From contig JARGPJ010000007.1 in assembly GCA_029212615.1 (NCBI GenBank), forward strand, positions 70,354-134,353: DNA of 64,000 bases, given 5' to 3'. A program made the position numbers and the translations under genes. This document shows, in pieces, positions 1 through 64,000 of this stretch. The notes under the pieces are model-generated. The model was given only the letters and a program-made list of their open reading frames with translations. It did no database searches and had not been told where the DNA came from. Every line of letters begins with the position of its first letter. Position 1 is the stretch's first letter. Origin of the DNA: Verrucomicrobiales bacterium (GTDB lineage: Bacteria; Verrucomicrobiota; Verrucomicrobiia; Verrucomicrobiales; DEV007).

Positions 1-245
1 CCCGAATGATCGGGCCGGGGGTCGCGAGTTCACCGGAAGCAGCAGAGGCCCTGCTCCGGGGGCAGCTTGACCGTTTTCGAGATGAAACGGTCGTCTTTCT
101 TGTCCCGGGTTCCTGCCGCGAACTTATCGAAGCAGCCTACGGATGGGGGGCGCGAAATATTGAGATTCACTTCACCCAGGTAAGGGGTGAGGCGCAACCT
201 GTTGCCGGGATTGTCATCCCTGCTTTCCTGCCGGAGTCGGCTTAA
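1..245 (+). CDS. C-terminal fragment of a probable GNAT-family acetyltransferase (5' end outside window)
   Basis: Frame is open from the window edge to TAA at 243-245. 'IGPGVASSPEAAEALL...VVFLVP' resembles the second (YitH-like) domain of two-domain GNAT proteins. Only ~80 aa are visible. Confidence 0.4.
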   Translation, partial: RMIGPGVASSPEAAEALLRGQLDRFRDETVVFLVPGSCRELIEAAYGWGARNIEIHFTQVRGEAQPVAGIVIPAFLPESA

Positions 246-255
246 AGGTCCTGAG

Positions 256-861
256 CTATTGTCCGCTGAGCTTCTTTGCGAGAGACTGACTCTCCGCGCT
301 GAGCTTGTCGAGGGCGTAGGGGATCTCCTGTCCGTTCTCCATCTTGATGACGACGTTGGAGCCGTCGAGCCGGATAAAGGAAGCCTTGATCGTGTTCCCT
401 TCGAAATTGGTCCAGCTGTGAACTTCGTTGGTCATGGCAGGCTCGGCAGGTGCCGCTTCAGTGGCCTTGACTTCCCCGGCTTCGAATTTGGCGCCGAGAG
501 CAATCCATTGTTTCACGAGATTCAGTTCCACTGCCGTCATTGGCTCCGCTCCACGGGCGCGGGCCGGGGGCGGGGGCATTGCGTCGCCATCTTCCCGGGG
601 GAGGCCGGCTTTGATTGCGAGGAGGCTGGTCGCTGCGTCGCCGGGAATAATGACGGGATCGTTGCCACCGATGCGGTCCGCGAAATTGTCCTCAGAATCC
701 ATGCGTAACTTCCCTTTAGCACGAGGTCCGCTGTGGCATTTGAAGCACTTGTCATTCAGGATCGGGCGTATCTCTTCCTGATAGTCAATGGCGCTGCCTG
801 TCTCCGGCAGACAGAAAGTGGCAAAGCCAAGGCCCAGAATAGAAAAGATCGATTTGTTCAT
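256..861 (-). CDS. Secreted planctomycete-type monoheme cytochrome c domain fused to a C-terminal SHD1-like domain
   Basis: Signal peptide, then 'IDYQEEIRPILNDKCFKCHSG' (CxxCH), 'MPP' and 'WIALGA' typical of the PSCyt1 domain. An Ala/Pro/Glu linker leads to 'HSWTNFEGNTIKASF...YALDKLSAESQ', resembling SHD1. Confidence 0.75.
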   Translation of the reverse strand: MNKSIFSILGLGFATFCLPETGSAIDYQEEIRPILNDKCFKCHSGPRAKGKLRMDSEDNFADRIGGNDPVIIPGDAATSLLAIKAGLPREDGDAMPPPPARARGAEPMTAVELNLVKQWIALGAKFEAGEVKATEAAPAEPAMTNEVHSWTNFEGNTIKASFIRLDGSNVVIKMENGQEIPYALDKLSAESQSLAKKLSGQ

Positions 862-986
862 GACGCTTTAATAGATCCCGGATGATAACAAAGCTGCGTA
901 GCGAGTCAATCTCCTGCCGCAGATGCGCCGAATTCACACGGGTTTTTTCTTTGCGGATTTAGAGAGGGGAAGGTAAACCGAAGGTC

Positions 987-2552
987 ATGCAATTTTTCAG
1001 CCGTTTCGTCGTTCTCATTGTTCTCGTCGGGTTTTCATCACTCCTTCGCGCCGGGGATCAACCGAACATTCTTTTCATCTTCACGGATGATCATTGCGAG
1101 CAGGCCTTAAGCGCCTACGACGACACCCGGATCGCGACGCCGAATCTGGATCGCATTGCCAATGATGGGATGAAGTTCACGCGCTGCTATGTCACCAACG
1201 GTATTTGCGGTCCGAGCAGAGCGGTCATACAGACGGGGAAATACAGTCATCTTAACGGTTTCATTCGGAACGGAAATACGTTCGACGGTTCACAGCAAAC
1301 CTTTCCGAAATTAATGAGAGGAGCCGGCTACGAGACAGCCGTGATTGGGAAATGGCATTTAAAGTCGACTCCGCAGGGATTTGACTATTTCGACGTTCTT
1401 GTCGGTCAGGGGCCGTATTATAACCCGCCGATGATTCATGGTGGGATTGAAGCCAAAGGAACCCAGCGTAGCCACACCGGCTATACGACTGACATCATTA
1501 AGGACAAAGCGCTTGCCTGGCTCAAAGAGTCTCGGGATCCGGAGAAACCGTTCATGCTCATGTTCCAGCACAAAGCTCCGCATCGCAACTGGCAGCCCGG
1601 TCCAAAGTACCTGAACTGGCTCGACGATGTCACGATCCCCGAGCCGGAAACGCTTTTTGATGACTATTCAAACCGGGCCAGTGCTGCCGCAAACCAGACG
1701 ATGACAATCAAGGAGCACCTTACCCCCGTGGATTTGAAACTGGTCGCGCCGACAAATCTTGATCCCTACCAGCTCGAAGTTTGGAATAAGGCATATCACA
1801 AAAAGAACCTCGACTATCTTTCACGCCGCGATTCGATGACTGAAAAGGAAGTGATTCAATGGAAGTATCAGCGTTACGTGAAAGATTATCTCCGATGCGT
1901 TAAGTCCGTGGACGATTCAGTTGGTGAGGTTCTTGATTACCTCAAAGCGGAGGGACTTGAGGAGAATACCCTCGTTATCTACTCCAGTGATCAGGGGTGG
2001 TATCTCGGCGAACACGGCTGGTTTGATAAACGTTGGATGTATGAGGAGTCACTGACGACCCCCCTTCTTGCGAAATGGCCGGGCGTGATCGAGGCGGGGA
2101 CAACGAACGATTCAATTGTTTCAAATCTCGATTTTGCGGAGACCTTTCTCGATGCTGCAGGAGTGGACGTGCCCGCTGATATGCAGGGAGAGAGCCTCGT
2201 GCCTCTTTTCAAAGGGGAAACACCGGGGGATTGGAGGAGCTCTTTCTATTATCACTACTATGAGTTCCCGGGGGCACACAGCGTCGCTCGTCATTTCGGA
2301 GTGACCGACGGATCTCATAAGCTGATTCACTACTATCACCTCGATGAATGGGAACTGTTCGATCTCGAGGCTGATCCCGAGGAACTCAATTCTGTCTACG
2401 GAACTTCCGATTACGCCGGGAAAGAGGCTGAGTTGAAAGCTGAGCTGGATCGCCTGCGCGAATATTACAAGGTTCCGGAGGATCCGATGCCACAGCCCGG
2501 GGAGTTTGACCGGAAGCCCAAGGGGAAAAAGGGAAAGAAAAAGGCGGCCTGA
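987..2552 (+). CDS. Cys-type sulfatase (secreted)
   Basis: Signal peptide, 'PNILFIFTDD', catalytic 'CGPSRAVIQTG' (CxPSR), 'GKWHL', 'YSSDQG', Lys-rich tail. Confidence 0.93.
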   Translation: MQFFSRFVVLIVLVGFSSLLRAGDQPNILFIFTDDHCEQALSAYDDTRIATPNLDRIANDGMKFTRCYVTNGICGPSRAVIQTGKYSHLNGFIRNGNTFDGSQQTFPKLMRGAGYETAVIGKWHLKSTPQGFDYFDVLVGQGPYYNPPMIHGGIEAKGTQRSHTGYTTDIIKDKALAWLKESRDPEKPFMLMFQHKAPHRNWQPGPKYLNWLDDVTIPEPETLFDDYSNRASAAANQTMTIKEHLTPVDLKLVAPTNLDPYQLEVWNKAYHKKNLDYLSRRDSMTEKEVIQWKYQRYVKDYLRCVKSVDDSVGEVLDYLKAEGLEENTLVIYSSDQGWYLGEHGWFDKRWMYEESLTTPLLAKWPGVIEAGTTNDSIVSNLDFAETFLDAAGVDVPADMQGESLVPLFKGETPGDWRSSFYYHYYEFPGAHSVARHFGVTDGSHKLIHYYHLDEWELFDLEADPEELNSVYGTSDYAGKEAELKAELDRLREYYKVPEDPMPQPGEFDRKPKGKKGKKKAA

Positions 2553-2626
2553 AAAGGCAGGGCGTCTCCGTTTCTGCACCTCTTCATGAGAGGTGAGCAG
2601 GTGACTGAATTGTAACCTTCCTGTTC

Positions 2627-2657
2627 AGGGTGACACGAGTTCGTGTCACCCTTTTTT
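2627..2657 (+). terminator. Intrinsic terminator downstream of the sulfatase
   Basis: AGGGTGACACG-AGTT-CGTGTCACCCT is a perfect 11-bp stem, immediately followed by a T-run (2652-2657), 75 nt after the stop. Confidence 0.85.
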
Positions 2658-2845
2658 GTGTCTGCTAGATGCGTTTTGAGGAGTGTTATCCTCGTAACTG
2701 ATTGATAAGCAGGCATTAAATTTTGTTGCAAATAAACAAAATTAGAATGGACACAAGTCAGGGCTTTTCATTATTCTTCATCAAAATGTCCTCGGTGTCC
2801 CTGCGACACAGGGCACTTTCCCCTCCCCCAAAACCCCCTCAGATC

Positions 2846-5800
2846 ATGAATAATAGCGGTCCTCAGAAGAGGTATCTGTGCACTAAGTGGCGCAAATCCT
2901 CACGTTTTAACACTGTCATTGTTGCCTGTCTCGCGCCGGGCTTATTGTTTTTCGCGGTTCCAATTCAGGCGAATCCGAGTGGTGGAGTGGTTGTGCACGG
3001 TGATATTCATATTGGTGCCGGTTCCGGTGGAAATCTTCAGATTAATCAAAACTCGCTGAAGGCAATCATTAATTGGGATGACTTTTCCATTGATGCCGGT
3101 GAATTGACTCAATTCAACCAGTCGAGCATCAATGCGGCGGTGCTGAACCGGGTCACGGGTGGAAATCCGAGTGAAATTCACGGCGCACTCAAAGCGAATG
3201 GAAGTGTGTTTGTGATCAATCCGAATGGTATTCTCGTGGGGGCGACGGGTACTATCGATGTGCACGGTCTTGTTCTTTCAACGCTGGATGTCAGCAATGG
3301 AGAGTTTCTTGCCGGGGGGGACATGGTTTTCGAAGGAGATGGTGAAGGGGTCACAAATCTGGGGCGGATTAATGCGATTGGCGGAGATGTCTTTCTGATC
3401 GGTAAGACGGTGACAAACTCCGGATCGATCACTGCATCAGGGACGGTAGGCCTGGGAGCGGGTGAAGAGGTTCTCATTACTGCCAGCGAGACCTCTACCG
3501 GTGAGCGGATGTTTGTTCGCTCTACCGGAGCCGGGGCGAGTGGAACCGGGGTCTTGAATGACGGCACGATTCAGGGGGCTGCGATTGAACTGAAGGCCCA
3601 CGGCAATATGTATGCCCTCGCAATCAATAATAAAGGTTCGGTCAGAGCGACGGGAGCGGTTAATTCCGGCGGGCGCGTTTTTCTGAGGGGGGTCGGAGGA
3701 TCGATCAGTAACTCGGGATCGATTCGTGCCTCCAGTCCGGGGGCCGGCCGGGCTGGTCGTATTCTGATCGAGGCGGCCTACGCAAAAGTGGACGGCATGC
3801 TCCGCGCTGAAGCTGGTAAAGTTAGTATTGCCGCGACACATGCCGCGGATCTGGGTGGTTCTGTGGATGTTTCCTCTCTTTCCGGTCGAGGTGGAGCGGT
3901 GACAGTGGAGGCTCCTGATATTTCTCTTTCCGGGACTTCGTCGGTCAATGCCTCAGGCCAAACCGGCGGTGGGGTGATACAGATTGGTGGTGGTTTTCAG
4001 GGAAAGAATGCTGAAATCGAAAACGCGGAAACGCTATCGGTTGCTGCGGGATCAACGATCACTGCCGATTCCCTGGAAAGTGGAAGTGGTGGAGCGGTTA
4101 TTTTCTGGTCCGACGACGTTACCGTTTTTCAGGGGGATCTTTCCGCGCGCGGAACCACCGGGAATGGCGGATTTGCCGAGATCTCCGGCAAGAACACACT
4201 TGGTTTTCATGGTTCGGTGGACCTCGGGTCGGATTCCGGAGCTGGAGGCATGTTGCTCCTGGATCCGACGGATATCACGATTTCCGATAGTCCGGACACC
4301 ATCGGCAATGTCGACAGTGTTGCGCTTTCAAACACGCTCGATACAGGCACGGATGTGATTATCACGAGTAATTTCGGGGCTGCCGGGCCAAACGGGGACA
4401 TCACGGTGAATGATCGCGTCGAGTGGTATCAGGACTCGGCGGCGATTACGGGTGGCACGCTTTCTCTTCTCGCAATGGGGGATGTGATCATCAATGATTC
4501 GGTCAGGAGCGCGGGTGAAGGTGGGATAAATATTGTCGCGGGATGGGACGGCGAAACCGGATTGGCTAATCCTCTCACGGATCTTGATGGTGATGCGCAG
4601 AGCAACGGTGTGCTCTTTAGTATGCAGGATGTCCTCGATACAATGGTGGGAGGTGATTCTGAAGGGCTGGATGACGCGGCGGGAAATGCCGTTGGTACTG
4701 CGAGCGGCTCGATTTTTATCGGGAGTAGTGCCGCGAATGTTCAGATAAATGTGGGCTCCCGCTTCGGAGACACGCTTGTGGCGGGACACGATTTGTTCAT
4801 GCAGGGCGACACCAACACGACCGAGGCCTTTGTGCAGTTGGGGTTCACGGACAACGGGACCGAGTATCAGATATCTGCAGCGAACCGGAACGGTCATGGT
4901 GTGAATAATGGTCTCGTGAATGAGTGGTGGGGGAGTGATGGGTCAGCCACCGGTGCTGATGATGCGACCTCGACGCTCAATGTAACGGGTAAAAATTACA
5001 TTAACCTTCTTGGTGGTACGGAGTTCAGTGGAACGGGCGATGCCGCTTTCCTCGGGGCTGGCAGTGGAGCTACGGGTGACATCGTGACGCGACTCAGTGG
5101 TCGATTGGACATGAAGGCCGGTAGCACGAGGAGTTATGTTCAGATCGGACATGGCGGGAGTGCCGAGGAAGGTTTTGAGGATCGAGCACGAACCCAGCCG
5201 GAGTCATTGGCGACTCGTGACGGATTCACACTCGATACGAGAAATGCTCGTCAGTTTTTCAGCACCACTTGGAAGACGAATACTGAAGCTGATCCGTTCA
5301 ATGGCTCTGCCTACCGGGTTGATGGGGATATCACGATCGAAACGGAAGGCGATATCCTCGTCTTAGCGGCTCCCGCATTATCTGAAGATCCGAATAATGT
5401 AGCGAACGGCAATACTAATCCGGGTAATTATGCCATGATCGGTCATGGTGGATCAGAGAATCATGGTAGCTACCATGGTGATATTTCGGTAATTGCCAAT
5501 GGGGCAGTCGGAGATGGAGCTGAGGGGGCGGATGTGACCGGGTCGCGACTTGAAGGGATTGGTATTGATCTCATCGCGGGACGGGACAGTAACCGCTTTG
5601 CTCGAATCGGTCATGGATCATCAGGCGAGGGTAACCCCAGTTCAATCTACGATCAGAAGCGAAGTGGGGAAATCACGGTCAGGGCAGAGGTGGGCGCGAT
5701 CCGGATGCAGGGATACGAGGAGCCTTTAACAACCAGTCGTTCTGATCAATATTCCGGCGTTCAAATCGGCCACGGGGGGGCCTACGCTGAGGCGCCCCGA

Positions 5801-8800
5801 ACGGACGGGAATTTTACCGGTAATAGCCTGGTTCCTGATATTTCAGGCTCACAGGCCGATACCTCTTCCTGGGGTGATATTACTGTCCTGGCGAACGGAA
5901 CCTATGAGGATCCTAATGATGCCTCATCGTTGATTGGAATTGGAGTCAGGGCGGGGAATGGGCGTTATGCCTATGGTAAAATTGGTCACGGGGGAGCGAA
6001 TCAGCGGGCCTTGAGTTCCGGCGCCGAGGGGTATCAGGGGGACATCGATGTACAAGCGCCCCTTGGGGACATCGTCTTCCAGGGAGCTGCGGACAAGTAT
6101 TCATCCAATGACTTCGGCTACGGTCGGAACCACCTTCAAATTGGTCACGGTGGAACTGACGTTGATGGTGTAAAGGGAGGGCTGATCACGGTCCTGGCAG
6201 GTCAAGGCACCGGTGCGACAGATGGTGATATTTTGTTCTCTGCCGGAAAGCACTATGAGAGTTTCGCCCAAATCGGTCATGGGGGATATGCGGCGTCGGG
6301 AGGTGTAGACAGCCTTGCGAATGAAGCTGACATCAGGGTGAATGCCTATGGTGAGATTTCGTTTGTCTCGGGGGCCTCGGGGACAACAGATGCCATGTTG
6401 GTTTCCCAAGCGTATGCGAATGATTATTTTAATCGCATCACTGCGGGGACTTCGTTTCGGCTTGGCTATTATCAGGCCCAGGACCGTTATGTCATGATTG
6501 GGCACGGGGGGCGGGATGCTGATGGGGTGATTCCGAACGAGCAGGATATCGAAGTGATATCAGGAACCGGGGATGCTGATAATGCCGATGGTGATACGAC
6601 GACGGGAGGCATTACTTTTGTGAGCGGTGACCAGGACAGGGACTTTGCTCAAATTGGTCACGGTGGCTATGCTAATGGAGCAAATGATGCCGATGGATTC
6701 TCCGGTGATATCAACATCGATGCCAGAGGTGGTAGCGTCATTTTCGACGGAAGTATTGTCGGGGCCACCGACTATGAGCTCCGCACTGATGCTTCGTATG
6801 ACGGAGTGAACACCGGCATTCGAACCGTGTCTGCCCTGGAAGGTGGTGCTCGAGCTTACATTCAAATTGGTCATGGTGGCTATGTCACTCGCGGGGATCA
6901 CTCCGGTGAGATAACCATCATTTCCAACGGTTCCGTTGAAATGATTGGAGCTGTTAACAACCCGACTTTCGTTCAGAGTTATACTTCAACGGATGATTTT
7001 TCTGCGATAGAAGCGGGTATTTTGAATCCGGGGGAGAACAAATGGATTAATCTCAATCCCCGCGTGACGACCGCGACTACCCGGACGGACGGGTTTGATC
7101 TTTCTCTCGGGCCGGTAAATGTGAAACCGGGAACACTTACGATCACTCTGGACGATGGGACAGTGATCACAGATTCGCCTGATTTGGCCAGTGATGAGCT
7201 GACCAGTAACATCGTGGATGCTAGTACTGGCAAAGTGCTCGGAACGATCAATTACCAGCGCGCCCGGATTCGTTTCAATACGGATCAAGTAGGTACGGGT
7301 TCGGGAACGGTCGATTCGATGGAGTTCACTTCAATCGAAGGATATAAGCAGGAAGCATACGCCCAGATCGGGCATGGCGGATTGGACGCCGATGGACCGA
7401 ACGATGCCACTAGCGACAATCACATTCTTCCCGGGAATTCCGGTGAGATCACGATTGAAATGGTGGATGGCCTAACTCTCAGCGCGGGGGCTTTTTATCG
7501 CAGCTACGCTCAAATCGGTCATGGAGGTCTCTCCACGAAAGGGCAGCATTCCGATGACATTTCGATCACGGGTATCGGAGGAGTCAATGCCGCGGGAGGA
7601 GTTCTTGCCGTAGCCGGCAACGGTGGGCATCGGAATTATGATAGCCAGGCTTATGTCCTGATTGGTCATGGGGGGCATGAGGCGGATGGAACAAAAGAGG
7701 GGGACATCACAATTCTGGCTGGAGAGAACGGGGATGGCGTCGGTCTTCTGCTGAAAGCGGGGACAAAAGAAGACAATTCCGCGATCATTGGTCATGGTGG
7801 ATATTCTGCCCGGACCGGTGAAGCTGGTGCTGATCTTTCTGAGGGATCCGAAGGCGATATCACGATTGATGTAAGCGGCGATGTCAGTGTCATCGCCGGT
7901 GTTCTCGGAAAGACTCCGGGAACAGATCTCGCGAACAATAACCAGGACGGGCGTCTTTATGCGCAGATTGGTCACGGTGGTTACGATGCGGATACTAACC
8001 AGGATGATGTTGCTGCCGATGCGGCATCAGAAGGGCACCGGGGGGATATTTCGCTCGTGTCTTCGGCAGGCAGCGTCTTTATCGGGGCCGGCGATTTTCT
8101 CAGAGACTCAAACGCCAGTTTCGGGATTGAAGACGGTCAAGTCGCAGGAGGTCGATTAGGCTACGCAATGGTAGGTCACGGCGGCTACTCAGCGAGAGGA
8201 AACCACTATGGTGATATCACTGTACATGCAGGTTTTAACTCAGCGGGCGTGGAGACGGACACGGGTGCTGACGTTTCAGGCATCACCGTTGTCGGCGGCA
8301 TGAATACTCAGGACAACAGCAACGAGCGATTCAGTTTTGCGATGATTGGTCATGGCGGGCGAAGCTCTAATGGTAATATGGGAAGGGAAGATGACTTGAT
8401 CTCCGTGATGGCTGACGGCGATATCGAGTTTCGAGGTGGAGAAGGGCAGGAGAATTTTGTTCAGTTGGGGAACGGGGGGCGCGCTTCCCGCGGGGATCAT
8501 CAGGGGGATATCCAGGTGATTGCTTCCGGGGATATTAGCTTCACGGCTGGAGGTGCTCTCCGGGAAGGCGAGGAGCCTTTTTCCGCCGCTTATTCGGGGG
8601 TGAGCAGTCGTGGCAACTTAAGTATTGATCGCGCGGCGGATACGGATCTGGTGGCAACTCGAAGTAATGGAACGAATGAAGGGCGGGGGATTGGTGAAGT
8701 TAATCTAATCCATCGGGATGTGGTGCCGGGGACACTTCGGTTGACGACGCCTGATGGTGTCGTGGTGATCGATGAAGACGGTGACGGTAGTCTATACGTT

Positions 8801-11800
8801 GTATCGACCGGCGATTTCACTTCGGCCGATCTGGAAAAATCAGGAGTGACTGCGCTCGTGCTGCACGGCGATCCAGGGGCAACCGCGGTGGGCTCGATTG
8901 ACTATGATACCGGTGTGGTTACCTTCGATGCTGATTTTGACATAGATCCAAACTCAGCAGGTGGCGGTACCGATCCGACCTATGCAGCGCGCATTATCGC
9001 AAATTTTGACCATGCGGCTGACAGTGATCACAGTTATGCCCAGTTGGGACATGGTGGATCGGAGTCGGACAATCCGAATGGAGATGTGACTTTGGGACAC
9101 CGCGGAAGTATCAGCGTCGGTTCATTGAATGGTTCGATATCATTCTCCGGAGGGGATGGAACGGCCAGCTACACTCAACTTGGGCATGGTGGGGATTCCA
9201 GCAGGGGTTCCAACGAGGGGGATATAACGGTTCGCGCTGCGCAAAATATCGAGTTCATCGCCGGGAGCGGGATACGGGCTTCGGCGCAATTGGGACATGG
9301 GGGGTATGATGCCGATGCTGACTCGGGAGCGAACGCAGGGCATTCGGGAATTATCAAGGTTTCGGCGGGATCCGGTTCGCTCTTCACTTCTCTGGGAGTG
9401 GGGCAATTCAATGATCTCGGTGATTTCAATTTCGATAGCGTGGCAGATAGTTTCACCTTCGGGGAGACGAATGTGGATTCGGGAGATGTGCTGATTTCAG
9501 GAGGTGATGGAACTGATTCATATGGAATGCTGGGTCATGGGGGACGTGCCGCGGGTGGTGATCATGAAGGAGTGATCGCGGTATCAAGCTTCGGAGATAT
9601 ATCGCTTATCGCAGGGGGCGCTACGAGATCATATGCTCAAGTCGGGCATGGCGGACATGCTTCAGCCGGTGATCTTTCGGGTGATATCCATATCATTGCC
9701 GAAGAAGGCGATATTCTAGTGGATGCAAATGTTGGCAGTGAGGCGTATGCCTTGATCGGTCATGGTGATGACCGGGGTAACAACATCAATAACGCTGCCG
9801 GAAGTCGGGAAGGGGGGATTCAGGTTATTGGCAATACGATCACGCTTGATCGACATGGAAACCGGGCGGCCTGGATTGGTCACAGTTTCAAACGGACCGG
9901 TAACGTGAATAACACTTTTGCGGCAGCGAATGTGGATTTGACTAATGTTTTCCTGGATGGTGGCATTTTGAGTGATGTATATAAAGGCGGTGGATACCAG
10001 GTGATCGCTCTTGATGGATTCGTCGCTACCAACGATGGAGCTGCTGTGTCGAGTGATATTGTGATCACGGACGCATATCGGGACAATTTCATCACGCCAA
10101 ACATCCAGTCGGGGGATTTTGCCCTGAGTGCCGGAAACATCACGGTGGACAGTGATCTGGACAGTACGACAACCTTCGCAACAACGGCGGCTCGAAGTAA
10201 CTATTTCAGTCTCTTTGCGACAGGGAATATCGATGTGAATGAGAGCATTTTGAATCCCGGCACCGGTCACATTAATCTGATTGCAGGGGCTCAATTGGGG
10301 GCGGCGAGTGATTCGGTTCTTCTGGTCGATGCTCCTTCGATCGGTGTCGACGATTACCAGCGAATCAACCACCTCTATTGCCCGCCGACGGGAAGGCTTT
10401 CCTTCAGTGAAGTGAAGGGCGATGGCTTCACTTTTGGCGATTCGACCGGAAGGGTTCAAATCAGTGCTGCGGTGAATGACACCGCAGTCGGTGATTTTCT
10501 TGCCGTCGGTTCCCGCGACGGGGAAACCAATGTCTTTGGTCAGTCAGTGATTGTCACAGGTGGTAATCATACGGGCAACTATGCTCAAATTGGTTTCAAC
10601 AGTATTTCTGCGGAAATTGTCGGGTTTGAGGACACGACGGGAAATGCGACAGGTGATATCATGGTGGAGGCCGGCGCGGGTGGCGTCTCACTTACCGGAG
10701 GTACTATCAATGAGACCTATGCGATGATTGGTCACGGGGGCGATGATATCAATGATACTTCCGGGACCACTGACGATCCGACTCATAGCGGAATGATCTC
10801 GGTACGTGCTGATCGGGTGCTGAGCGGGAATGCCGGCGATATCACGATGACGTCGATTGGCGGAAGTCGATGGACGATGATCGGTCACGGCGGTGATAGT
10901 CTTTCCGGTGATCATTCAGGAGACATTGTGGTGATTGGTCATGATATTACGATGACTGGCGGAAATTTCGGATCACCTTCTCAAATTGGGCATGGTGGAC
11001 TGGGCGTTGAGGGGAACCTGAGTGGAGATATTTACGTTAATTTTGATCCTGACCCTGATCATGATCCGTTGACCGATGATGGCGAAGTTCGCGGTGGAAC
11101 CGGGGAAATTACCCTGAATCGCTCGGGGAATGGTACAGATTCATATCTTCAGATTGGTCATGGTGGACGTCTTTCTAACGGCTCCAAGGACGGCGAAATC
11201 TATATCGGAAAAGCGGCAGGCGTATCGGTTCTGGCCGGCGGAAGACTCGCTTCAAACAGCGCAAGAAGCTATGCTCAGATTGGGCACGGTGGTTCCGGCT
11301 CTTCGGGGGATGTGGGGAGTCTTTCCAATTCAGATATCACGATCAAGGTGGACGGTACCGCCGGCTCGGACAGTGTTGTGGTCAGCGGAGGGCTGGACCA
11401 GTTGAATTACGCGATGATCGGTCATGGCGGGGATTCGGCCACTGCCGGTGGTTCCGGATACTTTGGTGATATCAGCGTGATGGCAGATGCGGGTAATATT
11501 GTGCTGGAAGCAAACTCCGGAGCTGATAATGAGAACACACGTGCTTTTGCGATGGTCGGTCACGGAGGTTATGCCAATGGCGCGCTCAATGGGGACGCGG
11601 ATGGAGATATCACGCTGACGACAGAGGATGGCGGTCTCACGATGACAGGAGGCGCAGACGCCGGCAACAATTTTGCGCAAGTGGGCCACGGAGGATCGAA
11701 TGTCGATGCGACGAATGGTTTTACCGGGAATATCACGGTGTCGACCACTGGTGACATCAGTGCGACAGCGGGAACTGAAGATCTTGACGAAGGGGCCAGT

Positions 11801-14800
11801 GAAAATCGCTACGTCATGATCGGCCACGGCGGATTCGGGAGTAATGGAAGTCATGGAGCCGCTGATGAGGAGATTCGGGTCACTTCTTCTTTGGGGAGTA
11901 TCAATTTTTCAGGGGGCCCGCATTCGAATCATTTCGCTCAGCTAGGTAATGGTGGACGCGGCTCATTGGGAGATCATCAGGGATCGATCTTTGTCAGCGC
12001 AGGAGCAGCCATCAATTTCATTGCCGGGAGCGGAAATGATTCTTATGTGCAGTTGGGGCATGGCGGATATGGCGCTCGCGGAGATCATGGCGGAACTCGC
12101 TTGGTGGAAGGGGTGACGGTCAATCAGGTGATCGACGTTCAGGCGGCGACGGGGATTACTTTTACTGCCGGTCTGGATACCGATACTCTTGAGACAGATG
12201 CAAATGCAGGCAATATGAGAGCCTATGCTCAGCTCGGTCACGGAGGACGCGACGCCGACAATCCGAATCCGGGGAACTATGCCGACAACACTGCAGGTAC
12301 CGCAGGTTTCCCGACGGTGGCACAGCGGGTGGGGAATACTGCTGACATTAGTGTCGTGACGACTGGTGGTGACATTTCAGTGCGGAGTGGAACGCAACGG
12401 GAGAGCTACGCGCAGTTCGGACATGGAGGAGCGTATACGGATGGGGACCACACAGGTGACATGGTCGTTCGTGCGGATGAGGGATCGATCACCTTTGACG
12501 CGAAGACCAGCGTATCCACCGATCCGGATGACCCGACTGATCCAGGCAGTGCGACAGGGTCGAACAATCCAAACGCCCGCTACGTCATGATGGGGCACGG
12601 AGGATATTATGCGTCGGGCAGTCATCACGGCGATATCACTGCCACGGCCGGGACTGACGGAAGCATTTCCTTCTCAGGTGGAAACGGAGATGGAAATGCC
12701 TATGCTCAACTGGGGCATGGAGGAAGGAATGACGACCGGAAGGCCTCGAATGAGAACAACTACAATGATCGCTATTATTCGGGCACTTTGTCCGGTGATA
12801 TTACGGTGACCGCCGATGTGAATATTACTTTTGAGGGAGGTAGCGGAGGTAGCACATATGCTCAGATCGGGCATGGAGGGCTTCGCTCCTCTGCTGATGT
12901 CGATGAAGGGCATGAAGGCACCATTGGGGTTACGGCTTTGAATGGATCGGTTTCCCTGATCGGGGGAACCGGTAGCAATGCCTTTGCCATTGCCGGTCAC
13001 GGAGGATTTCAGTCGATGGGAAATCACGGGATGTTCGATGCGGACGGTTCCGGAATGATTGAGAATGCGATCACGGTTACGGGAGAGACAGGGGTAATCG
13101 TTCAGGGCCGCAGTACTTACGCTTTCGCCCAAATTGGGCATGGAGGATTCAGCTCTTCGTTCGATTCAAGTTTTCTTGGTTCTCCAGAACAAGGTGCAAC
13201 AAATTACCACCTCAATATACCGGTTGCGACGCCGCTCGGTACAGCCGGGAATGTGACGGTGACGTCGAATAGCGGAGGATTGATTCTCGGAGGAGCGTCT
13301 ACGGGGACGGATGGCTATAGTCAGATCGGAAATGGAGGTAGGGCAACCTTCGGTTCGCACACCGGAAATATCACCGTTGATGTTAAGAATAGCATCGATA
13401 TCGAAGCAGGTAGTGGTAGTCGAACCTACGCGATGATCGGAAACGGAGGAAATTCTACGACTGGGACAAACTCAGTAAATGATGGAACGATCACCGTGAA
13501 AAGTTCTGCCGGCTCGCTGTCGCTCGATGGGGGAAGCAGTGGTTCCGCCGGAGCCCAGATTGGGCACGGCGGAGTGAATACGAGATCTGCCACCGGGCTT
13601 ACGACAGATAGTGCGAGGATAGAAGTCAGTATTGCCGGCGCGATCGATCTAACGGCCGGGAGCGGTAACAATGCTTTTGCGCAAATCGGACATGGCGGCA
13701 CGAATTCTAACAGGGATCACCTGGGTAATATTTGTGTCCATGCCGGGAGCACGATCACTCTGGATGCTTATGATAAAGAGGAAACGTCGGGCACGAACTC
13801 ATATGTTCAGATCGGAAACGGGGGATTCAATGCGTGGGCAGACCACAGCGGAAATATCACTGTCGTTTCCGGAACCTCTGCGGCAGGCGGGATTTCTCTT
13901 CTTGGTGGCGGGGACAAAGGGCGCTCAGCGCAGATTGGGCATGGGGGCGCAAACGCCGCAGCTCGTATCGTTAATCTTGCCGGCGAAATCGTGGTCGTTT
14001 CAGACAACGGAGGGGGACTTACGATGAAGGGCGGAAATGAGATTGAGAGTTTCTCTATGGTGGGTCATGGCGATGGTTACGGCACCTATGGAGATCCTGA
14101 CAGTGGAAACACCGGAGGAACCCGTCAGGGAGGTATTCAGTACTATATCGATGATGCCTATTCCTTCACGGCGGGGGGGACGGACAGCAATGTTTATCTA
14201 CATCACCGGACAAACACGGATGGAGGGTTAAACCTGGACAGCCCGAGCCCGACTTATCTTGGCGGTAGTGGATATCAATTCCTCGTGAATGATATCGGAA
14301 ACAGTGTTGATTCGACAAGTGGCGGGGCCTTTGAAGGAAACAACGTGATGATCGGTGGGAACGTTGGCCTTGGCGATGTGGTCGTGACGTTCGATGGTGA
14401 TCTCACGGTGGATGTTCCAGATTCCTTTGTTTTTGACAGTGTGGACCACGATTTCAACTTCGTGGTGCTTGCGACGGGTAATCTGAATTTTAATCGGAAT
14501 TATCAGAATGCCGGCACCGGAGATGTTGCTCTCGTGGCCGGTTGGAGTGGTGTTCAGGCTCCTTCGAGCGTTACTTATGTGGAAGTTGACGGGGAACTCA
14601 GTTTCTGTGATCCGATTCTCTCAGCCGGAGCTGCAGATTATGACGATAAGACCTCATGGGGAAATATTGCCGGTGGTGATCATGCCGGGGCGGGCGCTTC
14701 CGGAGGTAGGCTGACGATAGGGGATGCTGCGAATACCGGTTCGGTCGTCGTTGGAACACAAGGTGGATCGACTATTCTACGCGGCTATGAGATTGAGATT

Positions 14801-17800
14801 CTCGGTGGTGCAAGTGCCGACGCATTCACTCAGGTTGGTTTTATTACAAGTGTAGGGAGCGTTGCCGGTGCCGATCCTGCCCTGGCGGGATATAGGCCTT
14901 CGATAGACATTCAAGCCCGCGAGGGAGGCCTCACTTTGCAGGGGGGAGAAGGAGCTGGAGCTTATGCGCAGATCGGTCACGGTGGTGCAGACTCCACCGC
15001 TACGCAGATTGGCGATACTTTCGGTGCTGATATCGTGATTTCGTTTTGCGAGCCGGGTGATCTCATCCTCGGTTCGCTTACTGCCGGAGGCTATGCCCAG
15101 ATTGGCCACGGAGGTAGTGGTGCTTCGTTTACCGGGATCGATGGCGATATCACGATTGGCGGGGCCCGGGAAGTGGATCTTCAGGGAGGAGATACTGCCG
15201 GTGCCTATGTGCAAATTGGGCACGGGGGAGACAACACCGGTGTCGCGACTGTAGGTGCAAAAGAAGGTCTCATCCAGATCTCCGAATCGACCAGTATCAC
15301 CGTGGAAGGGGGATCGACTTCCGATACTTTTGCTCAGATTGGGCATGGTGGTAACGAGAACCTCGGAGATAGCAGTGGCAATATTGAACTTACCACGACC
15401 GGTAAACTTGAGATTATGTCAGGATCCGGAACTGATTCATACGCTCAGGTGGGGCACGGAGGGCGCCTCGCTGACGGAGATCACGGAGTGGCCGGTGATA
15501 AGATTGACGTAAAGGCCGCTTCGCTGAATGTGCAGGCGGTGGGAACCACTGCGCATGCTCAGCTCGGTCATGGTGGATATCAGACAGAGGGGAATTACAC
15601 GGCCGACATTCTGGTGAACTTTAACTCGACTCCGGCGGCCCCGGGAGCGCTTGAGGTCACGGCGAGTGACGGTTCGAACGCTTACGCTCAAATCGGACAT
15701 GGTGGTGCCATTAATGTGACGGGAAATGACAATACTAAAGGCGGCGATATTGATGTCAGTGGTTTCAGTAGTGTGGCTCTGACGGGGGGGAGTGGATTTG
15801 ACGCCTTTGCTCAAATTGGACACGGTGGTGACGGGAATGATGGCGATATCACGGGTGACGTCCGCGTCGATACGACAGGGGCAGTGACCCTTCAGGGGGA
15901 TGCGGCGGCAGTAGATGATCGTGGAGATGGCTATGTTCAGATTGGACACGGTGGTCACGAAGTGGATGGCATCATCGGTGCAGCTGATGGATCGAACGAG
16001 ACAGTGGTGATCGCTGATGGCGGTGTCTCACTGGCGGGTGGAGGACGCCCCCGGGCCTATGCTCAAATCGGATTCGGTGGCAATGGTAGCGACGCAAGCA
16101 CGATCATTACCGGCGGAACCTATGTTAATTTTGATCCTGCTACGATGTCTGAGGACGGCGGTGGGGCAATCAGCCTGACAGGAGGAGCCGGTGAATCGGC
16201 TTCGGCGATGATCGGCATGGGAGGCGTTGACTCTGCTGCGGCTCTTGAAGGGGATGTGACCGTCTATGGGGCAAGTCTCGGTCTCACGGCAACGACTTCT
16301 GCTGGTGCAGAGAGCTCAAGTGCTCAAATCGGTCATCGTGGCGATGGCGTTGAAGGAGAGATTCTGGTTGAGGTGGACGGAAATGCCACGATATCGGCAG
16401 CCTCCGGAATCAGGGGCTTTGCTACGGTCGGTCACGGCGATGCCAATAATTCTGATGGAGTGACGGAGGGAAATATTCACCTTGGAGTGGGTGGAAACCT
16501 GCAGCTCAATTCCGGTGACGGTTCCGGTGGAAATTTCGCTACGGTTGGGCATGCACGGAATTCCGAAGGAAGCATCGGCGGAGATATTTTCGCTCATGTG
16601 GACGGCAGTGCTATCTTGAATGCAGCGGCGGCGAACTCTTCCAGTTCGAACAGTCAGATCGGCCACTTCGGCTTCAGTGGCGAGGTCGACTCGACAGGAG
16701 TTGTCACGCTGCTGGCGACTGATGGTGTTGTATTGACGGCTTCAGCAGGAAGCATGGGTGCCGCACAAGTAGGGCACAGCAGTCTCGGCGGGGGAGATTT
16801 CTCCGGAAGTGTCTCTGTGGTTTCAGAAGGCAATATTGCTCTGACGGGAGGATCTGATGCTTCCAGCGTTGCCGCAATCGGGCACGGATTAGCCTCAGTT
16901 TCCGGAACGCACACGGGGGGTGTCAATGTCTACACTACCGGTTCGATCACGATGAGTGATGGCGCCAGCGGCGGAGCCCTGATATCGCACCAGACGTCCG
17001 AGGGTGTTGCTGAGGTTGACTATCTCGCTTCTGAGGGAGGTGATAGCGGTTACTCTATCGTTGCCCTTGGCGGCCTTGATCTGGCGGATACCCTCGATCA
17101 GCAGACCGGAGACAGCGGCGTCATTACTTTGACGGAGACCATCGCCAAAGCGCTCGTTGCCGATGATGTCACGATTGCGTCGGGTGGCACAGCAAACAAT
17201 CTTGTGATCGGTGATGGAACGCAGTCGGTCACCTACGATTCAGACAATAACCTTGCGATTCTCTCGGGAGGCGATTTGACGATTAACTCAGGGATTCAAA
17301 ACACCGGGGAGGGAGCGATCGGCCTGCTCGCCGGGTGGAGCAACAGTGGAAGCACGGCGGCGTTGGCTCCGCTCATGGCAGGACTGCATGACAAGGCGGT
17401 TCCTGTTCTGGGTGATCTGGCGCTTCCCGATTTTTCCTCGATCAGTATCAACGGTCCGGTCGCGGCGACGGAATTTGGTGACGACAGTGCGATTGTCCGC
17501 ATTGGTGACGGGACTCAGACAACCGGTATCAGTGTAGGTTCAAGAAATGGCGTCACTGAGATTCTGGGTGACGGAATTGAGGTGACCGGAAGCATGGCTG
17601 ATGATGCCTATGCGCAGCTTGGATACTTCAGTCCGGACGCAACGACGGACACTTCGACAATCGATGGCGATCTGAACCTTTCATCCGGCGCCGGCGGCAT
17701 CACGGTGGAAGGAGGGCGTGGGGAGAATACCTTTGCTCAAGTCGGTCACGGGGGCATCCTCGAAGGGCCTGAAATTGACGCTGATATCGATGTGCGGCTC

Positions 17801-19486
17801 ACTGCGGCGGGTGCAATCAGTGTTTCAGGCGGGGGTGATGAATTTGCCTATGCTCAGCTTGGACACGGCGGATCTGGTTATGTGGGTGACCTTGGTGGTT
17901 CGATCATCACCGATGGAAATGTCACGACTGCCACCGTCGAAGGAGGGACTTCAACCGGTGCTTACGCTCAGTTGGGTCATGGCGGGGCCGAATCGGAAGG
18001 CGCGAAGACAGGCGTGATCACTCTGGAAGCTGAATCTATTCTCGTGGATGGTGGTTCACTTGGGCTTGCCAGTGCTCAGATCGGTCATGGCGGTAATGCG
18101 TCGAGCGGCACGCTTGAGGGAGCGCTTACAGTGACCTCAACGGTGGGCGATGTGACAGTGTCCGGAGGAGATTTTTCCGGGGCAAATGCTCAGATCGGAC
18201 ATGGCGGGTTGGAGTTCAGTGGTGCGGTAACTTCACAGCCTCTCACCATTACTTCAGCCAATGACGTTCTTGTTTCAGGTGGAACGACAACGAGTGGAAT
18301 GATTGGGCATGGCGGGACCCTGGCTTCAGGCGGGCCGATTCGCAGTGATATCACGGTCACGGCGGCAGGGGACGTGACCCTGAACGATGGAAGCGGCGCC
18401 CTCGCCTTTGCCCAGATCGGAAATGGAGGTGCTGTTGCCGGCGGTACGCAGGGCGGGGATATTTCAGTCACTGGAGTTAATGTTAATCTGACGTCCACGG
18501 GGACCATTGCGGGGACTTACACGAAGATTGGCCATGGAGATTATTACCGTGGGGCCCTGGCGAGCTTCGGTGGTACAGGAGCCCGTGAGGGGGATATTGA
18601 AGTGAGTGCAACAGGAGATGTCATCCTCTCGAAATCCCTGATCGGTCATGGAAGCGCAAACAGTCAGGCGTTGATTGACCCTGCGAGCAGCACTCAGATC
18701 AAAGCGGGTGATGACCTTATCGCCAATGCAGATTCCCAGTTGAACGGGGGATCGGAGTTTCGAGCCTATCTCAATGAGCGTAAGGACAACAAGGTGGCAT
18801 CCGGTGTCGTCATTAATGGCGATGCTACGTGGACAGGTGCTGAGACGGACCCCTCTCCTCAAGTCGACAGTGAATTCACTCGCTCCATCACCGGTGAGAA
18901 TCCAAGTTCACCTTTGGAGCACACGGGGGCGTTTGACAGTGGGCCGGAACCGACCAACCCTGCTGGATTTGCCTTCTATTACGACACAATTGCCATCGGC
19001 GTTGCCGATGGAACGGATCCCGATCCCGGTCCAGGAGGCGGTCCGGATCCTGTGCCAGGAGGTGGCGGTACCGGAGGAGATCCTCTTGGCGAGGTGGCTA
19101 ATACTGCAAATCAAGGAAGTACTTCATTCTGGAGCGATGTTATTGCAGCAATAGGTGGGAGTGATGAGTTGTCTCCTGAAGATCGACTTATCCGGGAGAA
19201 TCAGAAAGCGCAGGAGGAATACATCACACGATTCAACAACTTCATCATCGAGTACCGGGGGTTTGATCAATATTCTCCTTCAGGTGAAAGCATCTATTCC
19301 TACATTTTATCAAGCGGCAGACTGCTTGAGGCCGGAGCAGAGGCAGATGCGGATGAAGAAGATGCCCTTCGTCGACTGCGCCGCACGATGCAGCAAATTC
19401 AGGCGTCTGAGGAAGCTCAGGAAGAGAATGCCGCTCAGGAGCAAGCGAGTGAAGAGATGGGAGATGTTCCTCTCGCGGTGCGTTAG
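2846..19486 (+). CDS. Giant TpsA/filamentous-haemagglutinin-like exoprotein (~5,550 aa) with AQIGHGG repeats
   Basis: Uninterrupted ORF. The track starts at TTG 2723. ATG 2846 is preferred because it gives a basic-then-hydrophobic signal peptide ending [10 protein letters not shown]. TPS domain motifs: 'IINWDDFSI', 'VLNRVTG', '[11 protein letters not shown]'. Later come 'GGFAEISG' and '[10 protein letters not shown]'. The body is a Gly/Asp/Ser/Thr-rich beta-repeat. Confidence 0.9.
   Translation: [5546 protein letters not shown]
2972..3360 (+). other. Haemagglutination-activity/TPS secretion domain of the giant protein (approximate limits)
   Basis: [10 protein letters not shown]...QINQNS...IINWDDFSI...[34 protein letters not shown] matches the canonical TpsA N-terminal domain pattern. 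Confidence 0.88.
5135..18655 (+). repeat. Coding repeat array: ~75 copies of [FY]-[AV]-[QM]-[ILV]-G-H-G-G separated by 'G.I.V' / 'I...AG/GG' beta-strand spacers
   Basis: Hand count from the translation: about 76 motifs, about 68 with His. The rest read GNGG, GFGG or GMGG. Codons differ between copies, so this is an old protein-level repeat, not a DNA tandem repeat. Confidence 0.9.
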
Positions 19487-20058
19487 TCAAAATTGGATCG
19501 TCGCTCTACCGCGATGAGATAGGGCGGCGAATTCCGTTGATTAATGGTCTGATAAAGGATCACGGTAAAGATCGATTGATCCAGTTCAGTTGCCCACGCT
19601 TCTACTTGTTTTGCTTCTCTCTCTCCTTCCGGGTGTCCGGGGTAAAGAACAACAGTAATAATTCCGCCAGCTTCGAGGAGTGCGATCACCGAATTCAGCG
19701 CTGCGACAGTCGTTTCCCCACCGGTCGTGATCTGCTTATCGCCGGCAGGGAGATAGCCGAGGTTAAATGTCGCGGCCTTTACGGGAGAGTGGATGATCTC
19801 CGGGATATTTTCGTGACCGGTATGATGGAGTGCCACCTGTTGCATGCCGTTGGTTCGTTCCCGGGTATTCCGAATCGCAGCCTCTTGAATATCGAAACAC
19901 GAGACGAGACCATTTCCTCCCACGGTTTGAGCAAGAAAGAGCGAGTCGTGCCCGTTGCCGGCGGTGGCATCGATGACCGAGTCTCCGGGCTGCACCCGCT
20001 CACGAATGAGGGAGTGAGCCATTTGAATCGCTCTCTTGAGTTGAGGAGGTTTTCCCAT
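19483..20058 (-). CDS. Class I SAM-dependent methyltransferase, YtqB/MnmM-like (putative tRNA mnm5s2U34 methyltransferase)
   Basis: Motifs 'IDATAGNGHDSLFLA', 'FDIQEAAI', 'GHEN', 'FNLGYLPAGDKQITT' and 'VLYPGHPEG' are characteristic of the YtqB/'putative rRNA methylase' family. Confidence 0.8.
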   Translation of the reverse strand: MGKPPQLKRAIQMAHSLIRERVQPGDSVIDATAGNGHDSLFLAQTVGGNGLVSCFDIQEAAIRNTRERTNGMQQVALHHTGHENIPEIIHSPVKAATFNLGYLPAGDKQITTGGETTVAALNSVIALLEAGGIITVVLYPGHPEGEREAKQVEAWATELDQSIFTVILYQTINQRNSPPYLIAVERRSNFD

Positions 20059-20061
20059 GCC

Positions 20062-21132
20062 TTAGACTAGATTGCTTTGAATGTCGGATTCAGGAGGCAG
20101 GGGGATTCCGTCTTCCAGTAACTGAGTGAAACGTTCGGCGTACCATGGACCGTTGACGACTCCCTTGGATCCCAGTCCATTGAAAAAAGCGACGGAGTCA
20201 TGTGCGGGGTGAATTCCGGCGAAAATCTGGCTGCGATGGATGATGGGACGAACTGCGCAACGGTGATCGATCACTTCGAAGGGAAGCGGAGTGATTGATC
20301 TGAGCTTTTCGATAATCTCTTCGCGTCCTGCGTGGTCCGGATCGAGAGAAGCCAGTTGGTGCCTGTAGTTCGATCCCGTCCGAAAGCGGTCCCCTCCGAC
20401 CGGCAGGAGCCAGGCTCCCTTATTGATGATCAGCTCGAGACCGTCGAGCCCCGGAATTCTGACGTCCAGTATGTCACCCAGTGCAGAGTGCATCCGGATC
20501 CAGTCGAAGAACTGGTTTTCGTGGTTTCGCCAGCCTTCAGCAAAGATGATTTGTTTCGCGTTAATATTCTTCCATTGGACCCCGGTGGAGTGGGGATGAA
20601 CCTCTGCTGAGTTGACTTTGCCAATCGCATAGGACGCTCGTTCAAGGAGGTGCTGTCGGGTTGTCTCGAGAAATGCCGGGACATCAAGCCACCCGCCCCC
20701 TTTCATCTCAAAGCCGCCGTTTTCCGCATGAAGGAGACTGGGATCCAGGTCGAGTGGACCCCGGTAGGGATGATCCGAGCTTTCTTCACTGCGATCAATC
20801 GCTTCCCAGTTGTCCTTCTCTTTCACATTGCGAAGGAGCTTCGCGATACGCTGCTCGTGAAAGAACGGAGTCCCCGTGGCCAGCTCCAGGTCGCGGTAGA
20901 ACTGGCGCGCGAAATTGAGGCGTTCTTCGAAGGCTGGTGAAATTGAAAATTTCGAACCCGTGATCGGGGTTACGAGGCCGGCTGCGATTTTGGAGGAGGT
21001 AACCGTCTCGTCGCGATCAACGACGAGGATTCGTTTATTCCGGCGGAGTAGCTGCCATGCCAGGAGCGAACCGGCAAGGCCTTGCCCAACGATGAGATAG
21101 TCAACTTTCACGTTCAGAAGAGTGGCAGACAA
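20062..21132 (-). CDS. FAD-dependent oxidoreductase (DAO/glycine oxidase/MnmC C-terminal-like family)
   Basis: Rossmann 'DYLIVGQGLAG', 'SSKIAAGLVTPITG', C-terminal 'AVRP' and 'FNGLGSKG'. TTG start. Its stop is 3 nt before the methyltransferase ATG. Confidence 0.85.
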   Translation of the reverse strand: MSATLLNVKVDYLIVGQGLAGSLLAWQLLRRNKRILVVDRDETVTSSKIAAGLVTPITGSKFSISPAFEERLNFARQFYRDLELATGTPFFHEQRIAKLLRNVKEKDNWEAIDRSEESSDHPYRGPLDLDPSLLHAENGGFEMKGGGWLDVPAFLETTRQHLLERASYAIGKVNSAEVHPHSTGVQWKNINAKQIIFAEGWRNHENQFFDWIRMHSALGDILDVRIPGLDGLELIINKGAWLLPVGGDRFRTGSNYRHQLASLDPDHAGREEIIEKLRSITPLPFEVIDHRCAVRPIIHRSQIFAGIHPAHDSVAFFNGLGSKGVVNGPWYAERFTQLLEDGIPLPPESDIQSNLV

Positions 21133-21190
21133 TCTGTTCTATTTTTAACAAAATGCGAGTGATTGCCGAACCGCAGGGAGATATACAGGC

Positions 21191-21236
21191 ATAAAAATTG
21201 ATATTTCAGAAAATATGATAGTTAATTTTTATAAAA
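21191..21236. promoter_or_regulatory. AT-rich divergent promoter region with nested inverted repeats
   Basis: ATAAAAATT (21191-21199) pairs with AATTTTTAT (21224-21232). Inner ATATTT/AAATAT pair. Palindromic TTTTATAAAA. Lies between divergent genes. Confidence 0.4.
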
Positions 21237-21305
21237 TAATGATTGTCATGGTTCCCTAATGAAGTCAGAATGCAATTGAATCGAATTGTCATATCGAATC
21301 AAATT

Positions 21306-22892
21306 ATGAAAACACCAGTTTTTTCCGCGATTTTTACAATTGGAACATTGATGCTTGCTCTGATCGCGACCAGCTGTAGTGATCCGCAGAAGCAGGCCCG
21401 CAAAGCCCTTGAGGAGAAAGGCTATGGCACTTCCGTAAATGATCTCATCATGGCGGCGGGCGCCGGGGACACGGAGAGTCTCGACTTGTTTGTCCAAACC
21501 GGAATGGACATTGACAGTAAGGACCGGGTGGGGAACACGGCGTTGATTAAGGCTGCCGGTGGCGGTCACGCCCGGGCGGTAGAGCGCATTCTTGGAATGG
21601 GGGCGGACCCGCGTCACCGAAATAGCGTGGGACGGGATGCTCTCATGACATCTTCTGCGAAAGGCTTTGAGCAGGTATCCCGTATGTTGCTGAGTCGAGG
21701 GGGAGATATCACGATCAAAGATTCCGAGGGGTGGAGCTCTCTTTCTATCGCGGCCTTTAATGGTCATGCTGACGTCGTCTCATTGCTTTCCAGTCAGGCA
21801 TCTCCCACAGCGCTTGATGACGCCCTGCTCGTCGCCAGTTTTAACGGGGATGAAGAGGTCATTAGTCGACTCCTCGGGGCCGGAGCAAATATTAATGCCC
21901 GGAGTCCTGCCAGCATGACCCCGCTAATGATCGCGGCCGAAGGGGGAAAAGCAGGGGCTGTTCGGACACTGTTGCAGAATCAGGCAAATCCATATTCTGA
22001 GACGAATGAAGGTCAGACAGCAGCGATGCTTGCGGGAAACAAAGGATTTACAGAGGTTCAGGATTTAATCATGGAACCGGGGCAATGGGGTTCGAGTCCG
22101 GAAAGCGAAGAAGTTCTTCGCGAGATGGCTGAAGCTCAGAAGGCACTTCTTGCCGGCGCGGCTGTCGAGGAGACGTTGGTTGAGGACGCTTTATCTGAGG
22201 ATGATCTCACCCCGGTTGAGTCTCATGATGCTGAGGTCGGGGAGCGAATGAGTGTCGCTGAAAAAGCGAATGCCTCGACCACAAGGGACATGACGCAGTC
22301 TCGCACCTCGCGCGTTCGTGAGGAAGCAAAGTCCAAACCTATTGCCGCTCTCAATGGTTCCACCATTCACTCACGCAGCATTGAAGCCGCGCCGGTGAAG
22401 TCAATGATCCTGGCGGCCTATCATGAAGAGCCGATTCCTCTCTCCGTATCAAAAGTCGATGGAGACACGGCGGAAATTCGCCGGCTGGATCAGAAGAGCG
22501 AGCCGATTGAGGTCGAAGTAGGGACCACGATTCCCGGAACCCCCTTTGAGGTGAAGGAAGTCACTCGCAAGTTCGTCAGTTCGAAAGAGGGAAAAGGACG
22601 CATGGTCGACGTCTCCCGTGTGAAAGTGGAGAACACTCACAGCGGGGCGACTCATCTCCTCGTGAACGATATTTCCGGTCAGTCTGCTGATGCCTATGCC
22701 ATTTTGACCTCTCCTGACAGCAAGTATCGCTATGTCGTGAAGTCCGGGGATGTCTTCCGGACTTCTCAGCCGAACACCGGCACGAAAGATTACCAAGTGC
22801 TCGATATCCGGGCCAGCGGGGTCGTTGTGAAAGACCTCGCGACGGAGGACGTCCTCACAATTGCCCGCGATGGCATTGTTGCACCACGCTAG
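21306..22892 (+). CDS. Ankyrin-repeat lipoprotein with a beta-rich C-terminal domain
   Basis: ATG 21306 gives a lipoprotein signal (LIATS|C). Ankyrin repeats: 'GNTALIKAA', 'GRDALMTSS', 'GWSSLSIAAFNGH', 'MTPLMIAA', 'GQTAAMLA'. An acidic linker precedes a distinct C-terminal domain. The track start is 21243. Confidence 0.82.
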   Translation: MKTPVFSAIFTIGTLMLALIATSCSDPQKQARKALEEKGYGTSVNDLIMAAGAGDTESLDLFVQTGMDIDSKDRVGNTALIKAAGGGHARAVERILGMGADPRHRNSVGRDALMTSSAKGFEQVSRMLLSRGGDITIKDSEGWSSLSIAAFNGHADVVSLLSSQASPTALDDALLVASFNGDEEVISRLLGAGANINARSPASMTPLMIAAEGGKAGAVRTLLQNQANPYSETNEGQTAAMLAGNKGFTEVQDLIMEPGQWGSSPESEEVLREMAEAQKALLAGAAVEETLVEDALSEDDLTPVESHDAEVGERMSVAEKANASTTRDMTQSRTSRVREEAKSKPIAALNGSTIHSRSIEAAPVKSMILAAYHEEPIPLSVSKVDGDTAEIRRLDQKSEPIEVEVGTTIPGTPFEVKEVTRKFVSSKEGKGRMVDVSRVKVENTHSGATHLLVNDISGQSADAYAILTSPDSKYRYVVKSGDVFRTSQPNTGTKDYQVLDIRASGVVVKDLATEDVLTIARDGIVAPR

Positions 22893-22901
22893 GTCGATCG
22901 C

Positions 22902-24206
22902 CTAGACGACGGTGTTGTCGGGAATGGAAATACTTTTCGGGACGACTACGATACCATCGCGAACATAACACCATTCGCAGTCTTCGTTGACGCGGTCTCC
23001 GGGGTGAATGACCACTCCGCTTCCGATGGTTGCGTTTTTATCAATGATCGCCCGGTGAATTCTTGTGTTTTCGCCAATTCGAATCGGGGTCTTCTGCGGC
23101 TTTTCATTGCCGGGGACGATCGTAGTCCTGTTGTAGTAGTCAGATCCCATGATAATGGCTTCACTGATGTCGCAGCCTTTCTCGATGACAGAGCGAACTC
23201 CGATGATCGAATTCCTAATTCGGGCACCGGTGATGATACAGCCATCCGAGAGCAGGGCTTCTTCAATCCTTGCTTCGTTAATCTTGCTCGCAGGGAGAAG
23301 GCGGGCGCGGGTATAGATAGGATTCGCGGGATCAAAAAAGTTAAAAGCCGGAACAATTTTGGTGCACTCGATATTTGCTTCGAAGAATGACTTAATAGTC
23401 CCGATATCCTCCCAGTAGCCACGAAAAATGTAGCTGTAGACGTCTTCATTCTCGATGATGGAGGGGATGATATCTTTGCCGAAATCCTGAAGATCATTGG
23501 CGAGCGCTTTTTCAAGCACTTCGCGATTGAAGAGGTAAATACCCATGGATGCTTGAAATCGCTCGTCGTCGGGTTCCAAACCGACTGACTCAAGAAGTGG
23601 CGCGGGCATGGCGAGTTGGTCCAGGGCAGCATCATCATCGCCCGGCTTTTCAACAAACTGCGTGATGCGACTGTCGTTGTCGCTGTGCATGAGGCCGAAA
23701 GCACGTGCTGGATCCCGTTCTACCGGAGTCGTTGCAATGGTGAGATCGGCTCCTGTCTGGAGGTGGCGTTTCAGCATTTTCCGGAAATCCATCCGGTAGA
23801 GCTGATCGCCGCTGAGAATAAGGAAATGCTTGTATGGCTGTTCGAGGAAGTAGCTCAGGTTCTGGCGGACGGCATCGGCGGTGCCTTGATACCAGTTGTC
23901 GTCGCCCGGAGTCTGTTGCGCGGCGAGGATGTGTACAAAATTATCTCCGAAGTGGTCAAATTTGTAACCGCTTGTGACATGGCGGTTCAGTGACTCGCTG
24001 TTAAACTGAGTCAGGACATACATCTGACGAATGCCTGAGTTGATGCAGTTACTGATTGGGATATCCACGATGCGATACTTACCGGCAAGTGGAACGGCGG
24101 GTTTTGAACGACTGTCAGTGAGGGGAAAAAGTCGGCTACCCTGTCCGCCTCCCATGATGATGGCGAGAGTGCTGTGAAGAGATTTTTCGGTGGATATATT
24201 GGACAT
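22902..24206 (-). CDS. glgC: Glucose-1-phosphate adenylyltransferase
   Basis: 'AIIMGGGQGSRLFPLT..RSKPAVPLAGKYRIVDIPISNCINSG', 'WYQGTADAVRQN', 'LILSGDQLYRMD', 'FVEKP', 'ASMGIY', 'YWEDIGT'. Start taken at ATG 24206 (track 24278). Confidence 0.96.
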   Translation of the reverse strand: MSNISTEKSLHSTLAIIMGGGQGSRLFPLTDSRSKPAVPLAGKYRIVDIPISNCINSGIRQMYVLTQFNSESLNRHVTSGYKFDHFGDNFVHILAAQQTPGDDNWYQGTADAVRQNLSYFLEQPYKHFLILSGDQLYRMDFRKMLKRHLQTGADLTIATTPVERDPARAFGLMHSDNDSRITQFVEKPGDDDAALDQLAMPAPLLESVGLEPDDERFQASMGIYLFNREVLEKALANDLQDFGKDIIPSIIENEDVYSYIFRGYWEDIGTIKSFFEANIECTKIVPAFNFFDPANPIYTRARLLPASKINEARIEEALLSDGCIITGARIRNSIIGVRSVIEKGCDISEAIIMGSDYYNRTTIVPGNEKPQKTPIRIGENTRIHRAIIDKNATIGSGVVIHPGDRVNEDCEWCYVRDGIVVVPKSISIPDNTVV

Positions 24207-24323
24207 GGCGACGCCGTAATCTAAAGGAAGATGAAAGAGATGGGCACTGTTTTCGTGACAAATTTTTTGATTGAGCAAGATTTCGAACTTAGGTTTCTTT
24301 GAATTTTAGATTTTATAATAATT

Positions 24324-26177
24324 ATGTGTGGTATCATTGGATACGTAGGCAAAGCTTCTGCCGCTCCCATCCTGATTGAAGGGCTTCGTCGTCTTGAGTA
24401 TCGGGGTTATGACTCTTCGGGCATTGCGATTTTGAATGGTTCCAACACCATTGAGTTGCGTAAGCGAAGCGGGCGCCTTGATAACCTGAAGGACTTGCTC
24501 CTTGAGAATCCTGCGACCGGGAGTTGCGGGATCAGTCATACGCGCTGGGCGACGCACGGCGAACCTTCTGATGAGAACGCTCACCCGCATTCTGATCAGA
24601 GCGGCCGGCTCGCAGTGGTTCACAACGGGGTCATTGAAAACTACAAGATTCTCAAAGATCGACTGACTGAAGAAGGACATGAGTTTGTCTCGCAGACGGA
24701 CTCGGAGGTGCTCGCTCACCTCATCGGGAAATGCTACGATTCCAGCACAGTGAGCGATTCGAAAGACCGCCTTGTCTCCGCCGTCCGGGAGGCACTCCCC
24801 CAGGTCTCAGGGACTTACGGAATTGCTGTGTTGCATGCTGATATTCCCGAATTCCTCGTGGGGGCACGGCTCGGGAGTCCCCTTGTTCTTGGCCTTGGAA
24901 GAGGTGAGAACTTTCTCGCTTCGGATGTTGGTGCGATTGTTACCCACACTAAGGATGCGGTGTATTTGCAGGATCGCGATTTGGTTTGCCTGACTCCGGA
25001 TGATTTTAATATTGAGAAGATTGACGGTGCTGATTCAACGTATGAGGTAAGCACGGTTGACTACACGCCGGAGCAAGCTGAGAAAGGCGAGTATCCTCAT
25101 TTCATGCTCAAAGAAATTTTTGAGCAGCCCACTTCGATCGGGAATGCTTTTCGTGGACGTCTCGTTGATGATCAGGCTTCTGCGATTCTCGGTGGACTGG
25201 GATTGACGCCTCGTGAACTTCGCGACATCGACCGGATCGTTCTTTGCGGCTGCGGGACGGCATCCCATGCCGCGATGGCAGGCGAGTACATCATTGAATC
25301 GCTCGCCCGGATTCCCACTGAAGTTGAGATCGCGAGTGAGTTCAGGTATCGAAATCCGCCCCTCGACAAAAACACGCTTGTGTTCGTGATCAGTCAGAGT
25401 GGTGAAACGATCGATACCCTGGCTGCGATGCGGGAAGGGCAGCGCAAAGGGCATCGTGTTCTCGGGATTGTGAATTCTGTAGGATCAACTATTGCCCGCG
25501 AATCAGACGGGGGAAGCTATCTTCACTCCGGTCCTGAGATCGGGGTCGCGGCAACCAAGTCATTCACTTCACAGGTGACCGTTCTTGCGCTCCTTGGACT
25601 GCTTCTCGGTCGGATGAAGCATCTTTCTGTCGAGTATGGTCAGAATGTTTTGAAAGAACTGCGTGAATTGCCCGCAAAGGTTGAGCAGGTCTTGCTGCAG
25701 AGCGAGCGGATTCGACAGATTGCAATCAAGTATAACGACGTTCCCGCGATGCTGTTTCTCGGGCGTCAGTTTCATTACGCGACGGCGCTGGAAGGTGCTT
25801 TAAAAATGAAGGAGATTTCCTACATCTTTGCGAGTGGCCATGCCGCGGCTGAGCTGAAGCACGGTATTATTGCCCTTGTCAGCGAAGAGGTTCCCAGTGT
25901 TTTTATCATGCCGAAGGACTCGGTTTATGAGAAAAACGTGAGCACGCTTGAGGAAGTGAAGGCACGCAAAGGGCCGACCATCGCAATCACGACGGAAGGC
26001 AATACCGAGTTGGAGGAATTGGCGGACGAAGTGATCTACATCCCGCCGGTAATGGAATGTCTCAGCCCGATTCTAGCAGCGATTCCGCTCCAACTCTTGA
26101 GTTATCACTTTTCCGTTGAGCGTGGCTGTGATGTCGATAAGCCCCGTAATCTAGCCAAGAGTGTAACGGTTGAGTGA
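24324..26177 (+). CDS. glmS: Glutamine--fructose-6-phosphate transaminase (isomerizing)
   Basis: N-terminal 'MCGIIGY', 'LEYRGYDS', 'HTRWATHG', 'SQSGET.DT', C-terminal 'DKPRNLAKSVTVE'. Confidence 0.97.
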   Translation: MCGIIGYVGKASAAPILIEGLRRLEYRGYDSSGIAILNGSNTIELRKRSGRLDNLKDLLLENPATGSCGISHTRWATHGEPSDENAHPHSDQSGRLAVVHNGVIENYKILKDRLTEEGHEFVSQTDSEVLAHLIGKCYDSSTVSDSKDRLVSAVREALPQVSGTYGIAVLHADIPEFLVGARLGSPLVLGLGRGENFLASDVGAIVTHTKDAVYLQDRDLVCLTPDDFNIEKIDGADSTYEVSTVDYTPEQAEKGEYPHFMLKEIFEQPTSIGNAFRGRLVDDQASAILGGLGLTPRELRDIDRIVLCGCGTASHAAMAGEYIIESLARIPTEVEIASEFRYRNPPLDKNTLVFVISQSGETIDTLAAMREGQRKGHRVLGIVNSVGSTIARESDGGSYLHSGPEIGVAATKSFTSQVTVLALLGLLLGRMKHLSVEYGQNVLKELRELPAKVEQVLLQSERIRQIAIKYNDVPAMLFLGRQFHYATALEGALKMKEISYIFASGHAAAELKHGIIALVSEEVPSVFIMPKDSVYEKNVSTLEEVKARKGPTIAITTEGNTELEELADEVIYIPPVMECLSPILAAIPLQLLSYHFSVERGCDVDKPRNLAKSVTVE

Positions 26178-26231
26178 ACCTCGAATTTGGGCTGACAACG
26201 GCCTGTTTCAGGTCCATCTTCCCACGGTAAA

Positions 26232-26705
26232 ATGAGCATGGATAACGACTCCAATTCGCCAAGTGTAAAAGACGGGACTCCCATTCGTCAGATTGCGGTT
26301 TTTCTGCCAAACCGGACCGGAGCGTTTGTTGCGATCCTTGATTTAATGAAGAGCAACCATGTCCTTGTGTTGGGACTCTCGGTTCAGGACTCAATCGATA
26401 ATACGGTTGTCCGTCTTATCGTGAGCGATCCGGACACCGTTGAGACGGTTTTCATTGAAAGAGGTATTCCGTTTAATTCAACTGACCTTGTCGTTGTTGA
26501 GCTTCGCGACGGCGCCGATCAGATGCCTGCCTGTCTGCGCACCCTCCTGAATGCTGAGACAAATATTCATTTTATCTACCCGCTCCTCACTCAGCCGAAT
26601 GGCAATCCTGCTCTCGCGCTTTGTGTGGAAGACAATCAGTTCGGGGATTCCATTCTATCGAAGGCTGGATTTCGAGTGCTTCGTCAGGAAGACCTCAGTC
26701 GCTGA
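26232..26705 (+). CDS. Small tandem ACT-domain protein
   Basis: 'IRQIAVFLPNRTG' and 'VVRLIVSDPD', then a second ACT-like unit 'ETNIHFIYPLL'. Confidence 0.75.
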   Translation: MSMDNDSNSPSVKDGTPIRQIAVFLPNRTGAFVAILDLMKSNHVLVLGLSVQDSIDNTVVRLIVSDPDTVETVFIERGIPFNSTDLVVVELRDGADQMPACLRTLLNAETNIHFIYPLLTQPNGNPALALCVEDNQFGDSILSKAGFRVLRQEDLSR

Positions 26706-26709
26706 GCGT

Positions 26710-27510
26710 TCAAACACGCGCTCGTCGAAAGAGCGTATCAGCGACATTCCTCACGTACTGTTCGTCCGAGAGGCCTGCAGTGACTTCGTCGGGAAACTCA
26801 GCTACTTCACGAAAATGATTCGCGATCTGTGAAAAGAGATGAAGGCGATTGTCGGGGGAAAGTTCATTTCTTCTAGCGACAGCATCCAGCGCGATACGGG
26901 CCTCTTCCGGTGAGGTATTTTGGCGCAAGCGTGCTTCGAGAAGCGGCTTCGTTGAAAAGGAATTCTCGCCCGGAGCAAGCATCTCTTCGAATTCAGGGGG
27001 CTTCGCCTCTATTTCACGAATCACGAGGGTTCCGGCGGCAATGTCACCGATTCTCTGGCATCGTTTGGTGATCAGGCAGGAGATGCTGCCGATGAGATAA
27101 AAGGTCGAAGGAAGAATATCGAGGAGGCGGAAGAGATTCCGGATTACGATCTGTTTCACTCCCAGCGAGAGACCCCGGTCATCGATGACGCGCAGTTTAA
27201 AGAGACGCTTTCCAACAGTTTGGCCTGACCAGAGCCACTCAGTCACCATCCCGTAGAAAGTGAAAACAATGAATTGGAGCAGGATGGTCGCCCCTGCGCC
27301 GAAGTCGCTCAGAATTGAGCCGATCACCGGAATCTCAGCGACGGAAGATTGAAAAATACCGATGAATTGCGAGATCAACAGGGTAAGCGCGACGACGACC
27401 GCAAAATCCACGGCAAGGGCGAGGCAGCGGCTGAAAGGCGAAGCGATCGGGACGGAGAAGGTAACTCCCTCCAGGGTGCGAACTTCGAGGCTGGTGGTTT
27501 GTCCAAGCAT
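26710..27510 (-). CDS. RDD-family membrane protein
   Basis: 'IASPFSRCLALAVD', 'GQTVGKRLFKLRVI', 'RNLFRLLD', 'QRIGDIAAGTLVI'. The ATG overlaps the upstream TGA. Confidence 0.88.
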   Translation of the reverse strand: MLGQTTSLEVRTLEGVTFSVPIASPFSRCLALAVDFAVVVALTLLISQFIGIFQSSVAEIPVIGSILSDFGAGATILLQFIVFTFYGMVTEWLWSGQTVGKRLFKLRVIDDRGLSLGVKQIVIRNLFRLLDILPSTFYLIGSISCLITKRCQRIGDIAAGTLVIREIEAKPPEFEEMLAPGENSFSTKPLLEARLRQNTSPEEARIALDAVARRNELSPDNRLHLFSQIANHFREVAEFPDEVTAGLSDEQYVRNVADTLFRRARV

Positions 27511-28520
27511 CAGGCGGCAGGGGTTCCGGTCGACCGGTGGCGTCCCGAGAGACTGAGGTAGAGAATCAGTGCGAGGAGCTGAATTGAGCCGAATCCAATT
27601 TTCCAGGGATAGAACCGGTCGGAATGGTACTGGGAGAGAAAAGACTCGACGATGCCTGCCCAGATGAGGAGAAGCGCTGCTCCGGTGATTAAAGTGAGCA
27701 AATCGCCGCGGATCCTTGCGAGTCGCTGTCTCAGTTTCAGATTTGTTCCCCAGCCGAACATGGCTCGTGCGATGATGAGTCCTGCCTGTCCCCCGATGAA
27801 GATGGCGGGAAGCTCAAATGAACCGTGCGGAAGGAGCCAGGCGGTGAGGAAAATTCCCTCTCCATCGCTGAGGTAGTCAAACATGACGATGCCAATGATT
27901 GTACCGTTGTAGAAGAGAAGGATGAGAGTGAAAATTCCCCAGAAGAATCCGCTCACCATGGTCATGATTGTGACCTTGGTGTTGTGAGTCATCAGTTGTG
28001 ACGAGAAGGTGTGGCGCCCCTGGAAGGCGTCAAAGTCCTGCTTCTCTTCGCGTTCGACCCGTTTTGAGGGCTTTTCGTTGAGGTGGGCAAACTGAGGGGG
28101 GATAAAATCCGCCTTGAGGTCGTAGTTGATCTTCAGTGCTGCCGCGCCAAATAATGCGCCGATGGCGAAGGTGCCGATTGAAAGGGCAAAGGCCCGCCAG
28201 TGCTGGCGAAAGGTGCAGGGGAACGTTTTGGTGATCCAATTGAGGGGGCGGAATGGCATCGATTCTCCGCCGCTTGAATGTAGCTGGCTGTATGCTTTTG
28301 CGACGATATTTTCGAGGAAGCGTGCCGTTTCAGCTTCCCCCGCAAAGGTTTTCAACTTCACGAGATCCGCTGCCGCTCTCTGGTAGAGATAGTAGAATCG
28401 TCGCGCTTCGGAAAGTGGAGGGGTTCTTCCGGCATCCTCGCTTTGAACCCGCAGTAGCTCCGCGAGTTCCTCCCAGAACGGGCGCTCTTTAGCGATGAAC
28501 TTGTCGAGGTCGAGGATCAC
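27510..28520 (-). CDS. Stage II sporulation protein M (DUF95)-family membrane protein
   Basis: 'LDLDKFI...WEEL', 'LYQRAAADL', 'THNTKV', 'LLFYNG', 'LLPHGSFELPAIFIGGQAG', 'AGIVESF'. GTG 28520 is the preferred start (track 28622). Confidence 0.85.
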   Translation of the reverse strand: MILDLDKFIAKERPFWEELAELLRVQSEDAGRTPPLSEARRFYYLYQRAAADLVKLKTFAGEAETARFLENIVAKAYSQLHSSGGESMPFRPLNWITKTFPCTFRQHWRAFALSIGTFAIGALFGAAALKINYDLKADFIPPQFAHLNEKPSKRVEREEKQDFDAFQGRHTFSSQLMTHNTKVTIMTMVSGFFWGIFTLILLFYNGTIIGIVMFDYLSDGEGIFLTAWLLPHGSFELPAIFIGGQAGLIIARAMFGWGTNLKLRQRLARIRGDLLTLITGAALLLIWAGIVESFLSQYHSDRFYPWKIGFGSIQLLALILYLSLSGRHRSTGTPAA

Positions 28521-28642
28521 GTGGGGAATATGGAGAACGCTTTCAGTTGAGGCAAGGCGCGATTGCCGTTTGAACGTGCAACTGACGGCTAAGGCCGGGG
28601 TTGACTCGTTGGCTATCTCCACGTCATTCTCTCAAGCGTATC

Positions 28643-30322
28643 ATGTCACTTATTCCACTTCTCACCCGGGTATCACTTAATAGCGGATGCGCTGACACCC
28701 TTCGTTGTGAAGCCGTCCTTGCTGAGGCTGCGGCGAAACACAGTTCCTTGATCGATGCTCTTTTCGATGCGGGAATCGTGGAGGAGGAGTCTTTCGCGGC
28801 GCAATTGGCGGAGGAGGCAAACCTTTCCTACATCAGTGAGCCCGGCTCCGATGATTCAAGTTCGCTCCATCGGAAGTTTCCCGCAAAAGTGGCCCTGAGG
28901 CACCGGCTTTTGCCGATCGTGGGGGAAGACGGAGCGCTGACCTTGCTCACTTATGATCCGTTTGATCTGGCGGCGCGACAGGCTGTTGGACAGGAGTGGA
29001 CGAAACCGGTTTCCTGGGCTGTCGGAACCCGATACCGGATTCTCGAGGGGCTCCGCCAGGGATATGGTGTCGGAGCGGAGCAGTTCGATGAACTTATCGA
29101 AGGGCGGGATCCCAATGCGGATGATGATTTTGAGCAGGAAGTGACTCAGCTCGATGAAGAGGAGGAAGAGGCTTCGGTCATGAACTTTGTGAATCAGATT
29201 TTTCGCGAGGCTCTTCGCGAAAGGGCGACTGATATTCATATTGAACCACTTGAAAAGAATCTTCGGATTCGCTACCGCATCGATGGTGCGCTTCAGGAAG
29301 TAACCGTACCGCCTGACATCAGAGCGCTACAGGCTTCTCTTGTCTCACGCTTGAAGATCATGGCCCAGCTCGATATCGCAGAGCGTCGCCTTCCGCAGGA
29401 TGGACGAATCAATCTCGAGCTCGATGGGAATCCGGTCGATGTCCGGGTCGCGACGATTCCGTCAGTAAACGGTGAGAGTGTCAGTCTTCGACTACTGACC
29501 CGGCAGAATTTTGACATGGGAATGTTAGGGCTCGATGACGCGACTCGCGCTACGATTGAAGGACTGCTTAAGCAGCCGAACGGTATTATTCTCGTGACAG
29601 GGCCGACGGGTTCCGGAAAGTCGACAACGCTCTATACGTTTCTGAAGCAGCTGAATACCAAAGATACCCGTATCGTTACGGTTGAAGATCCGGTGGAGAA
29701 CCGACTCGACGGGGTTGTCCAGATTGCGATGAAGCCGGAGATCGGGCTGACTTTTGCGACAGGACTTCGCGCGATTTTGCGGGGCGATCCGAACATTATT
29801 ATGGTCGGTGAAATGCGAGACCTGGAGACCACCGAGATTGCGGTTCGGGGGGCCCTCACCGGCCACCTCGTTTTTTCGACTCTGCACACGAATGATGCGG
29901 TGTCAGGAATTACCCGTCTTCTCGACATGGGGGTCGAGCCCTTTCTTATCGCTTCGTCGGTTCGAGCCTTTCTGGCGCAGCGCCTCGTCCGTAAGCTTTG
30001 TCCGGATTGCAGGCGTCCAGCCGATCTTGAAGACAGTTATCTCACCGAGGTTGGCTTTCCGCTCGAACTGAAAGCCGGGATCAATGAAGCGGTGGGGTGT
30101 CGTTCCTGCCGGGACACGGGGTATAAGGGGCGCATGGCGATTCTTGAAATCTGCACGATCAGTCCTTCAATGTCCGAGCTGATTACCTCTCATGCCTCCT
30201 ACGCTGCGTTAAAGAAGGACGCTCTCGATGGGGGGATGACCACTCTTCGACAGTATGGTTGGAACAAAGTGGCGAGTGGGGAAACCACGATTGAAGAAGT
30301 GCTCAGCAACGTGGACCACTGA
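28643..30322 (+). CDS. GspE/PilB-family secretion/pilus assembly ATPase
   Basis: 'ATDIHIEP', 'LDIAERRLPQDGRI', Walker A GPTGSGKST, 'EDPVE', 'DPNIIMVGEMRD', 'TLHTND', tetra-Cys CPDC...CRSC. Start ATG 28643 (track 28601). Confidence 0.93.
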   Translation: MSLIPLLTRVSLNSGCADTLRCEAVLAEAAAKHSSLIDALFDAGIVEEESFAAQLAEEANLSYISEPGSDDSSSLHRKFPAKVALRHRLLPIVGEDGALTLLTYDPFDLAARQAVGQEWTKPVSWAVGTRYRILEGLRQGYGVGAEQFDELIEGRDPNADDDFEQEVTQLDEEEEEASVMNFVNQIFREALRERATDIHIEPLEKNLRIRYRIDGALQEVTVPPDIRALQASLVSRLKIMAQLDIAERRLPQDGRINLELDGNPVDVRVATIPSVNGESVSLRLLTRQNFDMGMLGLDDATRATIEGLLKQPNGIILVTGPTGSGKSTTLYTFLKQLNTKDTRIVTVEDPVENRLDGVVQIAMKPEIGLTFATGLRAILRGDPNIIMVGEMRDLETTEIAVRGALTGHLVFSTLHTNDAVSGITRLLDMGVEPFLIASSVRAFLAQRLVRKLCPDCRRPADLEDSYLTEVGFPLELKAGINEAVGCRSCRDTGYKGRMAILEICTISPSMSELITSHASYAALKKDALDGGMTTLRQYGWNKVASGETTIEEVLSNVDH

Positions 30323-30331
30323 GGAGGAGGT

Positions 30332-30868
30332 TCATGTCGACCGCGCTTTCCGGGCGGTTTGAAACCAGAAGAAGACCGCGAGACCGAGTAGTCCGGCGAT
30401 CCCGCCGATAAGAAAGCCTCTTCCTGATTCCCGGTTCTCAACAGCGGCGAAAGTGATGGGAGGTGAATCATTCAGTAATTCGATCCCATTGGGTTCGAGT
30501 GGTTCCCATTGCTTGTCGCTATTTTTGCGAAGCCACATGCGGAAGCTTGATCCATCGGCCGGAATATCTGAATGACCGCCTGGACCGACGAGATTGCTTT
30601 TTCTCATTTTCCAGCAGCGAACGTCGAGCGTTCTTTCGCCTTTCAGAATTGCTTCGCCTTTTTCGACTGACTTCACGAGGACGCTGAGTCGCACAAGGTA
30701 GATTGAGGCGCTTGGTTTTCGGTGCACAAGGACGCGCGAAGCCAATACTTCACCGGTGATGGTAACCTCGGCGGCATTCTCCAACTCACCGGGTGAAAGC
30801 GGGGGAAGTGCTGAAAAAGCCGGCGGGCAGAGCCCGGCGATGAAGCCGGTGAGCAGCAGTTTTTTCAC
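30332..30868 (-). CDS. Hypothetical exported protein with a C-terminal membrane anchor
   Basis: Signal peptide (…PPAFSA), beta-rich body, C-terminal 'GFLIGGIAGLLGLAVFFWF' plus basic tail. The ATG overlaps the trhO stop (ATGA). Confidence 0.7.
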   Translation of the reverse strand: MKKLLLTGFIAGLCPPAFSALPPLSPGELENAAEVTITGEVLASRVLVHRKPSASIYLVRLSVLVKSVEKGEAILKGERTLDVRCWKMRKSNLVGPGGHSDIPADGSSFRMWLRKNSDKQWEPLEPNGIELLNDSPPITFAAVENRESGRGFLIGGIAGLLGLAVFFWFQTARKARST

Positions 30869-31797
30869 CCCTCCGCCTCCCGTTTCGCGAAGCCGTCTTT
30901 ACACGCGCTGCTGCAGAAGAGCCCGTGTTCGGCGCGGCAATCGGGACAGACAAAAATCTGTTCATTGCAATCCGGCCACTTGCAGTTGCCATAATGAGGT
31001 TCTTCTACTCCGCAGTAGCGGCAGTGGGAAATGACTTTCCTCGTCTCGGTGCGGTTCACTTCGACACCAACGCGTTCGTCGAAGACGTAGCAGAGCCCTT
31101 CGAAATCACGCCCCTGGACCTCGGGATCCTTCCCGTATTTCACGATACCTCCATCGAGCTGATAGACTTCATCGAAGCCTTCCCCTTTGATGAGGCCGGA
31201 GAGTTTTTCGCAGCGAATACCGCCGGTGCAGTAGGTGAGGATTTTCTTGCCTTTGAGTTTCTCAGCGTTCTCTCGGAGCCAGTCGGGGAATTCCCTGAAA
31301 TTTTCCACAGTCGGGCAGATCGCATTTTTGAATTTCCCCAGTTCTGCTTCGTAGTCGTTCCGTCCATCGATGATGACGACTTCCTCTTCCTGCATCTTTT
31401 GGTAGAACTGCGCAGGGGAAAGCCGTTTACCGGTAAGTCTGTTCGGGTCGATATCGGTCGTCGCATCGAGGCCGAGCCTTACGATTTCATCCCTTACTTT
31501 GATCGACATTTTCGGGAAAACGTGGTCGTCAGAGGCGTCGATCTTGAACTCCATCTCAGCGAATCTGGGATCGGCATGCATTGTCGCGATGTAGGCGTTG
31601 GTGGCTTCATTCGTACCGGAAACGGTTCCGTTGATGCCTTCTTCACCGATAATGATGCGACCACGAAGCCCTAGCTCCCGGCAGAGGATACGATGCTCGG
31701 TCATGTAGGCTTCCGGATTATCGATACGAACATATCGGTAATAGAGAAGCACTTGAAAAGTGGCTGAATCCGCAGGGCTGGTGAGTTCTGATTTCAC
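30865..31797 (-). CDS. trhO: Rhodanese-related tRNA uridine(34) hydroxylase (UPF0176/YceA family)
   Basis: 'LLYYRY', 'LRGRIIIGEEGINGT', 'IDGRNDYE..LGKF', 'YCTGGIRCEK', 'LDGGIVKY', 'YVFDER', Cys-rich C-terminus. GTG start. Confidence 0.88.
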   Translation of the reverse strand: MKSELTSPADSATFQVLLYYRYVRIDNPEAYMTEHRILCRELGLRGRIIIGEEGINGTVSGTNEATNAYIATMHADPRFAEMEFKIDASDDHVFPKMSIKVRDEIVRLGLDATTDIDPNRLTGKRLSPAQFYQKMQEEEVVIIDGRNDYEAELGKFKNAICPTVENFREFPDWLRENAEKLKGKKILTYCTGGIRCEKLSGLIKGEGFDEVYQLDGGIVKYGKDPEVQGRDFEGLCYVFDERVGVEVNRTETRKVISHCRYCGVEEPHYGNCKWPDCNEQIFVCPDCRAEHGLFCSSACKDGFAKREAEG

Positions 31798-31918
31798 TCC
31801 GAGAGAATATGGATTTTTCTTTCAGGCTCAAGTCACAGCTTCACGTTGAGGTGGAAACCTTTTCAGGATTGATTCTCAAATTTTAGAAAATTTTCAAAAA
31901 TGACGATAAATTCTGGAT

Positions 31919-32158
31919 TTGTCGTTGAGTTGGGGTCTATATAGCTGCGTGAGCTCATTGGATGTCAGCACCAGAGACCGTGTCATCAGCAGGATCTGTT
32001 TCTATTTGCTGGTGCTGGCTGTTTTCTGGACGACGAACCGCCTTCTTCCTGATTGGGAATCTATCGAGCGGGAAAAATGGGAGGCGAGGGGGGTTGTCAC
32101 GCCACTTATCGCAGTGCCGTCATCGGAGCTGTCCTTCAATCGCCCCGGCTCACGTTGA
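31919..32158 (+). CDS. Possible small single-pass membrane protein (start uncertain)
   Basis: Hydrophobic 'ICFYLLVLAVFW' segment. It fills an otherwise empty gap and ends 8 nt before the TruC-like ATG. No homology recognised. Confidence 0.3.
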   Translation: MSLSWGLYSCVSSLDVSTRDRVISRICFYLLVLAVFWTTNRLLPDWESIEREKWEARGVVTPLIAVPSSELSFNRPGSR

Positions 32159-32166
32159 TTCAGGCT

Positions 32167-32820
32167 ATGTCGCTTGAGATTCTTTTTCAGGATCAGTGGA
32201 TCGTTGCGATGAATAAGCCGGCGGGTCTGCTGGTTCATCCGGGGCGTGATCCGGAGCCTCCCGACCAGATTGCGATGAAGGTGTTGCGGGATCAAATCGG
32301 GCATCGCGTATCGACTGTTCATCGACTGGATCGTCCCACCTCGGGCGTTCTTATCTTTGCCCTGGATCAAAAGGTGGAGTCCGTGTTGAGGCTGCAGTTT
32401 GAGCAACAGACCGTGAAAAAGGTCTATGAGGCGATTGTGGCGGGAAAGACGCCGGAAAATTGGACAAACAATAGTCCGCTTCAGAAACTGCCGGAGGAAC
32501 CCTTCAGGGAAGCTTCGACAGGCTTTGAGCGAATTCGGGAGGCTGAGTTGAAGGGGGAAGTGTTTTCTCATCTCAGAATCAATCCGGAAAGCGGCCGATA
32601 TCATCAAATTCGAAAGCATCTTGCGATCGATGAATTTCCGATTGTGGGAGATTATTTGTATGGGGAGGTGGAGATGATGAATCGCATCGCGGACCTCAGC
32701 GGACAAACGCGGTTGATGCTTCACGCCTGCGAGCTGACTTTCTTTCATCCGGTTGAGGGTGTGGAGATGACGCTTGGCTGTTCTCTTCCGGAAAGGTTTT
32801 CCCCGTTCATTTCAGGGTGA
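32167..32820 (+). CDS. RluA-family pseudouridine synthase, TruC-like
   Basis: 'LEILFQDQWIVAMNKPAGLLVH', 'VLRDQIG', catalytic 'HRLDRPTSGVL', 'GRYHQIRKHL', 'RLMLHA'. Closely follows the E. coli TruC pattern. Start ATG 32167. Confidence 0.88.
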   Translation: MSLEILFQDQWIVAMNKPAGLLVHPGRDPEPPDQIAMKVLRDQIGHRVSTVHRLDRPTSGVLIFALDQKVESVLRLQFEQQTVKKVYEAIVAGKTPENWTNNSPLQKLPEEPFREASTGFERIREAELKGEVFSHLRINPESGRYHQIRKHLAIDEFPIVGDYLYGEVEMMNRIADLSGQTRLMLHACELTFFHPVEGVEMTLGCSLPERFSPFISG

Positions 32821-32878
32821 CGTTTACCCGTAAATTTCAGTGCTGCGTTCAGCATGCGAGGCGGGATAGGGTCGTCGA

Positions 32879-34126
32879 ATGAAAAAAGTCTTTGTCCTCC
32901 TTCTGGCTCCTCTTCAGATCGCAGTCGCCTCGGAAGCCAACTACGATGAAGCAAAGGTCCCGGACTACGTTCTGCCGGAGATCATGACGTTTGAAAGCGG
33001 CGAACAGGTAGAGTCGATCGACGATTGGAAGCAACGGCGAAGCGAATTGCTCGCTCTTTTTTCCGCTCATGTTTATGGCGAAGTTCCGAAGCTTGCCGAA
33101 GAGACCCGTCTTCAGTCACGCGTTACCCGGGAGGTTGCCGGCTTTCTTGACGGGAAAGCGGTTCTTAAAGAGGTCGATCTGACCTTCCCTGAGGAGTCCG
33201 GCGGGCCGGCGATTCAAATGTTAGTCATTTCCCCGAGCGGGGGAGGGGGTGCGCCCGCGTTTCTGGGCTACAATTTTAGAGGCAATCACACCATTCATTC
33301 AGATCCCCGGATCACACTCTCTGAAGCGTGGATGCGTCCAGACAAGGAAGGTCGCGTTGTCGGAAACCGGTCGATGGAGAAGTCACGTGGGACATCGGCA
33401 AATCGATGGCCGGTTGAGAAAATCATCGATCGTGGATTCGCGCTCGTGGTGATGTACTACGGCGATATTGATCCGGATTTTGATGACGGGTTTGAAAATG
33501 GAGTTCACCGGGTTTTCGGTCAGCCGGAAGAGGCGCAGTGGGGCTCGATCGGGGCATGGGCGTGGGGACTGAGAAGGGCGCTCGATTATCTGGAGGAGGA
33601 AGATGGGGTTGATGCTGCGAGAGTGGCCGTTTTTGGCCACTCCCGCCTCGGGAAAACAAGCCTTTGGGCCGGAGCGCAGGATGAACGGTTCGCGCTGGTT
33701 ATTTCGAACAACTCCGGTTGTGGTGGCGCGGCCCTGAGTCGGAGGGCTTTTGGCGAAACCGTGAAGAGGATTAATACCAATTTTCCTCATTGGTTTAATG
33801 ACCGTTTTCCTTCCTACGATGACGACCTGGACGCCCTGCCTGTCGATCAGCATCAACTGATCGCGCTCATGGCGCCCCGCCCTGTTTATGTGGCTAGCGC
33901 GACTGAAGATGAGTGGGCTGATCCGCGCGGGGAATTTCTCGCTGCTAAGCTAGGGAGCGAGGCCTGGGCCCTCTATGGCAAGCGGGGGCTTGAGGCCGGG
34001 AAGATGCCGCCTCCTAACCAATCGATCGGTGACTCTGTCGGCTATCACCTTCGCGAGGGGAAGCACGATGTCACCGACTTCGATTGGGAATGCTATCTTG
34101 ATTTTGCAGAGAGGCATTTACAATGA
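32879..34126 (+). CDS. CE15-family carbohydrate esterase (glucuronoyl esterase-like), secreted
   Basis: 'NYDEAKVPDYVLP', 'IGAWAWG...ALDYL', nucleophile motif 'GHSRLGK', 'NSGCGGAALSRR', 'DQHQLIALMAPRP', 'DEWADP.GE', 'GKHD'. Confidence 0.85.
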   Translation: MKKVFVLLLAPLQIAVASEANYDEAKVPDYVLPEIMTFESGEQVESIDDWKQRRSELLALFSAHVYGEVPKLAEETRLQSRVTREVAGFLDGKAVLKEVDLTFPEESGGPAIQMLVISPSGGGGAPAFLGYNFRGNHTIHSDPRITLSEAWMRPDKEGRVVGNRSMEKSRGTSANRWPVEKIIDRGFALVVMYYGDIDPDFDDGFENGVHRVFGQPEEAQWGSIGAWAWGLRRALDYLEEEDGVDAARVAVFGHSRLGKTSLWAGAQDERFALVISNNSGCGGAALSRRAFGETVKRINTNFPHWFNDRFPSYDDDLDALPVDQHQLIALMAPRPVYVASATEDEWADPRGEFLAAKLGSEAWALYGKRGLEAGKMPPPNQSIGDSVGYHLREGKHDVTDFDWECYLDFAERHLQ

Positions 34127-34188
34127 GGACAGAATGAAGCTTCCGGATAAATATGCCGTTAGTTTTCTTCAGCAACGGCAGTGATAGG

Positions 34189-34752
34189 ATGAAGCGCATG
34201 AAGCCCGAAGCCACATTGTCTAATTCTGAAGATGATCGTTATGAGACGTTCGTGAGTTGCTTTGCGCATCACGAGCCGGATTTGAGACGTTTCATTCGTT
34301 CGCTGCTCCCCACCTGGACGGATACCGATGAGGTTCTTCAACAGACCGCGATCGTGATCTGGCGAAAGTTTGATCAGTACGATCCGGCAACCAATTTCAT
34401 GAAGTGGGCCTGTGTCATCGCCCGGTTTGAGTCGCTTGCTTATCGGCGGAAGATGGCTCGTGACCGACTTGTCTTTCGGGAGGATGTGCTGGAGCTGATG
34501 GCTGATGAAGGTATTGAGGAAATAGATAGTCGCCGAACGGAGCATGAAGCACTTGAGGCCTGTCTACTTGCGATGCCGGAAAAGCAGCGACAGTTTCTGA
34601 CGCTCGCTTATACGCCCGGGGTAAAAGTAAAAGAGATGGCGGAGGAAGCGGGATCCAGCGCGGCCTCTTTCTACATGCGTTTGAAGAGATTGAGGCGTCA
34701 ACTGATGGAGTGCATGGAAAGCAAAACGAATACGGCGGGAGCAATGCCATGA
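34189..34752 (+). CDS. ECF sigma-70 factor (Planctomycetes/Verrucomicrobia type)
   Basis: 'LRRFIRSLLP', 'DEVLQQT..VIWRKF', 'FMKWACVIARF', 'CLLAMP', 'LKRLRRQLMEC'. Overlaps the FecR gene by ATGA. Confidence 0.9.
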   Translation: MKRMKPEATLSNSEDDRYETFVSCFAHHEPDLRRFIRSLLPTWTDTDEVLQQTAIVIWRKFDQYDPATNFMKWACVIARFESLAYRRKMARDRLVFREDVLELMADEGIEEIDSRRTEHEALEACLLAMPEKQRQFLTLAYTPGVKVKEMAEEAGSSAASFYMRLKRLRRQLMECMESKTNTAGAMP

Positions 34753-36422
34753 GCCCTTCCTTTAATCAGCTTTCGGAAGAGGAGCGGAATTGGCTCGATG
34801 ACTATTTGGGCGGGACGATTTCCGTGTCCGACTTTGATGCCCTTCAGGATCGTCTCCTTGAAAGTCCTGAACTGCGTTGTGTGATGCGCCGCTATCTCTC
34901 GCTCGATACGACCCTGCAGAGTGAATGTAATGAGTCGGGGTTTGCGTCTGAAATGGCGGCGTCACCCTGGTTAAGAGTAGTGAAACCCGCCGCGAGCTTT
35001 TCAAAGCCGGCGCGATTTCCCGGTATGATTCGATTGGCGACGGCGGCAGTGGTTGCCTTTTTCCTGGGAACGGCGGCGATGCATCTCAATGGCTTGAAAA
35101 AGAGTGCTTCTGATGATCGTGTCGAACTGGAGGAGCCTTCTGCGCAAGGGTTTGCAGTGATCGGGCGGCTCTTTGATGTCGATTGGAAAGACGGTGGAGC
35201 GACTCACCGTGAAGGTGATATGTTAGGGGCTGAAGTGTTCCGGATTGCTGCCGGCGTTGCTGAGATTCAATTTTTCTCGGGCGCGAAAATGGTCGTCGAA
35301 GGTCCGGCGGAGATTTCACTGAAGTCGGCCTGGGAAGCTCTATGCAACGAGGGATCCGTGAGGATGAAGGTTCCGCCCGCTGCCCGTGGTTTCAAATTAC
35401 AGGCTCCCTCAACCGAAATCATTGACCTCGGGACAGAGTTTGGCCTGGTCGTGAAAGACGGTGAAGGTCATGTTGAAGTCATTGATGGAGAGATCGAGGT
35501 TCGCCATCGAAGAGAAGGGGAAAAGCGTCTCTTAAAGAATGACGCGCTAAGTCTGGGCGCTAACGCTGCCGCGGTTGAAACAGCAGGTGGACAGGTCGTT
35601 TTTCCTGACCTGACTCGTTACGGGGAGCGTTCCGAGAACCGGGACCGTTTGGACTTTCAGCGGTGGAGAAATCATCGCGATTCCCTGGCTGCGGATGAGC
35701 GGCTCATTGCTTACTATACGTTCGATGAGGACGCGAGCACCCCGCTGGTCCCTAACCTTACGATCCCGAGGAATACGGAACTGGATGGAGCCGCGATATT
35801 AGCAGAGCCGGTTGCAGGCCGTTGGCCAGCCCTCAAGTCGGCGCTCGAATTCAGACGGCCCGGCGCCCGGGTAAGGGTCAATATTCCCGGCGAGTTCTCT
35901 GCGTTCACTTTTACCGCCTGGGTTCGTATCGATAGTCTTGATCGTTGGTACAATGCTCTTTTCATGGGGGACGGCTATGAAACCGGCGAGCCCCACTGGC
36001 AGATTCGCGATGACGGGAAAATGATGCTTTCGATCATGGTGGATGATTCACGGCCGAATCCCGGGCGGGCGAACGATGCCGGGTTTCATCGCGTCTATTT
36101 CTCACCGCCGATGTGGGACCTTTCCATGAGTGGCGAGTGGATGCATCTCGCGTCGGTCTATGACCCCGCGATGCGAATGGTTTCCCATTTTGTGAACGGT
36201 GCTCAGATTTCCGGGCAGGAGATTGAAGATGATTTCTTCATTGATACGCTCAGGATAGGAAATGCCGAAGTCGGAAACTGGGGGCAGCCGTTTCGAGAAG
36301 ATTCCACCTTTGCGATTCGCAATTTGAATGGCCGGATGGACGAAATGGCGATTTTTAAGGAGGCACTATCCGCTGCAGAAATTGCCCGCCTGTTTGAGGC
36401 AAGTCGTTCTGACCGCAGGTGA
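34749..36422 (+). CDS. FecR-domain anti-sigma factor with C-terminal LamG/ConA-like domain
   Basis: N-terminal anti-sigma helix, TM segment, FecR motifs 'GVAEIQFFSGAKMVVEGPA' and 'IIDLGTEFG'. LamG-like tail 'LIAYYTFDE', 'FTFTAWV', 'WMHLASVYD', 'GRMDEMAIF..ALS'. Confidence 0.87.
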   Translation: MSPSFNQLSEEERNWLDDYLGGTISVSDFDALQDRLLESPELRCVMRRYLSLDTTLQSECNESGFASEMAASPWLRVVKPAASFSKPARFPGMIRLATAAVVAFFLGTAAMHLNGLKKSASDDRVELEEPSAQGFAVIGRLFDVDWKDGGATHREGDMLGAEVFRIAAGVAEIQFFSGAKMVVEGPAEISLKSAWEALCNEGSVRMKVPPAARGFKLQAPSTEIIDLGTEFGLVVKDGEGHVEVIDGEIEVRHRREGEKRLLKNDALSLGANAAAVETAGGQVVFPDLTRYGERSENRDRLDFQRWRNHRDSLAADERLIAYYTFDEDASTPLVPNLTIPRNTELDGAAILAEPVAGRWPALKSALEFRRPGARVRVNIPGEFSAFTFTAWVRIDSLDRWYNALFMGDGYETGEPHWQIRDDGKMMLSIMVDDSRPNPGRANDAGFHRVYFSPPMWDLSMSGEWMHLASVYDPAMRMVSHFVNGAQISGQEIEDDFFIDTLRIGNAEVGNWGQPFREDSTFAIRNLNGRMDEMAIFKEALSAAEIARLFEASRSDRR

Positions 36423-36483
36423 TTTGTTTCCGGGCCGAACGGCGATCCTGAATTTCTCCCGAATTTTACCGGAACGCAGTATC

Positions 36484-37353
36484 TCACAGGTGATGCCTCT
36501 GCTTCATGTTGAGATAGACAATGTTTGAAACTTCACGGATAACATCCGCCCGGCGTGAAATCCAAGTACTGTAAGAGGTGTTTCGGGTTCCACTTTCGAT
36601 GATTCCAATCACCACGTAGGGGTAGGAACGCCCATTGCGCCCCCGTGCCACGAGGATACCCATGTCACCGCAGCACATCGCGGTGCTCCCTGTTTTGTTA
36701 TACACAGCCGTTCCTGCGGGAACACGTTTCGCGTCAGTGTAGAGCCGGTCGATTCCCGGCAGTGACATTACCCGCAGGATCTCTTTTGAATAGGGTAGGG
36801 TTCCTTTCCAAAGAGCCTCAAGAAAGCGTGCATAGTCTCCTGCTGACCCGCGATTTCCGTAGGTGCGTCCGCCTTTGGGAATATATTCGATCAGGCTTAT
36901 GTGCTGGCAGAGCGATGGGTAGTGTCGTTTCAGGAGAGCCTGCGTAGCGGAAGGTCCACCGGTTTGTCGCATGATCCAGTTGGTGGAATCGTTGTTCGAC
37001 TTTTGAATCATCAACTCCATGTGGCGACGGCTGGTTGGTCCATAGATGATGCGCCCTGCCTGAACCTGATGAAAGAACGCGAGGGCCAGATAGGGTTTGA
37101 TCATGCTTGCCGCCTGAAGGGGCGTATTTTCATTGATGCTCGCTAATTTGGAACCGGTCGTTAGATCATAGACGAGCCACGCGGTCCGTTCGTCGCGGCG
37201 GATGACCCCCTGTCCCCGCAGACCTTTGATGTAGCTCTCGATCTGACTTTCCGTGTCTGCACCGGATGCCCAATCAATCCCGAACAGGGGAAGGGTAATC
37301 AGGCAGAAAAGAAGGAGAAAATGGAGAGAAAGCGACTTCTGGTTGAGGGTCAT
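36484..37353 (-). CDS. Secreted serine hydrolase of the class A beta-lactamase/PBP fold
   Basis: SxxK ('ASMIK'), SxN ('SNN') and KTG ('NKTGST') motifs, plus signal peptide. Start ATG 37353. Confidence 0.82.
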   Translation of the reverse strand: MTLNQKSLSLHFLLLFCLITLPLFGIDWASGADTESQIESYIKGLRGQGVIRRDERTAWLVYDLTTGSKLASINENTPLQAASMIKPYLALAFFHQVQAGRIIYGPTSRRHMELMIQKSNNDSTNWIMRQTGGPSATQALLKRHYPSLCQHISLIEYIPKGGRTYGNRGSAGDYARFLEALWKGTLPYSKEILRVMSLPGIDRLYTDAKRVPAGTAVYNKTGSTAMCCGDMGILVARGRNGRSYPYVVIGIIESGTRNTSYSTWISRRADVIREVSNIVYLNMKQRHHL

Positions 37354-37502
37354 GGAATTCGGCGATTCAATTTTAGTTAACAAATCTTAATAATATCGCA
37401 ACTTTTTATAAAAATTCCAGCCTTTATCTGGCGTGATCACTTGAGCGCAATCAGAGAATCATTCCTGTTCGATTCGCTCGGATTCCTGCGTAGAATGCGT
37501 TC

Positions 37503-38285
37503 ATGACGAAAGATTGGAGCGATAAAGTGGTGATAGTGACCGGTGGTGCCGGTGGCATGGGGCAGGCTGCTGCGCAACGCTTTGCGGCGGCGGGGGCAAA
37601 GACTTTTATTTTCGGAAGGACCCTGAAGTCCCTCGAAGCCACTGCGGTTTTGTCTTCTAACATGATTCCCGTTGTCTGCGACGTGGCGAGCTCGGCGAGT
37701 ATTGCCGGGGCGATGGAGGTCGTTCTTGAGGCAGGGGCGCCGGATCTCTTAGTGCACACGGCAGGAATCAACACGGCGGATCGTTTCATGGCTCATAAAG
37801 ATCCGGCGCGAATTGCGTCGGAAGAAACCTGGAAAAGAATGCTCGATATCAATGTTCTCGGGGTCGTGAACATGATTCAAGCAGTGGTGAAGCCGATGGC
37901 CGACGCCGGAGGGGGACGCATTGTCGTGGTTTCCTCTACCGCCGGGCACGGATTTGATTCCTATGCAGGGGTTCCTTATACCGCCGGCAAGTGGGCTGTT
38001 CACGGTCTCCTGTTCACCGCGAGAGCTCAGCTCAGTGCGCATGGAATTGTCCTTTCGGAGTATGCTCCGGGCGAAGCGAATACTCCATTGGTCGATCAGC
38101 GGCCTGTCCTTCCGACGGAGGAGCATCGCAGTGCGATGATTCAAGCTGAGGACTGTGGAGAAACGCTTTTCTTTATGGGTTCGCAAGCTCACAGCATGAG
38201 TGTGATCCAGCTCCCTGTCTATCAGCCCTTCGGCGGGATGCCCCCGGAAATCACGGCCCCATGGCTCGCGGGGATGGGGCTTTAG
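37503..38285 (+). CDS. Short-chain dehydrogenase/reductase
   Basis: 'VTGGAGGMG', 'HTAG', 'VSS', YxxxK ('YTAGK'). Confidence 0.9.
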   Translation: MTKDWSDKVVIVTGGAGGMGQAAAQRFAAAGAKTFIFGRTLKSLEATAVLSSNMIPVVCDVASSASIAGAMEVVLEAGAPDLLVHTAGINTADRFMAHKDPARIASEETWKRMLDINVLGVVNMIQAVVKPMADAGGGRIVVVSSTAGHGFDSYAGVPYTAGKWAVHGLLFTARAQLSAHGIVLSEYAPGEANTPLVDQRPVLPTEEHRSAMIQAEDCGETLFFMGSQAHSMSVIQLPVYQPFGGMPPEITAPWLAGMGL

Positions 38286-38310
38286 GCCTGATTTGATGGT
38301 TGTGTTAATT

Positions 38311-38323
38311 ACTGAAATTCAGT
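38311..38323. promoter_or_regulatory. Candidate operator palindrome upstream of the PEP-CTERM gene
   Basis: ACTGAA-A-TTCAGT perfect inverted repeat flanked by AATT on both sides, ~70 nt before ATG 38395. Confidence 0.3.
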
Positions 38324-38394
38324 GAATTGAGAGAAAAATTCTGTTTGATCCTGGGTTAGGGCATCGGTTATACAAGGGGCGTTACCATTTTTTT

Positions 38395-41300
38395 ATGAGG
38401 TCCTCTTATTCTGCTGTTGCGGCGTTATTGCTGTCTTGTTTTGTTTTAGCCCTGACGCCGGCCGATTTATATGCGCAGGTGACGACGACAGGGCTGGAAT
38501 ATAATTTTGATGCCAATGCTGACCAGACATTGGATGACGGCTGGGAAAGCAGTGTTAATTCGGGAATCAGGGACTGGGAGTTCACTCTGGATACCCGGGT
38601 AGGAACGGGAAATGATATTCTTCAGAGCAATACGCTATTGGGAGATTTACATGGTATTTCAGGGCGGTTGAACTTTCCCCGGACGAGTAGCGGATTAAGT
38701 GACAGTCGCGATAACGGCGGGGCAACGACCTATAATTCCGCGCCCGGTTTTTCCACTGACGACGCCTCCTGGGAGTTTTGGATTCGTTTGGATAACGTGA
38801 CTGATAACCAGATCATTTGGGAATCAGGAGGCAGTGGTTCCGGATCGGCATTCACGATTTCGGGAGGCAATTTAGAATGGGTGATTAAGAATGGGGCGGC
38901 AACGGACTTCGTCTCAAGCGCGATTACCGCGGGTGAGTATCACCATGTCGTAGGTGTCTATGAGAGGGACGACGCAGCGGCAACGGTCAACTCCGGCTCC
39001 GCTGATACGATGACGCTCTATATCGATGGCGTTCTGGTTGGAACGACGCGGGACAACGGAGCTGAAACGGCAATGCATTTGTGGGATGGGGGTGACCATG
39101 CCGGTTTGGGAGGTGGGGGAGCGTCGACGGGATTTGCTTCAAACGGCGCGGTGGGAGGATCGGATGGTGCCCTCGGTAACATCGCGTCATACACGAACCT
39201 CGATGGCAGAATCGCGGCCTACCGTTTCTACGATGGCGCACTGACTTCTGCAGACGTAGCAAATAATATTGCTGCTGTTCAGGCTGAGTTTGTCTACTTC
39301 GATGACGGGTTTGGTACCCCCGGAACAGATACGCTGTGGCGAAACGAAACCAATTGGGACACAAACTTAGTGAGCAGCCAAAACCAGAATACGGTGATTA
39401 ATGCGGATCAGACCGTGGTCATTGATGCTCAAACAACGGCAAATACGCAGACGCTTTACATCGGCGATGATGGTGTTTCCTCTCTCTCCGGGTATGTGAG
39501 CGATGGAACGACTCCGGCAGGGGGCGACGGCACTCTCGTAATGAATGGCGGGACCTTGAATGCAACCCAGATCATCCTGGGAGACAACGGTCACATCGGG
39601 ACCTTTGACTTCATTGATGGAACGATCAATGTGGCTAAGAATGCCGATGCGGATGTTTCGGGGCAGGAGGCATTTCAGGTGGGTTTTTCCGATTCGGGGA
39701 CGGGCACAAATGTCTTAACGATGGGAATGCTGGATGGCAGCACGACACCTGTCCTCAATATTTCGGGAGGCCGGTTGGAGATTGGCGACAACGGCAATGA
39801 TGTTGGTAGTTCAAAGGTCGACGCCACCTTCAACATGAGAAGTGGCATTCTGAACGTCAACGGTCAGAATATGATCCTGGGGCAAAGCAACATTGCTGAT
39901 GATTCAGCGATTCGCTTTAATCTAAGTGGTGGAGAAGTGAATGTCGGTTCTGACATGAATTTTAATGATGGCAGTGTCGTTATGACTCAAACTGGTGGCG
40001 TGATTTCTGTCAGGGATCTTCAAACACAAAACACAGGAGCCGCCACCGATGTGGTCAATTTGAACGGTGGGATTTTTGAAATCAGGGATGACCTGAATGA
40101 TCGAAATGGAACTTCGACTCTGAATATTGATGGGGGGCGGCTCGAGTTGGATGGGGCTGTCGTCGCGACTCGCGAGGTCGAAAATATCAATTTTTCGTCA
40201 GGAGTGATTGAATTTTCAATTGCTGATGCCGGGGATGGAACCACCGCATTAACCGTTGGATCGGGATCGGATCCCAACGGAGCCGGGGTTTTTACAGGAA
40301 CAGGCCAAATCGACATCGAGTTGGACAATATTGATATAGGAATCTCCTCAGCTTCTACCACTACGTGGGGTGTCGGGTCCGGCTCGGGTGAGTGGACGAA
40401 GACAAACAATACTGAGTGGAGTGCTGCCAATCCGATTCAGTATATTCTGAGCGGAACTCAGTATACCCTGATTCAGGGAAACAACGCGGCAACGGTGATG
40501 ACTGATTTGGGGGATCTAACTTCGGCCAATGCTGACTGGGTTTTAGAGACTTTTAACACGCACAATACAGACGATTCGTTGAGAGCTGTTGCGGCAAATA
40601 ATGTCGCCTTGACCCCTATTAAAGCGGTCATTGACGCAGCGGGACAAACCATTACCCGGAACAGCACTTTGATCATTTCTTCAGAAGTGGGGGCGGATGC
40701 AGCAGAATTAGACCTGATCGATGGCACGCTGGATCTGGGCACGTCAGGTAGCGATCTTCGAATTGGTGGTGAAGGGGAGGGGAATTTGAGTCAGAGTGGC
40801 GGAATCCTCACCGTGAATAACATAATTTTCGGTGGGGGAGAAGATACCACGGGTGGGACCATTGAATTGACCGGCGGAGTTTTAACGGTGGATGGTTCAA
40901 TCGTTGAGGGGGCTCTCGGTGCGCCGACGTCGACGGTCGATACTGCTCAACTCCTGTTGAGTAATGGTCACGAATTGACCGTGGCCGGGGATATTTTTGT
41001 TCAACAGTTTAATGTGGGCGCACTGTCAGGCGGGGCGGCGACGACCTATACCGCAACGAATCAAACCGTAGCATCTTCAGGCACGACTGCTGTCGGCGAT
41101 GCCGGGACGGGTATCTATACGATGGATGGTTCGACTCATGCGGCTTCTAATTTCACGATAGGAAGCACCGCGACAGGGGTTGGTACGGTGACACAGCGCG
41201 GAGGTTCGATCGAGACATCAGGTGAGTTTGCCGCGGGAAAGAGCGGCGATGGAACTTACACTCTGGAAAGACATGGCTATTTCCAAAGTGGAACATTGAC

Positions 41301-42975
41301 GGTGGGTGGCGAGTTTGTTGTCGGCACCGGTGGGACTGGAACAGTAAACATCCTCGATGGGGTGGTTGATATTAATGGCGCAGGACTTGATGTCGCCAGC
41401 GGTGTTGGTTCCACCGGGAATTTCACACTGGGAAGCAGTGCAGGCGTCTACAACCCTCTCGTGAACGTGGGTGGCGGAAACTTTGAGACAGCGAATCAGG
41501 GAACAGGGAATGTAAATCTCTTGAGCGGTCAGGTCGTTCTTGAAACTAATAACCTGATCACCGGTCAGTCGGCGGCCTCTGTTGCCAATGTGATCATGGG
41601 TGGAGGTCAGGGCAAGTTTGTCATGAACAGCCTCGTCAGTAATGATTGGAATACAAACGATGGTCAGGGGAACGTTGATGTCCTGAAGAACGCAACGATC
41701 AACCTCGGAAGAAACCTCAATCTCGGGACCGGCGGAGCACTTGATCTCGACCTTATCGGCGGGGCGATCAATATAGGCGTGAACAACGGCGGGGGAGATC
41801 TGGATTATCGGGGGGGAACCGGAACCACAGATATCATCAAGGTGACGGATGCTCTACTCACGATCGCCGATGATTTTATTTTCGACGATGGAACAGGGGT
41901 TTTTCAGGTGAATGGAAGTGGGAGTAAAATTACAGTGGGCGATGCATACACTCAGGCGGCGGGCAATGAACTCATTGCAGCCTTCGATCCCCTGGGGGTC
42001 ACCGCTATTGAGGTGGGAGGAGACGTGACGCTGGCAGGCTCACTGAATATCGATGAAACCAGGATCGGAACGGTGGCACCCAATTCGGCATCGACGCTGG
42101 GAGTCGCGGGAGCCTGGGATGCAACGCCGACGAACTGGGATGAAGGTAACCCGTCAGCCGTCGGGATCTTGACCGGTGATCGAGTTGTTGTGATCGAATA
42201 CGGCGGTGTTTTAACCGACAACGGTTATGCGCTCGATGCAGGAGATGCAGCCAATTGGACGTTGGATACCGGCACGGCAGGAGAAGTCGCCGTCATCGCT
42301 CAAACGGATTTCGGAAGCGCACCGGTTAATGCAATTCTGGATAGCGATGGAACGACGACTCGCGCATCGAATCTCACGATTGATGCGTCGGGTGCAGCTG
42401 CCGATGCCGCCGGCTTGACGGTGACTTCAGGTGACACCCTGGCTCTCGGTGGAAATACGCTCACTGTTCAAGGGGGCGCGACTCTGGCAGGGGAAGGAAC
42501 CGTTAGCGGAGGAAACACCACCATTACGAGCGGGGCTTTTCTGAGTTCAGGCGCGACGGAGACAGGATTGGTGGGCGGCGGCTCAACGGCGGGAACGATG
42601 ACTTTCAGTGGTGATCTGACCATGGATTCCGGATCGACCTGGCTGGTGGATATTGTCGATTCGACCACGGCTGACAAGATTGATGTCAGCGGTGCGCTCA
42701 CGATTGGGGGAGCGAACCTTGAGTTTGGCGGTTTCGCCCCGGACACAGAAACAACCTATGCGGTGGCCTCTTATGGGAGCCTTTCCGGAACCTTCAGCGG
42801 TCTTGCTGAGGGGGCAATGATTAATGGCTATGAGATCAACTATGGGACCCGGGCCGGTTATTCGAACCAGATTACCCTGACAGCTGTTCCCGAGCCGTTG
42901 ACGATGATTCCGATGATTCTGGGGGCGCTGACCGCCGGGTTCTTTGCCCGGCGCAGGAAGCGCGCGAAAGAGTGA
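38395..42975 (+). CDS. Large PEP-CTERM-anchored surface protein with N-terminal LamG domain and beta-strand repeats
   Basis: Signal peptide, LamG-like domain ('ASWEFW', 'YHHVVGVY', 'LYIDG', 'GRIAAYRFY'), G/T/N-rich 'xxGGxL' repeats. C-terminal 'VPEP' + hydrophobic helix + 'RRRKR'. Confidence 0.9.
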   Translation: MRSSYSAVAALLLSCFVLALTPADLYAQVTTTGLEYNFDANADQTLDDGWESSVNSGIRDWEFTLDTRVGTGNDILQSNTLLGDLHGISGRLNFPRTSSGLSDSRDNGGATTYNSAPGFSTDDASWEFWIRLDNVTDNQIIWESGGSGSGSAFTISGGNLEWVIKNGAATDFVSSAITAGEYHHVVGVYERDDAAATVNSGSADTMTLYIDGVLVGTTRDNGAETAMHLWDGGDHAGLGGGGASTGFASNGAVGGSDGALGNIASYTNLDGRIAAYRFYDGALTSADVANNIAAVQAEFVYFDDGFGTPGTDTLWRNETNWDTNLVSSQNQNTVINADQTVVIDAQTTANTQTLYIGDDGVSSLSGYVSDGTTPAGGDGTLVMNGGTLNATQIILGDNGHIGTFDFIDGTINVAKNADADVSGQEAFQVGFSDSGTGTNVLTMGMLDGSTTPVLNISGGRLEIGDNGNDVGSSKVDATFNMRSGILNVNGQNMILGQSNIADDSAIRFNLSGGEVNVGSDMNFNDGSVVMTQTGGVISVRDLQTQNTGAATDVVNLNGGIFEIRDDLNDRNGTSTLNIDGGRLELDGAVVATREVENINFSSGVIEFSIADAGDGTTALTVGSGSDPNGAGVFTGTGQIDIELDNIDIGISSASTTTWGVGSGSGEWTKTNNTEWSAANPIQYILSGTQYTLIQGNNAATVMTDLGDLTSANADWVLETFNTHNTDDSLRAVAANNVALTPIKAVIDAAGQTITRNSTLIISSEVGADAAELDLIDGTLDLGTSGSDLRIGGEGEGNLSQSGGILTVNNIIFGGGEDTTGGTIELTGGVLTVDGSIVEGALGAPTSTVDTAQLLLSNGHELTVAGDIFVQQFNVGALSGGAATTYTATNQTVASSGTTAVGDAGTGIYTMDGSTHAASNFTIGSTATGVGTVTQRGGSIETSGEFAAGKSGDGTYTLERHGYFQSGTLTVGGEFVVGTGGTGTVNILDGVVDINGAGLDVASGVGSTGNFTLGSSAGVYNPLVNVGGGNFETANQGTGNVNLLSGQVVLETNNLITGQSAASVANVIMGGGQGKFVMNSLVSNDWNTNDGQGNVDVLKNATINLGRNLNLGTGGALDLDLIGGAINIGVNNGGGDLDYRGGTGTTDIIKVTDALLTIADDFIFDDGTGVFQVNGSGSKITVGDAYTQAAGNELIAAFDPLGVTAIEVGGDVTLAGSLNIDETRIGTVAPNSASTLGVAGAWDATPTNWDEGNPSAVGILTGDRVVVIEYGGVLTDNGYALDAGDAANWTLDTGTAGEVAVIAQTDFGSAPVNAILDSDGTTTRASNLTIDASGAAADAAGLTVTSGDTLALGGNTLTVQGGATLAGEGTVSGGNTTITSGAFLSSGATETGLVGGGSTAGTMTFSGDLTMDSGSTWLVDIVDSTTADKIDVSGALTIGGANLEFGGFAPDTETTYAVASYGSLSGTFSGLAEGAMINGYEINYGTRAGYSNQITLTAVPEPLTMIPMILGALTAGFFARRRKRAKE

Positions 42976-43045
42976 AACTGTCGCCCGAAGTCGTTGGCCT
43001 GCATTTTTTCGGTTAACTTTTTCACCCGTCGGCAGTGATAGGGTG

Positions 43046-45757
43046 ATGAGATTTACATCGCCGATTATTCTTCTGCTTACTGCGATTCCCTTTTCCTTGT
43101 CGGCGATCGACTACGAGACGGATATTGCCCCGATCTTTGAAGCGAACTGCCTCGATTGTCATGGTCCTGATAAGGAAAAGTCAGGTTTCCGTGTGGATAT
43201 GCGGGCGCAAATGCTAAAAGGGGGGGACACCGGTTTCCCTGCGATCGTTCCCGGCGACTGGGAGGCCGGCTATCTCATGGAAGTGGTGACGCACCTTGAT
43301 GAAGAGATGGCGATGCCTCCAAAAGGGGACAAGCTCGCGGATGATGATATTAAGTTGCTGAAAGAGTGGGTCAATGCCGGTGCAGAATGGCCGGGTCAGA
43401 TGGATGCGGTTCTGGATGATGGAACCGATCATTGGTCTTTTCACCCCGTGGTCCGTCCTGAAGTTCCTGAAGGCGGGAGCACCCCTATTGATTCCTTTCT
43501 CGAAGAAAAGTTGAATGAAGCAGGCGTCGTCCCGAATGGCCCTGCTGACGCGAGGGCACTTATTCGCCGGGCCGCGGTCACCCTGACAGGGTTGCCTCCG
43601 ACACCTGACAGGGTTGAGTCATTCATCGTGGAATACGAAACGGACGGGGAGCTCGCATACGGGGAGTTGGTGGATGAATTGCTTGCTTCAAATCATTTTG
43701 GAGAGCGGTGGGCACAGCATTGGCTGGACTCAATCCGGTGGGCGGAGACGAATGGGTCGGAAGCAAATCTCTACCGCAAGAATGCCTGGATCTACCGGGA
43801 TTATGTCGTTCGGGCTTTTAACGACGATGTGCCATATCATCAATTTATCACCGAGCAGTTGGCTGGTGACCAGTTAGGGGTGGGAGAGGCGACCGGGTTT
43901 CTCGTCGCGGGACCGCATGTCCCAGCTGCGACGGTCGGGCGTGAGCCTGCAGCTATTCGCCAGGCGAGGGCTGACCGCGTTGATGAGGTGATGCAGACGA
44001 TAGGTGCGTCTATGTTAGGCATGACGGTGAGCTGTGCCCGTTGTCATAATCACAAGTTCGACCCTATTTCAATTCAGGACTATTATGCTCTCACGGCTGT
44101 GTTTCAGGGAGTGGAGTTCGGGGGGCGCTATCCGGAGTTTGCCGAGGATCATCCAAGAAGAGAGCGTGCCAAAGAGATTCGTAAGGAGATGTTTCAACTG
44201 CGCGAGATTCTTCGCAAGGGTTCGGGACAATGGAAGGAGGACTGGGGCGGGTTCGTGGAGTTCCAGTTTCCCGCTACTGAGACGAGTGCCCTTCGTGTTG
44301 AGTTTTCGGCTAGGAATGTCGGAATTGATGAGTTGCAGCTCTTTGGCCCGGAGAACTATAACGAAAATCTCGCCCTTGCTTCAAACGGCGCGGAGTTGGT
44401 GAGCGGTGAGGGGATGACGAAGGATGGGAACGAATTGTGGAAAGCCAATGATGGTCAGTTCGGAACGATGGCGTGGCGGACTGCTTTGCCGAAAGGAAGC
44501 AAAGAGAAACCCTGGATCGAGATCCGCTTGCCAGTGGCCGCGGAGGTGAGTCGATTCCGCTTCAGCAGTAACCGCGAATACTATTTCGAAACAGACTATC
44601 TGGAGGGCGGAACGAAGAAGAACCTCCCCGGGTTTAAGGTTCTGGCGAAGCAGGAGGACGGAAGTTGGAAAGAGCTTGGCAACACGGGGTGGGCGGATCA
44701 GAACATTACATCGAATCCGGCTTTGAAGAAGGTATCAGATCGTCTTCATGAACTCATCGAACTCCTCGGAGAGGAAGGGCCACAGCATAGCTTTGTCGGT
44801 AGCTTTACGGCGATGCCGGAAGTGACTCATGTTCTGCACCGAGGGAGTCCGGAGAACCCCCGGGATGAAGTGGTGCCGGCCGGGTTCGCGCTCATGAACG
44901 GTGATCTCGGGCTTGATTCGACAGCTCCGGATTCTCAGCGACGACTCCGGTTTGCAGAGTGGCTTATTGATGAATCAAACCCTTTAACGGCGCGCGTCAT
45001 GGTCAATCGAATCTGGCATCATGTTTTTGGCGCCGGCATAGTTCCTACCGCGACCGATTTCGGGCATGCCGGCGCAGCACCTTCCCATCCGGAACTCCTC
45101 GACTGGCTTGCCTCTGAATTTGTCGAAGATGGATGGTCGATGAAGAGGGTGATCAAAATGCTGGTCATGACAGATGCCTTCCAACGATCAAGCGCACCGT
45201 CGGAAGCGGGAATCGCTGCCGATGCGGGGGCTTCCCTGCTTTGGCGTTTTCCTCCACGCCGGATCGAGGCGGAGGTGATTCGTGATGGTATTCTCCAGGC
45301 ATCGGGGAATCTCAATCCTGAAGTCGGTGGCAGAAGTTTTCGGATTCATAACGTTAAGAAGACTTATGCCCAATGGGAGGTAGTTGACAATCACGGTCCG
45401 GAGACATGGAGGCGGATGCTTTACCAGGAGCGCATGCGGCGTGTTGATGATAGGATTTTCACGGCCTTCGACTTCCCTGATTGTGGGCAGGTTAGAGCGA
45501 GACGGCCTGTTTCGACGACGCCGCTTCAGGCTCTTAATCTGATGAACAGCGATTTTGTGATCGAGCAGTCCGAATATATCTCGGAACGCGCGATACGGGA
45601 GGTGGGTGATGATGCTGAAGAACGGATCCGGAGGGTGTTTGAGCTGCTTCTCGTTCGTGAACCGGACTCCGATGAAATCAATGCCTGCGCAGGTATTGAC
45701 TTAAACCTCGTCTGTCGAAGCCTGATTAATTCCAATGAGTATGCCTTTTTACCATGA
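43046..45757 (+). CDS. Planctomycete cytochrome c / DUF1549 / DUF1553 protein with an inserted discoidin-like domain
   Basis: CLDCH, 'HWSF', 'RRAAVTLTGLPP', 'GERWAQHWLD', 'YRDYV', second heme motif CARCH-NHKFDPI, 'NPLTARVMVNRIW', 'PSHPELLDWLA', 'RPVSTTPLQAL'. A middle 'NLALASNGA...WIEI.LP' segment is F5/8-like. Start ATG 43046. Confidence 0.9.
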   Translation: MRFTSPIILLLTAIPFSLSAIDYETDIAPIFEANCLDCHGPDKEKSGFRVDMRAQMLKGGDTGFPAIVPGDWEAGYLMEVVTHLDEEMAMPPKGDKLADDDIKLLKEWVNAGAEWPGQMDAVLDDGTDHWSFHPVVRPEVPEGGSTPIDSFLEEKLNEAGVVPNGPADARALIRRAAVTLTGLPPTPDRVESFIVEYETDGELAYGELVDELLASNHFGERWAQHWLDSIRWAETNGSEANLYRKNAWIYRDYVVRAFNDDVPYHQFITEQLAGDQLGVGEATGFLVAGPHVPAATVGREPAAIRQARADRVDEVMQTIGASMLGMTVSCARCHNHKFDPISIQDYYALTAVFQGVEFGGRYPEFAEDHPRRERAKEIRKEMFQLREILRKGSGQWKEDWGGFVEFQFPATETSALRVEFSARNVGIDELQLFGPENYNENLALASNGAELVSGEGMTKDGNELWKANDGQFGTMAWRTALPKGSKEKPWIEIRLPVAAEVSRFRFSSNREYYFETDYLEGGTKKNLPGFKVLAKQEDGSWKELGNTGWADQNITSNPALKKVSDRLHELIELLGEEGPQHSFVGSFTAMPEVTHVLHRGSPENPRDEVVPAGFALMNGDLGLDSTAPDSQRRLRFAEWLIDESNPLTARVMVNRIWHHVFGAGIVPTATDFGHAGAAPSHPELLDWLASEFVEDGWSMKRVIKMLVMTDAFQRSSAPSEAGIAADAGASLLWRFPPRRIEAEVIRDGILQASGNLNPEVGGRSFRIHNVKKTYAQWEVVDNHGPETWRRMLYQERMRRVDDRIFTAFDFPDCGQVRARRPVSTTPLQALNLMNSDFVIEQSEYISERAIREVGDDAEERIRRVFELLLVREPDSDEINACAGIDLNLVCRSLINSNEYAFLP

Positions 45758-47352
45758 AACAAATCCCCTTAGTTCTTCTCTTCTTTCTCGCGAGTTTTGC
45801 TCTTCAGCCTTCTGCCTCGGGGAAGCCGAATGTGCTCTTTATTGCCATTGATGACTTGCGGCCCGAGCTGGGGTGCTATGGCTCTCCGGCGGTGAAATCC
45901 CCGAATCTGGATGCTCTTGCGGCAAGGGGACTTCGCTTCGATCGCGCCTACTGTCAGCAGGCGATCTGTTCGCCTTCCCGGGCCAGCCTTCTTTCCGGGC
46001 TTCGTCCTGATGACACTGGCATTACTCATAACTATGTAGCGTTTCGAGATCTGAATCCTGATGTGATCACGATTCCTCAGCATTTCAGGGCTCACGGTTA
46101 CGAAACAGTGTCGAGCGGGAAGATATTCCACCGGCCGAAGGACGATCCTCAGTCATGGAGCCGGGATCCCGCATACAAAATGACGCCGTTTAAGAAGCCT
46201 AACTACACTTTTGCTTTGCCAGAGAATTACGCCCTCCACATGCAGCAGAAGAAGGAGATGCTGGAGAAATATGGAGAGGCATCGAAACGGGGGTTAGCCA
46301 GTGGCCCTGCCTATGAAAGTGCAGATGTTCCTGATCATGCCTATATCGACGGATACAATACCGAGGCGGCGATCGCGACTCTGAAGGAAATGGGGGGAGA
46401 TGATGAGAAGCCATTTTTCCTGGCGATGGGATACAAGCTCCCGCATCTTAACTGGTGTGCACCGCAGAAATACTGGGACCTTTATGAGCGGGATGAAATA
46501 GCGCTTCCGGCCCAAACCGAAGGCCCGGAAGGCGGTGCTATGATTGGGTTGCACCCCTCTTTTGAGTTGCGTGTCAGAGCAAATATTCCAAAGATAGGGC
46601 CGATGGGGGATGAACTTTCCCGAACGTTGCTTCACGCCTACTATGCCAGCGCGAGTTATGTCGATGCGCTGATTGGAAAGTTGCTCAAGACGCTCGACGA
46701 GGTGGGGGAACGTGATAATACGATCATCATCGTCTGGGGCGATCATGGCTGGCATCTCGGTGACATGGGAATCTGGGGCAAAGCGACCAATCATGAGATC
46801 GCGACCCGCGTTCCTCTCATCGTTTCGACGCCGGAGATGAGAGCGAAAGGGGAGGGCACGCAGGCGCTGGTCGAACTTGTCGATATCTATCCGACGCTGT
46901 GTGAGCTGGCGGGTCTCCCTGCGCCGGAGCATGTCGTCGGAAAGAGTTTTGCACCGCTTCTCGACGATCCGGATTTGAAGTGGAAAGAAGTTGCCCTCAG
47001 TCAGTTTCCCAGCCCGGCTTTGCGTGAGTGGGCTGCGAATCCGCTCTCACCCGAAATGAGGGAAACATTCTTCGGGCCACTCATCGAGGAGGTGGAGACG
47101 CGTGTGAGTCAACAGCAGGGCGAACTCTGGGATCGTGATCTTTTTGAGAACCACCTCATGGGATACAGTGTTCGAACCGATCAGTACCGTTTCGTAACCT
47201 GGTTGGACTATCGTGACCTGAAGGCAGCCCCCGTTTTTGTGGAGCTTTACGATCATGAAGCGGATCCTGCCGAAACAGTAAATGTGGCAGCCACTCATCC
47301 GGAGGTGGTCACAGAGTTGACCGCTAAACTCTTCCAAATTTTGAACCCATGA
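45754..47352 (+). CDS. Cys-type sulfatase (iduronate-2-sulfatase-like)
   Basis: 'PNVLFIAIDDLRP', 'CSPSRASLL', 'GKIFH', 'KLPHL', 'WGDHGW', 'WGK'. ATGA overlaps with both neighbours. Confidence 0.92.
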   Translation: MKQIPLVLLFFLASFALQPSASGKPNVLFIAIDDLRPELGCYGSPAVKSPNLDALAARGLRFDRAYCQQAICSPSRASLLSGLRPDDTGITHNYVAFRDLNPDVITIPQHFRAHGYETVSSGKIFHRPKDDPQSWSRDPAYKMTPFKKPNYTFALPENYALHMQQKKEMLEKYGEASKRGLASGPAYESADVPDHAYIDGYNTEAAIATLKEMGGDDEKPFFLAMGYKLPHLNWCAPQKYWDLYERDEIALPAQTEGPEGGAMIGLHPSFELRVRANIPKIGPMGDELSRTLLHAYYASASYVDALIGKLLKTLDEVGERDNTIIIVWGDHGWHLGDMGIWGKATNHEIATRVPLIVSTPEMRAKGEGTQALVELVDIYPTLCELAGLPAPEHVVGKSFAPLLDDPDLKWKEVALSQFPSPALREWAANPLSPEMRETFFGPLIEEVETRVSQQQGELWDRDLFENHLMGYSVRTDQYRFVTWLDYRDLKAAPVFVELYDHEADPAETVNVAATHPEVVTELTAKLFQILNP

Positions 47353-48842
47353 ACGAAGCAGAAACTATTTCCCCTTTTGGACATCGACTCCTGGATCGCC
47401 GCCATTTTCTAAAGAATACAGCGGGCGCTCTCGGCGGTCTCGGGCTCGCGCAGTTACTTTCCGCAAAGGAGGACGATCCGACCGCTTTCAGTGGGAAGCT
47501 TCCGATTCGCCCGCAGTTTGATCCGGACAACCCCTACGCGCCAAGGGCCGGACATTTCGATGCCCCCGCTAAGCAAGTGCTCGTAATCTATTGCCCCGGA
47601 GCAGTGAGTCACGTCGATACTTTCGATTACAAGCCGGATCTCTATCAGTTTCACGGGCAGAAGCCTCCCGGAATGCCTGCGGTCACTTTCGAGGGGCCGA
47701 CGGGTAATATTGCGAAGCCGTTCTGGGATTTCAAACCTCGCGGGGAAAGCGGGAAGATGACCTCTGACCTGCTTCCAAGGATGGGTTCTCTCGCCGATGA
47801 TTTTTGTTTCATTCATTCACTGCATACTCAGACCAGTGCGCACCCTCAGGGGGAGAACTTCATGAATACGGGTTTCACGATGGAGGGCTTTCCTTCGTTT
47901 GGTGCCTGGGTGACTTACGCTCTCGGTTCCGCCTGTGAAGAACTCCCTGCGTTCGTGGCGATCAATGACCCGCGCGGGCTGGCGCGTTCCGGTAAGAACA
48001 ACTTTGGGAACGGGTTTCTTCCCGCCGCCTTTCAGGGGACCGATTTCAATGCAAAGAATCCACCGGCCAATCTGCGGCGCCCTCAGGGTTTCTCGGCTTC
48101 TGATGACAGAAAGACAGTTGATTTGCTGAAGCGCCTGAATGCAAAGCATTTGGAGAGCTTTCCGAAGGATGCCGATCTGGCCGCCCGGATTGCGAGCTAT
48201 GAATTGGCCGGCCAGATGCAGACCTCCGTTCCGGATATGATGGATCTTTCTAAAGAGCCTGAGTCAATACATAAAGAATACGGCACTGATACCGGTACCG
48301 AGCTGAAGCGTGAGTATGCAAAAAATTGTATCCTCGCTCGCCGCCTCATCGAAAAAGGGGTTCGCGTGGTTCAACTGTTCAATGGCAGTGATCCCAGTGG
48401 TGGTAACGGGATCACAAACTGGGACTCTCATTCTAACATTGCGGAGACACACGCGATGCAGGCTGAGATCATGGATCAACCGACGGCGGCGATGATCAAC
48501 GACATGAAACGTCGCGGTTTGCTTGAAGATACGCTTATTGTCTGGGCTACTGAGTTCGGGCGGATGCCGTTTTTGCAGGGGAATGGAACGGGGCGTGATC
48601 ACAATCCCGAGGCTTTTACCTGTTTCCTCGCGGGAGCGGGGGTGAAGAAGGGTTTCAGCTATGGACAAAGCGATGAATTCGGGTTCAAGACTGCCGTTGA
48701 TCCTGTTGAGGTATACGACTTCAATGCCACGATTCTTCATCTGATGGGTTTGGATCATGAGCGATTGAGCTACTATCACAACGGGTTGGAGCGAAGACTC
48801 ACCAATGTACATGGCCATGTCATCAAGGATGTATTGGCTTAG
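47349..48842 (+). CDS. DUF1501-family protein with Tat signal
   Basis: 'DRRHFLK' twin-arginine motif, 'SHVDTFDYKP', 'ARRLIEKGVRVVQL', 'WDSH', 'DQPTAA', 'EFGRMP', 'GRDH', 'ERLSY', 'LTNVHG'. Confidence 0.9.
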   Translation: MNEAETISPFGHRLLDRRHFLKNTAGALGGLGLAQLLSAKEDDPTAFSGKLPIRPQFDPDNPYAPRAGHFDAPAKQVLVIYCPGAVSHVDTFDYKPDLYQFHGQKPPGMPAVTFEGPTGNIAKPFWDFKPRGESGKMTSDLLPRMGSLADDFCFIHSLHTQTSAHPQGENFMNTGFTMEGFPSFGAWVTYALGSACEELPAFVAINDPRGLARSGKNNFGNGFLPAAFQGTDFNAKNPPANLRRPQGFSASDDRKTVDLLKRLNAKHLESFPKDADLAARIASYELAGQMQTSVPDMMDLSKEPESIHKEYGTDTGTELKREYAKNCILARRLIEKGVRVVQLFNGSDPSGGNGITNWDSHSNIAETHAMQAEIMDQPTAAMINDMKRRGLLEDTLIVWATEFGRMPFLQGNGTGRDHNPEAFTCFLAGAGVKKGFSYGQSDEFGFKTAVDPVEVYDFNATILHLMGLDHERLSYYHNGLERRLTNVHGHVIKDVLA

Positions 48843-48948
48843 CTAACGCATACAGGTGAGCAGAATCACAACGAAAGATGCAGGATTGAAGCGATGGTTG
48901 CTCACCGCGAAGAGTAGTTCAACGCATCATTAAATCCCGTTTCCTCGA

Positions 48949-49656
48949 ATGAATAGTCGTCTCAATTTTTTTATTCTGTGTTTCTTTCTCAGCCCTTTAT
49001 CCAGTAACACTCATGCGGATAAGGGGATACCGAAGGCTCTTGCCGCGAAGGGGGAGGTGCTTTTTGAGGATGACTTCGAAAGAAGTGATCTCGGTGGCTG
49101 GAAGGTGATTATTCCGGGATTCAAGGTGAAGGACGGAGTGCTTGTGGGAACGCAGGACCGGGATAATCATGGGGCGGTCGGCCGCGTCTATGTTCCCATG
49201 TCAGATTTGGTGATGTCTTTTCGTTTTCGATTGGCGGGATCACCAACCTTTAATGTGGTTTTTGATGACAAAAATTTTAAGGGGTCTCATGCCGGGCACA
49301 TTGCGAGGGTCGCTATTTCGATGAAGCAAATTCGACTTGGTGACGACAAGGAGGGCATCATGAGAAATGATATTTTTGAAATGAAGAGAGACCCTGCGAG
49401 GAAGGCTGCGGCTGAGAAGTTGCTCGAAGGTCGCGGGGAAACGATCAAATGTGAGCTGGAATCCAATCGGTGGTATGAAATGCAAATCGAGATCGTCGGT
49501 GACGAAATGCGGGTTGTTCTCGATGGCGAAGCAATAGGTTTCCTGAAATCTCCGGGCCTTGCTCACTCGACGAAAGAGAGTGTTCATTTCACGGTGAACG
49601 GGACTGCGACACAGTTTGACGAGGTGAAAATCTGGAGAGCGGAACCGGCGAATTAG
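48949..49656 (+). CDS. Secreted ConA-like/DUF1080-like beta-sandwich protein
   Basis: Signal peptide, 'LFEDDF', 'WYEMQIEIVGDEMRVVLDG', 'FDEVKIW'. Confidence 0.6.
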   Translation: MNSRLNFFILCFFLSPLSSNTHADKGIPKALAAKGEVLFEDDFERSDLGGWKVIIPGFKVKDGVLVGTQDRDNHGAVGRVYVPMSDLVMSFRFRLAGSPTFNVVFDDKNFKGSHAGHIARVAISMKQIRLGDDKEGIMRNDIFEMKRDPARKAAAEKLLEGRGETIKCELESNRWYEMQIEIVGDEMRVVLDGEAIGFLKSPGLAHSTKESVHFTVNGTATQFDEVKIWRAEPAN

Positions 49657-49712
49657 GGCGCGGTGGTGCAAGGATTGACAGCAATCGGCGCTTTCCCGTA
49701 CACTTGATCCTC

Positions 49713-50162
49713 ATGTCCTCGCAACTCTACAATCTTGTCGTTGAAATCCCGGGTCGGCCGCCCCGGCACTATCAGCTTTCGGCGTCTGTGATTTCGATTG
49801 GGCGGGGAGATCAGAATTCTATCATCGTTGAGGATGATGCTGTGTCAGGGAGTCACTGTGAACTCCGACTTCATGAGCGGAACTATCGGATTGTCGATTC
49901 AGGTTCCACGAACGGGACCCTCTTGAACGGGGAAAGGATTTCGGGTGTGCCGAAGAAGCTTAGAGACGGGGACCGACTATCTCTCGGTTTGACCGCAACA
50001 GCCCGGTTCGTAAGGGTTATTGAAGTGAAGGATAGACTCGATCAGCCCGTTGCTGAGGCAGGGGCGACAACGATGCGGCTTCGGCGTTCTCCGTCGCGAC
50101 CGGCGATCAATCCTGTGGCTGCGGCAGTCGCGAAGGCGGCAAAGTCGAAGCCGCATCGTTAG
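49713..50162 (+). CDS. FHA-domain protein
   Basis: 'ISIGRG', 'VSGSHC', 'DSGSTNGTLLNG', 'LRDGDRL' FHA motifs, then a basic/Ala-rich tail. Confidence 0.88.
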   Translation: MSSQLYNLVVEIPGRPPRHYQLSASVISIGRGDQNSIIVEDDAVSGSHCELRLHERNYRIVDSGSTNGTLLNGERISGVPKKLRDGDRLSLGLTATARFVRVIEVKDRLDQPVAEAGATTMRLRRSPSRPAINPVAAAVAKAAKSKPHR

Positions 50163-50189
50163 GATGTTCCCCGATTGTTCGTGGCGGGG

Positions 50190-53100
50190 CTATGGCTGCG
50201 AAGGTTTTAGCTGGATATGTTGTTCCTTTCCTTCCCTGCTCTGAAGGTTGAAGGTGAGGCTCCATTGCTGCGATGCCGCGTCGAAGTCTGTCTGCCAAAA
50301 GTCGTTTCCGTGAGTGGATTGATCCAGAGGGATTCCATTGATCGTGAGGAGCCAATGATCGGGGGAGCTTAATCCCCTGAAGGTGACGGGGACGAAACCG
50401 AGGCCTCCCGTGAGAAAAAAGTCGGCAGCTCCTTTGTCAGCCTTTATCTTGATGGCAGGGTATTTGGAAAGAAATTCGCCGGTGTTGATTCTCAATTGCC
50501 GGTCATTTTTAATCGCTTCCCGCATGACCATTTGAGAGGAATTTCCGTGTTTCGAGAGGGCCTTTCGAAGCGCGGCGTTCGGGCCGTAGTAGTCATCCGC
50601 GAATTTGGGAAGGATGAGGTGTTCGATCGTTGCTTCAATGAAGTCTCCCGCTTCGAGCCGCGTCACGTCCGGAGGTGAAAGAATATCCATCGTCGAGGTG
50701 TCGTGCCCCCGCGCCTTCACTCCGTGTTCAGCTGCCCACGGTGCCGCCTCTTTTCCTCCAAGCCGTGCCTTCCAGGAACGGATTACAATGCCGCGATTCG
50801 GCCAGGACCCTTCCTCGTCAGGGGGGAGTCTTGAGACCGATTCATGTAGCGAGATCCATGGAATCCGGCCGGTCAGTTTGAGAGGGGTGGTGCGGTAAGT
50901 GTTGCTACCCCAATGGGTTTCCCACTCTCTTGTGACCCCGGATTCATTGCCGACAGTCATTATCTTTTCGCCCGTGCTGCTGTAGGTGTCTGCTCCAATT
51001 TGAAAGATCACGAATCGCGAAAAATCAGCCGGCCGGGTCACGTCAAGCCGAATACGGTAGGTCCCGCGGACGAGATCATCGCTGCGGCCCAGGCTCACTG
51101 TCGTTGAGTGGTTGATACCGTTTGCGATCTGTCCAGTATAGGTCACCTCCGTGAGGCAGGGGCCCTGGCGATGGTAGGTCGCCCTCATGTCGGCGTGAGG
51201 TTCCCGGTCCCCGTCAGGACTGAACCAGCGGAAAAAATCCCCTCCTCCGACGTTAACGGTCCAGGCATATTCGCCTCCATTTTTCTTGCCTTTGACAAGA
51301 AGGGGGCGGACGTCAGTAATGGTTGCCCCGCCCTGTATTTGATCCGGTTCGTAGCAGAGGGTTTCCCCCCACGATCCCAGCGCACTTTGATCCCATCGCT
51401 GATTTGCGCCCCAGCCGATCAGGCTCAGTTGGGAATGAGAAACGGCAGGAAGACCTCCCCAGTGACCGTAAACGATACTGAGTTCCAGTTGGAGGGTGCT
51501 GCCGGGCGGGAGGTTTATTTGAGAGATGCCGTGGAACCATATTCCGGAGTAGATTGTCGCTTCGGCAGAGAGATGCCAGTTTTTACTCAATTGCACTGGA
51601 ATCCCGGTCGGCTTTCCGGAGGAATCGCGAAGGATTGCAGAGATTCCGGTGATGGGAAATCCGATGCGTTGTCTAAATCCTTTGGCACTCTTTGCGAAAA
51701 GCAGGCGGGCTGATTGAGGCTCTTCGGAGGGGTTGGAAAGGGTGAGTCGGACACGTTCCATGGAATCATTTTCGATTCCGCGGCCCTCTCCGGGAGGTAG
51801 GACGGGTTCGACTCGATCGATGTCTACCCGGTGCCAACTCTTCAATTGGTCATACTCGACGGGGAGATCCCGACCCGTAGATTTGTCAACGGCAGTGACC
51901 GAAACAGGGGAATGACCGGCCCGGCTCATGGTTTCCGGGATGATGGTGATTCCAACGTCCTCCCATTCGGTCGACCAAAGTCCTGCCTCGTCAATGAGAC
52001 GGGAGTTGGATATCGTTTCGCCGCCGGAGCGAAACGTGATCTTTAAGGCCGCTTCCTTCCAACTCTCCTGTGGCCTTGTTTCTGCGGATATCCCGTTCGA
52101 ATCAAAGCTCCACTCGGCGGACGGTTTCAGAGTCGGGGAGTTCTTGTCTGAACCTCGAAACTTCGCCAATGCCTGTTGGGGCGTGAGGGCGTGCCTCCGA
52201 ACATGAATCTCGTCAACTGCACCAATGAAGTGGCGGCCGTCTCCGTGGCCATCACCGCGGCGCCCGAAGATAAGAGGGCTGCTTTCAAGAGTGCGGGGTT
52301 CTCCTATTTCCTGCGCTCCGACGAGTTGTCCATTTTCATAGAAGGTAAAATCAGTGCCGTCATAGCTAATCGCGAAATGGTTCCACCTGTTGATTTGGAA
52401 ATCTCTCACGGAAGTGATCGAAGTCTGGTTCTCCTTACCGCCTCCAACGTTTATTCTCGCGGTGGCCTTTCCTCTCGAGAGGGTGATCCCAAGGTTTCCA
52501 TCGACATTTTCGTTGAGACTCTTGCAGACAAGCCAGGGTGAGGACCTGGTAGCGTCATTGTATTCGGGGGGGATGAATGCCCAGAAGTCGAGGGTGAATG
52601 AATCCGTATCGAATTCCCTTCGATGGGCAATCTCAAATTCGTTTGCTCCGGTGAGGCCAAACCCGCCGCCGGTCTTTCCAAAGCAGCGTTCGCCGGCAGG
52701 GAAATCAATGACTCCCGGGCGGGCTGAGAGGACTAGTCCCAATCGATCCGGCCAGGCCAGGGTTTCGAGACGGGCCTCAACATTGAGGTCGCTGCCGTCT
52801 TCGGAGATAAAAGTCAGGTCTGTGACATCGCTCCGCTGAAAGAATCGGCCTGACTCGATGAGGCGGGGTCCGGAATGACGCTTCCATTCCCCACCACTGA
52901 TTGCCCGGTAATCCTTTCCATCGACAGTGAGATGGAGGGCCATCTCCGCTGCCGGCAGCTCTTTCCATGTCGAGGTTTGAGAGCGAGCGCTTTCTGCATA
53001 GCCGGGAGCGCTGGAGGTGATGCCGAAATGTGGCACCTCGAGAGTCTCGGTATTGAGCACAAAGGCGAACCGTCCTGTTTCAAAAACCCGCAACCAGGGG

Positions 53101-53282
53101 TTTGACCCTTCATTGCCCGGAAATCCGTCTGCCCACCATTGGCGGGTGTAATCTTTAAGTCCGGGCATGAAAGGGAGCAGGGGTGACTCCCGGTCGCGAC
53201 TTGTCGAGAGCACCGTGATTGCCGTGAGGAGGGCAATCAGTGCGGCGGCGACTTTGCAGTGGGTTGAGCTAAGGGATTTCAT
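50190..53282 (-). CDS. Large secreted protein (1,030 aa) with an internal LamG domain
   Basis: Signal-like N-terminus. Internal LamG motifs 'FTLDFW', 'WNHFAISYDG', 'FYENG', 'GAVDEI'. Flanking regions are of unknown family. Confidence 0.75.
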   Translation of the reverse strand: MKSLSSTHCKVAAALIALLTAITVLSTSRDRESPLLPFMPGLKDYTRQWWADGFPGNEGSNPWLRVFETGRFAFVLNTETLEVPHFGITSSAPGYAESARSQTSTWKELPAAEMALHLTVDGKDYRAISGGEWKRHSGPRLIESGRFFQRSDVTDLTFISEDGSDLNVEARLETLAWPDRLGLVLSARPGVIDFPAGERCFGKTGGGFGLTGANEFEIAHRREFDTDSFTLDFWAFIPPEYNDATRSSPWLVCKSLNENVDGNLGITLSRGKATARINVGGGKENQTSITSVRDFQINRWNHFAISYDGTDFTFYENGQLVGAQEIGEPRTLESSPLIFGRRGDGHGDGRHFIGAVDEIHVRRHALTPQQALAKFRGSDKNSPTLKPSAEWSFDSNGISAETRPQESWKEAALKITFRSGGETISNSRLIDEAGLWSTEWEDVGITIIPETMSRAGHSPVSVTAVDKSTGRDLPVEYDQLKSWHRVDIDRVEPVLPPGEGRGIENDSMERVRLTLSNPSEEPQSARLLFAKSAKGFRQRIGFPITGISAILRDSSGKPTGIPVQLSKNWHLSAEATIYSGIWFHGISQINLPPGSTLQLELSIVYGHWGGLPAVSHSQLSLIGWGANQRWDQSALGSWGETLCYEPDQIQGGATITDVRPLLVKGKKNGGEYAWTVNVGGGDFFRWFSPDGDREPHADMRATYHRQGPCLTEVTYTGQIANGINHSTTVSLGRSDDLVRGTYRIRLDVTRPADFSRFVIFQIGADTYSSTGEKIMTVGNESGVTREWETHWGSNTYRTTPLKLTGRIPWISLHESVSRLPPDEEGSWPNRGIVIRSWKARLGGKEAAPWAAEHGVKARGHDTSTMDILSPPDVTRLEAGDFIEATIEHLILPKFADDYYGPNAALRKALSKHGNSSQMVMREAIKNDRQLRINTGEFLSKYPAIKIKADKGAADFFLTGGLGFVPVTFRGLSSPDHWLLTINGIPLDQSTHGNDFWQTDFDAASQQWSLTFNLQSREGKEQHIQLKPSQP

Positions 53283-53390
53283 GAGACACCATCTTTACTG
53301 TCCCGGACTCCGGAGTGGGTTCAAGACATTCGATGTATCCCGGAGGGTTAAACCGGTATCATTTTCTATCCCGGCCTGTGACACGGAGGC

Positions 53391-54293
53391 TCAATCCTTT
53401 TTGCTCTCAAGGATACGTTTGATCCCTGCCTTATTGAGGTCCCAGGCTTTCTGAATCTCATTAGCCCGGTTGTTCCAGAGTTCAATGTCATCCGGTACCC
53501 ATTGGTAATTCATGGCGGTGAACATCCGGTCTTTGAGTAGATCAAATTCTGCGGTAGCGCCGGCTTCGTCTTTTCCGGTGACGACAATCTTGTTCACGAT
53601 TTCGTTTTCTTCGTCGGAAAGGTCTTCATGAATTTTGAGCCATGATTCTATCGTTTCGGTTGCGACGGCCTGATTGAGTGTTGCCCCTTTTTCACGAGCT
53701 GATTTCATGATCAGTTCGATTCCCGGAGATTCCGCCTGCGCGGCGCTGAGAATGACCTGGCGGGTGTTTGAGTCGATTTCCTCCATCGTTGTCATTGCGT
53801 CCACGACAGTGGAGGCGATATGGATTTTTCGAATCACGGGCAGGGTTTTAACTTTAGTCATGTCAGTGGGCCTGAGGACCGGCTTGATCTCGACTTCGCC
53901 GCTCACATCCGCGACTCGCTTGAAGTAGCGGGAAAGCTGAGAACTGGTTACCGCCTTGCTGTTTCGTTGCAGGACGAGAACTGAGGTCTCAAAGTCGTAG
54001 TAAAAGGCGGCGCACTCGGCCATTCCTTCGTCTTTGTTGAGATTGACCGGCACGACTTCGCCGTTGAGGTTGGCGCGGAAGCCGGCCGGAGCCATCGAGA
54101 TTCTCATCATGTCGCCGAGATAGCCGCTCTCTTTGACGGTTCCTCTGGCGAGACGAATCCAGTCGTCATTGATTTCCTCGTTTCTTTTTCCGCTATCCCC
54201 GGGAAGCGCGTGAAGCTTTTTTAGAATAATTTCAAGATCAGTGGAGTCGCCGATCTCGACGGTGAAGAAGTCAATTTTGGAGGTTTTGTGCAT
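53391..54293 (-). CDS. Hypothetical cytoplasmic protein, DUF6731-like
   Basis: ATG 54293 is preceded by a strong SD (TAGGAGG). The pattern 'L.L.KDEG.AE...FYYD.ETSVLVLQRN...V..S.L..YF...V.I.P......K.....IRKI' resembles DUF6731 proteins as I recall them. Family call not verified. Confidence 0.6.
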   Translation of the reverse strand: MHKTSKIDFFTVEIGDSTDLEIILKKLHALPGDSGKRNEEINDDWIRLARGTVKESGYLGDMMRISMAPAGFRANLNGEVVPVNLNKDEGMAECAAFYYDFETSVLVLQRNSKAVTSSQLSRYFKRVADVSGEVEIKPVLRPTDMTKVKTLPVIRKIHIASTVVDAMTTMEEIDSNTRQVILSAAQAESPGIELIMKSAREKGATLNQAVATETIESWLKIHEDLSDEENEIVNKIVVTGKDEAGATAEFDLLKDRMFTAMNYQWVPDDIELWNNRANEIQKAWDLNKAGIKRILESKKD

Positions 54294-54459
54294 GGGCGCC
54301 CTCCTAATCTCGAACGCGAAAAGGGTCAAACGCTTCGTGAGAAATTGGCGCTGTTCGTTCCTGAGTTCCAGCCTCCCCGCGGCTCCTCTAGCGGGATGCG
54401 GCGTTTATTCGTCGCCGAATCTTCTTTGTTTTAGGAGTGGGTTTCGAGAGAGTCCTTTC

Positions 54460-56073
54460 ATGAGCCCCCGAATGCTGTGTTTCTTCTTATTCTCTTTCTT
54501 CGTGGCGTTCCTCCCGGCCGCCGAGAAACCGAATATTCTTTATATCCTGGCCGATGATCTAGGCTTCAGTGACCTGGGCTGTTTTGGAGGAGAGATTGAG
54601 ACTCCGGTGCTCGATGCGATGGCTGCTGAAGGGGTTCGGCTTACTCAGTTCTACAATACGGGGCGCTGCTGCCCGAGTCGGGCCTCGCTGCTTTCCGGGC
54701 AGTACCCGCATCGCGTCGGTTTGGGACACATGACAACCAATGATCTCGGGCTTCCCGGCTTCCGTGGCGTCATTTCAGAGCAGGCAACCCTGGTTGCCGA
54801 AGCGCTCGCGCCGGCAGGTTACCGGTCGTTCATCTCGGGGAAATGGCATCTTGGAACAGATGATCCGACAAAGCATGGCTTTGAAGAATTTTACGGGACT
54901 CTGGTCAGTGCCAAGCGCTTCTTTGATCCTGATCATCTGATTCGCCTGCCCCGGGGAAGAACTGCCCGCACCTATGAAAAAGGGACGTTTTACGCGACTG
55001 ATGCGGTCACGGATCACGCCCTCGACTTTCTGGGTCTGGCCCGTGAAACGCCTGATCGGCCCTGGTTCCTCTATTTGTCTTATCATGCCCCGCACTTTCC
55101 GCTGCATGCCCCCGACGAGGAGATCGCAGAGTACGCCGAGCGCTATCTGGAAGGGTGGGACAAGCTCCGCGAGGAGCGTCTTCGCAGGATGAAGGAACTG
55201 GGGGTCGTGCCTGATTCCACCTTATTAAGCCCCCGGTCTACCTGGCAGAACTACGGAGAGACAAAGACGGGGACGAATCCTGCGTGGGATAGCCTGCCGC
55301 GGAGGCGCCAGCTTGATCTGGCGAGAAGGATGGCCATCTACGCGGCAATGATTGATCGTCTTGATCAACAGATCGGACGGGTCGTCGAGGATTTGAAAAA
55401 TGCAGGGGAGTGGGAGAATACGCTTATCGTTTTCACTTCCGATAATGGAGCCTGTTTCGAGTGGGATCCTTTCGGCTTCGATATCGAGTCAGGAAATCAT
55501 AATATCCTGCACACCGGCGAGGAGATTGAAACAATGGGAAGTGAAGGCACCTTTCACAGTCTGGGGTCGGGCTGGGCGAACGCCGGAAATACGCCCTGGC
55601 GAATGTACAAACACTTTAATCACGAAGGAGGGATTGCCTCCCCGGGAATCGTGCACTGGCCTGCGGGGTTGAGCGTGCCTCCCGGAACGATTAACAGCGA
55701 ACCGGCCCATCTCATCGATCTCCTGCCAACGGCAGTGGCTGCGGGTGGGGCCACCTACGGAGGAGAGCTTACCCTGCCGGGCGCCGATCTTATCGCGCAG
55801 TTGAATGACGGAAACGCAGGAGAGCGGACTCTCTTTTTTGAGCATCAGGGAAACAGGGCGTTGCGAAAGGGAAAATGGAAGCTTGTCGCGTTTGATGACC
55901 AAGCCTGGGAACTCTATGATTTCTCCGTTGATCGCACCGAGATGAATGACCTTTCCGCGAAGTATCCTGAAAAAGTAGTGGAACTCAATGCAGAGTGGGA
56001 AGCGTGGGCTGACGAAAACCAGGTCACTCCGCTTCCAAAGGACCTGGGCGTGAAATACCTGAAAGCGGACTGA
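54460..56073 (+). CDS. Cys-type arylsulfatase
   Basis: 'PNILYILADDLGFSDLG', 'CCPSRASLL', 'GKWHL', 'APHFPL', 'FTSDNG', 'HEGGI'. Start ATG 54460 (the track extends it to 54241). Confidence 0.92.
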   Translation: MSPRMLCFFLFSFFVAFLPAAEKPNILYILADDLGFSDLGCFGGEIETPVLDAMAAEGVRLTQFYNTGRCCPSRASLLSGQYPHRVGLGHMTTNDLGLPGFRGVISEQATLVAEALAPAGYRSFISGKWHLGTDDPTKHGFEEFYGTLVSAKRFFDPDHLIRLPRGRTARTYEKGTFYATDAVTDHALDFLGLARETPDRPWFLYLSYHAPHFPLHAPDEEIAEYAERYLEGWDKLREERLRRMKELGVVPDSTLLSPRSTWQNYGETKTGTNPAWDSLPRRRQLDLARRMAIYAAMIDRLDQQIGRVVEDLKNAGEWENTLIVFTSDNGACFEWDPFGFDIESGNHNILHTGEEIETMGSEGTFHSLGSGWANAGNTPWRMYKHFNHEGGIASPGIVHWPAGLSVPPGTINSEPAHLIDLLPTAVAAGGATYGGELTLPGADLIAQLNDGNAGERTLFFEHQGNRALRKGKWKLVAFDDQAWELYDFSVDRTEMNDLSAKYPEKVVELNAEWEAWADENQVTPLPKDLGVKYLKAD

Positions 56074-56138
56074 CTTTCTCTTTCGCGTGAGGTCGGAAAT
56101 TTCGATGCCTTTCTCCTGGTTCGTTGTAGGGTGCGGGC

Positions 56139-57245
56139 ATGTCGTCTTTCCATGCTTTTGAACTACTTCCCTCTCTCCAGACCACTTTGGACGAGTTGGG
56201 TTTTGATACGCCGACGGAGATTCAGGGGCGGACTATTCCACCTCTCCTGCGAGGGGAGTCAGTTGTCGGAGTCGCCGAAACCGGGAGCGGTAAAACGCTG
56301 GCCTATGCTCTGCCTGTAATGCAGGAAATGAAGGAGCTTGAACTGGCAGGGAATCGCGTCACTGAAGCCGGGCAACCGCGTGCCCTTGTCCTCGTTCCTT
56401 CGAGCGATTTGGGTGAGCAGGTGGCCAAGGCGTTCAAGGCTTTTACTCACGATACCCGACTCCGCGTTCGTTCTGCCCTGGGTGGTACTGCGATGAAGAT
56501 TGCGAGGAAGAATGTCGCGGGGCCTTTTGAAATTTTACTGGCGACTCCGGGAAGGTTGGAACAGCTCATGCAATTGAAGCTGCTTAATTTGACTGATCTC
56601 CAGTTTCTCGTTCTCGACGAAGCCGATCAAATTCTGGACCAGGGCTTCCTTCCCGGAATTAAGCGGATTCTGAAGCGCAGTCCTGCTGAGAAGCAGCTCG
56701 CCCTTTTTACGGCGACGGCATCGGATGGAGTGCAGGATCTCATCGGCGAAATGTTCAGCGGAGCGGAGATTATTGAGACGACCGGGCGCCACCGGCTTGT
56801 GTCGACTCTGATCACGGACAATCGTGCGGTGCCGAATGGGAAGCGCTTTCCTCTTCTTGAAGAGGTCCTTGCTGAGCCGGTTGAAGGGGGTACGCTCCTT
56901 TTTGCAAACACCCGCGGGCAATGTGATAAGCTGGCGGAGGAGCTTGTCGAAAACGGCTACCCCTGTGCGATCTACCGCGGGGACATGGATAAGAAAGAGC
57001 GGCGTAAAAATCTAAGCGATTTCAGGGATGGGAGGCTGGAAATTCTGATATCAACCGACCTCGCCGCGAGAGGCCTTGATGTGGAGAATATCGGTCGCGT
57101 TATTAACTATCATCTTCCCAAAGAGTTGAAGAATTACCTACACCGTGCCGGGAGGACGGCCCGCGCCGGCCGCGAAGGAACGGTCATTAATTTCGTGACG
57201 GAGCGCGATCAGAATCTGATTAAGCGTCTTGATACCATTCAGTAG
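56139..57245 (+). CDS. DEAD-box RNA helicase (core only, no long C-terminal extension)
   Basis: Q motif 'GFDTPTEIQ', 'AETGSGKT', 'TPGRL', 'LDEAD', 'STDLAARGLD', 'YLHRAGRTARAG'. Confidence 0.92.
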   Translation: MSSFHAFELLPSLQTTLDELGFDTPTEIQGRTIPPLLRGESVVGVAETGSGKTLAYALPVMQEMKELELAGNRVTEAGQPRALVLVPSSDLGEQVAKAFKAFTHDTRLRVRSALGGTAMKIARKNVAGPFEILLATPGRLEQLMQLKLLNLTDLQFLVLDEADQILDQGFLPGIKRILKRSPAEKQLALFTATASDGVQDLIGEMFSGAEIIETTGRHRLVSTLITDNRAVPNGKRFPLLEEVLAEPVEGGTLLFANTRGQCDKLAEELVENGYPCAIYRGDMDKKERRKNLSDFRDGRLEILISTDLAARGLDVENIGRVINYHLPKELKNYLHRAGRTARAGREGTVINFVTERDQNLIKRLDTIQ

Positions 57246-57392
57246 GTTTCCCATGATGAATTGCGAGCGGGGCCGTTTGCTGTCCGTTGGCAGTGACAGA
57301 GAGATCGTGATGATGAAACCGCTTATCGAACGTGCTTCCAGCGGGTATTTCTAAAATGAGGGCAACGCAGCTTGCTTGAGAAAGATGATTTC

Positions 57393-58547
57393 ATGAGTGA
57401 CGAGATTAATTCCAGGTACCCATCTATTGAACATCTTCGTGAGCGGGCGCGGCAGCGAATGCCACGATTCGCTTTTGAGTACCTGGAGGGGGGATGTAAT
57501 TCCGAAATCAACCTCAAGCGAAACACCCGGGAGATTCGCGAGGTGCAACTCAAGCCGTGGTACCTTCGTGACTACGCGGGGTCCGATCAAAGAACCGAGC
57601 TGTTCGGGAGGACGTATGACGCTCCTTTTGGCATTTCACCGATCGGTCTCCAGGGGTTGATGTGGCCGCGAGCGACAGAGATTCTCGCGAAGGCAGCGCA
57701 TGTCCACAACGTACCGTTCATTCTCAGTACCGTTGGAACGGCGAGTATCGAAACCGTAGCGGAACTCACCGATGGCAAGGCCTGGTTTCAACTTTATCAT
57801 CCGGCGGAGGATGAGCTACGGGACAAGTTGATCAATCGGGCTGCTGATGCAGGACTGCCTGTCCTGTTGATTCTGGCTGATACACCCACTTTTGCGTACC
57901 GTCCGAAAGAGATTAAAAACGGTCTCTCAATTCCTCCGCAGATGTCGATTGGAAATGTGATTCAGATGATGACGCACCCGACCTGGTCTCTCGGCCAGCT
58001 TGCGGCGGGTGCGCCCGAGTTTAAAACGATGACCCCATATTTACCCAAAGGGCTCAGTATGAAGCATCTGGGGCTTTTCATGAATAAGACTTTCTCCGGG
58101 CGTTTGAATCCTGACAAAATCGGGGCACTGAGGGATCGATGGAAGGGGAAACTTGTGATCAAGGGCATTGTTAATCCGGAGGATGCGGAGAAGGCAATCA
58201 GCCTCGGTGTTGATGGCATGATCGTGTCGAATCATGGAGGGCGTCAGCTGGATGCAGGACAATCTACGATCAAGCCGCTGACGGAGTTGGCGAAGGAGTT
58301 CGGCGATAGAACGACGATGATGATCGACAGCGGACTTCGAGGAGGGCCGGACATCGCCAATGCTCTTGCGAGCGGGGCCCGGTTTGCTTTCATGGGCCGC
58401 TCTTTTATGTATGGAGTGGGAGCACTGGGAGAGGAAGGCGGCACCCATACGATTGCGATGTTGAAGAAGCAGCTTCAGCAGGTGATGGAGCAGGTCGGGT
58501 GTGAAAAAGTATCCGATTTTCCGGGGCATCTCCTTTCCGGAGAGTAG
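57393..58547 (+). CDS. FMN-dependent alpha-hydroxy acid dehydrogenase (L-lactate dehydrogenase LldD-like)
   Basis: 'FEYLEGG', 'PFGISPIG', 'WFQLY', 'KLVIKGI', 'SNHGGRQLD', 'DSGLRGG.DI', 'GRSF'. Confidence 0.9.
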   Translation: MSDEINSRYPSIEHLRERARQRMPRFAFEYLEGGCNSEINLKRNTREIREVQLKPWYLRDYAGSDQRTELFGRTYDAPFGISPIGLQGLMWPRATEILAKAAHVHNVPFILSTVGTASIETVAELTDGKAWFQLYHPAEDELRDKLINRAADAGLPVLLILADTPTFAYRPKEIKNGLSIPPQMSIGNVIQMMTHPTWSLGQLAAGAPEFKTMTPYLPKGLSMKHLGLFMNKTFSGRLNPDKIGALRDRWKGKLVIKGIVNPEDAEKAISLGVDGMIVSNHGGRQLDAGQSTIKPLTELAKEFGDRTTMMIDSGLRGGPDIANALASGARFAFMGRSFMYGVGALGEEGGTHTIAMLKKQLQQVMEQVGCEKVSDFPGHLLSGE

Positions 58548-58558
58548 GGGGAATATTC

Positions 58559-58609
58559 TGATGAACTCAGCGGTGTCCGATTTCTTCAGAAATTCCGCTG
58601 AAGTCATCA
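58559..58609. other. Intergenic imperfect hairpin
   Basis: TGATGAACTCAGCGG (58559-58573) pairs with CCGCTGAAGTCATCA (58595-58609) at 13/15. It encloses a second palindrome ATTTCT-TC-AGAAAT. Confidence 0.5.
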
Positions 58610-58676
58610 ATCAGTGTTCTTGATAAGTCGGGCGGTGCGGTCGATCGAGGGTCATCCCGATGACCTTCCCGATCTG

Positions 58677-60743
58677 ATGAAGCTTCGATCTATTACTGCC
58701 GCCATACCACTGTTCATCATCCTGTTTGCGGCCATTTTTCCTCTGAATGGGGCTGGTGACTCCGATGCCGGAATATACTTCAACCGTGCACCCCTGCTGG
58801 AAAAGCGATACGCTGAGCTTCCTCTTGGATCGATCAAGCCGGAAGGGTGGTTGAAGCATCAGCTTGAGACAATGGCGTCAGGGTTGACCGGACATCTCGA
58901 CAAGGCATACGAAGAAGTGTGTGGACCCCGTAACGCATGGCTCGGGGGAGATGGTGATGCCTGGGAGCGCGGCCCATACTGGATCGACGGCCTCTATCCT
59001 CTTGCGAAACTTCTGGATGACAAAACTCTTGAAGCCAAGGCGATGAAGTGGATCGAATGGACCCTCCAGAATCAGCGCCCCAATGGACAGATTGGTCCGT
59101 ATCAATTGAGCGATGAGGATCGATCTGAAGCACCGCCCAAAGGAGCGCAGACCGGCGATGCTGATGATTGGTGGCCCCGCATGGTGATGCTGAAGATCCT
59201 CCAGCAGCACTATCTGGCGACGGGCGATGGTCGTGCCCTTGAGGCAATGCTCCGATACTCACGCTATCAATTGTCGGAGCTGGGGAAACGTCCCGTCTAT
59301 GATCCTGGAAATCCCGAAAGCGGATCCTGGTGGGCCGGCCGCCGGGGAGGTGACAATGTCATGAGTGTCTACTGGCTTTATAATGTGACCGGGGAGTCCT
59401 TTCTTCTTGAGTTGGCCGATCTCATTCGGGAGCAGTCTTATCCCTGGGTCAGTGACTTTGAGAGCGGAGAGAATTTGAAGCTCTTCCGATACAGTGAGCA
59501 CCACGGTGAAGGGAATGCCTATCACTGCGTGAATCTTGCGCATGCGTTGAAATACCCACTAATTTTCGGTCAGCGAAAGGGGTTGGATGAAGCCATGAAG
59601 GTGACGAAGAAGACCCTCGCCGGGATTCGAAGACACCACGGCCAGCCACACGGTCTCTGGGGCGGAGACGAGGGGATGCACGGTACTGATCCGACCCGGG
59701 GGAGCGAGCTTTGCACGATTTCGGAGACCTTGTTTTCGTTGGAGAAGAATTTCGAAATCACGGGGGAGGTCCAGTTCGCCGACCTGTTGGAAAGGGTGGC
59801 TTTTAACGCCCTTCCCACGCAGGCGGATGAAGCATTTACGACGCGACAGTATTTTCAGCAGGCAAACCAGATATCGTGCACGCACAGTCCTCACCCGTTC
59901 ACTAATCACCCCCGGACATCGAATCTCTTTGGTCTCTTGACTGGCTACCCGTGTTGCACGTGTAACATGCATCAAGCCTGGCCGAAGTTTACTGCTCATC
60001 TCTGGATGGCGACAAAAGACGGCGGGGTTGCGGCCATGGCATACGCTCCGTCTACGGTAACGAGGTCCCTGCCGGAAGAGGTCGAGTTATCGATCAGAGC
60101 TGAGACCGGGTATCCGTTCAAAGAGGAAGTTAAACTGACAATCGACTTGTCGAAGCCGGCGGTGTTTCCGCTTCACCTTCGTATTCCGGAATGGTGTGAG
60201 GATGCTACGGTCGTGATAAATGACGAAATCGCGATTGAGCCGGAGCGCGGGAAAATGGCCGTGATTAAACGGAGGTGGGAGAAAGGGGATACCGTGCAAG
60301 TTCGGTTGCCTATGCAAATTCGTTCCGAGCGGGGGCACGAAAACAGTGTTTCGATTTTACGTGGACCTCTCGTCTTTGCTTTGAAGATGGATGAGAAATG
60401 GGAAAAGAAAGATGGGTATTTTGAGGTTCGTTCTGACTCACCCTGGAATTTTTCGCTCTTCGACCGGGACCTCGAATCAGGCCGCAAAGTGATGCGGAAA
60501 AAGTTTAAGCTGGTTCAAAAAGAGGGGCCGCTTCCTTCCAATCCATGGAACACAAAGAACGCACCGGTTCAATTGGAGGCCTACGGGGTTCGAAACCCCT
60601 TATGGGGCACCTATCATGACGAGGCGGGCCCTTTGCCCTGGAGTCCTGCAGCCTTCCCCAAAGGCGGGCAGCCGGAAGCGATAACCTTACTGCCATACGG
60701 ATGCACTACTCTTCGTATCAGTGCTTTTCCGACCGTTCTCTAA
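58677..60743 (+). CDS. GH127/GH146-like (DUF1680) beta-L-arabinofuranosidase-family glycosidase, secreted
   Basis: 'PLGSIKPEGWL', 'WERGPYW', 'HCVN', 'ELC' and 'YPCC' (Zn/Cys catalytic motifs of this family), 'LHLRIPEW', 'RGPLVFAL', 'LLPYGCT.LRI'. Start ATG 58677. Confidence 0.82.
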   Translation: MKLRSITAAIPLFIILFAAIFPLNGAGDSDAGIYFNRAPLLEKRYAELPLGSIKPEGWLKHQLETMASGLTGHLDKAYEEVCGPRNAWLGGDGDAWERGPYWIDGLYPLAKLLDDKTLEAKAMKWIEWTLQNQRPNGQIGPYQLSDEDRSEAPPKGAQTGDADDWWPRMVMLKILQQHYLATGDGRALEAMLRYSRYQLSELGKRPVYDPGNPESGSWWAGRRGGDNVMSVYWLYNVTGESFLLELADLIREQSYPWVSDFESGENLKLFRYSEHHGEGNAYHCVNLAHALKYPLIFGQRKGLDEAMKVTKKTLAGIRRHHGQPHGLWGGDEGMHGTDPTRGSELCTISETLFSLEKNFEITGEVQFADLLERVAFNALPTQADEAFTTRQYFQQANQISCTHSPHPFTNHPRTSNLFGLLTGYPCCTCNMHQAWPKFTAHLWMATKDGGVAAMAYAPSTVTRSLPEEVELSIRAETGYPFKEEVKLTIDLSKPAVFPLHLRIPEWCEDATVVINDEIAIEPERGKMAVIKRRWEKGDTVQVRLPMQIRSERGHENSVSILRGPLVFALKMDEKWEKKDGYFEVRSDSPWNFSLFDRDLESGRKVMRKKFKLVQKEGPLPSNPWNTKNAPVQLEAYGVRNPLWGTYHDEAGPLPWSPAAFPKGGQPEAITLLPYGCTTLRISAFPTVL

Positions 60744-60754
60744 TTAACTTTCTG

Positions 60755-62206
60755 ATGTCTTTGTTCTTACGCTGTCTCTCTGGTCTTTCCTTTTGTTGGC
60801 TCATGTTCCCATGTGGGGCTCAGGAGAAGCCTCCTCAATTTGTGTTCTTTATCACAGACGATATTTCACAGGGGGATACAGCGACCTACGGTGGTCCGGT
60901 TCCCACTCCGAACATGGACCGCCTCGCTTCAATGGGAATGACGTTCGAGAATGCGTATGTAACCGCAAGCAGTTGCAGCCCAAGCCGGAATAGCATTATC
61001 ACGAGTCGATACCCTCACAACACCGGTGCTTCCGAACTCCATACACCACTTCCACGAAATCAGTGGAAGTTTCCGGGGAGGCTGCGCCGATCCGGTTACT
61101 ACTCTGTTCTCAGCGGTAAGAACCACATGTCCTACGACGGGGTCAAGGATGATCCCTCACGACTCGCGGAAGCCTTCGACTACATTGACGAGGGAGGAAG
61201 ACCGAGTGGTTCTGAAAACTGGATCAAGCTCTTGCAGAACCGTCCGGAAAACACGCCTTTCTTCTTTTGGTTCGGTTCTCATGACGCGCATCGAGACTGG
61301 CAGTTTACGAAGGAGGCTCCTGAATTCAGCAGTCATGAGGTTGTCGTTCCTCCCTACCTCTTTGATGGAAAGAAAACGCGCCGGGACTTGGCCGGGTACT
61401 ATCATGAAGTGGCCCGGACTGATTTTTATCTGGGTAAGCTTCTCGATGAACTGGAAGCGCAGGGGATCACAGAATCCACCTATGTGATATTCACCAGTGA
61501 TAATGGCCGGCCGTTCCCGCGCAGTAAGACGCGGCTCTACGACTCCGGTGCGAAGGTGCCTCTCCTTATTGCCGGCCCGGGAATCAGGCCGGGTGAGGCA
61601 AGTGATTCACTTGTCAGTTTGATAGATATAGGGCCCACGGTTCTTGAATTGGCTGGAATTGAGATTCCGGAGCGATTTCAAGGAGTCAGCCTGGTGCCGC
61701 TCTTTGAGGATCCGGCGGCAAGGGTTCGTGACTACCTTTTCGCTGAACACAATTGGCATACTTATCCGGCGAACGAGAGAATGGTGAGGTTTGAGAACTG
61801 GGTCTATATCCGAAACTATAATCACGAAGATCAGAATCTCTGTGCTGAGTCGAGCGATAGGTTTCCCGCAGGGAAGGAACTCTGGAACGCTGAAGCGGAT
61901 GGAATGCTGAAGAACGAGCAGCGTGATGTCTTTCTTCAGCCCCGCCCTTTCGAGGAGCTCTACGATGTCATGAGCGATCCCGATCAATTCTCCAATCTGG
62001 TAAAGGTTTCAGAACACCGCGAAGTCCTCCATCATTTACGGGGTATTCTTGATCAATGGCGCGAGGAGACCGGGGACACGATATCGAAGGATCCGACCTC
62101 TGTGATTGGAAATATCAGCCCGGAGCAACGGGGTGAACAGGTAGGGGCTGCGCTTGGAGCTGAGCACATTCTCAATTCCGGTCCGGTTTTGAAGAGCGGG
62201 CAATGA
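60755..62206 (+). CDS. Cys-type sulfatase (sulfamidase/heparan N-sulfatase-like)
   Basis: 'FFITDD', 'CSPSRNSIITSRYPH', 'GKNH', 'HDAHR', 'FTSDNG.PFPRSKTRLYDSG', 'FAEHNWH'. Start ATG 60755. Confidence 0.9.
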   Translation: MSLFLRCLSGLSFCWLMFPCGAQEKPPQFVFFITDDISQGDTATYGGPVPTPNMDRLASMGMTFENAYVTASSCSPSRNSIITSRYPHNTGASELHTPLPRNQWKFPGRLRRSGYYSVLSGKNHMSYDGVKDDPSRLAEAFDYIDEGGRPSGSENWIKLLQNRPENTPFFFWFGSHDAHRDWQFTKEAPEFSSHEVVVPPYLFDGKKTRRDLAGYYHEVARTDFYLGKLLDELEAQGITESTYVIFTSDNGRPFPRSKTRLYDSGAKVPLLIAGPGIRPGEASDSLVSLIDIGPTVLELAGIEIPERFQGVSLVPLFEDPAARVRDYLFAEHNWHTYPANERMVRFENWVYIRNYNHEDQNLCAESSDRFPAGKELWNAEADGMLKNEQRDVFLQPRPFEELYDVMSDPDQFSNLVKVSEHREVLHHLRGILDQWREETGDTISKDPTSVIGNISPEQRGEQVGAALGAEHILNSGPVLKSGQ

Positions 62207-62299
62207 GGTAGCGGCGGGTGCTAAAGGTGAATCCGCGATGGCTTAATTTGTCAACGTAGGAGCCGCCCTGAGGCCGTGTCTTGATGACAAGGTTGCGCA

Positions 62300-62323
62300 T
62301 TGATCTGCCGTGGCGCAAATCAA
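62300..62323. promoter_or_regulatory. Candidate operator upstream of xylA
   Basis: TTGATCTGC-N6-GCAAATCAA, with arms matching 8/9, ~85 nt before the xylA ATG. Confidence 0.3.
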
Positions 62324-62408
62324 CAGAATGGATACGCAATCTGCGGTGTTTGTTTTTGATGAAGCGTGTATGATCTGACCTTCAAATAAACCCAATTCAG
62401 GAAGACAG

Positions 62409-63716
62409 ATGCAATATTTCGACTGCGACAAGATTCAATATGAGGGTCCCGGCTCCAGGAACCCTCTCTCGTTCAAGCACTACAACCCCGATGAGCTTAT
62501 CGGCGGAAAATCAATGAAGGAGCATCTCCGCTTTGCCGGAGCATACTGGCACGTGATGCGTAACGATCTCTCGGATCCATTCGGCGGTGGGACCGCGCAG
62601 ATGCCATGGGATGACGGAAGCACTTCCGTCGAAAACGCTCTCACCAGAGTCGACGTCTTCTTTGAGTTTCTCGATAAGTTGGGAATTGAATATTACTGCT
62701 GGCATGATCGCGACATCGCGCCTGAGTTGAATGATCTCAAAGCTTCACATGCAGCGCTCGATACCGTGGTGGCCAAGCTCAAGGATAAGCAGTCAGAGAG
62801 CGGCGTGAAGCTGCTCTGGGGCACTGCCTGCCTTTTCTCTCACCCCCGTTATTCACAGGGCGCGGCGACTTCACCGGATGCAAATGTCTACGCCTATGCG
62901 GCGGCTCAGGTGAAGAAGGCGATGGAGGCGACCAAAGAACTTGATGGCCTTGGATACACTTTTTGGGGCGGTCGGGAAGGATATGCGACTTTGTTGAATA
63001 CTGATATGAAGCGTGAGTTGGATCATCTCGCCGCGTTTTTCCACATGGCGGTTGAGCACGCGAAAAATATCGGTTTTGACGGACCCTTTTATATTGAGCC
63101 AAAGCCACGCGAGCCTTCGACACATCAATACGACAGTGACGCGGCGGCCTGCCTCAATTTCCTCCGCGAGTATGATCTCATGGATCACTTCAAGCTGAAC
63201 ATTGAGACTAATCACGCCACTCTGGCGGGCCATACCATGGAGCACGAACTAACCGTAAGTGCTAACGCCGGAATGCTTGGGAGTATTGATGCAAACCGCG
63301 GGGATACCTTGATCGGATGGGACACGGATCAGTTTCCAACTGATATTCATCTCGCGACGCAAGTCATGCTGGTGGTTCTGGAAATGGGCGGTCTCACGAC
63401 TGGCGGTTTGAATTTTGATGCAAAGCGTCGTCGCGAATCTCACGAACCGCTCGATCTCTTTTATGCACACATTGGCGGGATGGATGCCTTCGCACGCGGA
63501 CTCAAGATCGCCCATGCGATTCGTGAGGACGGTCGTCTCGCTAAATTTGTTGATGAGCGATACAGCAGTTTCGACAATGACATCGGTGCAAAGGTCGAAG
63601 CGGGAACCTGCAGTTTTGCAGACCTCGAAGCCTATGCTTTTGCGAATGGTGAACCCGGGCTCGCGAGCGGGCGTCAGGAGATGCTCGAAAATCTGGTGAA
63701 CGAATTTCTCCAGTAG
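62409..63716 (+). CDS. xylA: Xylose isomerase (class II)
   Basis: 'WHDRD', 'LWGTA', 'WGGREGY', 'IEPKP.EP..HQYD', 'NIETNHA', 'GWDTDQF', 'GGLNFDAK', 'SGRQE'. Confidence 0.97.
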
Positions 63717-63777
63717 GTTTTTCGGGATCAATCCGCCGCCCCGATCTACCCGGGGCCGGTGCATTCCTGATTCATCA

Positions 63778-63816
63778 GGGGGGCTGTTCTCCGATCAGGG
63801 GGGGCAGAGCCCCTTT
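63778..63816. terminator. Possible bidirectional terminator between xylA and the convergent gene
   Basis: GC-rich imperfect hairpin GGGGCT...AGCCCC followed by TTTG. An adjacent palindrome is CCTGAT-TC-ATCAGG. The T-tail is short. Confidence 0.35.
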
Positions 63817-63826
63817 GTCCGGCCAA

Positions 63827-64000
63827 TTATTTCTTCGCTTTCTGCATTGCCCTAACACGCTCTTGTTCTACCTTGAGGGCGGGCCCGCTCACAGGAAGGG
63901 GAGTGAAATCCGGATCCGGGGTGATCACTTCATCCTCCGGGATTGTACGAATGCGGAGATGGCGGTACCAAACGTCCTGCCCGTGATCCTGTAGTTTGAG
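63827..64000 (-). CDS. C-terminal end of a DUF1080 (3-keto-disaccharide hydrolase-like) protein, 5' part outside window
   Basis: Hand translation of the minus strand: LKLQDHGQDVWYRHLRIRTIPEDEVITPDPDFTPLPVSGPALKVEQERVRAMQKAKK*, with TAA at 63829-63827. 'LQDHG..VW.R..RIR' is the DUF1080 C-terminal signature. Absent from the ORF track. Confidence 0.8.
   Translation of the reverse strand, partial: LKLQDHGQDVWYRHLRIRTIPEDEVITPDPDFTPLPVSGPALKVEQERVRAMQKAKK

What the first reader, a model, noticed from the sequence alone, without database searches (positions are those of the whole stretch)
2846..19486. Giant TPS-type exoprotein built from ~75 His-containing AQIGHGG repeats: candidate His-ladder beta-solenoid
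Seen: after a canonical TPS domain, ~4,500 aa are organised around a [FY][AV][QM][ILV]GHGG motif (about 76 copies by hand, about 68 with His). The protein is otherwise Asp/Gly/Ser/Thr-rich and Lys-poor. Established: TpsA proteins form long beta-helices, but the FHA, HMW1 and CdiA repeats I know do not carry a near-invariant GHGG. Inference: the His residues stack into a ladder along a very long filament. It could bind metal or heme, conduct protons, or bind polyanionic (sulfated) glycans, which would fit the sulfatase-rich neighbourhood. This is the best candidate here for an undescribed system.
Basis: partly seen in the sequence, partly recalled or inferred. Interest (0 to 1): 0.8.

Follow-up and report, generated by a model that had tools for sequence, protein, structure and literature searches.

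The report
Giant secreted fibre with undescribed repeat
A marine Verrucomicrobiales bacterium encodes a 5,546-residue secreted fibre protein made of about 80 copies of an uncatalogued 38-residue repeat, and the repeat's conserved histidine looks like a structural "zipper" residue rather than a metal, heme or sugar binder.

Summary
The ORF 2846-19486 (+) encodes a 5,546-aa, 554-kDa protein. It has a signal peptide, a canonical TPS domain, and 82 units of a 38-aa repeat (consensus ..GDHSGDITVTAAGDITFTGGSGDRAYAQIGHGG). GHGG occurs 56 times against 0.9 expected by chance.

The repeat matches no Pfam, NCBIfam or PDB entry, and I found no paper describing it. It does define a rare family: 777 clusters among 1.84 billion representatives. 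Members are mostly giant, multi-copy TpsA proteins of marine Verrucomicrobiales. Some relatives have a TpsB gene next door; none lies in this window.

AlphaFold models the array confidently (pLDDT 87, pTM 0.91) as all-beta. Evolutionary couplings indicate one unit per rung of a three-sided solenoid, with the His at an inner corner against Ile12 and Gly10, stacked on the His of the neighbouring rung.

The His is not essential to the family. Whole proteins use Asn or Gln at that position, with compensating changes at position 12. This points to a structural polar ladder.

Metal, heme, proton-wire and sulfated-glycan roles are unsupported. The protein has a net charge of about -442 and no CxxCH motif, and a terminator separates it from the sulfatase gene.

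Verdict: a new repeat variant of a known kind (a two-partner-secretion fibre or adhesin), of moderate interest.

The parts
2846..19486 (+). Giant TpsA-type exoprotein gene (5,546 aa, 554 kDa, pI 4.2)
   Evidence: ORF list and translation; physico-chemical values; independent contig with 0 differences
2748..2777 (+). Sigma-70-like promoter match upstream of the gene (weak, consensus match only)
2846..2971 (+). Predicted Sec signal peptide (aa 1-42: basic n-region, hydrophobic TVIVACLAPGLLFFAVPI, cleavage after IQA)
   Evidence: read directly from the sequence; no signal-peptide predictor was run
2969..3727 (+). TPS secretion domain with NPSEI (3164-3178) and NPNGI (3218-3232) motifs
   Evidence: PF05860 E 2e-30, TIGR01901 E 5e-23; best PDB sequence relatives are EtpA 8vba E 7e-45, HMW1 2odl and HxuA 4i84
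3728..5047 (+). Post-TPS beta-rich region ending in the first 'launch' module (..INIVAGWDG..VGSRFGDT..FVQLGF)
   Evidence: sequence comparison of the four modules; no family hit
5048..9766 (+). GHGG array 1 (aa 735-2307), interrupted by two related inserts of about 100 aa (6998-7345 and 8648-9025)
   Evidence: unit HMM; inserts related at E 5e-5
9767..10498 (+). Spacer 1: array terminator (YALIGHGDD..) plus launch module 2
10499..14071 (+). GHGG array 2 (aa 2552-3742)
14072..14722 (+). Spacer 2: terminator plus launch module 3 (..VALVAGWSG..)
   Evidence: the homologous module in P0001 and P0003 is seen
14723..16981 (+). GHGG array 3 (aa 3960-4712). Nine units (14987-16081) were modelled by AlphaFold2 at pLDDT 87.2, pTM 0.91, all-beta
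16982..17524 (+). Spacer 3: launch module 4 (..IGLLAGWSN..VGSRNGVT..YAQLGY)
17525..18658 (+). GHGG array 4 (aa 4894-5271), ending in the conserved terminator (YTKIGHGD..GTGAREGDIEV..LIGHGS)
18659..19000 (+). Conserved C-terminal cap of the array (..LIANADSQ..FRAYLNERKDN..NG..DPSP..EFT..FAFYYDTI). It is shared with Verrucomicrobiota and Chloroflexota homologues
   Evidence: alignment A2; sequences
19001..19180 (+). Pro/Gly-rich linker
   Evidence: sequence; low pLDDT
19181..19333 (+). Conserved tail motif (PEDR..(W).RE.E..Y..F...YYEGF.QY...GESIY; here ..IIEYRGFDQYSPSGESIY)
   Evidence: present in 23 family members
19355..19459 (+). Acidic C-terminal helix, the only confidently modelled part of the tail
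   Evidence: model residues 309-343, pLDDT 72-89
2627..2652 (+). Terminator-like hairpin (11-bp stem plus T run) between the upstream sulfatase gene and the giant gene. It is a boundary, not part of the protein

Best explanation
This is the passenger (TpsA) of a two-partner (type Vb) secretion system in a marine Verrucomicrobiales bacterium. It is a very long, highly acidic cell-surface or released fibre, most plausibly an adhesin or surface-coat filament.

Proposed route (steps marked as shown or inferred):
1. The Sec signal peptide takes it to the periplasm (inferred from the sequence).
2. The TPS domain (shown) is recognised by a TpsB Omp85 transporter. None is encoded in this 64-kb window, but one lies directly upstream of some relatives (shown for relatives, inferred here).
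3. The chain folds outside the cell from the N terminus to the C terminus (inferred from what is established for FHA-type TpsA proteins).

Structure of the array. The shaft is built from four arrays, 82 units in total, of a previously uncatalogued 38-residue repeat. Each unit forms one rung of a three-sided beta-solenoid.
- Strand 1 is D-I-T-V, strand 2 is D-I-T-F-T and strand 3 is Y-A-Q-I.
- Ile12, Val14, Ile20, Phe/Leu22, Ala32 and Ile34 fill the core.
- Positions 13, 15, 21 and 23 form variable outer faces rich in Ser, Thr, Asp and Asn.
- The invariant Gly35, Gly37 and Gly38 make the tight corner.
- His36 points into that corner against Ile12 and Gly10 and stacks on His36 of the next rung.

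The His ladder is therefore a structural polar ladder. It is analogous to the Asn ladders of pectate-lyase-type beta-helices and LRRs, and it is interchangeable with Asn or Gln in relatives. It is not a ligand-binding site.

At 4.8 A per rung, the 82 rungs alone give roughly 40 nm of fibre. The conserved cap, the Pro/Gly linker and the YYEGF tail may stay at the cell end and tether the fibre or regulate its release, as the FhaB prodomain does. This last point is low-confidence inference.
For: Secretion class:
- TPS domain and motifs.
- The closest solved relatives of the N-terminal domain are the TpsA adhesins EtpA, HMW1 and HxuA.
- TpsB genes (ShlB plus POTRA_2) lie 400-2,300 bp upstream of homologous giants in L052, L055 and L071.

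Repeat and family:
- The repeat is real and far above chance.
- 124 homologues were found by word search and 777 representative clusters by exhaustive HMM search, many of them 4,000-7,000 aa.
- 80 genomic loci are almost all in Verrucomicrobiales/Akkermansiaceae MAGs, with 4-6 paralogues per genome and tandem giants.

Fold:
- The AlphaFold2 model of nine units is all-beta with the same 3-4 strands in every unit, pLDDT 87.2 and pTM 0.91.
- The best but non-significant Foldseek hits are beta-solenoids: TibA, PL6 lyases, tapirin, CsgA, SufD and MpAFP.
- Mean-field DCA on 1,058 adjacent unit pairs gives top couplings between the same column of neighbouring units: F22-F22', I12-I12', I34-I34', H8-H8' and H36-H36'. 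It also gives intra-unit couplings I12-H36, G10-H36, F22-I34, G24-A32 and V14-I34, and the outer contact Q33-Y31'.
- Low and high column entropy alternate along strands 1 and 2.

Structural role of His36:
- The position is His 78%, Asn 15%, Gln 3% over 4,585 units.
- His at column 12 occurs only with Asn36 (52 of 52). Thr12 goes with Gln36 (78 of 122).
- The association survives permutation within proteins: 148 observed against 122.7 +/- 3.0, with 0 of 2,000 permutations reaching it.
Against: - No TpsB gene lies in the 64-kb window, so the partner is inferred.
- Model coordinates could not be inspected. The inward orientation of His36 rests on covariation, conservation alternation and the DSSP pattern, not on measured solvent exposure.
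- Same-column couplings between neighbouring units can be inflated because tandem repeats share descent.
- Foldseek finds no significant structural neighbour (E >= 0.2 in PDB, >= 6e-3 in BFVD, TM <= 0.32). 'Three-sided beta-solenoid' is therefore an interpretation.
- The outer face of strand 3 (Tyr31, Gln33) is conserved. A purely structural account of the repeat does not explain this.
- No expression, localisation or binding data exist. Only DNA runs were found.
- The adhesin role is by analogy.
Confidence: 0.66

Rival explanations
1. Functional His ladder: the stacked imidazoles bind metal ions or heme, or relay protons or electrons along the filament.
For: There are 64 GHG sites in one protein, and a second semi-conserved His (column 8, 30-38% His) with flanking Asp or Asn. 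Both show unit-to-unit coupling. His is the majority state (78%) in the family. A surface His ladder that binds polyoxometalate clusters exists in an LRR protein (PMC9525666).
Against: - Entire family members replace His with Gln (P0140, P0152, P0158, P0168) or Asn (Chloroflexota P0018, P0058, P0070).
- Position 36 covaries with the core Ile12 and with Gly10, as expected for a packed, buried side chain.
- There is no CxxCH motif and only 6 Cys.
- Column 8 His is only 30% conserved.
- No redox or metal-handling genes are linked.
Confidence: 0.1
2. Sulfated-glycan (polyanion) binding adhesin that works together with the neighbouring sulfatases.
For: A sulfatase gene lies immediately upstream (987-2552), and at least three more sulfatases are in the window. 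The upstream sulfatase is syntenic in the orthologous loci L001, L002, L004 and L048. The strand-3 outer face carries a conserved Tyr/Gln stripe, which in principle could stack on sugars.
Against: - Net charge is about -442 at pH 8.1 (664 Asp+Glu against 225 Lys+Arg), and His is neutral at seawater pH. Electrostatics therefore oppose polyanion binding.
- A terminator-like hairpin separates the sulfatase from the giant gene.
- Most paralogues sit in other contexts or in tandem with other giants.
- Sulfatases are scattered along the whole window, so adjacency says little.
Confidence: 0.1
3. Calcium-dependent beta-roll-like solenoid: the acidic, Gly-rich loops (G-D-H-S-G-D, GGSGD) bind Ca2+ or Mg2+ from seawater. 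This drives folding outside the cell and stiffens the fibre. It is compatible with the best explanation as an added mechanism.
For: The protein is extremely acidic and Lys-poor. Asp or Asn is enriched at loop columns 5, 7, 11, 19 and 28-29. Ca2+-bound solenoids (MpAFP 3p4g, RTX 7rah) are among the weak Foldseek hits.
Against: No HemolysinCabind or other Ca-binding family hit at E<=0.1. No loop Asp exceeds 35% conservation. GG.G.D occurs only 5 times. The Foldseek hits are not significant.
Confidence: 0.25
4. Contact-dependent inhibition (CdiA-like) toxin delivery filament.
For: It is a TPS-secreted giant, the family has multiple copies per genome, and the genes occur in tandem.
Against: No VENN, ELYN or NEALV pre-toxin motif. 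The C-terminal 350 aa are conserved across paralogues and genomes rather than polymorphic. No small immunity-like ORF follows; the next gene is a convergent rRNA methylase. There is no toxin family hit.
Confidence: 0.03

Closest known systems
Bordetella FhaB/FHA and related TpsA adhesins (EtpA of ETEC, HMW1, HxuA)
   Same: N-terminal TPS domain with NPxxI and NPNGI motifs. EtpA 8vba (E 7e-45), HMW1 2odl (E 1e-30) and HxuA (E 1e-21) are the closest solved sequences. Relatives have a ShlB/POTRA_2 TpsB next door. It has a long all-beta repetitive shaft and a non-repeat C-terminal region after a Pro-rich linker, reminiscent of the FhaB prodomain.
   Different: No match to the FHA repeat families (Fil_haemagg PF05594, PF13332) at E<=0.1. 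The rung is 38 residues instead of about 19-20. It has a near-invariant G-[HNQ]-G-G corner. The arrays are organised with launch and cap modules. No TpsB is adjacent here. It comes from a free-living marine Verrucomicrobiales bacterium.
Asparagine ladders of right-handed beta-helices (pectate lyase type) and of LRR proteins; histidine ladder of the FNIP-type LRR Crov588 (PMC9525666)
   Same: One polar side chain per rung at a turn, stacked along the solenoid axis. Asn, Gln and His are interchangeable here. Flanking Gly residues allow the tight turn.
   Different: Here His is the majority residue and appears to be packed against a core Ile. In Crov588 the His ladder lies on the concave surface. 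The H-bond partners in this protein are not known.
RTX beta-roll and the Ca2+-dependent beta-helical antifreeze MpAFP region IV
   Same: Gly- and Asp-rich repeats in a secreted, acidic, Lys-poor giant. Both appear among the weak structural neighbours.
   Different: No GGxGxDxUx nonapeptide periodicity, no HemolysinCabind hit, a 38-residue rung, and three strands per rung.
Uncharacterised 'beta strand repeat-containing' or 'filamentous hemagglutinin N-terminal domain-containing' proteins of Verrucomicrobiota, Planctomycetota, Chloroflexota, Chlamydiota and Alphaproteobacteria
   Same: The same 38-aa YAQ[IL]G[HNQ]GG unit, and the same launch module, cap and tail. This window's protein is a member of this unnamed family.
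   Different: The Chloroflexota members lack the TPS domain and carry DUF11 or Calx-beta domains and GNGG units. So the array is a module that also occurs outside two-partner secretion.

Membership tests
TpsA passenger of two-partner (type Vb) secretion | N-terminal TPS domain (PF05860/TIGR01901) with conserved NPNL-like and NPNGI motifs | tested here: met
   PF05860 E 2e-30 over 249 of 252 profile positions; TIGR01901 E 5e-23; NPSEI aa 107-111 and NPNGI aa 125-129
TpsA passenger of two-partner (type Vb) secretion | Sec-type signal peptide before the TPS domain | tested here: inconclusive
   A basic n-region, a hydrophobic core and an IQA|NP site are visible in the sequence. No dedicated predictor was available.
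TpsA passenger of two-partner (type Vb) secretion | Cognate TpsB (Omp85 family, POTRA plus ShlB barrel), usually in the same operon | tested here: not met
   No ShlB, POTRA or Omp85 hit was found in any scanned ORF across the 64-kb window. TpsB genes lie directly upstream of homologous giants in L052, L055 and L071, so a distant partner is plausible. It was not shown for this genome.
TpsA passenger of two-partner (type Vb) secretion | Extended beta-helical passenger | tested here: met
   AF2 gives a regular all-beta repeat model with pLDDT 87 and pTM 0.91. Couplings fit stacked rungs. Structural neighbours are beta-solenoids, but not significantly so.
FHA-type haemagglutinin repeats (Pfam Fil_haemagg PF05594 / Fil_haemagg_2 PF13332) | Match to the ~19-20-residue FHA repeat profiles | tested here: not met
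   No hit at E<=0.1 in any of six overlapping segments covering the whole protein.
CdiA contact-dependent inhibition toxins | Pre-toxin VENN (or ELYN/NEALV) motif, a polymorphic C-terminal toxin and a downstream immunity gene | tested here: not met
   The motifs are absent. The C terminus is conserved across the family. The downstream gene is a convergent rRNA methylase.
RTX calcium-binding beta-roll | Tandem GGxGxDxUx nonapeptides (PF00353) | tested here: not met
   No PF00353 hit. GG.G.D occurs only 5 times in 5,546 aa.
Multihaem / haem-binding proteins | CxxCH haem-attachment motifs | tested here: not met
   None present; only 6 Cys in total.
Unnamed YAQIG[HNQ]GG 38-residue repeat family (defined here) | Tandem 38-aa units with invariant G35, G37 and G38, a polar residue at 36, the hydrophobic pattern I12/V14/I20/F22/A32/I34, and the launch (..AGW..VGSR.G.T..YAQ.GF) and cap (..RFY.P.R.NN....NG....DP....FAFYYD) modules | tested here: met
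   82 units; column statistics; modules aligned with homologues

The most novel reading that the evidence does not exclude
In the His-type subfamily, including this protein, the inner-corner His36 ladder acts together with the second His8 ladder and the acidic loops. It would then be more than a passive zipper. It could be a pH- or metal-gated folding switch: dozens of semi-buried imidazoles would keep the chain unfolded or labile until it reaches seawater pH and divalent cations. Or it could be a linear array of metal sites inside a new 38-residue-rung solenoid fold that has no solved counterpart.
Probability: 0.1. Interest if true: 0.75.

Novelty: new variant of a known kind. Interest (0 to 1): 0.45.

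Why it matters
It defines a repeat family that no domain library names. The repeat builds some of the largest proteins of marine Verrucomicrobiales. Genomes carry 4-6 copies of at least 3,800 aa each, often in tandem, which amounts to tens of kilobases per genome.

These bacteria are important degraders of algal polysaccharides, and the way they attach to particles is poorly understood. A dominant family of secreted 40-nm-plus fibres is an obvious candidate for that role.

Structurally, the confidently modelled array has no significant neighbour in the PDB or BFVD. It also offers a natural example of a His/Asn/Gln-interchangeable polar ladder with a clear compensatory partner. That is useful for beta-solenoid design and for annotating 'hypothetical' giants.

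It does not, on present evidence, reveal a new biochemical activity.

Tried and rejected
- **Pfam and NCBIfam** on the whole protein in six segments: only the TPS domain hit. DUF5649 (PF18886), seen in some homologues, maps to a different region and not to the GHGG units.
- **PHROGs** on the two inserts and the C terminus: nothing meaningful.
- **PDB sequence search** with the array profile: only a spurious designed protein at E 0.04.
- **Foldseek** of the array model against PDB and BFVD: no significant hit.
- **AlphaFold2** of the C-terminal 351 aa with a 19-sequence alignment: pLDDT 51, unusable apart from an acidic helix, so no fold search was run on it.
- **Literature searches** for 'GHGG repeat', for a histidine ladder in beta-helices, and for TPS in Verrucomicrobia. 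There was no description of this repeat. Context on PVC huge proteins came from PMC11573180.
- **First HMM iteration**: it failed because of an alignment-format problem and was redone.
- **Two rungs per unit**: I considered that the 38-aa unit might be two 19-residue rungs, since the halves ITIGG and VQIGHGG look alike. I rejected this because the strongest couplings have a separation of exactly 38, and the intra-unit couplings link strands 1, 2 and 3 into one core.
- **Short 'joints' in the read-laying table**: these are 20-24-nt matches from paralogous contigs, not rearrangements.
- **RNA evidence**: none. Only marine-metagenome DNA runs hold the sequence.
Full report
**1. The observation**

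The + strand carries one uninterrupted ORF, 2723-19486 in the ORF list. With the ATG at 2846 it encodes 5,546 aa.

The N terminus reads as a Sec signal peptide (basic stretch, TVIVACLAPGLLFFAVPI, then IQA|NP). It is followed by a canonical TPS domain: Pfam PF05860 at aa 42-294 with E 2e-30, and TIGR01901 with E 5e-23. The NPSEI and NPNGI motifs are present.

The rest of the protein gives no Pfam or NCBIfam hit at E<=0.1.

GHGG occurs 56 times, GHG 64 times and [ILVMF]G.GG 64 times. Shuffles that keep the composition give 0.87 GHGG on average, with a maximum of 6. A profile of the unit finds 82 units at i-E<0.01 and 73 at i-E<1e-4.

Composition is G 18.4%, S 9.4%, D 8.2%, T 7.8% and K 1.06%. 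The protein is 554 kDa with pI 4.2 and a net charge of about -442 at pH 8.1.

There are no DNA-level tandem repeats. An independent Logan contig of a marine-metagenome run covers 2500-19800 at even depth with no differences. The gene is therefore not an assembly artefact.

**2. Anatomy**

The unit is 38 aa long, with consensus SRGADGDHSGDITVTAAGDITFTGGSGDRAYAQIGHGG.

The units fall into four arrays: aa 735-2307, 2552-3742, 3960-4712 and 4894-5271. Each array is preceded by a related 'launch' module (..Q/N.G.G.I.L.AGW....VGSR.G.T....YAQ.GF). Arrays 1-3 end in a terminator of the form YA.IGHGD.

Array 1 contains two related inserts of about 100 aa (E 5e-5). They match no known family.

After array 4 come three elements:
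- a conserved cap (..FRAYLNERKDN..NG..DPSP..EFT..FAFYYDTI);
- a Pro/Gly linker;
- a conserved tail (..PEDR....YYEGF.QY...GESIY type), followed by an acidic helix.

This same C-terminal architecture is found in 23 other family members. AlphaFold could not model it (pLDDT 51).

**3. Surroundings**

The window looks like a PVC-type marine genome. It encodes PSCyt1/PSCyt2/PSD1 and DUF1501 proteins, several sulfatases, LamG proteins and GH127.

No ORF in the window matches ShlB, POTRA or Omp85, so no TpsB is encoded nearby.

The upstream sulfatase gene ends in an 11-bp-stem hairpin with a T run at 2627-2652. The downstream gene is convergent. The giant gene therefore looks monocistronic.

**4. Relatives**

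A word-indexed search with array 3 found 124 proteins. They come mostly from Verrucomicrobiota, with some from Planctomycetota, Chloroflexota, Chlamydiota and Alphaproteobacteria. Their names are 'hypothetical', 'beta strand repeat-containing' or 'filamentous hemagglutinin N-terminal domain-containing'. All carry YAQ[IL]G[HN]GG arrays.

An exhaustive profile search of 1.84 billion representatives found only 777 clusters at E<=1e-3, and 338 at E<=1e-30. Many of these proteins are 4,000-7,000 aa long. The family is real but rare.

A genome scan with the N-terminal 500 aa returned 80 loci, almost all in Verrucomicrobiales/Akkermansiaceae MAGs, with a best identity of 72%. Single genomes hold 4-6 loci, for example BCK34, NAT23 and 7_bin.19. 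Nearly every ORF runs off the 10-kb flank at 3,800 aa or more, with 36-68 units.

In 11 loci the upstream ORF is another giant. In L052, L055 and L071 the upstream gene is a TpsB with ShlB and POTRA_2 domains. L001, L002, L004 and L048 share the upstream sulfatase and are the syntenic orthologues.

The Chloroflexota members lack the TPS domain and combine GNGG arrays with DUF11 or Calx-beta domains. The array is thus an autonomous module.

**5. Structure**

AlphaFold2 on nine units (aa 4048-4412), with a 17-row alignment of in-register arrays, gave pLDDT 87.2 and pTM 0.91. The model is all-beta, with the same short strands in every unit: columns 7-9, 12-23 and 31-34.

Foldseek found no significant neighbour. 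In the PDB the best hits are beta-solenoids (TibA, PL6 lyases, tapirin, CsgA, SufD, MpAFP) at E>=0.2 and TM<=0.24. BFVD gave E>=6e-3. A PDB sequence search with the array profile found nothing relevant. The TPS domain matches EtpA, HMW1 and HxuA.

Model coordinates are not returned by the tools, so I inferred the geometry from evolution. I used 1,976 aligned units and 1,058 adjacent unit pairs (effective number 908) and ran mean-field DCA.
- The top couplings link the same column in neighbouring units: F22-F22', I12-I12', I34-I34', H8-H8', H36-H36', Y31-Y31' and V14-V14'.
- The intra-unit couplings are I12-H36, G10-H36, F22-I34, G24-A32, F22-A32, I12-I34 and V14-I34.
- On the other face there is a contact Q33-Y31'.

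Column entropy alternates between low and high along strands 1 and 2.

Together these results say the following:
- One unit forms one rung.
- There are three strands around a core of I12, V14, I20, F/L22, A32 and I34.
- The outer faces are variable.
- His36 sits at the inner corner between strand 3 and the start of strand 1.

One caveat applies. Same-column couplings between tandem units can be inflated by shared descent. The intra-unit couplings do not have that problem.

**6. What the histidine does**

Over 4,585 units from 267 proteins, column 36 is His 78%, Asn 15% and Gln 3%. G35, G37 and G38 are invariant.

Whole proteins use GQGG (P0140, P0152, P0158, P0168) or GNGG (Chloroflexota P0018, P0058, P0070).

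The partner column 12 changes along with column 36. His12 occurs only with Asn36 (52 of 52). Thr12 goes with Gln36 (78 of 122). Ile or Val at 12 goes with His36.

When column 36 is shuffled within each protein, the association in the same unit remains: 148 observed against 122.7 +/- 3.0, with 0 of 2,000 shuffles reaching it. It is weaker with the next unit and absent with the previous one.

A side chain that is freely swapped for Asn or Gln, with size-compensating changes at a core Ile, behaves like a packed structural ladder. This resembles the Asn ladders of beta-helices and LRRs. A His ladder is also known in an LRR protein (PMC9525666). It does not behave like a ligand site that requires imidazole.

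There is no CxxCH motif and there are only 6 Cys. The strong negative charge argues against binding sulfated polyanions. The sulfatase adjacency is separated by a terminator and is not shared by the paralogues.

**7. Mechanism proposed**

Steps and their basis:
1. Sec export, then recognition of the TPS domain by a TpsB encoded elsewhere. The domain is shown; the partner is inferred from relatives.
2. Vectorial folding outside the cell into a solenoid with 38-residue rungs. This rests on the model and the couplings.
3. Four arrays, each started by a launch module and capped, give about 40 nm of shaft from the 82 rungs alone. This assumes 4.8 A per rung, from general knowledge of beta-solenoids.
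4. The acidic, variable outer faces and the multi-copy, tandem gene organisation fit a surface fibre or adhesin family. This is by analogy with FHA, EtpA and HMW1.
5. The cap, linker and tail may play a tethering or regulatory role like the FhaB prodomain. This is speculative.

Ca2+-assisted folding is a reasonable addition but is unproven. There is no RTX hit, and the loop Asp residues are at most 35% conserved.

**8. Comparison and novelty**

The protein meets the TPS-domain and beta-passenger criteria of a TpsA, but not the adjacent-TpsB criterion. It fails the FHA-repeat, CdiA, RTX and haem tests (see the membership table).

It belongs to an unnamed repeat family for which I found no Pfam or NCBIfam model, no solved structure and no paper. 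Huge haemagglutinin-like proteins and the enrichment of huge proteins in PVC bacteria are already recognised in general terms (PMC11573180).

I therefore rate it a new variant of a known kind. The repeat, its 38-residue rung and the His/Asn/Gln ladder with its compensating partner are new descriptions. The biological role as a secreted fibre is conventional.

**9. Verdict**

The specific functional proposals are not supported. Interest is 0.45.

The residual novel possibility is a pH- or metal-gated or metal-binding His ladder in the His-type subfamily, within a solenoid fold that has no solved counterpart. I put this at about 10%.

Noticed in passing
window 6998-7345 and 8648-9025 (aa ~1385-1500 and ~1935-2060 of the giant): Two related non-repeat inserts of about 100 aa interrupt array 1 (V.PGTL.(I/L)T..DG.V..D ... 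G(T/S)I(N/D)Y....(I/V).F..D; BLASTP E 5e-5). They have no Pfam or PHROG family. They could be small domains that protrude from the shaft and are candidates for the actual binding module.
   Followed up: partly
unit columns 31 and 33 throughout window 5048-18658: Tyr31 and Gln33 appear to face outward on strand 3, yet they are conserved (62-82% Y/F, 74% Q). They couple diagonally between rungs (Q33-Y31', one of the five strongest non-self couplings). This conserved surface stripe is unexplained: it could be loop packing, self-association or ligand binding.
   Followed up: partly
In this protein 11 of 37 well-aligned units have it.
   Followed up: partly
L015/L018/L079 (JBLXHA010000019), L005/L008 (JAEUHI010000061), L057/L067 (JBLWYI010000020), L029/L035 (DDTJ01000012), L033/L049 (PAAG01000058): Homologous giants occur in tandem, up to three TPS starts on one contig spaced about 16-25 kb apart. 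Single genomes hold 4-6 paralogues, a very large coding investment.
   Followed up: partly
protein P0019 (915 aa, JGI metagenome): The C-terminal part of a ShlB-type barrel (PF03865) is fused directly to a GHGG array with no TPS domain. This is either a gene-call or assembly chimera of adjacent tpsB and tpsA genes, or a real fusion.
   Followed up: no
proteins P0018, P0028, P0058, P0070, P0072 (Chloroflexota: Caldilineaceae, Litorilinea): These are GNGG-type arrays with His moved to column 12 (G-N-H-S-G-N-H). They have no TPS domain and are combined with DUF11, Calx-beta or other Ig-like domains. The array module therefore also exists outside type V secretion.
   Followed up: partly
window 2627-2652: A strong terminator-like hairpin (11-bp stem with 7 GC pairs, followed by TTTTT) lies just after the sulfatase gene at 987-2552.
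   Followed up: yes
window 19483-20058 (-): A convergent rRNA-methylase-family gene (PF06962) overlaps the stop codon of the giant gene by 4 bp.
   Followed up: no
window 42944-48842: A PSCyt1/PSCyt2/PSD1 protein, a sulfatase and a DUF1501 protein lie in a row. This is the typical PVC 'planctomycete cytochrome' pair, here with a sulfatase between the two genes.
   Followed up: no
window 34153-42975 and 50190-53282 (-): A FecR-plus-LamG protein (34710-36422) is followed, after an intervening stretch, by a 1,526-aa LamG protein. A further 1,030-aa LamG protein lies on the other strand. This looks like an ECF sigma/anti-sigma-associated set of secreted LamG proteins.
   Followed up: no
window 53391-54329 (-): A DUF6731 protein (E 3e-22) sits between a LamG giant and a sulfatase. 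Its function is unknown.
   Followed up: no

What the first reader, a model, noticed from the sequence alone, without database searches (positions are those of the whole stretch)
19483..21132. FAD oxidoreductase + MnmM-like methyltransferase operon: a possible split, non-orthologous MnmC
Seen: the two genes are co-oriented and 3 nt apart. Established: E. coli MnmC fuses an FAD oxidoreductase (cmnm5s2U to nm5s2U) with a SAM methyltransferase (nm5 to mnm5), and Bacillus YtqB/MnmM performs the methylation step with an unrelated enzyme. Inference: this operon pairs a stand-alone MnmC(o)-like oxidase with MnmM to rebuild the pathway in Verrucomicrobia. That would assign a function to a common 'DAO-family' gene.
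Basis: partly seen in the sequence, partly recalled or inferred. Interest (0 to 1): 0.55.

Follow-up and report, generated by a model that had tools for sequence, protein, structure and literature searches.

The report
Split MnmC1-like oxidase plus MnmM operon
Two adjacent genes in a Verrucomicrobiales genome most likely carry out the last two steps of a common tRNA wobble-base modification (mnm5s2U) with an unusual enzyme pair that was already predicted in print from fused versions of the same proteins but has never been tested.

Summary
Two minus-strand genes lie 3 nt apart. One is a 356-aa (or 349-aa) DAO-family flavoprotein, 20062-21132. The other is a 191-aa MnmM, 19483-20058, which scores 228 bits against a curated cut-off of 135.

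The genome has mnmE, mnmG and mnmA. No fused mnmC, MnmC2 or MnmL was found. ThiH is present, so a ThiO is not needed for thiamin.

In a 401-genome sample of the phylum, all 68 genomes with MnmM also carry this oxidase. In 32 of them it lies directly upstream on the same strand, and one genome has the two fused. Sixty of the 68 lack MnmL.

In an ML tree the oxidase family is sister to the oxidase domain of fused MnmC (support 91/91) and excludes ThiO. It shares the G-[LF]-G-S-[KR]-G motif with that domain only.

The most likely function is O2/FAD-dependent conversion of cmnm5s2U34 to nm5s2U34, followed by methylation by MnmM.

This is not new as an idea. Jaroch et al. (bioRxiv 2023) listed 27 'MnmC1-YtqB' fusions, several from Verrucomicrobia and Planctomycetes, and predicted this enzyme pair. 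This scan has also noted the same gene pair in other genomes. No experimental test was found. I class it as a new member of a known, predicted kind, of moderate interest.

The parts
20062..21132 (-). Gene for a stand-alone MnmC1-like FAD-dependent oxidoreductase. It is 356 aa from the TTG at 21132, or 349 aa from the GTG at 21111.
   Evidence: ORF, translation. Pfam DAO at 75 bits. The best NCBIfam hit is MnmC_Cterm TIGR03197 at 60 bits, below its cut-off of 174; ThiO scores 52 bits. It is sister to the MnmC1 domains of fused MnmC in ML trees. It shares the GxGxAG and G-L-G-S-K-G signatures with MnmC1. The structure model has pLDDT 90.8 and a DAO / glycine-oxidase / MnmC fold.
20059..20061 (-). 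3-nt spacer between the oxidase stop codon (TAA) and the mnmM start codon (ATG).
   Evidence: Sequence.
19483..20058 (-). mnmM (ytqB family), a SAM-dependent nm5s2U34-to-mnm5s2U34 tRNA methyltransferase of 191 aa.
   Evidence: NCBIfam MnmM equivalog NF053511 at 228 bits, cut-off 135. It scores 169 bits against B. subtilis YtqB/MnmM, PDB 8h0s. Nine of the ten bsMnmM residues I checked from the paper's structure and mutagenesis sections are conserved, and K11 is replaced by His. It is the only MnmM found in the genome.
21133..21242 (.). AT-rich intergenic region upstream of the operon, shared with a divergent ankyrin-repeat gene. A promoter is presumed here but none was recognised on the minus strand.
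   Evidence: Sequence. The consensus scan found only one plus-strand sigma-70-like site, no more than expected by chance.

Best explanation
This is a two-gene operon that finishes mnm5s2U34 synthesis in tRNA. MnmE-MnmG, both encoded elsewhere in the genome, would install cmnm5 on the wobble uridine, and MnmA would add the 2-thio group. The upstream gene product is a stand-alone flavoprotein related to the oxidase domain (MnmC1) of E. coli MnmC. It is proposed to oxidise the N-carboxymethyl (glycine-derived) C-N bond of cmnm5s2U34 using FAD and O2; hydrolysis of the imine then leaves nm5s2U34 and glyoxylate. The downstream product, MnmM, would then methylate nm5s2U34 to mnm5s2U34 using SAM. Shown here: the domain identities, the absence of the alternative enzymes from the assembly, the conserved co-occurrence, adjacency and fusion of the two genes, and the sister relationship to MnmC1. 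Inferred: the substrate, the O2 dependence and the order of the reactions.
For: 1. MnmM identity is secure. It passes the NCBIfam equivalog at 228 against 135 bits. It scores 169 bits against B. subtilis MnmM, and residues D34, N101, Y104, K110, Y141, H144, Q163, Q176 and N178 are conserved.

2. There is a gap in the pathway. The genome has mnmE (356 bits), mnmG (785 bits) and mnmA (363 bits). No MnmC2 was found, no MnmL over its cut-off and no MnmC1 over its cut-off. The best MnmC1 hit in the whole genome is this gene itself.

3. The phyletic pattern in 401 genomes of the phylum is strong. All 68 genomes with MnmM have this oxidase. In 32 it is within 1 kb, on the same strand and always upstream. 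In one 28-species genus the two genes are unlinked, yet 15 genomes have both and 12 have neither. Sixty of the 68 have no MnmL. MnmM and MnmC2 exclude each other in all but one genome. One family in another class (6 of 6 genomes) pairs the same oxidase with a stand-alone MnmC2.

4. Fusions exist, always in the order oxidase then MnmM. Examples are G005 at 542 aa, P0003 at 653 aa and 5 of the top 150 representatives. The top metagenomic representative also has mnmM overlapping its 3' end.

5. Ancestry points to MnmC1. The family is monophyletic (99/99) and sister to the MnmC1 domains of fused MnmC: SH-aLRT 95 in the quick tree, UFBoot 91 and SH-aLRT 91 in the careful tree. ThiO and other DAO proteins fall outside. 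Ala in GxGxAG and the G-S-[KR] of G-[LF]-G-S-[KR]-G are shared only with MnmC1; ThiO has Y-R-N/H at that position.

6. ThiO is not needed, because ThiH is present over its cut-off.

7. The same pair was predicted in print from fusions.
Against: There is no biochemical or genetic test of any member of this stand-alone family.

Sequence and fold scores do not separate it from glycine oxidase. The family profile scores 102 bits against glycine oxidase 7cyx and 96 bits against MnmC 3pvc, and Foldseek ranks glycine oxidase, iminodiacetate oxidase and MnmC together.

The protein scores 60 bits against the MnmC1 equivalog-domain model, whose cut-off is 174. It also lacks the roughly 26-residue insert that the three MnmC1 domains compared here carry.

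The sister relationship rests on only 3 MnmC1 and 2 ThiO sequences, on long branches, and has 91% support.

Fourteen genomes of one family have weaker homologues without MnmM, and only 5 of those have an MnmC2 fusion, so the family boundary is not sharp.

MnmM could in principle work on nm5s2U made directly by the ammonium route of MnmEG. The genome is 93.8% complete, so a missing gene is not proven absent.
Confidence: 0.8

Rival explanations
1. The flavoprotein is a ThiO-type glycine oxidase, or another oxidase of free amino acids, and its position next to mnmM has no functional meaning.
For: The family profile scores slightly higher against glycine oxidase (7cyx, 102 bits) than against MnmC (96 bits). 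The top Foldseek hits are glycine oxidases. Some databases name its homologues 'glycine oxidase'. Family members reach 110-125 bits on the ThiO model.
Against: It scores 52 bits against a ThiO cut-off of 251, and the genome has ThiH over its cut-off. In the trees ThiO falls outside the clade formed by this family and MnmC1. The ThiO motif H/L-Y-R-N/H-G is replaced by L-G-S-K-G, as in MnmC1. The gene co-occurs with MnmM in 68 of 68 genomes, always in the same order, and is repeatedly fused to it. That pattern is not expected for a thiamin or amino-acid enzyme.
Confidence: 0.05
2. The oxidase and MnmM do work together on tRNA, but the oxidase acts on a different substrate or position than cmnm5s2U34, or yields a product other than nm5s2U.
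For: The family is a separate clade from MnmC1. It scores below the equivalog cut-off and lacks the MnmC1 insert. No substrate has been measured. Structural neighbours include oxidases of other N-carboxymethyl amines, namely IdaA and CmiS2.
Against: MnmM's known substrate is nm5s2U34 (PMC9976899), and its substrate-contacting residues are conserved here. The only known source of nm5 other than the ammonium route is removal of the carboxymethyl group from cmnm5. The same oxidase also pairs with MnmC2, the other nm5-specific methylase, in another class.
Confidence: 0.08
3. MnmEG in this organism uses only the ammonium route and makes nm5s2U directly, so only MnmM is needed. The linked oxidase would then have a regulatory, salvage or unrelated role.
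For: Jaroch et al. propose an MnmM-only ammonium route for Chlamydia trachomatis, which has MnmM but neither MnmC1 nor MnmL. Aquifex uses MnmC2 alone.
Against: In the phylum sample no genome has MnmM without the oxidase (0 of 68). The two genes are fused in several lineages. The 2026 YhcC preprint argues that direct in vivo evidence for nm5s2U production by MnmEG is lacking in E. coli.
Confidence: 0.05

Closest known systems
'MnmC1-YtqB' (MnmC1/MnmM) fusion proteins listed by Jaroch et al., bioRxiv 10.1101/2023.12.21.572861, Data S4A. There are 27 entries, from taxa including Fuerstiella, Planctomycetaceae, Opitutaceae, Pelagicoccus and Verrucomicrobiaceae.
   Same: They have the same two domains in the same order, oxidase then MnmM, and come from the same phyla. 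Fusions found here (G005 at 542 aa, P0003, P0129 and others) fall inside the same oxidase family as the window protein. They carry the same predicted function, cmnm5s2U to mnm5s2U.
   Different: Here the two domains are separate genes 3 nt apart. The stand-alone form was not counted as MnmC1 in that paper's tables, where for example Akkermansia and Opitutus are scored 0. Neither form has been tested experimentally.
E. coli / Yersinia MnmC, a bifunctional protein with MnmC2 methyltransferase at the N-terminus and MnmC1 FAD oxidase at the C-terminus (PDB 3PS9, 3AWI, 3PVC).
   Same: The oxidase is the sister clade of MnmC1 and shares the GxGxAG and G-[LF]-G-S-[KR]-G signatures and the Arg of the G-V-R-P motif. 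The predicted overall chemistry and pathway position are the same.
   Different: The methyltransferase is MnmM (PF06962), which is unrelated to MnmC2 (PF05430). The domain or gene order is reversed. The oxidase scores below the TIGR03197 cut-off (60 against 174 bits) and lacks the roughly 26-residue MnmC1 insert.
B. subtilis MnmL (YtqA, radical SAM) plus MnmM (YtqB).
   Same: The methyltransferase is the same, MnmM. The operon logic is the same: the enzyme that removes the carboxymethyl group is encoded next to mnmM.
   Different: That step is done here by an O2-dependent flavoprotein and not by a radical-SAM enzyme. No MnmL was found in this genome or in 60 of the 68 MnmM genomes sampled.
ThiO glycine oxidase (B. 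subtilis, PDB 1NG3/1RYI).
   Same: It has the same fold and a similar active-site architecture, and it oxidises a glycine C-N bond (PMC3648344).
   Different: The window protein scores far below the ThiO cut-off, has a different motif at the H-Y-R-N-G position, falls outside ThiO in the tree and is not in a thiamin gene context. The genome uses ThiH.

Membership tests
MnmM (NCBIfam NF053511, Pfam PF06962) - downstream gene | Scores over the curated equivalog cut-off along the full length of the model. | tested here: met
   228.3 bits against a cut-off of 135, covering model positions 2-183 of 183. It is the only such gene in the genome.
MnmM (NCBIfam NF053511, Pfam PF06962) - downstream gene | Conserves the residues that contact or position U33, U34 and U35 and the SAM/catalytic residues named in the bsMnmM study: K11, D34, N101, Y104, K110, Y141, H144, Q163, Q176, N178. 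| tested here: met
   In the alignment to 8h0s, read against the residues named in PMC9976899, nine of the ten are identical. K11 is His15 in the window protein.
MnmM (NCBIfam NF053511, Pfam PF06962) - downstream gene | Methylates nm5s2U34 in tRNA. | not testable with these tools
   This needs an enzyme assay or complementation.
MnmC1 / MnmC(o) oxidase domain (NCBIfam TIGR03197 MnmC_Cterm) - upstream gene | Scores over the curated equivalog-domain cut-off. | tested here: not met
   60.4 bits against a cut-off of 174.2. The match covers model positions 3-284 of 400. It is nevertheless the best hit in the genome.
MnmC1 / MnmC(o) oxidase domain (NCBIfam TIGR03197 MnmC_Cterm) - upstream gene | Groups with bona fide MnmC1 domains and excludes ThiO and other DAO families. 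| tested here: met
   It forms a sister clade to 3 MnmC1 domains. Support is SH-aLRT 95 in the quick tree and UFBoot 91 / SH-aLRT 91 in the careful tree. The sample of outgroups is small.
MnmC1 / MnmC(o) oxidase domain (NCBIfam TIGR03197 MnmC_Cterm) - upstream gene | Carries the sequence signatures that set MnmC1 apart from glycine oxidase in my alignment: Ala in GxGxAG, and G-[LF]-G-S-[KR]-G. | tested here: met
   A20 and G321-S322-K323 are conserved in 26-27 of 27 family members and in all 3 MnmC1 domains. ThiO has I/V and Y-R-N/H at these positions. These signatures come from my own alignment and are not a published definition.
MnmC1 / MnmC(o) oxidase domain (NCBIfam TIGR03197 MnmC_Cterm) - upstream gene | Is genetically linked to an nm5-specific methyltransferase. 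| tested here: met
   It is adjacent or fused to MnmM, and co-occurs with MnmM in 68 of 68 genomes. In one family of another class it co-occurs with a stand-alone MnmC2.
MnmC1 / MnmC(o) oxidase domain (NCBIfam TIGR03197 MnmC_Cterm) - upstream gene | Converts cmnm5s2U-tRNA to nm5s2U-tRNA in an FAD-dependent reaction. | not testable with these tools
   This needs LC-MS of tRNA nucleosides after complementation or an in vitro reaction.
DAO superfamily (Pfam PF01266) - upstream gene | Gives a full-length match over the gathering score and has the FAD-binding GxGxxG motif. | tested here: met
   75.2 bits against 27.9, covering profile positions 1-353 of 353. G16, G18 and G21 are invariant in the family. 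The model has a DAO fold with pLDDT 90.8.
ThiO glycine oxidase (NCBIfam TIGR02352) - upstream gene | Scores over the curated cut-off, sits in a thiamin gene context, and is needed because ThiH is absent. | tested here: not met
   52.5 bits against a cut-off of 250.8. ThiH is present at 382-411 bits on another contig. The flanking genes are an ankyrin-repeat gene, glgC, glmS and a TPS-domain giant gene, with no thi genes.

The most novel reading that the evidence does not exclude
The stand-alone oxidase defines a large family that current annotation does not recognise as MnmC1-type. About 3,300 clusters at 50% identity score E <= 1e-30 against its profile. Public sources name the window protein's relatives only 'FAD-dependent oxidoreductase' or 'glycine oxidase'. 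On this reading the family is the missing aerobic enzyme that removes the carboxymethyl group from cmnm5 in most MnmM-bearing bacteria outside the Firmicutes. That would fill part of the '59% with neither MnmC nor MnmL' gap reported in recent surveys. Lineages that also keep MnmL (8 of 68 here) would switch between an O2-dependent and an anaerobic route, as E. coli is proposed to do. Species within one genus that have lost both genes would end the pathway at cmnm5s2U.
Probability: 0.6. Interest if true: 0.5.

Novelty: new member of a known kind. Interest (0 to 1): 0.38.

Why it matters
mnm5s2U34 tunes the decoding of Lys, Glu and Gln codons. The enzymes for its last steps are a well-known case of non-orthologous replacement. 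Recent surveys still leave most bacteria without an assigned cmnm5-to-nm5 enzyme: 59% have neither MnmC nor MnmL, according to bioRxiv 10.64898/2026.05.18.725915. A confirmed function for this stand-alone oxidase would turn thousands of generic 'FAD-dependent oxidoreductase' or 'glycine oxidase' annotations into a specific tRNA-modification function. It would also add an oxygen-dependent partner for MnmM and allow the wobble-modification end-point (cmnm5 or mnm5) to be predicted from the genome in Verrucomicrobiota and other phyla. The concept itself is already published as a prediction, so the remaining value lies in annotation and in experimental confirmation.

Tried and rejected
- Single-sequence search of the oxidase against the PDB gave only marginal N-terminal hits. 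A family profile was needed.
- Foldseek of a confident model did not separate MnmC from glycine oxidase, iminodiacetate oxidase or CmiS2. Fold alone cannot assign the substrate.
- The search for related loci with the family alignment failed, because no stretch was conserved enough. Organism names outside the phylum were therefore not obtained.
- The 'longer' search of the search for homologous proteins covers only proteins of 624 aa or more and so returned just one fusion. The 540-590 aa fusions were found by other routes.
- Complex prediction on the oxidase and MnmM, each with a family alignment, returned 'no answer' with score 0.00. This is evidence neither for nor against binding, and I make no claim that the two proteins form a complex.
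- The promoter and terminator scan of the operon region found nothing above the number expected by chance.
- Literature searches found no measurement of xm5s2U nucleosides in Verrucomicrobia or Planctomycetes and no experimental test of a stand-alone MnmC1 with MnmM.
- I considered the reading 'ThiO for thiamin synthesis' and rejected it.

Full report
**What is there**

The window carries two minus-strand ORFs at exactly the stated coordinates: 20062-21132 (356 aa from a TTG) and 19483-20058 (191 aa from an ATG). On the coding strand the junction reads TAA-ggc-ATG, a 3-nt spacer. The called gene for this oxidase and nearly all its close homologues are 349 aa, which matches a start at the GTG at 21111.

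The operon holds just these two genes. Its 3' end overlaps by 4 nt the stop of a convergent 5,587-aa ORF that has an N-terminal TPS secretion domain. Its 5' side faces a divergent ankyrin-repeat gene across a 110-nt AT-rich spacer. glgC and glmS follow. None of these neighbours relates to tRNA modification or to thiamin.

**The two proteins**

The downstream protein is MnmM.
- It scores 228 bits on the NCBIfam equivalog NF053511 (cut-off 135) and 159 bits on PF06962.
- It scores 169 bits against B. subtilis YtqB/MnmM, PDB 8h0s.
- I checked ten bsMnmM residues named in that protein's structure and mutagenesis study (PMC9976899). D34, N101, Y104, K110, Y141, H144, Q163, Q176 and N178 are identical. 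K11 is His.

The upstream protein is a full-length DAO-family flavoprotein (PF01266, 75 bits).
- Its best NCBIfam hits are the MnmC oxidase domain (TIGR03197, 60 bits, cut-off 174) and ThiO (52 bits, cut-off 251).
- A family-alignment AlphaFold model is confident (pLDDT 90.8).
- Foldseek places it among glycine oxidases, iminodiacetate oxidase, CmiS2 and MnmC at near-equal scores.
- A family profile scores 102 bits on glycine oxidase 7cyx and 93-96 bits on the MnmC structures.

So scores and fold put it in the clade of oxidases that act on glycine or N-carboxymethyl amines, but they do not choose between ThiO and MnmC1. MnmC1 is known to be a structural homologue of ThiO that does not oxidise free glycine or sarcosine (PMC3648344).

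**Pathway context in the same genome**

The assembly is 93.8% complete.
- Present over their cut-offs: mnmE, mnmG and mnmA.
- Not found: any MnmC2/DUF752 domain, any MnmL/YhcC over its cut-off (best 33 bits), and any MnmC1 over its cut-off. The best MnmC1 hit in the genome is this gene itself.
- MnmM is single-copy.
- ThiH is present over its cut-off, and no other ThiO-like gene exists. Thiazole synthesis therefore does not need a glycine oxidase.

The step from cmnm5 to nm5 is thus an open gap, and the oxidase is the only candidate found to fill it.

**Conservation**

I searched the same 401-genome sample of the phylum with the oxidase, with MnmM, with MnmC2 and with MnmL, and compared coordinates by script.
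- MnmM occurs in 68 genomes. All 68 also carry the oxidase at E <= 1e-10.
- In 32 genomes from 8 families the two matches lie within 1 kb on the same strand, with the oxidase always upstream.
- In one genome they share a single 542-aa ORF that carries both DAO and PF06962.
- In a 28-species genus the genes are unlinked, yet 15 genomes have both, one has the oxidase alone and 12 have neither.
- Only 8 of the 68 MnmM genomes have MnmL.
- MnmM and MnmC2 exclude each other except in one genome.
- In a family from another class, 6 of 6 genomes combine this oxidase with a stand-alone MnmC2 and a stand-alone MnmL.

Other lineages of the phylum use solutions that are already known: classic MnmC2-MnmC1 fusions, MnmL-MnmC2 fusions and TGT-MnmC2 fusions. 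These genomes are related to one another, so the counts are not independent events. Even so, the pattern recurs across many families.

Outside the sample, a profile search of 1.84 billion representatives found 3,341 clusters at E <= 1e-30. Among the top 150 hits, the five that are 543-591 aa long are all oxidase-MnmM fusions. The top representative's metagenomic contig has mnmM overlapping the oxidase gene's 3' end.

**Ancestry**

I built a tree from 27 family members, the oxidase domains of three fused MnmC proteins (one from this phylum, plus annotated mnmC from Serratia and Leptospira), two ThiO sequences over their cut-off, and seven other DAO proteins.
- The family is monophyletic (99/99).
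- It is sister to MnmC1: SH-aLRT 95 in the quick LG+G4 tree, and UFBoot 91 / SH-aLRT 91 under LG+C20 PMSF.
- ThiO lies outside this clade.

Two signatures are shared only with MnmC1. One is Ala in GxGxAG. The other is the G-S-[KR] of G-[LF]-G-S-[KR]-G, where ThiO has Y-R-N/H (also visible in the HMMER alignments).

The family lacks the roughly 26-residue insert that the three MnmC1 domains carry just before that motif. The outgroup sample is small and the branches are long, so I treat the sister relationship as likely and not as settled.

**Mechanism proposed**

MnmEG makes cmnm5(s2)U34. The stand-alone oxidase uses FAD and O2 to oxidise the glycine-derived C-N bond, and hydrolysis of the imine releases glyoxylate and leaves nm5s2U34. 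MnmM then methylates this with SAM. The substrate, the O2 dependence and the reaction order are inferred by homology to MnmC1 and MnmM and from the genomic evidence. None of them was measured.

**Comparison with what is known**

The idea is already published as a prediction. Jaroch et al. (bioRxiv 10.1101/2023.12.21.572861) list 27 'MnmC1-YtqB' fusions from Fuerstiella, Planctomycetaceae, Opitutaceae, Pelagicoccus, Verrucomicrobiaceae and others. They state that MnmC1/MnmM fusions suggest this enzyme combination and that it awaits validation. Their genome tables do not count the stand-alone form: Verrucomicrobia such as Akkermansia and Opitutus are scored 0.

Cho et al. (PMC9976899) had looked for exactly such an oxidase-plus-methylase operon in Firmicutes and found none. 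A 2026 preprint shows that MnmC1 needs O2 and that YhcC/MnmL takes over in anaerobic E. coli. That makes the 8 genomes here with both the oxidase and MnmL worth noting. I found no experimental test of a stand-alone MnmC1 working with MnmM.

Notes from this scan record the same gene pair in at least eight other genomes, including gammaproteobacteria. One earlier follow-up reached the same verdict. I used these notes as leads only.

**Verdict**

The oxidase is homologous to MnmC1 and is not a non-orthologous replacement for it. The concept is not new. I class this as a new, unfused member of a known predicted kind. My confidence in the proposed function is about 0.8 and the interest is moderate (0.38).

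Noticed in passing
window 2723-19486 (+): A giant 5,587-aa ORF has an N-terminal TPS (two-partner secretion) domain (PF05860, 105 bits). No Pfam match was found in its last 1,499 residues. Its stop overlaps the stop of mnmM by 4 nt in convergent orientation. It is probably a filamentous-haemagglutinin-like exoprotein.
   Followed up: partly
window 21243-22892 (+), 22902-24278 (-), 24324-26177 (+): The flanking genes are an ankyrin-repeat protein of 549 aa (uncommon in bacteria), a GlgC-like glucose-1-phosphate adenylyltransferase, and GlmS.
   Followed up: partly
Phylum sample, genus g2: In one 28-species genus with 2-3 Mb genomes, 15 species have both the oxidase and MnmM, unlinked, and 12 have neither. 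Species of the same genus may therefore differ in their wobble-modification end-point (mnm5s2U or cmnm5s2U).
   Followed up: partly
G054, G057, G069, G096, G246, G294, G309, G363: Eight genomes carry the oxidase, MnmM and an unlinked MnmL. This could be an aerobic/anaerobic dual system like the one proposed for E. coli. The MnmL matches in G057 and G069 contain in-frame stops.
   Followed up: no
L045:2155-4905 (-) (G044) and L046:2631-4484 (-) (G281): In a family from another class the oxidase homologue lies in unusually long ORFs. One is 916 aa and also carries AAA-ATPase_like and PD-(D/E)XK domains. The other is 617 aa with an unexplained extension of about 276 aa at the N-terminus. These may be read-through, mis-called starts or real fusions.
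   Followed up: no
L029:1228-2427 (-) (G297): One family member has an insert of about 45 residues at the same alignment position as the roughly 26-residue insert of bona fide MnmC1 domains, just before the G-L-G-S-K-G motif.
   Followed up: no
L049:2213-4303 (-), L048:7-1707 (+), L050:3-1709 (+), L047:673-2577 (+): The same phylum also holds TGT-MnmC2 fusions (696 aa), MnmL-MnmC2 fusions (about 567 aa) and a classic MnmC2-MnmC1 fusion (634 aa). The TGT-MnmC2 and MnmL-MnmC2 fusion types are described by Jaroch et al.
   Followed up: partly
Phylum sample, family f7: Fourteen genomes have weaker homologues of the oxidase (E 1e-11 to 1e-35) and no MnmM. Only 5 of them have a TGT-MnmC2 fusion. These may be a paralogous DAO subfamily with another function.
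   Followed up: no
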